NCBI GenBank assembly: GCA_041611735.1
Contig: JBFIML010000048.1
Span: forward strand, 1 to 29,934
Reading direction: 5' to 3'
DNA length: 29,934 nucleotides
Origin: Myxococcota bacterium
Lineage (GTDB): Bacteria; Myxococcota_A; UBA9160; PR03
The stretch's first letter is position 1; each line of letters opens with the position of its first letter. Made by a program: the position numbers and the translations under genes. Positions 1-29,934 of the stretch are shown one piece after another. The notes below the pieces were generated by a model. The model was not told the DNA's origin and did no database searches. It saw nothing but the letters and a program-made list of their open reading frames with translations.

Positions 1-155
1 ACGGTCAGGAAGAGGGTGGTCACCTGGAAGGCCACCCGCGTCTCGTCGTCGCGTCCCGGCGTGCAGACGGAGCAGGCCGAGGCCATGCGTGGCGCGCCGG
101 CCAGCAGCGCGCTGGCCACCCAGGCGAACGCGGCTCGCCAGACCAGGGCGCTCAC
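1..155 (-). CDS. Small membrane/exported protein with ACxxC motif, partial (runs off the window edge); last visible gene of the oxidase operon
   Basis: Not in the ORF track. GTG at 155-153 overlaps the TGA of the subunit III gene (GTGA coupling). Reads MSALVWRAAFAWVASALLAGAPRMASACSVCTPGRDDETRVAFQVTTLFLT...: signal-like segment, CSVC, then the start of a hydrophobic helix. Confidence 0.65.
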   Translation of the reverse strand, partial: MSALVWRAAFAWVASALLAGAPRMASACSVCTPGRDDETRVAFQVTTLFLT

Positions 156-760
156 AGGTACACCGTCAGGTAGAGGACCGGCCAGACGCCGACCACGAAG
201 TACCAGAAGACCTCGGCGGTGGCGAGCTGGCTGCTCGCCAGCCACCCGCCCCGCAGGCGCCGCCAGGTGGCCGCCAACAGGCCGAGCGCAATCACCGCGT
301 GCAGGGCATGCAGACCGATGATCAGGTAGAAGAAGCTGCCGAGGCTGCTGGAGGTGAGGGTCAGTCCCTGGCGGACCAGCGCCACCCACTCGACGCCCTG
401 GAAGACCACGAAGAAGGCTCCGAGGGCGATCGCGCCGAGCAGCGTCTGCCGCGCGCGCGCGCGATCGGTCTGGAAGCTGCGACGGGTGAGGCGAAGGAGC
501 ACCCCCGAGGCCAAGAGCGCCGCCGTGTTGAGGGCCGTCTCCTCCAACGGCAGGCGCGGCTGGTCGGGCGGCGGCCAGAGGGGCGAGCCGGAGCGGATGA
601 TGGCGAAGGCGCTGATCAGGCCGGCGAAGAACATCACCTCCGTCAGGACGAAGATGAGCATGCCCAGTACGGGGCTCGGCACGAGCTGGTCGCTGCGCGC
701 CCCGGAGGCGACCCGCAGCCGACTGGCTCCCCGCAAAGCCAGGGACATGACCTCCCCCAT
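152..760 (-). CDS. ctaE: Heme-copper (cytochrome c) oxidase subunit III, short form
   Basis: LGMLIFVLTEVMFFAGL, NTAALLASG, FQGVEW, FFYLIIGLHALHAV, FWYFVVGVW are subunit III motifs. An alternative start is at 748. Confidence 0.9.
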   Translation of the reverse strand: MGEVMSLALRGASRLRVASGARSDQLVPSPVLGMLIFVLTEVMFFAGLISAFAIIRSGSPLWPPPDQPRLPLEETALNTAALLASGVLLRLTRRSFQTDRARARQTLLGAIALGAFFVVFQGVEWVALVRQGLTLTSSSLGSFFYLIIGLHALHAVIALGLLAATWRRLRGGWLASSQLATAEVFWYFVVGVWPVLYLTVYL

Positions 761-769
761 GGAAAGTAG

Positions 770-1159
770 CTAGTGATGCTCGCCGGCGCCGGTGTGCCCG
801 GCGGCGGCGGCCGCCGCCGCCGCCTTCCAGGACGGCTTCTCCCACTGGGTTCCTTCGGACTTCATCACGTCGGGCGCCACGCCGGCGAAGAAGAGCAGCA
901 TGAAGACCAGGCAGGTGGCGACCAGGTAGGTGACGTAGCGCCGGGCGACGTTGAGGTGCATGAAGTTGCGGGCCACCAGGTAGGCCTTCACCACCGCGAT
1001 GCCGAAGGCGGTGATCAGCGTGACCACGCGGATCCCGATCATCGGACCCACGATGCTGATGACCAGCAACACCAGCAGGATCGCGTAGATCCGGGTGTAG
1101 TTGGGATGGTGGCCGACGTCGTATTCGTGGGTGTAGTGCTCGTCGAGAGTCTCGTTCAT
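770..1159 (-). CDS. Cytochrome c oxidase subunit IV family protein
   Basis: Only the 3' part of track ORF 770..1687 is protein-like (MNETLDEH...). It has three hydrophobic helices and the KAYLVARNFMHL motif typical of prokaryotic subunit IV. Confidence 0.85.
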   Translation of the reverse strand: MNETLDEHYTHEYDVGHHPNYTRIYAILLVLLVISIVGPMIGIRVVTLITAFGIAVVKAYLVARNFMHLNVARRYVTYLVATCLVFMLLFFAGVAPDVMKSEGTQWEKPSWKAAAAAAAAGHTGAGEHH

Positions 1160-1176
1160 GACGGGACCGTCCTGGT

Positions 1177-1752
1177 TCACTTGGCGATGTAGAGAAGCGG
1201 GAAGAGAAAGATCCAGACGATGTCGACGAAGTGCCAGTAGATCCCCACCAGCTCGACGCGGTGGAGATCCACGTTCTTCGCCGCACTTCGGGCCACGATG
1301 GCGATCACGATGATGCCGGCGATCACGTGGGAGGCGTGCAGCCCGGCGGCCGTGTAGTAGAACGACCAGAACGTACTGGCCGTGATCGTGAAACCATGGC
1401 TGATCTCCATGGTCCACTCGTAGCTCTTGACCAGCAGGAAAATCGCCCCACCGGCAAAGGTGAGCCACAACATGCGGGCGGCCCGAGGGCCGTCGCCCTC
1501 CTCCGCCGCCTTGTGGCCCAGCACCGCGAAGTAGCTCGAGGTGAGCAGCACGAAGGTGTTGAAAGCGCCGATCGGCATGCTGGTGTGCGCCGCCTGTTCG
1601 GACCAGGCATCGTGCGCCAGGCGGTGCATGATGTAGGAGGCCAGCAGCCCCCCGAAGATCACGATCTCCGAGGCGATCAGCCACCACACGGCCAGTCGGC
1701 CGGTGGGCATCCCCGCGGTTTCACGGGTAGTCGCAATCGGTCGGGCAGACAT
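1177..1752 (-). CDS. ctaE: Heme-copper oxidase subunit III, short form (second copy)
   Basis: Start MSARPIAT at 1752 with GAGGAG upstream. Motifs WWLIASEIVIFGGL, NTFVLLTSS, KSYEW, FYYTAAGLHASHV, YWHFVDIVW. Confidence 0.9.
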   Translation of the reverse strand: MSARPIATTRETAGMPTGRLAVWWLIASEIVIFGGLLASYIMHRLAHDAWSEQAAHTSMPIGAFNTFVLLTSSYFAVLGHKAAEEGDGPRAARMLWLTFAGGAIFLLVKSYEWTMEISHGFTITASTFWSFYYTAAGLHASHVIAGIIVIAIVARSAAKNVDLHRVELVGIYWHFVDIVWIFLFPLLYIAK

Positions 1753-1760
1753 GGGCTCCT

Positions 1761-3455
1761 CTACGCCGGCTCGTTCTGGGGCCAGTAGTCCGACTTGCGG
1801 CCGGGCACGCTGTACTCGTAGGGGCCGCGGTAGACGGTCGGAAGCTCCTTCCAGTTGCCGTGGGGCGGCGGCGAGTCCGCGGTCCACTCCAGTGTGTTGG
1901 CCTGCCAGGGGTTCTTGGGGGCCTTCTCGCCCCGGATCAGACTCGCGATGAAGTTGTAGAGGAACACGACCTGGAAGCCCAGCATCACCAGCAGCGCCGA
2001 GGTCGCCAGCACCCGCACGGGCTGGTAGGCCGCCAGGTCCGGATAGTTGGTGAAGTCGTAGATGCGTCGGTGCTGGCCGGCCAGCCCCAGCACGAAGAGC
2101 GGGATGAAAATCAGGTTGAACGGGATGATGGTGCCCCAGAAATGGATCTTGCCCAGCCTGTCGTTCATCATTCTTCCGAACATCTTCGGGAACCAGTAGC
2201 TGATTCCGGCGTAGAACCCGATGATCGTGATCGGGAAGAAGGTGTAGTGGAAGTGGGCCAGCACGAAGTAGGTGTCGTGCATGTAGATGTCTTCGCCGCT
2301 GGCGCCCAGGAAGATGCCCGTCACGCCGCCGATCAGGAACTCGGCGATGAAGGCGAGGGCCCACAGCATCGGCGTGTTGAGGGTGATGGATCCGCCGTAC
2401 AGCGTGGCGATGTAGACGAACATCATCTCGGCGATCGGGATCGAGATCAGCAGCGTCGTGACCGTGAACACGTGGGCCATGCGCGGATCGATGCCGGCCA
2501 CGAACTGGTGGTGGGCCCACACCGTGAAGGAGAGCACGCCGGTCGCGAACACGGTGTAGAGGATCGTGCGGTAGGCAAAGAGCTTCTTGCGCGCGAAGAC
2601 GGTGATGATCTCCGCCACGATGCCGAGCGTGGGCAGCAGCACCACGTACACCTCGGGGTGGCCGAAGAACCAGAACAGGTGCTGCCAGAGCACTGGGTCG
2701 CCGCCCCGCTGGGGGTCGAAGAAAGCGGTCCCGAGGTTCTGGTCGAAGAGCAGCATGATGGCGCCCGCGATGAGGGGCCCCACGGACGCCATGAACAGGA
2801 TGCTGGCGATGACGATCATCCAGACCACGATGGGGATGTCGTACATCTTCATTCCGGGCGCCCGGGAGTTCATGGCGGTGGTGACGAAGTTGATGCCCCC
2901 CATGAGGAAGGCCACGAATTCGAGCGCCACGGCCAAGACGAAGAGCGTCGAGCCCAAGGGAGTCAGGCTGTACGCGCCGATCGAGGAGAGGGGTGGGTAC
3001 ATGGTCCAGGCGCCGGCGAAGCCGCCCCCGGGCACGAAGAACGAGATCAGCAAGACGACTACGCTGAGCAGGAAGACCTGGTAGGAGAGCCGGTTCAGCC
3101 GCGGGAACACCATGTCGTCGCAGCCGAGCATGAGCGGGATCAGGTAGTTGCCGAAGGCGGCCAGCAGGACCGGCATGGCCACCCAGAAGATCATGATGGC
3201 GCCGTGGTTGGTGATCAGCGCGTTGTACTCGTTGGGCGAGACCACGCCGAACAGCGGCACCTCGATGCCCGGGAAGGCCAGCTGCATGCGGAAGACGTAG
3301 GCGAAGAAGCCGCCGATCAGGCCCATGAAGAGGCCCGTGAACATGTACTGCATGGCGATGATCTTGTGATCGGTCGAGAAGAGGTACTTGCGGACCCAGC
3401 CCTCCTCGTGATGACCGGCTTCTTCGTGACCGTGGGAGGGAACGGTCTCGGCCAT
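1761..3455 (-). CDS. ctaD: Cytochrome c oxidase subunit I, A1-type, with non-canonical K-channel
   Basis: Start MAETVPSH at 3455 with GGAGGAG upstream. Motifs STDHK, TNHGAIMIF, DMVFPRLN, FFGHPEVY, VWAHH, HDTYFVLAHFHY, HRR: all six metal-ligand His plus the cross-link Tyr are present. Confidence 0.95.
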   Translation of the reverse strand: MAETVPSHGHEEAGHHEEGWVRKYLFSTDHKIIAMQYMFTGLFMGLIGGFFAYVFRMQLAFPGIEVPLFGVVSPNEYNALITNHGAIMIFWVAMPVLLAAFGNYLIPLMLGCDDMVFPRLNRLSYQVFLLSVVVLLISFFVPGGGFAGAWTMYPPLSSIGAYSLTPLGSTLFVLAVALEFVAFLMGGINFVTTAMNSRAPGMKMYDIPIVVWMIVIASILFMASVGPLIAGAIMLLFDQNLGTAFFDPQRGGDPVLWQHLFWFFGHPEVYVVLLPTLGIVAEIITVFARKKLFAYRTILYTVFATGVLSFTVWAHHQFVAGIDPRMAHVFTVTTLLISIPIAEMMFVYIATLYGGSITLNTPMLWALAFIAEFLIGGVTGIFLGASGEDIYMHDTYFVLAHFHYTFFPITIIGFYAGISYWFPKMFGRMMNDRLGKIHFWGTIIPFNLIFIPLFVLGLAGQHRRIYDFTNYPDLAAYQPVRVLATSALLVMLGFQVVFLYNFIASLIRGEKAPKNPWQANTLEWTADSPPPHGNWKELPTVYRGPYEYSVPGRKSDYWPQNEPA

Positions 3456-3457
3456 GG

Positions 3458-4195
3458 CTACTCCTCCCGCGCCTGCGGCCTGGCGGCCGCGACGATCGGG
3501 GTCGGGGATTGCCCGGTCTGCTGCTGGATCCAGGCGGCGTGCTGGGCCGGCGTCTCGATGTGAATGCGGGCGCCCATCAGCCCGTGGCCGATGCCGCAGA
3601 TCTCGGCACACTGGATGTCCCACTCGCCGGTCCGGGTCGGCGTGAACCATCCCGTGATCACGCGGCCTGGGATGGCGTCTTGCTTGAGACGGAACACCGG
3701 CACCGAGAAGCTGTGCAGCACGTCCTTCGACTCGAGCTTGTAGTGGTAGAGGGTGTCGACTTCCAAGTGGAGCTCGTTCACCTTGGCGATGTCGTCCGGC
3801 GTGTCGAGGATCCGGTCCGGTCCCGGGTGCACGAACGTCCAGGCCCACTGCTGGCCGATCACCCGCACCGTCTGCTGCGGCTCGGGCAGGGCCTGCTTCA
3901 CGTCGTACCAGACGCGCACCGCGGCCACCACGATGACGACGTCGAAGACCAGCACGGCCAGGTGGGGATAGGTGATCCACTTCTTCTCGCTCTTCTGCTC
4001 CCCGGCGATGTACTGGGCCGGCACCCCCTCCCGCTTGCGGAAACGGAAGATCAGCCAGAAGAAGATCACCTGGCTGGCCACGAACCAGATGCCGACGGAG
4101 ACGAAGATCAGCGTGAAGAGGCCGTCGATGTCCCGGGCGTAGGTCGAGGCGGCCGGGACGAGACCGTCGATCATGGAAGGCAGGCGTTCGAGCAT
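3458..4195 (-). CDS. ctaC: Cytochrome c oxidase subunit II (CuA), no fused cytochrome c
   Basis: Two TM helices, GQQWAW, DVLHSF, KQDAIPG and the CuA motif CAEICGIGHGLM. The start could be the Met at 4174. Confidence 0.93.
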   Translation of the reverse strand: MLERLPSMIDGLVPAASTYARDIDGLFTLIFVSVGIWFVASQVIFFWLIFRFRKREGVPAQYIAGEQKSEKKWITYPHLAVLVFDVVIVVAAVRVWYDVKQALPEPQQTVRVIGQQWAWTFVHPGPDRILDTPDDIAKVNELHLEVDTLYHYKLESKDVLHSFSVPVFRLKQDAIPGRVITGWFTPTRTGEWDIQCAEICGIGHGLMGARIHIETPAQHAAWIQQQTGQSPTPIVAAARPQAREE

Positions 4196-4222
4196 GATGC
4201 TTTCGTCCGTCCCCGGTTGTGG

Positions 4223-4327
4223 TTACAGGATGAAGAGGAAGACCACGGCGATGAACGTCCCGACGCCCGCCATGCTGATCAGGAAGGTACGCAGCGCCAG
4301 ATCCTCTGCCGAGCGCGCTTTTGCCAT
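4223..4327 (-). CDS. 34-aa single-helix membrane microprotein
   Basis: MAKARSAEDLALRTFLISMAGVGTFIAVVFLFIL. GGAGG lies 4 nt before the ATG, and the ORF fills the gap between the cytochrome c and subunit II genes. Confidence 0.7.
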   Translation of the reverse strand: MAKARSAEDLALRTFLISMAGVGTFIAVVFLFIL

Positions 4328-4335
4328 CGAACCTC

Positions 4336-4971
4336 CTACTTCGCCTGGCCGCCGGAAAGGGTCATGATGTAGGCGACGACGTCTTTCATGGCCTGCTCGT
4401 CCTGGAGCGTAGAGGCCATGCCCCGCATGATCTGGGCATTCATGTTGGCGGGGTTCGCGGCCCGCACCCCGGACTTGTAACGCTGGAGCGAGGAAAAGAG
4501 GTACCAGTCGCTGGCGTTGTGCAGGGCCGGCGCCTTCAGGGTCTCGTTGCCGACGCCATCGACGCCGTGGCAGGCGGCGCAGGCGCCGTAGAGGGTGGCG
4601 CCACGCTGCGGATCGCCGCCCTCGACGACGGGTTCCGGAAACACCGGCGGCAGGCCCGCCACGTAGGCGGCCACGGCCCGGATCTCGCCGTCGCTCTTGA
4701 GCGCGCGGGCCATGGGGTGCATCCGAAGCCCGGCCACGTCCTCGGGGTGGATGCCGCGCAGGCCGCTCTTGAAGTTCTCGACCTGGGCGACGACGTACCA
4801 CTCCTGGAGGCCCGCGATCGAAGGAGCCAGCACCAGCGGGTTGCCCTCGCCCCGCGCCCCGTGGCACTGGACGCAGAGCTCGAAGAGCTCGGCGCCGTCC
4901 TGCGCGGCGGCCGGCCCCGCCAGCACGACCGCGGTCAGGGCCAGGGCCGCGAGATGCCTGATCGCCAGCAT
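4336..4971 (-). CDS. Periplasmic diheme class I cytochrome c (c4/c553-like)
   Basis: Signal peptide MLAIRHLAALALTAVVLAGPAAA|QD, two heme motifs CVQCH and CAACH, and axial-Met segments LRMHPMA and IMRGMA. Confidence 0.92.
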   Translation of the reverse strand: MLAIRHLAALALTAVVLAGPAAAQDGAELFELCVQCHGARGEGNPLVLAPSIAGLQEWYVVAQVENFKSGLRGIHPEDVAGLRMHPMARALKSDGEIRAVAAYVAGLPPVFPEPVVEGGDPQRGATLYGACAACHGVDGVGNETLKAPALHNASDWYLFSSLQRYKSGVRAANPANMNAQIMRGMASTLQDEQAMKDVVAYIMTLSGGQAK

Positions 4972-5039
4972 GGGGTATCCCGTCTGTGGTGTTCCGTCCG
5001 CGGGCTCCACGTCGTCGCCCGCTGGAATGAGTTTCGCCG

Positions 5040-5056
5040 GCAGGGAGTTAGCCAAA
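5040..5056 (-). promoter_or_regulatory. Possible sigma54-type -24/-12 element upstream of the cytochrome c/oxidase genes
   Basis: Minus strand TTTGGCTAACTCCCTGC has GG-N10-GC spacing about 70 nt before the ATG at 4971. It is only a partial match to TGGCAC-N5-TTGC. Confidence 0.25.
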
Positions 5057-5124
5057 GGCCGCTCGATTCTCAAGACCCGAGGGGGACCTGGGGTCAGCTT
5101 TGCGACCCGGCGAGGCAAAGAGCC

Positions 5125-5559
5125 TCAGTGCGGGGCCGGATTCACGTGGTAGAGGAGCACGTAGATCAGGACGCCCGTGCCCGAGACGTACATCCAGATG
5201 GGCCAGGCCACCCGGGCGAGGCGACGGTGTGCCTCGTCGCGCCGGGCGAGACCGAGACGGATCAGGAGGATGGCCAGCACCGGGACCGTCGCCGCCAGGG
5301 TCACATGGCTGAAGAGGATGGCCAGGTAGAAGGTCCGCACCCCCCCCTGGCCGTGGAACGGCGTGCTTTCGAAGCCCCGCCAGGCCTTGTGGAGCACGTA
5401 CAGGACCAGGAAGAGGGACGAGGCGGCGAAGGCGCTCCCCATCGCCCGGCGATGGGCGTCCACGTGCCCGCGCCGGATGCGGACCAGGCCGAGGATCAGG
5501 AGCGTCGCTGCCAGGGCGTTCAGGCTGGCGTTCAGCGCCGGCAGGAAGGAGAGATCCAC
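5125..5559 (-). CDS. DUF420 (YozB-like) membrane protein, oxidase-associated
   Basis: LPALNASLN, HRRAM, FLVLYVLH, YLAILFSH, HRRLAR, WPIWMYVSGTGVLIY match the DUF420 pattern. Confidence 0.88.
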   Translation of the reverse strand: MDLSFLPALNASLNALAATLLILGLVRIRRGHVDAHRRAMGSAFAASSLFLVLYVLHKAWRGFESTPFHGQGGVRTFYLAILFSHVTLAATVPVLAILLIRLGLARRDEAHRRLARVAWPIWMYVSGTGVLIYVLLYHVNPAPH

Positions 5560-5563
5560 TGCG

Positions 5564-6076
5564 CTATCCGGACGTCCGGATCCGGAGCCGATCCGTGTCG
5601 GGATCGTAGGTCACCAGCAGGACGCTACCCGGGGCGAGCCTCACCGTCTCCTCCAGGACCAGCGGGGCGCGCAGGCCTTGCGGGGCAGGCCCGTCGGGTT
5701 GCGCCGCGAAGCGCACCGTGAGCCGGTGCTCGCCGGGCGCCACGCGAAGCTCGCGAAAGACGTAGGCCGGCCGCTCGCCGCGCACGCCCGCCGGCTGGAT
5801 GCGCGCGTCCAGGCGCGTCTCGCCGTCCAGCGTCACCTGGAGCAGGAAGGGCAGCGTGCGTCCCTCGCAGATGCGCGGACGCCGCATGTGGGGCGGCAGC
5901 TTGGCCAGCTCCTCGGCGCTGGGCTCCCGGCACTCCTCGATGCGCTCGGGCAGCGCCCGCCAGGAGAGCCGGATGCGCGCGTCGTCCCGGGTCTCCACCG
6001 CAAAAGGCAGGCGGGAGCACAGGGCCAGGGCCAGGGCGAGTCCCAGCGCGACCGCGGCAGCCGCCAGCACCCTCAC
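5564..6076 (-). CDS. Membrane-anchored hypothetical protein coupled to the cytochrome b fusion
   Basis: GTG 6076 overlaps the upstream TGA (GTGA). It has an N-terminal hydrophobic helix, then IRLSWR...EECR...LPPHMRRPRICEGR and a beta-rich C-terminus. Confidence 0.75.
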   Translation of the reverse strand: MRVLAAAAVALGLALALALCSRLPFAVETRDDARIRLSWRALPERIEECREPSAEELAKLPPHMRRPRICEGRTLPFLLQVTLDGETRLDARIQPAGVRGERPAYVFRELRVAPGEHRLTVRFAAQPDGPAPQGLRAPLVLEETVRLAPGSVLLVTYDPDTDRLRIRTSG

Positions 6077-7641
6077 GAGGCCTCCGCCCGGGGCCGCTCG
6101 CACTCGAGCTCCACCTCGACGCGCTCCTCCGCCGGCTCCTGCTCCAGCGCCTCGATGGTGCGGCGCAGCTCCGCCAGCGCCTGCAGGACCACGCGGCGCT
6201 CGCCCTCGCCGGCGTAGACGACCCCGAGACGTCGGCGGTCCACGCTCTCGCGCAGCTCTGCCTCGCGGCCGTGGTGGAGCCGTTCCTGGAGCCACTTGGG
6301 GCCCTCGCGGCCCCAGCAGTCCCGGGGCGGACAGCTGGCCACCAGCACGCCGCCGGCACCCGAGCGCAGCAGGAACTCGATCACGGACGTGTGCAGGTGA
6401 CCGGCGCAGGTCACCGGGTGGACCAGCGCCCCGTCCACCGTGTCGCGCTCGGCGAGCCGGCCCGCGCCGCGGCGGCAGGCCAGCAGCACCACGTCGAGGG
6501 CGGCGGGGCGGCGCTGGTTCGCGAAGGCGCGGGCCCGGGCCAGCTCGTCGCGGCCGGTCTCGAGCGGGGGCCCCACCGCCATGGGCGCGCAGGAAGCCGT
6601 GCAGATGCCGCAGCTCACGCATAGCCGGGGGTCCACCTGGGCTACCCGGCGGGCCAGCTCCCCGGCCAGCTCGAGCATGGAGATGGCTCCGTAGGGGCAG
6701 TCCAGGGAGCACTGGAGACAGCCCGTGCAGAGGCGCTCGGAGGAGGCGGAGGGAGCCGGACGCTGCCCGCGGGGCGGGCGCGTCCACCAGGGCACGAGCG
6801 TGAGCAGGCCGGCGAAGCCCAGGAACAGCAGCCAGGCGGTCGCGGGCGCCAGCACACGGCTCGCGGGGAGCCAGAAGGCATAGAAGACGTCGAGCTCCAC
6901 CGTGCCGGGGACGCTCAGGGGCTCCGCCTTGGGCCCGAGCGGCGCGGGGACGAGCAGCGAGACGACGACGAGCGCCGCCAGGCTCCCCCAGAGAAGCCCC
7001 CGCGGCGGGAGGAGCACCGGCCTCGCCAGCCGCGAGACGTGGATCCAGAGCACCAGCGCGAGACCCACGGGAAGCGCGATGTGGAGGAACAGGTTCAGGA
7101 AGAAGAAGGCGCTCGGGATCGGGCGTTCGCCGACGAAGGCGCGCGCCTGGGGCTCCGAGAAGATGGGCAGCGCGTCCATCAGGCGCGCCCCCTCCACGGC
7201 GAGGACGAGCGCCTGTTCGTCCCAGAGCATTACGTAGCCGGTCCAGCCGCACACGAAGGTGCCGAACAGGAGCACCAGGCCGCTCACCCAGGCCAGCGTG
7301 CGCGGACCCCAGCTGCGGTGCTGGAGGAACATGCGCAGGGCGTGCAACCCGGCCGCCGCCACGGCGAGGTCCGCCGCGTAGCGATGCAGGGCACGGATCC
7401 AGCGCCCCGCCCAGACCTGGCCCTCCAGGCGGACCATGGACTCGTAGGGGCCGCCGATCCGGTAGAAGAGCAGCAGGTAGAGCCCGGTGGCGAGCATCAC
7501 CACGAAGCCGAGCACGGCCAGGGTGCCCGACTGGTAGAGGGGGTTGTAGCGCCAGCCGTAGAGGCGATTTGCCACGGCGTCGGCCCGGGCCAGAGGCCTC
7601 CGAAAAAGCGCGCGCGAGGCGTCTCCGAGTCTCCCCTTCAT
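6073..7641 (-). CDS. Fusion: cytochrome b/b6-like domain + 2x[4Fe-4S] ferredoxin + MvhD/FlpD-like [2Fe-2S] domain
   Basis: Heme-ligand His in RALHRY, GLHALR, FLHIAL, WIHVS, plus GWTGYVMLWD. Ferredoxin motifs CTGCLQCSLDCP and CVSCGICTASC. MvhD-like LAC...VTCAG...GAGGVLVASCPPRDCWGREG. Confidence 0.88.
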   Translation of the reverse strand: MKGRLGDASRALFRRPLARADAVANRLYGWRYNPLYQSGTLAVLGFVVMLATGLYLLLFYRIGGPYESMVRLEGQVWAGRWIRALHRYAADLAVAAAGLHALRMFLQHRSWGPRTLAWVSGLVLLFGTFVCGWTGYVMLWDEQALVLAVEGARLMDALPIFSEPQARAFVGERPIPSAFFFLNLFLHIALPVGLALVLWIHVSRLARPVLLPPRGLLWGSLAALVVVSLLVPAPLGPKAEPLSVPGTVELDVFYAFWLPASRVLAPATAWLLFLGFAGLLTLVPWWTRPPRGQRPAPSASSERLCTGCLQCSLDCPYGAISMLELAGELARRVAQVDPRLCVSCGICTASCAPMAVGPPLETGRDELARARAFANQRRPAALDVVLLACRRGAGRLAERDTVDGALVHPVTCAGHLHTSVIEFLLRSGAGGVLVASCPPRDCWGREGPKWLQERLHHGREAELRESVDRRRLGVVYAGEGERRVVLQALAELRRTIEALEQEPAEERVEVELECERPRAEAS

Positions 7642-7683
7642 TGCGACTGCATGCTAAGAGAAGTGACCAACGGGAGGTACCTC

Positions 7684-7872
7684 ATGGGCGATCCGCATGC
7701 GCGCCCGCCCGAGCGTCCCGGCGGCGAGCCGCCGGAGGAGATCCCGCTGGGACAGCGGCTGCTGGACAGCCCGTTCCTGCTGCTCGTGGCCTGCATGGTG
7801 GTGATGTTCGTCTTCTTCACGGGCTGGGGACTCGTGGAGATCTTCACCCTCCCCGAGGCCCCGCTTCCCTGA
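7684..7872 (+). CDS. 62-aa single-helix membrane protein, probable small subunit of the adjacent heme-copper enzyme
   Basis: ATG 7684 with GGGAGG upstream. MGDPHARPPERPGGEPPEEIPLGQRLLDSPFLLLVACMVVMFVFFTGWGLVEIFTLPEAPLP. Confidence 0.75.
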   Translation: MGDPHARPPERPGGEPPEEIPLGQRLLDSPFLLLVACMVVMFVFFTGWGLVEIFTLPEAPLP

Positions 7873-7891
7873 CGGCGGGGCGAGGAACGTC

Positions 7892-8464
7892 ATGGCCACC
7901 TACCAAACCGGGATCCAAGCGCCCCAGGGCGTGTGGTGGAAGCCCGTCCACGGCAGCGAGAAGATCTGGGCCGCCATCGCCTTCGCCTGGTGCATGGTGC
8001 TCTTCGCGATGATGCCGCTCTGGCACCTGCGCGGCGGGCAGAACCCCTCGGGCATCCGTCACCGGGTCGAGCCCGCGGCCTACTCGGCGCGGGTGCGGGA
8101 GTTCATCGCGCAGTACCAGGTGGGGACGGACGGAGGCTTCCCGGTGGTGGAGCCTCCGCCCGGAAGCCACGTCTACCTGCAGGCCGCCATGTGGTCCTGG
8201 ACGCCGGTGCTGCGGCTCCAGCAGGGCGCCGAGTACATCCTCCACCTCTCCTCCGTGGACGTGAACCACGGCTTCCACCTGTTCCCCCTGAACGTGAACT
8301 TCCAGGTGGTGCCGGGCTACGACTACGGCCTGCGCGTCACCCCCACCGCGGCGGGGGAGTTTCAGATCATCTGCAACGAGTTCTGCGGCGTCGGGCACCA
8401 CCTGATGGTCGGCAAGGTCGTGGTGGTGCCTCCCTCGCTCGCCGCCGCGGAGGGAGCCCGATGA
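7892..8464 (+). CDS. CuA-containing subunit II, single TM (B-family/eNOR type)
   Basis: One TM helix, HLSSVDVNHGF and the CuA motif CNEFCGVGHHLM. Confidence 0.92.
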   Translation: MATYQTGIQAPQGVWWKPVHGSEKIWAAIAFAWCMVLFAMMPLWHLRGGQNPSGIRHRVEPAAYSARVREFIAQYQVGTDGGFPVVEPPPGSHVYLQAAMWSWTPVLRLQQGAEYILHLSSVDVNHGFHLFPLNVNFQVVPGYDYGLRVTPTAAGEFQIICNEFCGVGHHLMVGKVVVVPPSLAAAEGAR

Positions 8465-10185
8465 AGGCGGAGCTGCGCACGTGTCCGGCGACGGGGCTGC
8501 GCGTCCACGACCAGGCCGACGCGCTCATCAAGGCCCATGCGGTGGTGGCCACGGTCGCCCTCCTGGTGGGCGGCGTGGCCGCCATCGGCGTGCTGCTCAC
8601 GCGCTGGCAGGCCGTGCACCTTCTGGACGTGGTGTGGTTCTACCGGCTGCTCACCGTGCACGGCATGAACATGCTGATCTTCTACATCATCTTCTTCGAG
8701 ATGGCGGTGCTCTACTTCGCGTCGGCGGTGCTCTTGAGCTGCCGCATCCCGGCGCCGAAGGTGGGCTGGCTGGCCTTCGGGTTGATGGTCGTCGGGACGC
8801 TCCTGGTCGAGTGGACCATGTTCACGGGGAAGGCGGACGTGCTGTTCACGTCGTACGTGCCCCTGCGCGCAGAGCCGCCCTTCTACCTGGGTGTGATCCT
8901 CTTCGCGGTGGGCGCCCTGGTGGTGGTGGGCCACTTCTTCGCCATCCTTGTGGTGGCGAAGCGCGAGCGCACCTACACGGGCTCCGTGCCGCTGGTGACC
9001 TTCGGAGCGCTGACCGCCGCCATCATCGCGGCCGTCACGCTCCTGCACGGGGCCATCGTCTACATCCCGACCTGGCTCTGGTCCATGGGCTTGATGAACA
9101 TCGACCCGGAGTTCTACCGGCTCGTCTGGTGGGGGCTCGGACACTCGTCGCAGCAGATCAACGTCGCCGCCATGGTGTCGATCTGGTACCTGCTCGGCGC
9201 GCTCACGGTGGGCGGCGTCGTGCTCAACGAGAAGGTGAGCCGCGGCGCCTTCGCGCTCTACATCCTCTTCATCTCCATGGCCTCGGCGCACCACCTGCTG
9301 GTGGACCCGGGCTTCGGCCCCTCCTGGAAGGTCTGGAACACCAGCTACTTCATGTACATGGCCGTGCTGGCCAGCATGATCCACGGCTTCACGGTGCCCG
9401 CCGGCGTGGAGATGGGCCAGCGGCTGCGGGGCATGACCGCGGGGCTGTTCGGCTGGCTGCGGCACGCGCCCTGGGGCGACCCGGGCTGGAGCGCGCTCGT
9501 CTTCTCGGTGGTGATCTTCGGCTTCGTGGGCGGCATCACCGGCGTAACCTTCGGGACCGAGCAGATCAACATCATCGCCCACAACACGCTGCGCATCCCC
9601 GGCCACTTCCACGCCACGGTGGTGGCGGGCACGGCACTCGCCTTCATGGGGGTCACCTACTACGTGATCCCGCTGATCTTCCGGCGCGAGATCGCGTTCT
9701 TCCGGCTGGCTCAGATCCAGCCCTACCTGTTCGCGATCGGCATGACGATCTTCTCGATCGCCATGACCTTCGCAGGCACCTTCGGAGCGCCGCGGCGACA
9801 CTGGGACATCACGTTCTCCGGGGCCCCCTTCCAGGTGGAGTTCTCGCCGGCCGTGGACCTCGTGATCGGCGTGATGGCCGTGGGCGGCATCGTGGGGATC
9901 GTGGGCGGAGCGATCTACATCCTGGTGACGGTCGTCTCGGTCTTCTTCGGCAGGCGCCTGGGGCCGGAGGAGAGCGGGGTCGGCGCCCACGGCAAGGGGC
10001 TCCCGCTCGGGATCGTGCAGCCCCCGCGCGCGCTCGGGCCCGGCGACGACGACACGACGCTGGCGCGCCACCCGCTCGGACACGTGCCGGGGACGATGGT
10101 GCTGGTGATCGTCTTCCTGGCGGCCTTCGTGGTCTACTACTTCGTCAACTGGAAGCTGCTCTCCGTGGTGTGGAAGGTGGGCTGA
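8461..10185 (+). CDS. Heme-copper superfamily subunit I lacking the active-site Tyr; probable eNOR-type nitric oxide reductase
   Basis: ATG 8461 overlaps the subunit II stop (ATGA). His ligands in TVHGMNM, GHSSQQIN, SAHHLL, PGHFHAT; PRR present. The H+4 position is Gln instead of Tyr. Confidence 0.85.
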   Translation: MKAELRTCPATGLRVHDQADALIKAHAVVATVALLVGGVAAIGVLLTRWQAVHLLDVVWFYRLLTVHGMNMLIFYIIFFEMAVLYFASAVLLSCRIPAPKVGWLAFGLMVVGTLLVEWTMFTGKADVLFTSYVPLRAEPPFYLGVILFAVGALVVVGHFFAILVVAKRERTYTGSVPLVTFGALTAAIIAAVTLLHGAIVYIPTWLWSMGLMNIDPEFYRLVWWGLGHSSQQINVAAMVSIWYLLGALTVGGVVLNEKVSRGAFALYILFISMASAHHLLVDPGFGPSWKVWNTSYFMYMAVLASMIHGFTVPAGVEMGQRLRGMTAGLFGWLRHAPWGDPGWSALVFSVVIFGFVGGITGVTFGTEQINIIAHNTLRIPGHFHATVVAGTALAFMGVTYYVIPLIFRREIAFFRLAQIQPYLFAIGMTIFSIAMTFAGTFGAPRRHWDITFSGAPFQVEFSPAVDLVIGVMAVGGIVGIVGGAIYILVTVVSVFFGRRLGPEESGVGAHGKGLPLGIVQPPRALGPGDDDTTLARHPLGHVPGTMVLVIVFLAAFVVYYFVNWKLLSVVWKVG

Positions 10186-10186
10186 G

Positions 10187-11089
10187 ATGGGCGTGGCAGC
10201 CCTCTACGCGCTGTTGGCCGTGACGGCGGGATGGTGGGCCCTCGCCCTTTGGCCCGTGCCCGAGGCCCCGGAGTGGCTGGCCCGCACGCGCTGGGTGTGC
10301 TTCAACGCCGCGCCCAACGGGCTCCCGGACGTCTCCGGCTGGCTGCTGCTCGTCGGGCAACCGATCGGGATGCTGGCGGTCCTCATGGCGGGCTGGGGTC
10401 GCGCGGTCCGCTCCGGACTGCGCGCGCTCGCGGCGCGAAGCGCCGGGCGCACGGCCCTCGGGGCGACGGGCCTGCTGCTGGTGGCGGGCCTCGCCCTGGC
10501 GGGCGTGCGCGTGACCACGGCGGAGCGCAGCGAGGTCTTCGCCCTGGGTCAGGGGGCCCCGCCCCTGGACGGGTGGCCGCGCCTGGACCGCGAGGCCCCG
10601 GCCCTGGGCCTGGTGGACCAGCACGGCGAGCGCCTCGAGCTGGCCCGGCTGCGAGGACGACCGGCCCTGGTCACCTTCGCCTTCGGGCACTGCGGGAGCT
10701 TCTGCCCGGCCCTCGTGCGGCAGACGCTCGAGGCCCAGCAGCAGCTGCGCGCGCGGGCGGCTGCCGGAGAGACGCAGGCCACGCGGATCCCGCGCGTCGT
10801 CATCCTGACCATGGACCCGTGGCGGGACACGCCCTCGCGTCTGCCGCACCTGGCGAAGCACTGGGGCGTGGACGAGGACGGGTTCGTGCTCTCGGGCCAG
10901 GTGGACCAGGTGAACCGCGTGCTCGACGCCTGGGGGGTCGCCCGCAGCCGCGACGCGCAGAGCGGCGAGGTCACCCATCCGCCGCTCGTCTACGTGCTGG
11001 ACGCCTGGGGACGCATCGCCTACGGCGCCACCGGGGACGTGGCCACGATCGTGGCGCTGGTGGAGCGCTCCCAGGGGGACGCTTCGTAG
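10187..11089 (+). CDS. SCO family copper chaperone with N-terminal membrane domain
   Basis: LVDQHG, FAFGHCGSFCP (CxxxC), DPWRDTP and the conserved His in VTHPPLVYVLD. The N-terminus has about three hydrophobic segments. Confidence 0.88.
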   Translation: MGVAALYALLAVTAGWWALALWPVPEAPEWLARTRWVCFNAAPNGLPDVSGWLLLVGQPIGMLAVLMAGWGRAVRSGLRALAARSAGRTALGATGLLLVAGLALAGVRVTTAERSEVFALGQGAPPLDGWPRLDREAPALGLVDQHGERLELARLRGRPALVTFAFGHCGSFCPALVRQTLEAQQQLRARAAAGETQATRIPRVVILTMDPWRDTPSRLPHLAKHWGVDEDGFVLSGQVDQVNRVLDAWGVARSRDAQSGEVTHPPLVYVLDAWGRIAYGATGDVATIVALVERSQGDAS

Positions 11090-11160
11090 CCGCACCGAGG
11101 CCCCGCAGGCGGCCGCGGCGCGCTGGCGTATCCTGCCGGTGCGCGCCCGGGAGGATCCCC

Positions 11161-12006
11161 ATGAGCTTCGATCGACTGCGTCGCGTGAAGGTGGGTGAGC
11201 TCGAGGTCGCCTTTCGCGAGGCGGGCAGCGGCGAGCCGCTACTGCTCGTGCACGGCTGGCCACTCGCGTCCCTGACCTGGCGCAAGGTGGTGCCCGGCCT
11301 CGAGGCGGGCGCCCGCTGCATCGCCCTGGATCTGCTCGGCGCCGGCGAGAGCCTGGTGGACCCGGACCGCGAGCTCGGCCTGGCGGCCCAGTCCCAGCTC
11401 CTGGCCGGCTTCGTGGATGCCCTCGGCCTGGATCGCGTCACGTTGATCGGCCACGACTCCGGCGGCTCCGTGGCGCGCGGCTTCGCCGTGGCGCACCCGG
11501 GGCGCGTCGGGCGCCTGGTGCTGGCGGACACCGAGGTCCCGGGCCACCGACCTCTGCTCGTCACGCTGATCCAGGGCCTCTCGCGCCTGCCCGGCGCCAC
11601 CGCGCTGCTCGGGAGCGCCTTCCGCAGCAGGACCCTGGCGCGCAGCCCCCTGGGCCTGCGCTCCTGCTTCGCGAACCTCAACGCCTTCGACTTCGACGAG
11701 TTCTTCGCCAACTTGATCGCCCCGAACGCACGCGAGCAGGCGCTCGCGTGCAATCGCAAGTTCATGCTGGACTTCGACTTCGGCGAGGTGGACGCCGTGG
11801 GCCAGCGATACGACGCGCTGCGCATGCCGAAGTGCCTGATCTGGGGCGAGCAGGATCGCTTCTTCCCGCTGGCCCAGGGTCGCCGGCTCGCCGGCATGCT
11901 GCCCGAGCCGACGCGCTTCGAGTCGGTGCCCGGGGCGGGCCTCTTCGTGCACGAGGAGCAGCCCGACGCGTGGGTCCGCATCGTACGCTCCTTCCTGGCG
12001 AGCTGA
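11161..12006 (+). CDS. Alpha/beta-fold hydrolase (epoxide hydrolase/dehalogenase-like)
   Basis: ATG 11161 after GGGAGG. LVHGWP, DLLGAGES, nucleophile elbow GHDSGG, IWGEQD. Confidence 0.88.
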   Translation: MSFDRLRRVKVGELEVAFREAGSGEPLLLVHGWPLASLTWRKVVPGLEAGARCIALDLLGAGESLVDPDRELGLAAQSQLLAGFVDALGLDRVTLIGHDSGGSVARGFAVAHPGRVGRLVLADTEVPGHRPLLVTLIQGLSRLPGATALLGSAFRSRTLARSPLGLRSCFANLNAFDFDEFFANLIAPNAREQALACNRKFMLDFDFGEVDAVGQRYDALRMPKCLIWGEQDRFFPLAQGRRLAGMLPEPTRFESVPGAGLFVHEEQPDAWVRIVRSFLAS

Positions 12007-12579
12007 TCAGAGCGCGGCGACGTACCCGGCGAGTTGCTCGCCCACCACCAGGACGGGCTGCGCGCTGCGCCGGGCCCGCCCCATGAGCAGCGCCCCTTCG
12101 AAGGCAGCGACGATCAGCGTGGCGGCCTGCTCGGCCCGCGCGCGGTCGGCGAACGCCGGCTCCAGGGCCTCGGCGGTCTGGCGCTGCCAGTCGTCGTAGG
12201 CCTCGATGCAGGCCCCGGCGAGGGGCGGGTACTCGGGGACGCTCTCCAGGGTGAAGGCCGCCGCCGGGCAGCCCTCGGTGAAGTCGGTCTGCTCCAGCCA
12301 GCGCGCCAGGCCGCGGGCGAGCTTGCGGACGAAGGCGGCGGGGTCCCGGGCGCGCGCCCGGGCGGAGCCGATCAGCTCCCCTACCTCCCGGGTCGAGCCG
12401 CGCACCGCCTCCACCGCCAGCTCGGGCTTCCCATGCGGGAAGTGGAAGTAGAAGGATCCCCGGGGGGCTCCGCTCTCCTCCAGGATCTGGGCCAGGCCGG
12501 TCCCGTGATAGCCCTGGCGTTGGAACAGTCGAGAGGCGGTCTGGATTGCCTTCTGGCGGGCGTCGGAGCGGCGTGCCAT
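12007..12579 (-). CDS. TetR/AcrR family regulator (LmrA/YxaF-like)
   Basis: LFQRQGYHGTGLAQIL...APRGSFYFHFPHGK HTH, GCP motif, FEGALLM. Confidence 0.92.
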   Translation of the reverse strand: MARRSDARQKAIQTASRLFQRQGYHGTGLAQILEESGAPRGSFYFHFPHGKPELAVEAVRGSTREVGELIGSARARARDPAAFVRKLARGLARWLEQTDFTEGCPAAAFTLESVPEYPPLAGACIEAYDDWQRQTAEALEPAFADRARAEQAATLIVAAFEGALLMGRARRSAQPVLVVGEQLAGYVAAL

Positions 12580-12598
12580 GGCGGCAGGGTAGCAGTTG

Positions 12599-12645
12599 TA
12601 TGACGGTCGTCCTATATGGTATGAGTATGATGATCATCATAGTCA
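12599..12645. promoter_or_regulatory. Two tandem palindromic operators, probably bound by the adjacent TetR
   Basis: Perfect 16-bp palindrome TATGATGATCATCATA (12626-12641) and a related imperfect copy TATGACGGTCGTCCTA (12599-12614), in the AT-rich divergent intergenic region. Confidence 0.75.
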
Positions 12646-12671
12646 CCCACCCCTTCGGAAGGAGGACCCCC

Positions 12672-13055
12672 ATGGACGACGCCACCATGCGCGCACTCAA
12701 GCAGCGGGTCCAGGACGCCTGGAATGCCCAGGACGTGGACGAGGTGCTGGCCGGCTACACGGACGACCTCGTCTACCGCGACCCCAACACCCAGGGCGAG
12801 GTGAAGGGACCCGATGCCATGCGGCGCTACCTCCGCAAGCTCTTCGCCGGCTGGCGCATGCACTGGACGCTCCGGGACGTGCACCCCTTCGAGGGACGCG
12901 GCGGCTGCGCGGTGACCTGGCGGGCGAGCTTCCAGCGCCCGGACCGCGCCGGGACCGTGGAGACCGACGGCATGGACCTCGTCGTCTTCCGGGGCGAGCG
13001 GATCCAGCGCAACGAGGTCTACTTCGACCGCAGCGTGCTTGCGCCGCTGCTCTGA
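12672..13055 (+). CDS. SnoaL-like / NTF2-fold protein
   Basis: AAGGAGG RBS. AWNAQDVD...YTDDLVYRDP...GMDLVVFRGERIQRNEVYFD. Confidence 0.88.
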   Translation: MDDATMRALKQRVQDAWNAQDVDEVLAGYTDDLVYRDPNTQGEVKGPDAMRRYLRKLFAGWRMHWTLRDVHPFEGRGGCAVTWRASFQRPDRAGTVETDGMDLVVFRGERIQRNEVYFDRSVLAPLL

Positions 13056-13086
13056 TCCCGGCCCGGAGGGTGTAGGATGGAGGGCC

Positions 13087-13692
13087 GTGCAGGAGATCCT
13101 TCCCGGCCTCTTCCACTGGACCGCCGTCCACCCGAAGATCCGCATGGCGGTGAGTTCGTACTGGGTGGAGCCGGCGGGCGTGCTGCTCGATCCCCTGCTC
13201 CCCGCCCAGGGGATCGAGTGGTTCCGGGGTCGGACCCCGCTGCCGCAGCACGTGATCCTCACCAACCGCCACCACTGGCGCCACAGCGGCGCGTTCCAGG
13301 AGGCCTTCGGCTGCGCGGTGTGGTGCAATGCCGAGGGCATGCACGAGTTCACCCGAGGCGAGCCGGTGCGGCCCTTCCGGGCGGGCGATCCGCTGCCGGG
13401 GGGGATCGAGAGCCACCCCGTGGGCGTCCTGTGTCCGGACGAGACGGCCCTGCGCATCTCGGTGGCGGAGGGCGCCCTGGCGGTGGCGGACGGCGTGGTA
13501 CGCGACGGCCGCGGCCCCCTCGCCTTCGTGCCGGATCCCCTGCTCGGCGAGGAGCCCGAGGCCATCAAGCGCGGCCTGCGGGCGGCCTACGCGCGGCTCC
13601 TGGCCCTCGAGTTCGACCACCTGCTGCTCGCGCACGGGGAGCCCTGGATCGGCGGCGCCAGGCAGGCGCTGCGACGCTTCGTGGAAGATTGA
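13087..13692 (+). CDS. Metallo-beta-lactamase-fold protein with degenerate metal motif
   Basis: GTG after GGAGGG. VLLDP, VILTNRHHWRHS, ALAVADG, FDHLLLAHG. Confidence 0.7.
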   Translation: MQEILPGLFHWTAVHPKIRMAVSSYWVEPAGVLLDPLLPAQGIEWFRGRTPLPQHVILTNRHHWRHSGAFQEAFGCAVWCNAEGMHEFTRGEPVRPFRAGDPLPGGIESHPVGVLCPDETALRISVAEGALAVADGVVRDGRGPLAFVPDPLLGEEPEAIKRGLRAAYARLLALEFDHLLLAHGEPWIGGARQALRRFVED

Positions 13693-13693
13693 G

Positions 13694-14173
13694 GTGCTCT
13701 GGTACTTCGCCTACGGGAGCAATCTCGACCCGGAGACCTTCCTCGGGCGGCGGCGGATGAAGCCGCACGAGGCGCGCACCGCTCTGCTGCGCGAGTACCG
13801 GCTCGTCTTCGATCTCGCGGTGGGAAAGGGCGAGCGCGGTGTGGCGAACCTGCTGCCCACGGCGGGCGAGTGGGTGCACGGGGTCGCCTACCGGCTGAGC
13901 GAGTCCGGCGCGCGCTGGCTGGACCGCACCGAAGGCGTCCCGCGCTCCTACCAGCGCGTGGACGTCGCGCTCGAGGCCGACGGCAACCTGCGGCTCGACG
14001 CCTTCACCTACGTCTCGCCCCACCGGCGCCCGGAGCGAAAGCCCTCGCGGCGCTACCTGGAACTCCTGCTGCGCGGCGCCCGGCACCACGGGCTCCCGGA
14101 GGAATGGGTCGCCTGGCTGCGGGACCTCCCGCAGGCTGTGGACGAGCGCGTGGCCCAGGGGGAGCTCCTTTGA
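13694..14173 (+). CDS. Gamma-glutamylcyclotransferase family protein
   Basis: YFAYGSNL, GVANL, VHGVAY, LDRTEG, PSRRYL...GARHHGLP. Confidence 0.88.
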   Translation: MLWYFAYGSNLDPETFLGRRRMKPHEARTALLREYRLVFDLAVGKGERGVANLLPTAGEWVHGVAYRLSESGARWLDRTEGVPRSYQRVDVALEADGNLRLDAFTYVSPHRRPERKPSRRYLELLLRGARHHGLPEEWVAWLRDLPQAVDERVAQGELL

Positions 14174-14187
14174 GCGAGACTGCCGCG

Positions 14188-14550
14188 ATGACCCTGCACT
14201 TCGTCTACAACGTGGAGGGCACACCGCTCGCCATGGCCCTGGACTTCGTGCACCGGCTGCGCTCGCCGGAGACCTACCCGTGCAGGCTGTGCGACGTGAC
14301 CTACGGGCGCTGGGTCAAGAAGGCCGCCTGGCGGCGCTTCGTGCGGGATCTCCCCGGGGAGTCGCGCTTCCACCTGCGGGGCAGCTTCCGGCGCCGCTTC
14401 CCGGACCACGCGGATACCCCCCTCCCTGCGGTCTTCCTGGAGCGGAGCCCGGGACGCCTGGAGCCCCTGATCCCAGCCCACGAGATGCAGCGCGTTTCGA
14501 GCCTCGAAGAGCTCGAACGGCTGCTGGAGAAGCGGCTGGCCGGCGTCTAG
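14188..14550 (+). CDS. Conserved hypothetical protein with SPxTYxCxLCxxTYG motif
   Basis: MTLHFVYN...HRLRSPETYPCRLCDVTYG...FHLR...LPAVF. It is the 3' part of track ORF 13870..14550 and is co-oriented in the operon. Confidence 0.7.
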   Translation: MTLHFVYNVEGTPLAMALDFVHRLRSPETYPCRLCDVTYGRWVKKAAWRRFVRDLPGESRFHLRGSFRRRFPDHADTPLPAVFLERSPGRLEPLIPAHEMQRVSSLEELERLLEKRLAGV

Positions 14551-14561
14551 GGCCGCGGGCC

Positions 14562-17500
14562 TCACACCACCAGCAGGATGCCGGTGGCGGCTTCGCCGGT
14601 GGCGGTGCGCACGGCCTCCACGTAGAGGGCCACCTGCGCCACGTAGACCGGCCGCTGGGAGGCCAGCTCCCGGTCGGTCTTGAAGTCGATCACGGTCCAG
14701 AGGGCGACGGCGCCGGACTTCTCGCGGAAGGCCAGGTCGACGACGCCCTCGGCGAGGATGCCGTCCGGTAGCCGCAAGAGGACCGGGGTCTCGCGACGGC
14801 AGTCGCCGCGCCGGGCGGCGGCGGCGGCCCGGCGCAGGAGCGGATGGGCCAGCGCCGCGTGGGCGGCGCGGGCGGCGGCCTCGATCTCCTGCTGGGAGGC
14901 GCCCACCAGACGGCCGTGCATGCGCGCCGCCGCGCCGACGCCGGCCGCGTCGGCGTCCAGATCCACCGTCGCGAGGACGGCGTGAACGAGCGTGCCGAAG
15001 CGACGCCCGCCCGGACGCCCGGTGCGCTCGGACGCCACCTCGTGGACGGCGACCTCGCCCTCCCCTGCGGCGGGTTGCTGCTTCGCCAGGTCCACCACCC
15101 GCGCCACGCGGATCGATTCGACGCCGCCGCGCTCGAGCCTCTCCTGGCGGCGCTGCTGCCACGCCGCGTGGGCCCGGATGCCGGCCTGGGAGCGCGTTCC
15201 GCCGGCATCCGCCTGCAGGATCCGCTGCTGGCGCAGGCCCACCCCCTCCTCCACGTCGAGCGCGAGAACCGCCGGGTCCCACCAGACGACTTCGTGCTCG
15301 CCGGCCTCGGGACGCACGAGGCCGGGCCGCACCGAGCCGCCCGGGCCCCCGCTGCAGGCGTCCGGCCGCTCGAGCACCGAGTCCGGGCCGAAGGCCGGAC
15401 ATCCGGCCGCAGGCTGGGAGTCGCGGCGCTTCTCCGGGGCCGGATACAGCACCGGATCCAGCATCCCGAGCCAGCGTTCGTCGGGGCGGCCGTCCCGGTC
15501 GCCGATCACCGGCACGATCAGGAGATCGCGCGCCCGGGTGGCGGCCACGTAGCTGAGCCGGATCGACTCCTCCCGGTCGTGGCGCCGCTCCCGCTCTTCG
15601 GCGTCGCGCAGGTCGTGGGGCACGCAGCCGCACAGGGGCTCCGCCCAGACCCCGCGCGCCGCGTCCACGAAGCGGGTCGGGTTGCGGCCCACCAGGTTGC
15701 AGGTCGGGTCCGCCAGCACCACCACCGGAAACTCGAGGCCCTTGGCCTTGTGCACGGTCATGATGCGCACCCCCTCGGTGCCCTCCTCCACCACCGGGGC
15801 GTCCTGGGCCTCGCCGCGCTCGGCCTCCGCCTCCAGGTGCTCCACGAAGGCCCGGAAGGAGGGCGCTCCCCTGGCCTCGAAGCGGCGCGCCACGTCCACG
15901 GTGCGCAGGCAGTTGGCCAGCGCCTGCTCGCCGGTGGGCCAGATGGCGATCCCGGCGTGGGCGCGCACGGCGGCCAGCAGCCGCGCGATCGTGTCGGCGA
16001 TGGGGCGGTGGTTGCGCCGGCGGTGCAGGCGCCCCAGGCGCTCGAGGGCCTCGGCCACCTCGCGCTCCGGCGCGTCCAGCTCCGCCAGCAGCGCGGGCGG
16101 GTGCGGCCGCAGAGTGAAGAAGCGGCCGACCCGGTGGCGATAGGCCAGCAGCGCGTCGTCCCCCAACGCGAAGAGAGGCCCGCGCAAGCTGGCGTAGACG
16201 CGCAGCTCGTCGTCGGGCCACTCGATGGCGCCCAGGGCGTTGCGGATGGCCAGCACCTCCTCGCGGTCGTGGAAGGAGCGCCCGCCCACCAGCACGTGCG
16301 GCATGCGGCGCGCCTCCAGGGCGCGCACGTAGGGACGTGTCACGTCGCGTTCGAAGCTCCTGAAGCGGCGGAACAGCAGGCAGACGTGCCGCGCCCGGAC
16401 GGGGACCGACTCCCGCGTGATGGGATCCTGCACGGTCCAGCCGCTCTCCTGCACCAGCCAGGCCACGAAGGCGCCTACCGCGTCGGGACAGGACTCCTCG
16501 ATCTTCCAGTGCGCGACCTTGCCGTAGTCCGCGTAGGGCCGGGGCACGGGCAGCGCCACCAGGGACGGGCGGCCCGCCACCTCGTCGCGGAAGCGCTCCA
16601 GGGATACGTAGTCCGCCTGGCTGCCGTCCTGGCTCGCAGTGATCACCGGCGCGAAGGCCGCGTTCACGGCGGCCTGCAGCGGCGGCAGCGCCCGGAAGCT
16701 CGTGCTGAGCTGGAGGACGTCCGCGCCGCCCGCAGCGAGCTGGCGCTTCACGGCCTCGTAGGTCATGACGTCGGCGCGGCGGAAGCGGTAGATGGACTGC
16801 TTCGGATCGCCCACGATGAAGAGCTTGCCGGGCACGACGGCGACCCGACGCCAGTCCGTCGTGGCGGGATCGTCTGCCGCCAGCAGCAGGATCAGCTCCG
16901 CCTGCACGGGGTCGGTGTCCTGGAACTCGTCCACGAAGAAGTGGGTGAAGCGGCGCTGGAACTCGCTGCGCACGACGGCGTCGCTGCGCACCAGGTCCCG
17001 GGCGCGCACCAGGAGGTCCAGGAAGTCGAGCTTCCCGGCCCGCGCCTTGAGCGCCTCGTAGGCCCTGACCGCCGGGCGCAGCTCCTCGCGCAGACGGGCG
17101 GCCAGGTCCGCCTCGGAGGCCTCCAGGAGCTCGTCCAGCCGTTCCTTGATCGCGTCCCGGCGCGCCAGCACGTCGTCGCGGTGGAGCTCGCCGAACGAGG
17201 TCCGCGCGCTTCCCTTCCAGGTCCAGCCCACCTTGTTGGGCCCGGAATTGCGGCGGGCGAGGCGCCAGAGGTCGCTCTCCAGCCCGTCGTAGTCGCGCCC
17301 GCCGCGAACACCCTCCACGAGCCGCGTCTCCGCCACGAAGTCGCCCAGGTTGCGCAGGTTCTTGGCGAGCCAGTCGTCGGCCCAGCTCGCCTGGTGGGCG
17401 AGCGCGGCGACCGCCGCCAGCTCCTCCATCACGGCGTCGATGGCGGCGTCGCGGTCGAAGCCCGGGTCGCGTCGCCATGCCGCCGCGAAGTCCCGGTGCT

Positions 17501-18068
17501 CCGCCAGCTTCGCCACCGCGGCGCGGACCTGCTCGCGGGGGCCGATCTCGCCGCGGTTGCGCGCCCGGCGGCGCAGCAGGCGTCGCACGCCCTCGGGCGG
17601 GTCGGAGAGCACGCCCTGGAACCAGCCCTCGAAGGCGCGGTCCAGCAGCCGCGCCGATTCCTCCTCGTCCGCCATCTCGAACAGGGGATCCACGCCGGCC
17701 TCGATGGGGCGCTCGTGCAGCAGGTCCGCACAGAAGGCATGGATGGTCATGATGCGCGCCAGCTCGAGCTGCTCGAGGGCGCGGTCCAGGTGGGTGCGCT
17801 CGGCGGCTTCCGCCGCGCTGCGCGCGGTCTCGATCTCGGCACGCAGGCGCAGCTTCATCTCCCCGGCGGCCTTCTCGGTGAAGGTCACCGCCACGATGCG
17901 GTCCAGGGTTCCGAGGCCAGAGCGCAGGAGCGAGACCATGCGGCCCACCAGGGCGGTGGTCTTGCCCGTCCCGGCGGCCGCCTCCACGAAGAGGGTGGCG
18001 TCGAGGTCGTCGCGGATGCGGGCGCGGGCCGCCGCGTCCTTGAGGGGCTTGCGCCGCGCCGCGCTCAC
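14562..18068 (-). CDS. addA: UvrD-type helicase/RecB-type nuclease AddA
   Basis: GTG 18068 overlaps the addB stop. EAAAGTGKTT, VTFTEKAAGEM, VDEFQDTD, VGDPKQSIYRFRRAD, MTVHKAKGLEF, YVAATRARD, and nuclease GVVDL...IDFKTD. Confidence 0.92.
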   Translation of the reverse strand: MSAARRKPLKDAAARARIRDDLDATLFVEAAAGTGKTTALVGRMVSLLRSGLGTLDRIVAVTFTEKAAGEMKLRLRAEIETARSAAEAAERTHLDRALEQLELARIMTIHAFCADLLHERPIEAGVDPLFEMADEEESARLLDRAFEGWFQGVLSDPPEGVRRLLRRRARNRGEIGPREQVRAAVAKLAEHRDFAAAWRRDPGFDRDAAIDAVMEELAAVAALAHQASWADDWLAKNLRNLGDFVAETRLVEGVRGGRDYDGLESDLWRLARRNSGPNKVGWTWKGSARTSFGELHRDDVLARRDAIKERLDELLEASEADLAARLREELRPAVRAYEALKARAGKLDFLDLLVRARDLVRSDAVVRSEFQRRFTHFFVDEFQDTDPVQAELILLLAADDPATTDWRRVAVVPGKLFIVGDPKQSIYRFRRADVMTYEAVKRQLAAGGADVLQLSTSFRALPPLQAAVNAAFAPVITASQDGSQADYVSLERFRDEVAGRPSLVALPVPRPYADYGKVAHWKIEESCPDAVGAFVAWLVQESGWTVQDPITRESVPVRARHVCLLFRRFRSFERDVTRPYVRALEARRMPHVLVGGRSFHDREEVLAIRNALGAIEWPDDELRVYASLRGPLFALGDDALLAYRHRVGRFFTLRPHPPALLAELDAPEREVAEALERLGRLHRRRNHRPIADTIARLLAAVRAHAGIAIWPTGEQALANCLRTVDVARRFEARGAPSFRAFVEHLEAEAERGEAQDAPVVEEGTEGVRIMTVHKAKGLEFPVVVLADPTCNLVGRNPTRFVDAARGVWAEPLCGCVPHDLRDAEERERRHDREESIRLSYVAATRARDLLIVPVIGDRDGRPDERWLGMLDPVLYPAPEKRRDSQPAAGCPAFGPDSVLERPDACSGGPGGSVRPGLVRPEAGEHEVVWWDPAVLALDVEEGVGLRQQRILQADAGGTRSQAGIRAHAAWQQRRQERLERGGVESIRVARVVDLAKQQPAAGEGEVAVHEVASERTGRPGGRRFGTLVHAVLATVDLDADAAGVGAAARMHGRLVGASQQEIEAAARAAHAALAHPLLRRAAAAARRGDCRRETPVLLRLPDGILAEGVVDLAFREKSGAVALWTVIDFKTDRELASQRPVYVAQVALYVEAVRTATGEAATGILLVV

Positions 18069-21000
18069 GAGAGCCCCCGCAGCTGCTCGAGGGCGCGCAC
18101 CTGCTCGTGGTCCCTGGGCTTGCGGCGCGTGCGCAGCTCCTCGTAGGGCCCGCACACCGTGGCGTAGTCGCAGAAGCGGCAGGCGTTGCGGGCCGGGAGC
18201 GCCGGCAGGAAGGGATCCGCCAGGGCCGACCCCACCACGCGGGCGACGGCCTCCGCCCGGGCGCGCGCCGTCGCGTCCAGGCGGACCACCCGGTCCACGA
18301 AGCCCCCGGCGGAGGTGCAGTAGGAGAGGCGACCCGACTCGACCTCCTGGTCCGGAAAGAGCTTCTCGGCGGCCAGGGCGTACAGGACCGGCTGGAGCGT
18401 CTCGCCGCCCGCGATCACCTGGCCCTCCTCGAAGCGCACCCTGCCGGTCTTGTGGTCGGTCACGCGCAGGGTGCCGTCCGCGCGCTTCTCCACCAGGTCG
18501 ATCGAGCCCCGCAGCCGGAGACCGCAGTCGAGCGAGGCCGGCTCGGCCACCGAGTGGGGGTCGCGCTCGCGCGTCCCGGGCAGGCCGAAGCCCAGCTCGA
18601 AGCGCCAGGGCACGAAGCCCGAGTCGTCCTCGGCGCTGCGCCGCAGCCACTCGCGCAGGTCGGCGCGGATCGAGTCGATCCCGTTCTGCCAGACGCGCTG
18701 AATGGCCGGCGCCAGCTCCTCGCGATGGCGCGACGCCACGGCGTCCAGCACCTGGTCGAGGGCTGCGCGGGCCGGCTCCAGATTGGCCGGCCGCACGGGC
18801 AGGTGCTGCTCGGCTGCCAGGCGCCGGAAGAGCTCGTACTGCACCTCGTGCACCAGGGCACCGCGCTGGAGCGGATCGAGCTCGTCCACCGCCTCGGGCA
18901 CCTCGCGCGGCGCCAGGCGGTGCACCGTGTAGAGGAAGAAGCGATACGGGCAGGACGCGAAGCTCTGGAGCGCCGTCGGGGAGAAGCTCCGGGCGGCCAG
19001 GCCGTGGCCGGCCAGGGCCTCGAGGGCTCCCTGGGCGAGGTCGCCGTCCGGCACCAGCCCGTCCGCCACCGTCCAGCGCTTGAGCCAGCGCCGGGCCCGG
19101 AAGCGGAGCGCACGCCCGAGGTGCGGGTTCGCCTCGAGCAGGTAGTGCGCGGCCCCGACGCTCTTCTCCTCGTCCTGGTCGAGGACGTCGTTCAACAGGG
19201 CGAGATCGTGCTCCGCCGCGTCGATGGCGTCCTCGGGCGCGCGCGGCGCCGGCCAGCCCACGCGCGCCTCCGTCACCTGCTCGGCGCGGGCCGCCAGCTC
19301 GTCGAAGCCCGGCAGGCGCCCCTCGGCGGCGCGCAGCGCCTCGAGCGCGTAGAAGGACGGGACCCGGGGACGCGACTGCTGGAGGTCGAGGCGCGGATAG
19401 GAGAGGACTGCGCGCTGGCGCGCCGCCCCCACCGCCAGGCGCAGGGCCAGGCGCTCGCGGGCCACCCGCGTCTCGTTGGTGGGAAGGCCCGCAGCGAGGC
19501 GCGTGCGGTCCGCGTCGAGCAGGATCGGCTCCTCCTGCACCTTGCGCGGAAAGAGCCGCTCGGCCAGGCCCGGCACGAAGACCACGTCGAAGGCGAGGCC
19601 GCGCGCCGCCTCCGCGGGTGCCACCAGGACGCGACCCTGGCGGCTCTCGGGCGGCTTCACCTCGAGCTCGAGCAGCCGCCGCCCGAGCACGAGCTGCACC
19701 TCCTCGAGGCCCACCGGGCCGATGGCCGCCATGGGCGCGAGCTCCGCCAGGACCGAGAGCACGCGCTCCGGGTGGCGCAGGGTACGGGTGGCCAGGGCGG
19801 AGAGCGCGTCGAGCCAATCGCCCCAGCTGGCGCGCTGCGGGAGCGCGGCCAGCGCGTCCACCAGCGGCAGGGCGAAGTCGCGCAGCGCCGTCAGGCGCTC
19901 CCGCTCCTGGTCGAGCCGTGCGGCCAGGGGATCGTCCGGGTCGTCTAGCTCCGAGCGCTGCAGCGCCAGCTCCCGGTCGAGGCCGGTGAGCCGGCGCGCC
20001 CAGCGCTCGCGCCCGCCGATCACTGCGGCCTCCATCAGGAGCCGTTCCCAGCGACGCGGGGCGCGCAGGGTGCCGGCGCGGACGGGGCGCGTGTCGGAAT
20101 CCGCGGCTTCCTCGGGCTGGATCCCGGCCGGCGGCGTGGCGGCCAGCGCCGCGGCCACCACCTCGGGGACGAGTTCCTCGTCGGGGGCCACCCAGCGCGC
20201 GCCAGGCGGCGGCGCCTCGGGCGGCGCGCCGCTCGGGTCGGCGTCGGGCACCTGGGCCAGGGAGAGGTACTCGGCGAAGCGACGCGCCGACAAGCGCTCG
20301 GCGGCGCAGGCCAGCAGCGCCAGGAAGGCGCGACCGGCCGGATCGGGCCTCGTCGAGCCGCGGGCGAACCAGGCGGGAACGTCGGCGCGCGCCAGGGCCT
20401 CCTCCAGGTGGCGCCGGTACTCGTCGGGCGAGCGCAGCAGGATGGCCATGCGGTCGAAGGGGATCCCCTCGGCCGCGAAGCGGTGCAGGCGCCGGGCGAT
20501 CTCCACGCACTCGCGCCCCTCGCCGGGCGCCGAGAAGACCACCACCTCGCCGTCCAGGGCGCCCTCGGGCGGCGCGCTGTCCTCGAAGAGATGGGTCTGG
20601 AGGCGAGCGAGCGCCCCTTCGGCGCTGGCGCGCGGCGCGAGCTCCTTGAGCTTGGCGCCCAGGGCCGACGCCAGCTGGGCGGCGCTGGTCTCGTCGCCGG
20701 GCGGGAGGGTGGCCAGCATCTCCGGCGCGCGGGCCGCCACCGCCGCCACCAGCTCCCGGTCCGCCGCCGTCTCGATGGCCACGTCCACGAACAGCGTGGG
20801 GAGGCCCAGCAGTGCGTGCTCGTGGCGGGCATCGCGCGCCGCGTGCGTAGCGAGCTCGAACACGATGGCGCGGTCCGCCAGGCGCGCCCGCTCGAGCTCC
20901 GCGGCGTAGGCCACGGCGATCGCCGCCAGCTCCGGGGCGACGTCGTTCAGCCGCTCGGGCGCCACGCACGCGAGGCGCAGCTCGCCGAGCGTCCGGGCCA

Positions 21001-21367
21001 CCGCGCGGGGAAGGCCGGGCCCCCCCACGGCGTCCGCGTAGCGGCCGAGCCGCCCGGCCGCGTGGAGCTCGTGCAGCACGCGGGCCACCGCCGCCTCGGC
21101 CGCCAGCGCTCCGATCGACGCCAGCTCGCGCTCCACGAGGGCGGGCGTCGCCAGCTCCGCCGCGAGCCGCCCGAGCGTCTCCCGCTGCCACCCGAACGCC
21201 GCCCCGGCGGTGGCGTCGAGGGCCACTCGCCGCAGGAGCTCCGCGCCCGCCTCGGGGCTCGCGGCCACCACCAGCACCGGCTCGCCGGCCGGCCGGCCCG
21301 CCAGCCACGCCCGGGCGCGGGCCAGGCGTTGCTCCGTCCCGTTTGCGCGCAGGAGGCTCGCCGCCAC
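18065..21367 (-). CDS. addB: Inactive-helicase/PD-(D/E)XK nuclease AddB with Fe-S staple
   Basis: ARGLAFDVVFVPGLAE, SPTALQSFASCPYRFF, GSIDLVE...VTDHKTG, QPVLY, C-terminal CRFCDYATVC. Paired with addA. Confidence 0.9.
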   Translation of the reverse strand: MAASLLRANGTEQRLARARAWLAGRPAGEPVLVVAASPEAGAELLRRVALDATAGAAFGWQRETLGRLAAELATPALVERELASIGALAAEAAVARVLHELHAAGRLGRYADAVGGPGLPRAVARTLGELRLACVAPERLNDVAPELAAIAVAYAAELERARLADRAIVFELATHAARDARHEHALLGLPTLFVDVAIETAADRELVAAVAARAPEMLATLPPGDETSAAQLASALGAKLKELAPRASAEGALARLQTHLFEDSAPPEGALDGEVVVFSAPGEGRECVEIARRLHRFAAEGIPFDRMAILLRSPDEYRRHLEEALARADVPAWFARGSTRPDPAGRAFLALLACAAERLSARRFAEYLSLAQVPDADPSGAPPEAPPPGARWVAPDEELVPEVVAAALAATPPAGIQPEEAADSDTRPVRAGTLRAPRRWERLLMEAAVIGGRERWARRLTGLDRELALQRSELDDPDDPLAARLDQERERLTALRDFALPLVDALAALPQRASWGDWLDALSALATRTLRHPERVLSVLAELAPMAAIGPVGLEEVQLVLGRRLLELEVKPPESRQGRVLVAPAEAARGLAFDVVFVPGLAERLFPRKVQEEPILLDADRTRLAAGLPTNETRVARERLALRLAVGAARQRAVLSYPRLDLQQSRPRVPSFYALEALRAAEGRLPGFDELAARAEQVTEARVGWPAPRAPEDAIDAAEHDLALLNDVLDQDEEKSVGAAHYLLEANPHLGRALRFRARRWLKRWTVADGLVPDGDLAQGALEALAGHGLAARSFSPTALQSFASCPYRFFLYTVHRLAPREVPEAVDELDPLQRGALVHEVQYELFRRLAAEQHLPVRPANLEPARAALDQVLDAVASRHREELAPAIQRVWQNGIDSIRADLREWLRRSAEDDSGFVPWRFELGFGLPGTRERDPHSVAEPASLDCGLRLRGSIDLVEKRADGTLRVTDHKTGRVRFEEGQVIAGGETLQPVLYALAAEKLFPDQEVESGRLSYCTSAGGFVDRVVRLDATARARAEAVARVVGSALADPFLPALPARNACRFCDYATVCGPYEELRTRRKPRDHEQVRALEQLRGLS

Positions 21368-21520
21368 GGCCCGAACGCTACCCCAGGGCCGCGACAGGAG
21401 CGGTCACGCCGATCCCCTCGGAAACGCAGCCCGGAAACGCACCGGTCTGCCGCCCCGTGGGGTGAAGGGGACGGGTGGCGGACCGTCCAGCCGGCGGCCC
21501 GTCGGGCCGATGCGCCTGCC

Positions 21521-22372
21521 GTGGACTTCGCGCCGAGCTTCCGCGTCACCCCCCGGATGCTGCGCCAGCTCAAGGCCATCGAGCAGACCACCGGCTTCCT
21601 GAAGGCGGTGCAGCTGCGGCCGGAGTGGATCGCCCAGGTGCGCAGCCGGATCCAGGTCCAGGAGGCCCTGGCCAGCCTTCGGATCGAGGGCAACTCGCTC
21701 ACCCTGGAGGAGGCCTTTGCCCTGGCGCGCGAGCTCCCGGCACGCGAACTGCGCAACGCGGAGCGCGAGTTCTGCAACTACCTGCGCGCCTTCGAGGCCA
21801 TCGACGGCCTGCGCGGGGCGCGGGATGCCGTCCTCACCCCGGGCGACCTCCTGAACCTGCATCGGATCCTGATGGACGGCGTGCGGGGTGGCCACCGCTT
21901 TGCGGGAGAGCTCCGCCGCGAGGACGTGAAGGTGGGCGACGTGGTGGGCGGCACGACCGTGATCCATCACCACCCGCCCTCGTGGCTGCGGGTCGAGGCC
22001 GAGACCCGGGCGCTGCTCCGGTGGATCGAGGCCGCCAAGCAGAAGGGAGACGGCGACGACGACCCCTGGGTGCACCCGGTCATCCAGGCCGGCATCGCCC
22101 AGCATCGCCTGGTCTGGATCCACCCCTTCGTGGACGGCAACGGGCGCACCGCCCGCATGTTCACCACGCTGCTGCTCCACCAGCGCGACTACGACTTCAA
22201 GTACCACTTCGAGCTGTCGAGCTACTACGACGAGAATCGCGACGATTACTACCGCGCTCTGCGCAGCGCAGACGCCAGCGGCGACTACACCGAGTGGCTC
22301 ACGTACTTCCTGGGCGGGTTCGCGTACCAGATGGTCGGGATCCAGGAGCTGGTGCGCGAAGGCGTGGCGTGA
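21521..22372 (+). CDS. Fic family protein (class II, N-terminal inhibitory helix)
   Basis: Catalytic HPFVDGNGRTAR and inhibitory SLRIEGN. The start is uncertain (GTG 21521 or ATG 21557). Confidence 0.9.
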   Translation: MDFAPSFRVTPRMLRQLKAIEQTTGFLKAVQLRPEWIAQVRSRIQVQEALASLRIEGNSLTLEEAFALARELPARELRNAEREFCNYLRAFEAIDGLRGARDAVLTPGDLLNLHRILMDGVRGGHRFAGELRREDVKVGDVVGGTTVIHHHPPSWLRVEAETRALLRWIEAAKQKGDGDDDPWVHPVIQAGIAQHRLVWIHPFVDGNGRTARMFTTLLLHQRDYDFKYHFELSSYYDENRDDYYRALRSADASGDYTEWLTYFLGGFAYQMVGIQELVREGVA

Positions 22373-22378
22373 GCTCCA

Positions 22379-23152
22379 TCAGCGGCCGCGCCAGGCCGGG
22401 GCGCGCGGCGAGGGCTGCGACCAGCCATGGTAGGGATGACGCGCCACGAGCTTCCGGTCGCGGAACGGGAAGATCAGCACGGCCCCGGCCAGGAAGCCGC
22501 CCACGTGCGCCCAGAAGGCCACGCCCCCGCCCTCGCGCCCCAGCGAGCCCGCGCCGCCCAGGAGCTGGAGCAGGAACCAGTAGCCGAGCATGAAGATCGC
22601 CGGGACGACGACGCGGGTCACGTAGAAGCCCAGCACCAGCAGCATGTGCACGCGCACGCGCGGGTAGAGCACCACGTAGGCGCCCATCACGCCGCCGATG
22701 GCCCCGGAGGCGCCCACCATGGGCACCGCCGAGCCCGGGTTGAAGAAGACCTGGAGGGCCGCCGCCGCCAGGCCGCAGAGCAGGTAGAAGACCACGAAGC
22801 GCGCGTGCCCCATGGAGTCCTCGACGTTGTTCCCGAAGATCCAGAGGAACCACATGTTGCCCACGATGTGCAGCCAGCCGCCGTGCAGGAACATGGAGGT
22901 GAGCGGCGTGAACCAGGTGGAGGTGGCGCCCAGGGTGCAGGCCACGCCGGGCCCCAGCGGAACCATCGTCCCGGGCGCCACGAGACCCAGCAGCTCGCCG
23001 GGGATCAGCCCGAGTTCGCACACCGAGCGCGTCAGCAAGGGCTGGCTCCCGAGCCCCTGCACCAGCGCCCAGACCAGGGCGTTGACCGCGATCACGCCGT
23101 AGGTCACGACGGGGGTCAGGTAGTGGGGATTGTCGTCGCGGATCGGAAACAC
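22379..23152 (-). CDS. Rhomboid family intramembrane serine protease
   Basis: MFPIRDDNP, SMFLHGGWLHIVGNM, GASGAIGG, AFWAHVGGF. Confidence 0.93.
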   Translation of the reverse strand: MFPIRDDNPHYLTPVVTYGVIAVNALVWALVQGLGSQPLLTRSVCELGLIPGELLGLVAPGTMVPLGPGVACTLGATSTWFTPLTSMFLHGGWLHIVGNMWFLWIFGNNVEDSMGHARFVVFYLLCGLAAAALQVFFNPGSAVPMVGASGAIGGVMGAYVVLYPRVRVHMLLVLGFYVTRVVVPAIFMLGYWFLLQLLGGAGSLGREGGGVAFWAHVGGFLAGAVLIFPFRDRKLVARHPYHGWSQPSPRAPAWRGR

Positions 23153-23221
23153 GGGCGTCCTTCCCGGCTCAGGATACCCGCTGCGGGCTCCGGTCGGGAC
23201 CCACGCAGACCGCGAACTGGC

Positions 23222-23659
23222 TCACGAGTGGCGCTTGTAGCGGGCCGCGGCAGCCAGGGAGTGGGCGCTGCGCAGGGTCGATCGGATGTGCTCGCGCAGC
23301 GTGTCCGGCGTCCAGCTGTACATGCCGTCGGCGGACTTCGCTCCCGCGGGCTTGGTGCACGGAATCTCCGGCCGGCCCCAGAGCAGGAAGTAGGGCTTCT
23401 GCTGCTCGCGGGCGATGCGGAGCTCCGCGCTGACGCGCGGCGAGACGTCCGTATGCTCGCCGCAGATCACGATCACCTGATCCACCTGGCGGATGCGGCG
23501 GCGCACCCGCTCCTCCCAGGCCTCGTCTGGCTCTCCCGCCTGGGAGCGGGCCACCACCTCGAAGCCCGAGCCGTGGACCCGCGACTCGGCGATCAGCCGA
23601 TCGTGGAGATCCTTGTCGTGATCCAGGTCGAAGCTGGTGTAGACCCGGGCGTGGCTCAC
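23222..23659 (-). CDS. TIR-like domain protein (MTH538/DUF1863, ThsB-like)
   Basis: RVYTSFDLDHD, RRIRQVDQVIVICGEHT..SPRVSAELRIA..QKPYFLLWG. Confidence 0.8.
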   Translation of the reverse strand: MSHARVYTSFDLDHDKDLHDRLIAESRVHGSGFEVVARSQAGEPDEAWEERVRRRIRQVDQVIVICGEHTDVSPRVSAELRIAREQQKPYFLLWGRPEIPCTKPAGAKSADGMYSWTPDTLREHIRSTLRSAHSLAAAARYKRHS

Positions 23660-23703
23660 GGATCACCTCGGGGAGGGAGGCGACCGCCCGTCAGCTGGAT
23701 CGC

Positions 23704-23841
23704 CTAGCGCCCCGGCGGGATGGTACACGGGTTGCAGACGGGATGAAACTCCAGCGGGAGCTTCGTCGAGTGGAGCTTGCCGCAGCGGGCACAGCTCACG
23801 AGGAGCGTCGCCCGTGCGAGATCCTTGAGCTTGGCAGTCAT
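23704..23841 (-). CDS. 45-aa putative zinc-ribbon microprotein
   Basis: MTAKLKDLARATLLVSCARCGKLHSTKLPLEFHPVCNPCTIPPGR has two CxxC motifs and a purine-rich GAAGGGGG upstream. Confidence 0.5.
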   Translation of the reverse strand: MTAKLKDLARATLLVSCARCGKLHSTKLPLEFHPVCNPCTIPPGR

Positions 23842-23882
23842 CAGCAGCGCCCCCCCTTCGATGCCACTTCGCCGGCAGAAGC

Positions 23883-23915
23883 AAAACGGGACGGGAGGCA
23901 GGACCTCCCGTCCCG
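23883..23915 (-). terminator. Rho-independent terminator of the RRM gene
   Basis: 12-bp perfect stem CGGGACGGGAGG/CCTCCCGTCCCG with a 5-nt loop, followed by TTTT on the minus strand, 20 nt after the stop. Confidence 0.85.
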
Positions 23916-23935
23916 ATCTGCTCGAAAACGACGGT

Positions 23936-24229
23936 CTAGTAGCGACCGCGGCCGAAGCCGCCGCCCCCACCGCCGCCGCGCTGGCGCTCCTCAGCCTCGT
24001 TCACCCGGAGGTTGCGACCCCCGAGCTCGGTCCCGTCGAGGGCGCGCTGCGCCTTGTCCGCGGCGCCCGCATCCTCCATCTCGACGAAGGCGAAGCCACG
24101 CGGCCGGCCGGTCTCGCGATCCGTGATCACGTTCACCGATCCGACACTTCCGTGCCGCTCGAAGAGCTGACGCAGCTCGTCCTCGGTGGTCGAGAAGGGG
24201 AGATTTCCAACGTACAACTTCTTACTCAA
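23936..24229 (-). CDS. RRM (RNP-1) RNA-binding protein with Gly-rich tail
   Basis: TTG start. RNP2 LYVGNL, RNP1 RGFAFVEM, tail RGGGGGGGFGRGRY. Confidence 0.95.
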   Translation of the reverse strand: MSKKLYVGNLPFSTTEDELRQLFERHGSVGSVNVITDRETGRPRGFAFVEMEDAGAADKAQRALDGTELGGRNLRVNEAEERQRGGGGGGGFGRGRY

Positions 24230-24497
24230 CTGACTCTTTTCCTTTGCCGCCCCAGCCTCGTGGCATGGGCGCGGCCGGCGGCGGTTCGGCTGGCCGGACT
24301 ATCCGGACGCAGACGCCCCGTCGCAATGGGAAACCGCCCGCGGCTTCGGCTGGGATGCCGAGAACCGGGAGCGCGAAAGGCGACTTCGATGGGATTCCGA
24401 GTACAGGCGGGTCATGCCAGGATCTGAGAACCGATCGACGGACCTCTCTGAGCCGGAACGATAGCAGCGGTCCGGGGCCGCGCAAGGGGCGAAAACC

Positions 24498-25562
24498 TCA
24501 CAGATAGAAGCCCGTGGGCAGCGTTTCCTTGGGCGGCGCCGCGGGTCCCGGTGCGGCCTCTTCGTGGAAGAGCGTGCCCCCGAAGCGCTTCTTGATCTCG
24601 TCGTCGACGTCATCCGCCACGCTGGCCACGGCGGCCACCGCGTGCTCGAGCTCCGCGGGGTCGAGCGTGCTCCCGAGCAGCGTGTGCCGGAAGACCACCC
24701 AGGCCTTGTCCTGCTGGGACCAGATCCCGAGCCGGCCGAACACGTACTCCTCGGAGTGGGAAGCCACGTATTCGTAGAGCTGCTCGGACTTCGGGACGTC
24801 GCGGTTGGTGATGGCGAAGACCGTCACCAGCCCGCCCGGATCGCGCCACGGCCGCACCTCCACGAAGACGCGCGTCGAGCCGACGGGGAACGAGAGGCGA
24901 CCGTGAGCGTCGAGCTCCACCTGGCCCACCATGGCGGTGAGGGCGGTCTCCACCGTGCGCCGCGTCCGCTCGACGGACGGGTCTTCGGCATCGTCGGCGC
25001 CCTCCTCGGCAGCCCCTTCGGTGGGCGCCCTGGAGCGCAGGCCCGCCTCGAGCGCCACGTTCTTCTTGCGCAGCACCTCCTCCACGGTCGTTCGGGGGAT
25101 CCCCGCGAGATCGCTCCAGGCGTTGCGGGCGCTCGCCAGCAGGATCGAGAGCCGATCCTTCTCCGCGCCGATCCGGCTGCGGCGCTCCTGCTCGAGCTCC
25201 TTGCGCCTGGGCTTCGACAGCTTCGGAAACGGCTCCTGGCCGGTTCGGGCGAGCTCCGTGCCGGCGTCCCAGCGGCGCGCCTCGAGGCTGGCATGCAGCT
25301 CGATGCCTTCCGGGAAGGCCGTCGTGAACGCCCAGCGCCCGATCGCCTCGGATCCCTCGGGATCCTCCCAGGCCTCCGCCAGGACGCCCACCCCGCCGGA
25401 GCCCTTGAGGAGGAACAGGTGGCGGCGCTTCTCCAGGGTCGCCAGCGGCTCGTAGCCGATGGCGTCGCCCAGGTAGTCGGAGATCACGGCCAGAAACTCC
25501 CGGCCCTGGGGACTGTCCTCGATCGCGTTCAGGGCCGGATGCCTGCGCCGCGGCTTCGCCAT
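24498..25562 (-). CDS. Hypothetical protein with C-terminal YbjN/T3SS-chaperone-like domain
   Basis: The C-terminal ~140 aa (GSTRVFVEV...VFAITNRDVP...YVFGRL...FRHTLLGSTLDPAEL...ADDVDDEIKKRFGG) fit the YbjN/CesT-like peptide-chaperone pattern. The N-terminal ~200 aa are unrecognised. Confidence 0.72.
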   Translation of the reverse strand: MAKPRRRHPALNAIEDSPQGREFLAVISDYLGDAIGYEPLATLEKRRHLFLLKGSGGVGVLAEAWEDPEGSEAIGRWAFTTAFPEGIELHASLEARRWDAGTELARTGQEPFPKLSKPRRKELEQERRSRIGAEKDRLSILLASARNAWSDLAGIPRTTVEEVLRKKNVALEAGLRSRAPTEGAAEEGADDAEDPSVERTRRTVETALTAMVGQVELDAHGRLSFPVGSTRVFVEVRPWRDPGGLVTVFAITNRDVPKSEQLYEYVASHSEEYVFGRLGIWSQQDKAWVVFRHTLLGSTLDPAELEHAVAAVASVADDVDDEIKKRFGGTLFHEEAAPGPAAPPKETLPTGFYL

Positions 25563-25589
25563 GGATGTGGATCGTACCGCGAAGCGCGA

Positions 25590-25724
25590 TCAGGGCTCGT
25601 CTTGCGACGGCTCGTCTTGCGACGGCTCCGCCGCGCCGGTGAGCGCGCGGATGAAGGCGTCGAGCTGCTCGTCGGTCACCAGGTCTTCCGGCCGGGCCAG
25701 CACCAGGACGGGCTTCTCGGGCAT
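25590..25724 (-). CDS. 44-aa acidic microprotein
   Basis: AAGGAG RBS overlapping the upstream stop. MPEKPVLVLARPEDLVTDEQLDAFIRALTGAAEPSQDEPSQDEP. Confidence 0.6.
   Translation of the reverse strand: MPEKPVLVLARPEDLVTDEQLDAFIRALTGAAEPSQDEPSQDEP
25594..25628. repeat. 15-bp tandem repeat (2.3 copies)
   Basis: GGCTCGTCTTGCGAC x2 + GGCTC. It encodes EPSQD repeats in the 44-aa ORF. Confidence 0.9.
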
Positions 25725-25735
25725 GGCGGTCTCCT

Positions 25736-25915
25736 TCAGAGCGAGGGAACGTCCCAGATGACCTTCCCCGGATTCGCCTCCTCGAACTCGCGCATCTCCT
25801 TGGCGAGTTTCTTGCGGAAGCGCCGCTCCGCCTCGGTCTCGTTCTCGCGCGGAGGCTTGCCCAGGATCAGGCGGTGGTAGATGTCCAGAATGATTGCTGA
25901 GTCGAGCATTTCCAT
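25736..25915 (-). CDS. 59-aa charged microprotein (absent from the ORF track)
   Basis: Strong RBS GAAGGAGGAG directly after the beta-propeller stop. MEMLDSAIILDIYHRLILGKPPRENETEAERRFRKKLAKEMREFEEANPGKVIWDVPSL. Confidence 0.7.
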   Translation of the reverse strand: MEMLDSAIILDIYHRLILGKPPRENETEAERRFRKKLAKEMREFEEANPGKVIWDVPSL

Positions 25916-25927
25916 GGCTCCTCCTTC

Positions 25928-27184
25928 TCACCCGTTGTGCCCCGGGCCGCCGCCCCACATGGGCCAGCCGTGGTCGGCGGGGTCCTGGGTGGCAAAGGCG
26001 ACGAGGCGTCCACCGTCCAGGCCCGCGTAGACCCGGCCCTGCCAGAGCGTCGGCTGGGAGACTGCCGAGGCGCCCACCGGGACGGCCCAGCGCAGCGCCC
26101 CGGTCTCTGCGTCCCAGGAGCGGATGCGCCCGTCGCGACTACCGGCCCAGACGCGGCCGTTGGCCACCGCGGGCGGGCTCAGCACGCGCTCGCCATCGGC
26201 CTCGAAGCCTCCCTCCCAGCGCCAGACCTCCTGGCTCGTGGCCAGGTCCGTGGCGGTCAGGACATCGCCGGCCGTGGCGTAGAGGCGCCCGTTCCAGACA
26301 CAGGGCCGCGAGCCCTGGTAGCGGAAGGTGCCGGCCACCGTGGTCTCGCCCACGAGGTCCTCCACCTGGTGGAGCTTGGCCGCCGCCGGGGCCGTCCCGA
26401 AGCCGACGCTCGCATCCCGGGCGTGATGGAGGCTCTCCCAGGGAGTGCCGCGCTTGGAGCGCAGGTAGTCGGCGGAGCGCGGCCCGTGCATCCAGCGTCG
26501 GTGCTCCGGGCGCGTCCCCGCCGTGCGCTCGAAGAGCTCCGGCCCCTGCCCTTCCTCCCGAGCCGAGACGAAGGCCTCCCCCTTCCAGACCCAGGGCGCC
26601 GAGGTGACGCGCTCGTCGCGCTGCCAGCGGAGGGCCCCGGAGTCCAGGTCCAGGCACGAGACCCGGCCGTCGTAGGTGGAGACCCAGACGGCGCCCTCGG
26701 CCACAACCGGAGCCGTGATGACGCCCGCCGGGAGTCGAACGCTCCAGAGCGGCTGCCCGTCCGCCAGGCGGAAGGCCGCCAGGACGTCGTGGTGGTCGCG
26801 GGTCGGGTGGTGCATCACCACCACTCCGTGGGCCACGGCCGGCTGGGAGAGCAGCGGGTCGCCGAGCCAGCGCTCCCAGACGAGCTCACCGGTGGCGGTG
26901 CGCAGCACCGTCAGCGTGCAGCTCTCGGTGTTGAAGACGACGCAGGTCTCGGCCAGGACGGCGGCCGTCGGGCCGTCATCGCGGGTGCGGCGACTCCAGA
27001 CGTGCACGCCGGTCACTGCGTCGAGGGCGTGGAAGTCGTAGCTCCCGAAGCCCCCGCCCAGGAAGACGCGGCCCTCACCCACGGCGGGCGTGGTGAGGTC
27101 GCGCTGGCCGGGAAGGGTCGCCACCCAGCCGCAGAAGCCGGTGGCCGGGTCACGGAAAGCCTGGGGGCGCATGGCGGTCGTCAT
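25928..27184 (-). CDS. PQQ-like (BamB-type) beta-propeller repeat protein, apparently cytoplasmic
   Basis: Repeated blades TPAVGEGRVF, ALDAVTGVHVW, TGELVW, DGQPLW, SGALRW, TGALRW. AGGAGG RBS. No signal peptide. Confidence 0.85.
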   Translation of the reverse strand: MTTAMRPQAFRDPATGFCGWVATLPGQRDLTTPAVGEGRVFLGGGFGSYDFHALDAVTGVHVWSRRTRDDGPTAAVLAETCVVFNTESCTLTVLRTATGELVWERWLGDPLLSQPAVAHGVVVMHHPTRDHHDVLAAFRLADGQPLWSVRLPAGVITAPVVAEGAVWVSTYDGRVSCLDLDSGALRWQRDERVTSAPWVWKGEAFVSAREEGQGPELFERTAGTRPEHRRWMHGPRSADYLRSKRGTPWESLHHARDASVGFGTAPAAAKLHQVEDLVGETTVAGTFRYQGSRPCVWNGRLYATAGDVLTATDLATSQEVWRWEGGFEADGERVLSPPAVANGRVWAGSRDGRIRSWDAETGALRWAVPVGASAVSQPTLWQGRVYAGLDGGRLVAFATQDPADHGWPMWGGGPGHNG

Positions 27185-27202
27185 GGTTCCTCCTGGCTCA
27201 TC

Positions 27203-27243
27203 ACGCTAAAAGCGTATTATATACGCTATCGGCGACTTTTCAA
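27203..27243 (-). promoter_or_regulatory. Near-consensus sigma70 promoter overlapped by palindromic operators
   Basis: Minus strand TTGAAA(27243-27238)-N16-TATAAT(27221-27216). Repeats ACGCTAAAAGCGT (27203-27215) and ACGCTATCGGCGA (27223-27235) flank the -10. Confidence 0.8.
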
Positions 27244-27276
27244 GGCCTGAGGCGTGCTTTCTGGTAGCCTCGACAG

Positions 27277-27708
27277 ATGGCGCCGGACCCGGATCCCTCG
27301 ACCCTGGGAGACAAGCCGGAGTCCCCCTTCGGCGAGGGGCTCGGGCGCGCCATCAAGGTGCTCCGGGCCATGCGCGACCTGAGTCGCAAGGCCCTCGCCA
27401 AGGCGGCGGGCGTCTCGTACTCCTACCTGGCCGAGATCGAAGGCGGGACCAAGCAGCCCTCCCCCCAGGTGCTCGAGGCCCTGGCCCGGGCCCTCGACCT
27501 CTCGGTCTCGGAGCTCGTGGCCCAGGCGGAGCGCTGGGCGGTGGAGGCGGGCGACTTCGTGCACGCGCCGCTCACCGACGATGCCTCGCTGCGCCGCCCG
27601 ACCGAGATCCCGGATCTCCTGAAGGAGCTCCGCGTCCTGCTCGCCCGCATGCGTCCCGAAGACCGGGAGCGCCTGCTCGACCTGGCGCGGCGGCTCGCCG
27701 GGAAGTGA
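27277..27708 (+). CDS. XRE/HTH_3 family transcriptional regulator
   Basis: LGRAIKVLRAMRDLSRKALAKAAGVSYSYLAEIEGGTKQPSPQVLEALARALD. Confidence 0.92.
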   Translation: MAPDPDPSTLGDKPESPFGEGLGRAIKVLRAMRDLSRKALAKAAGVSYSYLAEIEGGTKQPSPQVLEALARALDLSVSELVAQAERWAVEAGDFVHAPLTDDASLRRPTEIPDLLKELRVLLARMRPEDRERLLDLARRLAGK

Positions 27709-27718
27709 GGAGCGACCC

Positions 27719-28330
27719 ATGGCGTTGAGCGAGACCGACCGGGACCAGCTCCGGAAGGCCCTGGACCTGGCCCTCGCCTGGCACGGCGATCAGCCGCGCA
27801 AGGGCACCCGGATTCCGTATGTGAGCCACCTCCTCCAGGTGGCGGGGCTCGTCCTGGAGCACGGGGGCGACGTGGACCAGGCCGTGGCCGGCTTCCTGCA
27901 CGATTCGCTCGAGGACGCGGAAAAGGAGGGCGAGCGTCAGGGGCGAGAGGCGATTATCGAGAAGGAGTTCGGTCCGGGCGTCCTGGCCCTGGTCCGAGGC
28001 TGCACCGACACCCAGGAGCACGAGACCAAGGGCAAGAAGGCGCCCTGGCTCCCGCGCAAGAGCCGCTACCTGGCCCAGCTCGCCGAGGCCGACGCGCGCA
28101 CCGCGCTGGTCGCGGCCTGCGACAAGGTCCACAACCTGGGCTCCCTGGCGGGCGACGTCTGGGCCCACGGGACCGAGTACCTGGAGCGCTTCAGCGGGAC
28201 GCCCGGCCAGCAGGTCTGGTACTACCACGGCGTCTTGGAGGCTCTCCGGGGCCGCATCCCGGAGCGCCTCGAGAACGAGCTCGCGGAGCTGCTGGAGGAT
28301 TTCCGGAGCCTCGCGGAGACGGCCGACTGA
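27719..28330 (+). CDS. HD-domain protein, SpoT/Mesh1-like (small alarmone hydrolase-like)
   Basis: AWHGDQPRKGTRIPYVSHL, AGFLHDSLED, LVAACDKVHN. Confidence 0.88.
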   Translation: MALSETDRDQLRKALDLALAWHGDQPRKGTRIPYVSHLLQVAGLVLEHGGDVDQAVAGFLHDSLEDAEKEGERQGREAIIEKEFGPGVLALVRGCTDTQEHETKGKKAPWLPRKSRYLAQLAEADARTALVAACDKVHNLGSLAGDVWAHGTEYLERFSGTPGQQVWYYHGVLEALRGRIPERLENELAELLEDFRSLAETAD

Positions 28331-28564
28331 CCGGCTCCTCCCGACCCGCCCGCGATCGGCCGGCCCTGGGAGACGCACCGGTTTGCCGTCCCGCGGGGCA
28401 AGAGGCTGGAAGCTGTTGCGGAGAGCTCGGAGGAGGCTCGCCGCCACTTTGACGAGAACTTCATCGAACGCCGGATCCTCGTGCCCCGACGATGGGCGGA
28501 ACAACCGCGCACCGACCTACTCGAAGAGCGCCATAGCAGGTTCCTGGACGCCTCCTCGATCTGA
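28331..28564 (+). pseudogene. Possible remnant of the C-terminus of an HNH endonuclease gene
   Basis: Stop-free frame with no usable start: ...ERRILVPRRWAEQPRTDLLEERHSRFLDASSI*. By eye it resembles the I-x-(L/V)-P...P...L-x-x-R/H-x-x-F tail of HNH_2 proteins. Confidence 0.3.
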
Positions 28565-28733
28565 GGTCGTTCCGCCGGAGGGTACGGCGACGCGGTACTG
28601 CTCGAGCTGACCCGCGGCTCCGACGCTTGATCAGCGCCGACCAGAAGCCCGCTACCGCACGATCTCGCGGGCCGTGAGATCGATCCTCGCAGCGGATTGA
28701 CCAAGCCGGTCCCCAGGGCCATCTTCCGCGCCC

Positions 28734-29228
28734 ATGACCACCTCCGCGGGCAAGCGCAAGGCCTACATCACTCCGGAGGGGGTGAAGAAGCTCCAGGCCG
28801 AGCTGGAGCAGCTCTGGAAGGTCGAGCGGCCGCGGGTCACGCAGGAGGTTTCCCTCGCTGCGGCCCATGGAGACCGCTCCGAGAACGCGGAGTACATCTA
28901 CGGCAAGAAGCGGCTGCGCGAGATCGATCGCCGCATCCGCTTCCTGCGCAAGCGCTTCGAGATGCTTGCGGTGGTGCGTCCCGGAGAGGTGGCGGACCCC
29001 GAGCGGATCTTCTTCGGCGCCTGGGTGACGCTCGAGGACCAGGAAGGCGCAGAGCACCGCTATCGCCTGGTCGGGCCCGACGAGATCGACGTGGGCCGGG
29101 GCTTGATCAGCGTGGAGTCACCCATCGGCCGCGTGCTGCTCGGGAAGCGGGAGGGGGACGAGGTCACGGTGCAGCGACCCGCGGGTCGCGCGGTCTACGC
29201 CGTGATGCGGATCTCGTATGACGGCTGA
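28734..29228 (+). CDS. greB: Transcription elongation factor GreB
   Basis: YITPEG...LWKVERPRVT...AAAHGDRSENAEYIYGKKRLREIDRRIRFL...IFFGAWV...ISVESPIGR. Confidence 0.95.
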   Translation: MTTSAGKRKAYITPEGVKKLQAELEQLWKVERPRVTQEVSLAAAHGDRSENAEYIYGKKRLREIDRRIRFLRKRFEMLAVVRPGEVADPERIFFGAWVTLEDQEGAEHRYRLVGPDEIDVGRGLISVESPIGRVLLGKREGDEVTVQRPAGRAVYAVMRISYDG

Positions 29229-29928
29229 CGCCCGGGTCGCGTCGGAGCTCGAGATCCTGGCGTACGAGCCGAGCCCCATCGGCATGATCGGCCTGCGGCG
29301 ACGAGAGCTGCCCGCCGCGCCCGGAAGCATGGTCACCGAGATCACCCTGGACCACACGTTGCTGATGAGCAGCTGCAACTCCGCCTCGGAGCGAGCCCTG
29401 GCTCGCCGGGCCCTCGACCTGCACGCCGGGAAGGATCTCACGGTCCTCGTGGGCGGACTCGGCCTCGGGTACACGGCCCGGGAGGTGCTGCGCGCGGACC
29501 GCGTCTCCCGGCTGGAGGTGGTCGAGTTCCTGCCGCAGGTGCTCACCTGGTTCGAGCGCGGCCTCGTGCCCCTGGCCGGGGAGCTGCGGGCAGATCCCCG
29601 CTTCGCGGTGAGCCAGGGAGACGTGTATGCCCGGCTCTCGGAGCCTCCGGACCGGCAGCACGACCTGGTCCTGGTGGACGTCGACCATGCTCCGGACGAG
29701 ACCCTGGCCGCGTCCAATGACTCCTTCTACACCGAAGCAGGCCTCGCGCTGGCGAAGCAGCATCTCGCGCCGCAAGGGGTGCTCGGCGTGTGGTCCTACG
29801 CCGAGAGCTCGCTCTTTGCAGAGGCGCTCGGCCGGGTGTTCCGGGAGGTTCGCGTGGAGCACGTGACCTTCCAGAATCGCATCCTCGAGGAACAAGAGAC
29901 CCACTGGCTCTTCTTCGCGCGGGGATGA
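29218..29928 (+). CDS. Spermidine-synthase-like SAM-dependent methyltransferase
   Basis: LLMSS..SERALA, VLVGGLGLGYT, VVE, DLVLVDVDHAP, GVLGVWS. It overlaps the end of greB by 11 nt. Confidence 0.85.
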   Translation: MTADARVASELEILAYEPSPIGMIGLRRRELPAAPGSMVTEITLDHTLLMSSCNSASERALARRALDLHAGKDLTVLVGGLGLGYTAREVLRADRVSRLEVVEFLPQVLTWFERGLVPLAGELRADPRFAVSQGDVYARLSEPPDRQHDLVLVDVDHAPDETLAASNDSFYTEAGLALAKQHLAPQGVLGVWSYAESSLFAEALGRVFREVRVEHVTFQNRILEEQETHWLFFARG

Positions 29929-29934
29929 TCGAGC

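Follow-up and report, generated by a model that had tools for sequence, protein, structure and literature searches.

The window, a stretch of 29,934 nucleotides covering a Myxococcota contig (JBFIML010000048.1), carries on its reverse strand a complete cox operon, all the reading frames of which are open. Genes and residues are listed in Table 1. In the order II-I-III-IV-III', the genes quite plausibly encode the core of a functional cytochrome c oxidase, an O2 reductase of aa3 type in the A-family, as judged from their sequences.

Table 1. Genes and residues of the cox operon and its neighbours, by position in the window. CoxI residues are in R. sphaeroides numbering.
Feature	Position	Strand	Remarks
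Second COX3-like gene	155-760	(-)	202 aa; PF00510 (1.1e-22)
coxIV	773-1159	(-)	caa3-type subunit IV family; TIGR02229 (42.8 bits, above its cut-off), PF03626
coxIII	1180-1752	(-)	191 aa, short form; PF00510 (9.3e-18)
coxI	1764-3455	(-)	564 aa; A-family (HPEVY) subunit I without the K-channel lysine; PF00115 (1.3e-132)
Helix IX Glu, position 390	2340-2342	(-)	Variable polar position; E 76, T 51, S 3, A 2 of 132
Helix VIII motif PIAEMMF	2418-2438	(-)	T359I, G360A, I361E, K362M; from alignment and codon coordinates
M362 codon	2424-2426	(-)	M 125, L 6, A 1 in the clade
E361 codon	2427-2429	(-)	E in 131/132 clade sequences
S356, helix VIII	2442-2444	(-)	A356 in canonical enzymes; Ser in 132/132 clade, 5/5 sister, 8/8 PSVIILT clade
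Helix VII hydroxyl ladder	2529-2567	(-)	S327 (2529-2531), T323 (2541-2543), T319 (2553-2555), T315 (2565-2567)
Helix VI A299-E300	2610-2615	(-)	S299-H300 in R. sphaeroides; A299 (2613-2615) 128/132; position 300 (2610-2612) E 92, D 40
Helix IV E197-F198-V-A200-F201	2907-2921	(-)	S197E, S200A, S201F; new Glu, upper D-channel serines replaced
coxII	3461-4195	(-)	245 aa; CuA subunit II, two TM helices, no cytochrome c domain; TIGR02866 CoxB (4.7e-39), PF00116
CoxII Asp85, TM2	3941-3943	(-)	Intramembrane; invariant in 40/40 aligned CoxII (36 Glu-clade, 4 sister) and in 34/34
CoxII His78, TM2	3962-3964	(-)	Eight residues higher than the equivalent of E101(II); covariation with E361 of CoxI
CoxII Glu70	3986-3988	(-)	Corresponds to E101(II) at the entrance of the K-channel; E to E in the alignment to 1M56_B
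Dihaem cytochrome c	4339-5118	(-)	Upstream context; PF00034/PF13442
DUF420 protein	5128-5559	(-)	Upstream context; PF04238
Neighbouring haem-copper oxidase (HCO)	8461-10185		Without the cross-link Tyr, NOR-like

CoxI was aligned by phmmer to chain A of PDB 1M56 (7.8e-124), without gaps over query residues 279-381 (chain residues 295-397), and all its residue numbers (E361, K362, S327 and the others) are those of R. sphaeroides, transferred through this alignment. The score against the equivalog TIGR02891 (CtaD_CoxA), 589.4 bits, lies below the curated cut-off of 670.75, as fits a divergent subfamily. The AF2 model (pLDDT 91.5) shows 12 TM helices, with about 29 residues before the first, and is matched by Foldseek to A-family chains with TMq 0.86-0.89; R. 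sphaeroides oxidases are the top matches, the best being 3om3_A, the K362M mutant (TMq 0.87, rmsd 1.7).

The catalytic core is intact, as the first-pass annotation had held for the histidine ligands and the cross-link tyrosine. The six histidines (H102 and H421 for haem a, H419 for haem a3, H284, H333 and H334 for CuB) are each invariant in the 132 clade sequences compared, and so are Y288, E286, D132, N121, N139, N207, S142, Y33, R481 and R482, as well as H411 and D412 of the Mg site. CoxII, which aligns to 1M56_B, has the CuA ligands H161, C196, E198, C200, H204 and M207. Six histidines with a helix VI cross-link tyrosine, a 12-TM fold and a CuA subunit II are the marks of A-family O2 reductases; the absence of the tyrosine and/or changed metal-B ligands, which distinguish NO reductases, are not seen in CoxI, where the tyrosine and the three CuB histidines are invariant. 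The host genome (95% complete) contains only this oxidase and one Tyr-less HCO, together with CtaA; no second recognisable O2 reductase beside the cox operon, and no cytochrome bd match, was found in it. The invariant ligands, the CuA ligands, the synonymous variation at the E361 codon (GAG in 42, GAA in 7 and CAG in 1 of 50 loci), the predicted fold and the apparent position as sole O2 reductase of the genome support the view that the enzyme is catalytically competent. In three RNA-library runs, 5% of the sampled words were present, and at a likeness of at least 85% short contigs were recovered, about 85-90% like parts of coxI including 2232-2549; they come from relatives, are contigs and not reads, may reflect DNA carry-over, and are the basis of no conclusion.

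The K-channel is altered at every position that the first-pass annotation had read by eye. Formally aligned to subunit I of R. sphaeroides, CoxI shows S299A, H300E, T359I, G360A, I361E, K362M, S365V and W366Y, with no lysine in the channel. Of the A1 K-channel set in Table 2 of PMC3084760 (K354, T351, S291 and Y280 in P. denitrificans numbering) only the tyrosine is present, the others being replaced by Met, Ile and Ala. Glu or Asp at position 300 is common in lysine-containing enzymes too. A further idea was that E361 and a second new glutamate, on helix IX, are a coupled pair and would co-occur as a clade. The helix VIII part of this stands, since P-x-A-E occurs in all 119 listed homologues; position 390 varies between E, T, S and A, and although Leu (37) or Met (25) prevails there in the 80 lysine-containing representatives used for comparison, Glu is found in 3 of them and is carried by the K362-containing paralogues L046, L047 and P0160. 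The helix IX Glu was thus discarded as an obligate partner of E361.

The more specific motif P-[ILV]-A-E-[MLA] is present in 121 of 121 proteins, namely the query, counted twice, and the 119 homologues, 79-89% identical to it. Copies at least 69% identical occur in about 62 of 201 genomes of the phylum, and at least 593 metagenome matches to the pattern were obtained, with 80 loci among the matches listed. The subfamily is large and is labelled Myxococcota by the sequence sources. In the representative library identities are bimodal (57% or more against 48% or less), and the clade has a support of 100 in quick trees built with both FastTree and IQ-TREE. These data support a distinct, conserved and intact oxidase subfamily, evolving under purifying selection, as had been suspected from the single sequence, where decay had been put aside; they speak against a sequencing error too. 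The suggestion that loss of the lysine and gain of the glutamate were coordinated does not agree with the trees: the sister group has V361 and neither the lysine nor His78, so that, on the sequence evidence, the lysine was lost before E361 was gained. This group is itself conserved and keeps E197, F201, S327, S356 and Asp85 of CoxII; a lysine-free enzyme is evidently possible without Glu or His.

Residue 361 lies about 100 degrees away from the face occupied by K362, and its state is linked to that of CoxII His78. Among 75 paired coxI/coxII loci, E361 occurs with His in 63, with Pro in 1, Q361 with Asp in 1, I361 with His and a CoxII Glu three residues earlier in 2, and 8 sister loci have a non-Glu and a non-His residue. 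His is therefore found at position 78 in 63 of the 64 E361 loci, and neither Glu nor His in any of the 8 sister loci. Since related sequences are not independent, these counts come down to a single joint gain, two double changes and an exception. In the first double change (locus L030) E361 is replaced by Gln along with His78 by Asp; in the second (L075 and L088) E361 becomes Ile and a Glu is gained in CoxII three residues before the His. Both are nested inside the clade. The exception, L077, keeps E361 without the CoxII His. From this covariation and from helical register, E361 and His78 appear to be in contact; the orientation of all side chains discussed here is derived in the same way. The equivalent of Asp85 is absent from R. 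sphaeroides CoxII and from the lysine-type CoxII of L046 and L047. A conserved E101(II) entrance was also considered and dropped: the window retains Glu70, and the position is L in 16, Q in 9, E in 8 and P in 1 of 34 clade loci.

Hydroxyl residues have accumulated on helices VII and VIII. Within the clade T315 is found in 124/132 sequences and T319, T323 and S327 in 132/132, while the lysine-containing representatives have G, A, I and G at the four positions and A (71), G (8) or S (1) at position 356. Metagenome loci have T or S at 319 and sometimes V or L at 323, and many members have L, S, V, M or I at 315; since T315 and T323 vary, the ladder's lower rungs are optional. S327 tracks the loss of the lysine, being present in 132/132, 5/5, 8/8 and 17/23 sequences of the lysine-free groups compared with 11 of the 80 lysine-containing representatives. 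According to PMC10341450, the helix VII wall of the R. sphaeroides K-channel is made of P315, M316 and A319, its boundary includes G324, G327, A356, I363, S365, W366 and G398 with H96, L100 and E101 of subunit II, and the K-channel polyhedron has A356 at a corner. T315, T319, S327 and S356 of the clade fall on these wall and boundary positions.

The D-channel, initially described as intact, is so in its lower part, in its named motifs and at E286; higher up, S197, S200 and S201 have become E, A and F. E197 is invariant in the clade (132/132) and in the sister group (5/5), A200 occurs in 131/132 and F201 in 132/132 clade sequences, while 65 and 71 of the 80 lysine-containing representatives have Ser at 200 and 201, respectively. 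Double mutants S200V/S201V of the D-channel uncouple pumping. All three serines are counted as D-channel residues in PMC10341450, and of the A1 D-channel set in Table 2 of PMC3084760 (D124, N199, N113, N131, Y35, S134, S193 and E278, P. denitrificans numbering) seven of eight residues are present, S193, which corresponds to S201 of R. sphaeroides, being Phe in 132/132.

In comparison with the A1 enzymes of R. sphaeroides and Paracoccus denitrificans (PDB 1M56, 2GSM, 1AR1), to which it is about 39-40% identical (TMq 0.86-0.88), the enzyme shares the metal ligands, HPEVY with E286 and Y288, D132, N121, N139 and N207, the CuA subunit II and subunit III. It differs by S299A, T359I, K362M and S365V, by an unconserved E101(II) and by Gly in place of H96(II); E361, His78(II), Asp85(II), T315, T319, T323, S327, S356, E197, A200, F201 and Q335 are new in the clade. 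The R. sphaeroides K362M laboratory mutant (PDB 3OM3) likewise has Met362, but represents a single change in a canonical channel, whereas here dozens of conserved changes occur together in what is apparently the sole O2 reductase of the genome. Mutation of the K-channel lysine has been reported to slow reduction of the oxidised enzyme.

Natural A-family COX1 proteins lacking K354, HPEVY types included, have already been tabulated (supplementary tables of PMC8239418; preprint 10.1101/2020.03.01.968255), so that the novelty initially attributed to the missing lysine was overstated. Degli Esposti et al. 2021 (PMC8239418, Suppl. Table S1 and Table for Fig. S7) distinguish lysine-free 'KC-channel', 'hybrid' and 'modified' classes, with examples such as the rus-operon aa3 of Acidithiobacillus, Thioclava, Chloroflexi, Elusimicrobia, Methylacidiphilum and Bacteriovorax. 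These proteins have an apolar residue in place of K354 (P. denitrificans) and a Ser on helix VII, and many of them lack S291 and S357 or carry a substitution at E78 of COX2. The present enzyme resembles them in its M362, A299 and V365. By our mapping to the columns of those tables, its S327 and T319 (both 132/132) are helix VII hydroxyls where cbb3 has its K^C channel. The acidophile/Thioclava '2TM' group has one or two extra N-terminal COX1 TM helices (Table S1 of PMC8239418), unlike the 12-TM CoxI described here. The tables of PMC8239418 hold no entry with Glu beside the lost lysine and none labelled as a lysine-free enzyme of myxobacteria, the sole Nannocystis entry having the lysine, and CoxII His78 and Asp85 and CoxI E197 and F201 are not among their columns. 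In the literature covered, with the tables of PMC8239418 included, a search for an earlier account of a lysine-free A-family clade with such a Glu returned only general reports of lysine-free enzymes. What is new is the covariation of E361 with His78(II) and the placement of hydroxyls on the wall of the K-cavity.

The likeness to the K-analogue (K^C) channel of C-family cbb3 oxidases lies in polar residues of helix VII leading towards the region of the active-site tyrosine. Judging from the order of the table columns and from the cbb3 structure, we take S327 to be the position of the cbb3 helix VII tyrosine. Unlike cbb3, the enzyme keeps the helix VI tyrosine, the haem a-type partners, the CuA subunit and the D-channel, and it is not a C-family member. 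The sNOR family (Murali et al. 2024, PMC11214002) is derived from the B-family and lacks the tyrosine, and the present A-family O2 reductase resembles it in principle only.

The reading that we prefer, with a probability of about 0.5, is that the enzyme is a working O2 reductase of the aa3 type, its K-pathway re-lined around a Glu-His pair. Subunit I of the subfamily has given up the canonical residues S299, T359, K362 and S365, and subunit II has given up H96 and no longer conserves E101; after the loss of the lysine the subfamily gained Glu361 on helix VIII, which would be buried against His78 on TM2 of subunit II. The K-cavity would persist, hydrated and re-lined by T315, T319, T323 and S327 of helix VII and S356 of helix VIII. 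Protons for the reduction of haem a3-CuB would enter at the interface of subunits I and II, where the Glu361-His78 pair would stand in for K362 and for the H96/E101 entrance. Past the pair they would travel along the Thr/Ser ladder and waters up to Y288. The D-pathway still runs from D132 to E286, with its upper serines replaced by E197, A200 and F201, and pumping would be retained. Several points weigh against this reading: the offset of residue 361 from the K362 face, the exception L077, the variable lower rungs, the conserved sister group without Glu or His, and the few independent events behind the covariation. The rerouted proton path proposed at first is in this respect plausible, with indirect support from the covariation and the new hydroxyls, and is a deduction from sequence. 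More tentatively, the ionisable centre of the K-pathway may have moved from a lysine of subunit I to a Glu361(I)-His78(II) pair that can be re-partitioned between the subunits, as the CoxII Glu of L075/L088 and the Gln/Asp swap of L030 would suggest; with E197 in place of the serine-water section below E286, this could make a differently wired A-family proton machine, possibly with other gating or H+/e- stoichiometry.

Somewhat less probable, yet a serious competitor, is an enzyme with no substitute for the K-pathway, in which all chemical and pumped protons would use the E197-remodelled D-pathway and E361 and His78 would form a structural hydrogen bond or salt bridge stabilising the packing of subunits I and II after the loss of K362 and E101(II). 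In its favour are a conserved sister group lacking the lysine, E361 and His78, and keeping E197, F201, S327, S356 and Asp85(II), the locus L077, without the CoxII His, and the invariant D-channel entrance and E286; for the lysine-free oxidases of acidophilic iron oxidisers it has been argued that they probably retain the D-channel alone (10.1101/2020.03.01.968255). However, the change of two D-channel serines to Ala and Phe would hardly equip the channel for a double task, the hydroxyls gather specifically on the walls of the K-cavity, with S327 tracking lysine loss in unrelated lineages, and retention of a carboxylate and an imidazole or carboxylate through both double changes is not what a purely structural pair would lead one to expect.

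An altered function is improbable. The buried E361, E/T390, Asp85(II) and E197, several acidic residues embedded in the membrane, might form a site or a pathway for Na+ or a metal, or the substrate might have shifted, for instance to NO, which the organism probably meets, to judge from the adjacent Tyr-less NOR-like HCO. Against this, the ligands of the binuclear site and the cross-link tyrosine of O2 reductases are invariant, position 390 is variable, no known cation-site motif and nothing pointing to Na+ was found, and no other candidate O2 reductase was found in the genome; for the Na+/metal transport or altered chemistry initially envisaged, no evidence was found. A decaying or mis-sequenced gene with a one-off K362M, favoured only by resemblance to an inactivating laboratory mutation and by the mutant structure as best Foldseek match, is refuted by hundreds of homologues with the pattern under purifying selection (121/121 proteins, about 62/201 genomes), open frames in a complete operon and ligands invariant in 132/132.

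K362 is among the textbook "essential" residues of mitochondrial-type oxidases, and the R. sphaeroides K362M mutant is nearly inactive; the contribution of the K-pathway is debated. A widespread natural enzyme that lacks the lysine and keeps the other A1 machinery may separate the chemical necessities of the K-pathway from its historical accidents. The Glu-His covariation points to specific residues for mutation, and in E197, A200 and F201 nature provides a means to probe the water chain that the D-channel has below E286; members are found in genomes of very few contigs, so that an experimental system may be within reach. Should the pair prove only structural, the subfamily would be a well-documented new member of the known lysine-free A-family oxidases; with a re-lined K-pathway, it would be an A-family enzyme in which a Glu-His pair across two subunits does the work of the lysine.

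The subunit I gene of the oxidase operon encodes a divergent member of the A family, since its score against the NCBIfam CtaD equivalog (589 bits) is below the cut-off of 670.75. A phmmer search against PDB sequences aligned CoxI with the R. sphaeroides protein (1M56_A) ungapped through helices VI-IX, and bore out the alignment made by eye in the first-pass annotation. In R. sphaeroides numbering, H284, E286, Y288, H333 and H334 are present, the changes are S299A, H300E, T359I, G360A, I361E, K362M, S365V and W366Y, and helix IX has Glu at position 390. The AlphaFold2 model, based on an input alignment of 109 sequences, has 12 TM helices and a pLDDT of 91.5, and superposes on the R. sphaeroides and P. 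denitrificans oxidases with a TMq of 0.86-0.88. The pair of short COX3-like genes flanking coxIV resembles operon subtype a-III ('2 COX3'), listed as lysine-containing in Table S1 of PMC8239418.

Features of the window, with coordinates, strand and remarks
Feature	Position	Strand	Remarks
second COX3-like gene	155-760	minus	202 aa
coxIV	773-1159	minus	between two COX3-like genes
coxIII	1180-1752	minus	191 aa, short COX3-like
coxI	1764-3455	minus	PF00115, 1.3e-132
D-channel mouth	3078-3119	minus	Glu clade only: D131 beside D132 (132/132), N140R (131/132), W144Q (131/132); sister group: D/R/A at 131, M at 140, W at 144
coxII	3461-4195	minus	oxidase operon member
dihaem cytochrome c gene	4339-5118		upstream of operon
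DUF420 gene	5128-5559		upstream of operon
522-aa fusion	6076-7641	minus	N-terminal cytochrome b (PF00033), 2x[4Fe-4S] ferredoxin, C-terminal FlpD/MvhD-like (PF02662); unusual membrane redox module between both oxidase clusters
CuA-type subunit II-like	7892-8461	plus	second haem-copper cluster (7892-11086)
second subunit I	8461-10185	plus	574 aa
SCO1/SenC	10187-11086	plus
high-GC region	14053-21367		very long ORFs overlapping on both strands, max 2248 aa (14562-21308, minus)

The motif P-[ILV]-A-E-[MLA] is found in the query and in 119/119 homologues among the matches listed (79-89% identity); most of those with a named source are labelled Myxococcota. In a library of representatives at 50% identity, family members share at least 57% identity with the query, and no other representative exceeds 48%. 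Lysine-free sequences with E361, the window's enzyme included (the Glu clade), are grouped with a support of 100 both by FastTree (130 rows) and by an IQ-TREE quick search (57 rows), which bears out the proposal of a distinct oxidase subfamily as opposed to a one-off. Copies at least 69% identical occur in about 62 of the 201 genomes sampled from the phylum; in one family, the Glu-clade oxidase is present in 24/61 genomes. Over 50 loci, E361 codons (GAG 42, GAA 7, CAG 1) vary as would be expected under purifying selection.

Loss of the lysine and gain of Glu had been read as coordinated. A sister group (support 97/96), with the motif P-[FVI]-A-V, has neither residue, and joins the Glu clade in a lysine-free clade with a support of 100; the loss thus came first, and E361 later. 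The representatives also include a separate lysine-free clade and lineages with Gln at 362. The former (loci L042-L045, same phylum, 'PSVIILT' in helix VIII, with 45-48% identity to the query) retains S200/S201 and has Glu residues within TM2 of CoxII ('WLEVGVAVAE'); in L045 the CoxI ORF starts at about 2910 (locus coordinates), and in one genome such an oxidase lies about 6 kb away from a Glu-clade one. Gln ('P[ST]G[IV]QVFAW') is found in A-family representatives P0181-P0183, P0203, P0225, P0229, P0241, P0245, P0250 and P0264, and several Gln362 proteins are about 790-850 residues long. In representative P0265, residue 362 itself is Glu.

The helix IX Glu was rejected as a partner of E361, and the suggested coupling of the two falls with it: position 390 is variable among 132 clade sequences (E76/T51/S3/A2), and Glu390 is also found in lysine-containing paralogues of the same phylum (loci L046 and L047, representative P0160).

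Residue counts in 132 clade sequences and 80 lysine-containing representatives (R. sphaeroides numbering)
Position	Clade	Lysine-containing
helix IV 197	E 132	mixed: S 24, A 21, L 15
helix IV 198	F 131	G 77
helix IV 200	A 131	S 65
helix IV 201	F 132	S 71
helix VII 315	T 124	G/S/A/P
helix VII 319	T 132	A 63, S 16
helix VII 323	T 132	I 80
helix VII 327	S 132	G 69, S 11
335, after CuB ligands	Q 132	M 78
helix VIII 356	S 132	A 71

According to R. sphaeroides molecular dynamics (PMC10341450), the K-channel comprises H96(II), E101(II), S365, K362, T359 and Y288; its width, from helix VIII/subunit II to helix VII, is taken between P358-A319, K362-M316, S365-P315 and E101-P315, and its boundary includes P315, G324, G327, A356, I363, S365, W366 and G398, with H96, L100 and E101 of subunit II. 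By these residue sets, the new hydroxyls at 315, 319, 327 and 356 occupy positions that line the K-cavity in the R. sphaeroides enzyme. Among metagenome loci, 319 is always T or S, 323 occasionally V or L, and 315 frequently apolar. S327 goes with lysine loss in general (sister group 5/5, 'PSVIILT' clade 8/8, other lysine-free representatives 17/23).

The D-channel had been described as intact. This holds for E286, D132, N121, N139, N207 and S142; these, together with the six His ligands, Y33, R481/R482 and H411/D412, are each invariant in 132/132 clade sequences. It does not hold for the upper part, where E197, A200 and F201, invisible from the motifs named, lie on the channel as delimited in the same study (F109, S197, S200 and S201 included), and which seems non-canonical. 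The helix IV changes are common to the Glu clade and the sister group.

In the window's CoxII, Glu70 is the kept equivalent of E101(II), and Gly65 is aligned with H96(II). Over 34 clade loci the E101(II) position reads L16, Q9, E8 and P1; the clade has thus not conserved the canonical entrance. TM2 carries His78 eight residues above this position and Asp85 fifteen above; Asp85 is invariant in 40/40 aligned CoxII, sister group included, and absent from R. sphaeroides and the lysine-type CoxII of L046 and L047. CoxI and CoxII were paired for every retrieved locus whose CoxI lacks the lysine and carries S327 together with Glu or Asp at 197, a filter leaving out canonical and 'PSVIILT' loci; 75 of the resulting 92 loci, the window among them, had a readable TM2. 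E361 is paired with H78 in 63 loci and with P78 in one (L077), Q361 with D78 in one (L030), and I361 with H78 in two (L075, L088), where CoxII has a Glu three residues earlier; the eight sister-group loci have V/L/F/Y at 361 and V/C/G/L at 78. The exceptions L030, L075/L088 and L077 are each nested within the Glu clade, which amounts to a single joint gain, two double changes with compensation, and one loss without it. This covariation, the best evidence obtained here that residue 361 touches TM2 of subunit II, is suggestive but falls short of proof, since the sequences are related and do not count as independent; it suggests a carboxylate-imidazole pair as the selected feature.

A working aa3-type oxidase with a re-lined K-cavity is the reading that we favour, with a probability of roughly 0.5: the Glu361(I)-His78(II) pair would take the place of K362 and of the H96/E101 entrance, and the helix VII/VIII hydroxyls would lead on to Y288. 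The main rival is less probable: every proton would enter by the D-pathway, and the role of the pair would be structural. It is favoured by the conserved sister group, which lacks both Glu361 and His78. The Na+/metal pathway or altered chemistry raised in the first-pass annotation is improbable, and no positive evidence for either was found. Decay of the coxI gene is excluded by the conservation across the clade.

Lysine-free A-family COX1 proteins are already documented: 10.1101/2020.03.01.968255 describes an apolar residue for K354 with loss of COX2 E78 in acidophilic iron oxidisers, Thioclava, Actinobacteria and Chloroflexi, and PMC8239418 tabulates 'KC-channel', 'hybrid' and 'modified' variants over many phyla, A1 types included. 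Supplementary tables 1 and 3 of the latter contain no myxobacterial lysine-free enzyme and no Glu adjoining the lost lysine. Searches of the literature, PDF supplements excepted, turned up neither the E361/His78 pair nor the E197/F201 changes.

Just two haem-copper subunit I genes occur in the genome (95% complete, 118 contigs), both of them within the window. The genome also has a CtaA haem A synthase, and gave no match to cytochrome bd. The second enzyme is B-family-like, its closest solved relatives being ba3 oxidases (7deg_A, 1.2e-46), and reads H-S-S-Q-Q for the H-P-V-V-Y of ba3-type enzymes, with Gln in place of the cross-link Tyr. SenC, as at 10187-11086, is presumably part of the sNOR gene order. 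The enzyme resembles NO reductases of a family derived from the B family, of the sNOR/eNOR type of PMC11214002. With two haem-copper enzymes, the second Tyr-less, and no cytochrome bd match, the lysine-free oxidase is the only candidate O2 reductase found in this genome.

Follow-up and report, generated by a model that had tools for sequence, protein, structure and literature searches.

A cytochrome b/iron-sulfur protein with a periplasmic tail module accompanies eNOR-type reductases and probably handles their electrons

The cytochrome gene, its tail gene and the divergent eNOR-type operon

The window, i.e., the whole stretch of DNA that was analysed (29,934 nucleotides; contig JBFIML010000048.1 of the Myxococcota bacterium assembly GCA_041611735.1), contains on its minus strand a gene for a 522-residue protein, here called P0001, in which a membrane cytochrome b is followed by two iron-sulfur modules. 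A short gene for a putative periplasmic protein, P0271, lies directly downstream, and a divergent operon of the eNOR type (7684..11089) begins 42 bp away on the other side. The features are as follows.

6073..7641, minus strand: cytochrome b / 2x[4Fe-4S] / FlpD(MvhD)-like gene, ORF of 522 aa (P0001)
6757..7641, minus strand: membrane module of P0001, residues 1-295, bc1/b6-type with six predicted TM helices (from fold and sequence)
6574..6744, minus strand: 2x[4Fe-4S] ferredoxin module of P0001, residues 300-356, cytoplasmic (Fer4 families)
6142..6504, minus strand: FlpD/MvhD-like module of P0001, residues 380-500 (C389, C412, C437, C442), cytoplasmic (PF02662)
5564..6076, minus strand: 170-aa tail protein P0271, TM helix and periplasmic beta-sandwich, coupled to 7641..6073
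7684..7872, plus strand: 62-aa membrane protein with a single helix, the gene that opens the eNOR operon (read from the sequence)
7892..8464, plus strand: eNOR subunit II, a cupredoxin with CuA ligands H126, C161, C165, H169 and M172
8461..10185, plus strand: eNOR-type haem-copper subunit I (P0272; PF00115, E 4.6e-54)
10187..11089, plus strand: SCO1/SenC copper chaperone, the gene that closes the eNOR operon (PF02630, E 1.2e-19)

The small membrane protein has no Pfam family, and a homologous cluster of ORFs occupies the same position in 61 loci; an ORF on the minus strand (7654..7899) was rejected as a shadow of this gene. The CuA ligands of subunit II are invariant in 68 sequences, and its CoxB-like match falls under the cut-off. 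In subunit I, H228-S-S-Q-Q232 aligns with the GHPEVY of the A-type subunit I that is also encoded in the window, so that Gln stands at the site of the cross-linked Tyr of oxygen reductases, a replacement that serves as a criterion for eNORs (PMC8756737). NO reductase activity has been demonstrated only for the R. marinus eNOR, as far as the available text of PMC11214002 goes, and the enzyme of the window is assigned to this family by sequence.

Domain architecture of P0001

The preliminary description of this locus, made from the letters of the sequence, had proposed a three-domain fusion with four dihaem cytochrome b histidines, LDVFY in place of the PEWY Qo motif, two CxxCxxCxxxC motifs and a cysteine pattern resembling that of MvhD. 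The three domains and all of these signatures were recovered here; a fourth module, encoded by 5564..6076, had been missed.

Cytochrome_B (PF00033) matched residues 34-204 with 51.4 bits against a Pfam cut-off of 27.2, and this gene is the sole match to the family in the whole assembly. The AF2 model of P0001 (mean pLDDT 95.4, pTM 0.92) superposed on 7q21_B over model residues 30-342 (VIA-align: Z 24.5, rmsd 2.5 A, 256 residues), on 7o37_C (Z 22.9) and on the cytochrome b6 chain 7r0w_I (Z 16.4), while Foldseek matched it to 2yiu_A (E 1.6e-7); by VIA-align, the cytochrome b fold is present through helices E-F and the ef loop. All 128 aligned relatives have the haem ligands H86, H100, H187 and H201, which align with those of cytochrome b6 (6rqf_I, phmmer E 5.8e-15). 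The Cys35 that binds haem cn in b6 is absent, the b6 segment YCLGG aligning with YQSGT, which has Gln at this position. Among the aligned relatives, the cd-loop residues W140 and D141 are kept in 125/128 and 127/128, and G135, likewise a signature of the quinol site, in 128/128. The ef-loop carries LDVFY at residues 250-254, with the acidic D251 kept in 121/128. The family consensus at the Qo motif is P-x-D-W-F, its Trp position being occupied by Trp in just 50 of 128 relatives, and P0001 has E-L-D-V-F instead of PEWY, PDWY or PDWF.

The cytoplasmic half begins with a ferredoxin module matched above cut-off by Fer4 and Fer4_7 within residues 303-356 (Fer4_7: 31.9 bits, Pfam cut-off 27). Its motifs comprise C305/308/311/315 and C341/344/347/351; seven of these cysteines are invariant in 128/128 relatives and C308 is kept in at least 90%. 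FlpD (PF02662) matched residues 407-499 (profile positions 30-122 of 123; 34.9 bits against 22.3). In this region all 128 sequences have C389 and C412 and at least 90% of them have C437; C442 is retained by at least 90% in a set of 18 sequences. These cysteines are putative counterparts of the [2Fe-2S] cluster ligands of MvhD. This half was compared with known structures by sequence alone, a comparison in which designed ankyrin repeats were spurious top matches; it was missing from the fold-search lists for the whole model because cytochrome b filled those lists. The ferredoxin module matched the C-terminal ferredoxin of HdrA (5odc_A 581-630, E 6.6e-6) and the FlpD-like module matched MvhD (5odc_D 37-129, E 0.0038). 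The ExtP equivalog NF040969 reached 95 bits, under its cut-off of 290, and HdrA2 (NF040770) reached 60 bits, far under its cut-off of 1100, with the C-terminal module (residues 301-502) alone matching.

The start codon of the tail gene, GTG, overlaps the stop of the upstream cytochrome gene (GTGA). The tail is 41% identical to residues 578-739 of a 748-aa relative, P0122 (E 4e-30), it is fused to the cytochrome protein in 99 of the 104 relatives of at least 600 aa, and the module was found at 78 of 80 related loci. The family is a four-module unit, the last module of which lies here on the separate gene 5564..6076.

Linkage to eNOR across loci and genomes

Genes for eNOR lie beside 72 of the 80 related loci, and beside all 42 for which at least 5 kb are available on both sides. 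Of the linked loci, 63 have the divergent order seen in the window, six are co-directional and three have eNOR downstream. The neighbour clusters present in at least 20 of 80 loci map to the cytochrome b-FeS protein, the tail, the small membrane protein, eNOR II, eNOR I and SCO1, as assigned by position at or overlapping the genes of the module rather than by individual domain scans.

The cytochrome gene had been described as sitting between two haem-copper enzymes and as linked to the NO reductase or the oxidase. It does so in the window; however, only the eNOR side is conserved, and the linkage holds for the eNOR-type reductase and not for the A-type oxidase. We discarded a link to the group formed by the A-type oxidase, DUF420 and the dihaem cytochrome c because it is not conserved (A-type COX1 2/80, DUF420 0/80, dihaem cytochrome c 1/80). 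No conserved Hdr, hydrogenase, formate dehydrogenase or Rieske partner was found among the neighbour clusters of the 80 loci, so that linkage to operons for Hdr or hydrogenase was likewise rejected in favour of linkage to a haem-copper enzyme; the preliminary description had named the former as a finding that would undo its reading.

Genome samples from three phyla gave the same picture, and the co-occurrence with eNOR that had been proposed for checking was found throughout. In the phylum of the window (301 genomes), all 32 eNOR-positive genomes carry the cytochrome gene on the same contig; in a second phylum (201 genomes) this is true of 4/4 genomes with strong eNOR matches, and in a third (151 genomes) 28/28 eNOR-positive genomes carry the gene, 27 of them on the same contig. 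Pooled, the gene is present in 64/64 eNOR-positive genomes, and in 63 of these it shares a contig with eNOR. Between the cytochrome and eNOR I, pairwise distances correlate (r 0.85, 39 sequences, uncorrected for species relatedness). The window copy is 53-61% identical to loci labelled Gemmatimonadota, as compared with 31-40% for most copies from its own phylum sample, and from these sequence identities the whole eNOR module seems to be passed from phylum to phylum as one piece.

Such mobility would fit a role of the protein apart from eNOR chemistry, for example as a redox or NO sensor, Fe-S clusters being common sensors of NO and O2, or as a separate ferredoxin:quinone oxidoreductase carried along with the eNOR island. 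We consider this highly improbable: adjacency persists over three gene orders and several phyla, none of the 64 genomes with strong eNOR matches lacks the gene, and hitch-hiking would not be expected to last across such divergence. Moreover, Pfam detected no DNA-binding or signalling domain in P0001.

The periplasmic tail

The tail model is confident (AF2, pLDDT 94.9), and its fold was not assigned to a specific family. Foldseek against pdb returned nothing at E <= 0.001, the wide VIA-align search gave only generic beta-sandwiches (best Z 7.5), neither Pfam nor NCBIfam has a family on the tail, and ESM Atlas returned only clusters of "hypothetical protein". Its only invariant residues, in 64 sequences, are C49, H63, M64 and C70. 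Among the 104 long relatives, the loop pattern C..HM..C is found in 63 and HM in 86; some relatives that retain His-Met have lost the Cys pair. In two distant relatives, P0227 and P0237, the His-Met loop is missing and a CxxCH cytochrome c is appended at the C-terminus instead. A metagenome relative (L086) has the same cytochrome c form, and there the gene is co-directional, following a CuA subunit II and a subunit I that retains the Tyr and preceding a further monohaem cytochrome c. From the cytochrome c-ended variants and the setting of L086 we therefore conclude that the periplasmic end of the family serves electron transfer with haem-copper enzymes.

The invariant residues of the tail would also suit a maturation factor, which would send reductant out to the periplasmic face for the assembly of eNOR and not for its turnover, the targets being, for example, Cu(II), the cysteines of SCO1 or of the CuA site, or the synthesis or insertion of the special haem or of the non-haem metal. 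Cys, His and Met are typical copper ligands, SCO1 adjoins within the same conserved module in 62/80 loci, and the cupric reductase CcoG/FixG, an Fe-S membrane protein of oxidase assembly, provides a precedent. Furthermore, purified R. marinus eNOR, which consists of two subunits, turns over with TMPD/ascorbate and works without the cytochrome unit (PMC11214002); a tight complex is therefore not required for catalysis. The detection of related Ferrigenium proteins in the proteome of denitrifying growth (10.64898/2026.01.22.701106) fits maturation and turnover alike. However, some relatives do without the Cys pair, the distant variants swap the His-Met loop for a cytochrome c before another cytochrome c, an arrangement that transfer during turnover suits better, and a chaperone-type reductase would not need the quinol-pocket signatures of the membrane module. 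On balance, we regard a maturation role as unlikely.

Electron flow through the proposed unit

The cytochrome gene and its tail probably handle electrons of the N2O-forming eNOR, a putative role for which we consider two directions of flow. The one that we favour, tentatively and at somewhat less than even confidence, is that the pair forms a bc-type quinol-oxidising module dedicated to eNOR, which works without a Rieske protein and in which the Fe-S chain replaces the Qi site. As previously described, the window contains no Rieske or cytochrome c1 gene, and the assembly, which is 95% complete, gave a single Rieske match, a KshA-like oxygenase encoded on a different contig. The Fe-S chain of P0001 follows helix F at the inner face, the side of the Qi site in bc1, and a Qo-like pocket is retained at the outer face. 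The tail shares with the Rieske protein a layout of N-terminal helix and periplasmic domain. A complex prediction with alignments for eNOR II 46-190 and tail 28-170 (score 0.00, mark 0.32) gave no answer either way.

Under the favoured scheme, 7641..6073 and 6076..5564 would encode a single membrane redox unit serving eNOR. (Mena)quinol would be oxidised at the Qo-like pocket; one electron would exit into the periplasm by way of the invariant His-Met loop of the tail, or next to it, towards the CuA of eNOR, while the second would cross the membrane from haem bL to haem bH and enter the Fe-S chain, ending on a cytoplasmic acceptor. The direction of flow in the Fe-S chain is the least certain of these steps. 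Among the explanations considered, this is the one that gives every conserved part work. In particular, conservation of W140, D141, G135 and D251 favours a quinol site, since a plain wire would give these residues no role. The near-constant presence of the tail, the linkage and correlated distances with eNOR, and the cytochrome c-ended variants also count in its favour.

Several points count against the favoured scheme. Transfer from bH to a low-potential Fe-S cluster, against the membrane potential, is energetically demanding. No evident redox cofactor was found in the tail, which in some relatives has lost the Cys pair, no conserved gene for a cytoplasmic acceptor was found nearby in the 80 loci, the Qo motif of the window has LDVF instead of PEWY or PDWF, and the R. 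marinus enzyme turns over as two subunits. The genome also contains two NrfD-family genes, possibly of another quinol-oxidising complex. A more specific version, in which the disulfide-stapled and perhaps metal-bound His-Met loop passes the high-potential electron to eNOR while the low-potential electron reaches ferredoxin or NAD(P)H, so that NO reduction pays for the reverse flow without proton-motive force, seems to us distinctly doubtful.

The opposite direction would make the unit a one-way wire, from a cytoplasmic donor through the Fe-S chain, bH, bL and the tail to the CuA of eNOR, with the quinone pool bypassed; its logic resembles that of electron exporters of the NOX/Fre or MsrQ type. 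Its electrons would be delivered by a ferredoxin-like protein that binds the MvhD-like domain or, for relatives fused to FAD/NAD domains, by NAD(P)H. The redox order of such a wire is downhill and aided by the membrane potential, in the Mvh-Hdr complex, the 5odc chains of which match P0001, a domain of the MvhD type passes electrons from one protein to another, and both the eNOR linkage and the cytochrome c-fused variants are as a wire would have them. Relatives with FAD/NADH domains have been reported from Alicycliphilus (PMC4122944) and Ferrigenium (10.64898/2026.01.22.701106). Nevertheless, a wire leaves the strongly conserved Qo-like signatures unexplained and wastes the energy of the cytoplasmic reductant, and no conserved donor gene was found near the 80 loci. 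We therefore think this direction rather unlikely.

Relation to known systems and significance

P0001 shares with Rieske/cytochrome b complexes (bc1, bcc, and b6 with subunit IV) the fold to helix F, the four histidines, a b6-like WD in the cd-loop and the acidic ef-loop residue. Unlike them, it has no Rieske protein, cytochrome c1 or f, possesses six helices and continues after helix F into an Fe-S chain. A functional analogy is provided by NarI-NarH, HdrE-HdrD and the dihaem succinate:menaquinone reductases, which combine a two-haem cytochrome b, a cytoplasmic Fe-S chain and an outer-face quinone site; their cytochrome b folds are unrelated, however, and they have a known cytoplasmic catalytic subunit and no periplasmic partner domain. 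Residues 301-502 match MvhD and the C-terminus of HdrA/HdrA2 (Mvh-Hdr, PDB 5odc), but in P0001 a membrane cytochrome anchors this module, with no conserved Hdr, hydrogenase or formate dehydrogenase nearby.

The preliminary description knew of no characterised example. We likewise found no functional characterisation in the literature, but the architecture is already in print: a sequence survey defined a "PDWF-FeS" clade of cytochrome b (Kao & Hunte 2014, PMC4122944), and the window agrees with its cytochrome b, 4Fe-4S and MvhD fusion in a cluster without Rieske protein. The Qo motif of that clade is PDWF, as against E-L-D-V-F in the window and P-x-D-W-F as consensus of the family, and the survey, in the parts available, gives no function, eNOR link or periplasmic tail module (PMC4122944). 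In Ferrigenium straubiae, an eNOR operon contains two "bc1 chain C-like" genes; proteomics detected the cytochrome b and Fe-S proteins of this operon, for which a supercomplex with eNOR was suggested, and the preprint also raises the idea behind our favoured scheme (bioRxiv 10.64898/2026.01.22.701106). That case concerns one genus, one of the two proteins has FAD/NADH domains, and the genes are called "rather unusual" in the text available (10.64898/2026.01.22.701106), whereas here they are near-universal beside eNOR. For the Rieske/cytochrome b complexes of anammox bacteria, which include a cytoplasmic Fe-S/NAD(P) oxidoreductase, a comparable exit of the low-potential branch via Fe-S, paid for by a high-potential nitrogen-oxide reaction, has been proposed (PMC12954380). 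The concept is shared, the Fe-S likeness being no claim of homology, and unlike P0001 these complexes, as described in the available text, retain a Rieske protein and multihaem cytochromes c (PMC12954380).

eNORs produce N2O and rank among the commonest NO reductases in environmental data (according to the available text of PMC11214002), and their genes are frequently mislabelled as cytochrome c oxidase (PMC8756737), so the pair of cytochrome and tail genes could serve as a marker that improves eNOR gene calls. The enzyme has so far been studied at the level of its two catalytic subunits only, and a partner present in every eNOR genome examined is an obvious candidate for its missing electron supply, or for its assembly. 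If the favoured scheme is true, a cytochrome b complex would here carry out quinol oxidation with no Rieske protein involved, and it would terminate in Fe-S clusters rather than in a Qi site. Such a complex would bear on the evolution of the Q-cycle machinery and on whether NO reduction can be linked to energy conservation or to the generation of low-potential reductant.

Modules and conserved residues of the cytochrome b-FeS protein

The preliminary description had read the product of 7641..6073 as a three-domain fusion with a four-histidine cytochrome b, an LDVFY sequence and two CxxCxxCxxxC motifs, a reading borne out both by Pfam and by an alignment of 128 relatives having 27–70% identity to the window protein.

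Features of the module and the adjoining operons (coordinates, strand, description)
7641..6073, minus: cytochrome b-FeS gene, ORF of 522 residues
residues 34–204: Cytochrome_B module (Pfam, 51.4 bits, above the curated cut-off)
residues 303–356: 4Fe-4S dicluster families (Pfam, above the curated cut-off)
residues 407–499: FlpD (MvhD family) module (Pfam, 34.9 bits, above the curated cut-off)
6076..5564, minus: tail gene, 170 residues
7684..7872, plus: small membrane protein, 62 aa, single helix, GGGAGG ribosome site
8461..10185, plus: eNOR subunit I
770..5559, minus: A-type cytochrome c oxidase operon (DUF420/CtaM-like, dihaem cytochrome c, COX2, COX1, COX3, COX4)

In the alignment, the haem-type histidines (H86, H100, H187, H201) are invariant, as are seven of the eight cysteines in the two CxxCxxCxxxC motifs, the eighth (C308) being kept in at least 90% of the relatives; C389 and C412 are also invariant, and C437 is kept in at least 90%. 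Signatures of the Qo type are likewise conserved: G135 in 128 of 128, D141 in 127, W140 in 125, and the aspartate (D251) of LDVFY (residues 250–254) in 121.

The AlphaFold2 model, computed from a 128-row alignment (mean pLDDT 95.4, pTM 0.92), has six long helices in the order A–F, as in cytochrome b. It superposes on Corynebacterium bcc cytochrome b (residues 30–342, Z 24.5, rmsd 2.5 Å over 256 residues), mouse cytochrome b (residues 17–291, Z 22.9) and cytochrome b6 (residues 28–208, Z 16.4), the last being also the nearest solved chain by sequence (E 5.8e-15). Foldseek returned 71 matches at E ≤ 0.001 and, among the matches listed, all were cytochrome b or b6. As bc1 and b6f have the cytochrome b N-terminus on the cytoplasmic face, and the Fe-S modules follow helix F, these modules are predicted to be cytoplasmic; one more helix after them would place the beta-sandwich of the tail in the periplasm. 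In sequence searches, the cytoplasmic half weakly matched the HdrA C-terminal ferredoxin and MvhD of the Mvh-Hdr complex, and in a profile search the HdrA2 family scored far under its cut-off.

The tail as a fourth module

The GTG start of the tail gene overlaps the stop codon of the cytochrome gene (GTGA), and its product has 41% identity (E 4e-30) to residues 578–739 of the 748-residue relative P0122. Among 150 representatives (50% clustering), 104 have at least 600 residues, and the tail module is fused at the C-terminus in 99 of these; the window thus carries a four-module protein in split form. In 78 of 80 related loci, the cytochrome gene is followed by the tail gene. The tail's AlphaFold2 model (pLDDT 94.9) consists of a helix (residues 2–21) followed by a beta-sandwich, and C49, H63, M64, C70, G97 and G115 are invariant in 64 sequences. 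Family searches, Foldseek, structure alignment and the ESM Atlas yielded no recognisable family and no specific solved fold relative.

Association with eNOR

Subunit I of the divergent operon has H228-S-S-Q-Q232 where, in the alignment, the window's A-type oxidase has G-H-P-E-V-Y. Replacement of the cross-linked tyrosine by glutamine is the criterion for eNOR (PMC8756737), and by it the neighbouring haem-copper enzyme is of eNOR type; the CuA ligands of its subunit II are all retained. The R. marinus enzyme is the only eNOR for which NO reduction has been shown (PMC11214002). At the head of the operon, 42 bp from the divergent cytochrome gene start, lies the gene for the 62-aa membrane protein, a candidate third eNOR subunit with counterparts in 61 related loci. 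ORF 7654..7899 on the minus strand, a shadow of 7684..7872, was rejected as a gene.

A full scan of 1.84 billion representatives found 2,904 proteins related to the cytochrome protein at E ≤ 0.001, of which 399 reach E ≤ 1e-30; an indexed search, with 8,000 candidates scored, gave at least 2,379 at E ≤ 0.001. Source annotations of the relatives go no further than 'ferredoxin', 'F420-reducing hydrogenase delta subunit', 'hydrogenase iron-sulfur subunit' or 'cytochrome b N-terminal domain-containing protein'.

We searched 80 loci from species-representative genomes with the window's proteins (tblastn) and determined that eNOR subunit I or II adjoins the cytochrome gene in 72, in divergent (63, as in the window), co-directional (6) or downstream (3) order. 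The eight loci without eNOR are all truncated by a contig end in one direction or both, and each of the 42 loci flanked by 5 kb or more in both directions has it. Of the 80 loci, 62 contain SCO1. The A-type side of the window is not conserved (DUF420 0/80, A-type subunit I 2/80, dihaem cytochrome c 1/80). The A-type operon begins 4 nt past the tail gene's stop codon, so that in the window's genome it may share a transcript with the genes of the cytochrome b-FeS unit; this arrangement was found in none of the 80 loci. Clustering of all ORFs revealed no further neighbour in at least 20 of the 80 loci beyond the small membrane protein (61 loci) and shadow frames, so that Hdr, hydrogenase and Rieske genes are not conserved partners; the Hdr- or hydrogenase-operon placement that the preliminary description had raised is not conserved.

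Conversely, we searched sampled genomes for the window's eNOR I and cytochrome; these genomes are related, so that the results are counts rather than statistics. The co-occurrence that had been proposed as a check held in all three samples. In the window's phylum (301 genomes), eNOR I has a strong match in 32 genomes (E ≤ 1e-190 throughout) and the cytochrome is present in 35; every genome with eNOR carries both genes on one contig within ~3 kb, and in the three cytochrome-only genomes the match lies ~1–2 kb or less from the contig start, and the contig may be cut ahead of eNOR. All four strong eNOR matches in the phylum of locus L051 (labelled Acidobacteriota, 201 genomes) have the cytochrome 1–2.5 kb away. 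In that of locus L013 (labelled Longimicrobiales, 151 genomes), the cytochrome accompanies eNOR in 28 of 28 genomes (same contig in 27), and one further genome has a partial cytochrome copy only.

Several irregular matches were also recorded. At G642:C6:188951-190466, two overlapping frames make up the cytochrome b-FeS gene; the Fe-S/FlpD half was found alone at G631:C1:2067931-2068500, in a genome (G631) with no eNOR match; and four eNOR I matches (genomes G105, G275, G597 and G613) each contain one in-frame TGA. At G438:C6:239612-242498, a gene for cytochrome b only lies ~1 kb downstream of a haem-copper subunit I with 35% identity to the window's eNOR I, and the two may be another cytochrome b/haem-copper pairing.

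Cytochrome c-fused variants

In two distant relatives, P0227 (792 aa) and P0237 (769 aa), the beta-sandwich is retained, the Cys..His-Met..Cys loop is missing and the C-terminus is formed by a CxxCH-bearing cytochrome c domain; the periplasmic end of the family can thus be a plain electron carrier. The metagenome locus L086 (4033-9401) encodes, co-directionally, a CuA subunit II, subunit I, a cytochrome b-FeS-tail-cytochrome c protein with 47% identity to P0227, and a monohaem cytochrome c. Since this subunit I keeps the tyrosine (GHPLVY; 30% identity to the window's eNOR I), the family also appears to serve other haem-copper enzymes.

Possible mechanism

In the unit, two haem sites lie across the membrane, Qo-type signatures are conserved, and three sets of cluster-type cysteines face the cytoplasm; a periplasmic module completes it, and its genes consistently accompany those of a reductase that bears CuA. 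Whichever mechanism applies, the unit is very probably a dedicated redox accessory of eNOR. We tentatively favour a bc-type scheme, in which the two electrons of quinol part ways, because, among the schemes considered, it uses every conserved part: quinol would be oxidised at the Qo-type pocket, one electron passing outwards to eNOR and the other inwards to the Fe-S chain. The direction of flow through that chain is the weakest step. A pure quinol oxidase would not need b haems and an Fe-S chain, and a one-way wire from cytoplasm to periplasm, akin to the wire put forward in the preliminary description, would have no need of a quinol pocket. We consider this wire less likely than the quinol split, and likewise a maturation reductase that works with SCO1. 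There are three main objections to the quinol split: the energetics, as Fe-S clusters usually lie far below haem bH; the tail, in which no cofactor is evident; and the ability of purified eNOR to work by itself (PMC11214002).

Exactly this architecture was named the 'PDWF-FeS' clade, with no function given in the relevant passages, by Kao & Hunte 2014 (PMC4122944). A 2026 preprint describes two genes of the cytochrome b/Fe-S type in the eNOR operon of Ferrigenium straubiae as unusual and suggests that they encode a quinol:NAD+ oxidoreductase, and a related idea appears in passages on anammox Rieske/cytochrome b complexes (PMC12954380). The main-text passages of the eNOR paper PMC11214002 that contain the searched terms do not mention the cytochrome b-FeS gene.

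Genome context and apparent transfer

New here are the variants fused to cytochrome c next to an oxidase that keeps the Tyr, the apparent import of the entire module into the window's lineage, and the lack of any other cytochrome b in the window's 95%-complete genome assembly. Identity to Gemmatimonadota-labelled loci is 53–61% for the window cytochrome and 67–80% for eNOR I; within the sample of the window's own phylum it is 31–40% for most cytochrome copies and 56–61% for eNOR I. The nearest named records are labelled Myxococcota or Deltaproteobacteria. The identity values suggest that the module (5564..11089) was imported, transferred as a block. Elsewhere in the window, and unrelated to this finding, are a TetR regulator (12007..12579), a BamB-like beta-propeller (25928..27184) and a very long open frame (14562..21308, minus; 2,248 aa as listed) with UvrD-type helicase domains, probably over-extended in GC-rich DNA.

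The absence of a Rieske partner, noted earlier for the window, extends to the assembly: the cytochrome gene is its sole PF00033 match and its only Rieske domain lies in a KshA-like oxygenase, so that the assembly yielded no canonical bc1 or b6f. Contigs C90 and C51 carry two NrfD-family genes. In the assembly of this organism neither NirS nor NirK was found, and contig C29 encodes a Sec-type NosZ, above its cut-off; judged by this gene content, it may use up NO and N2O that other organisms produce.
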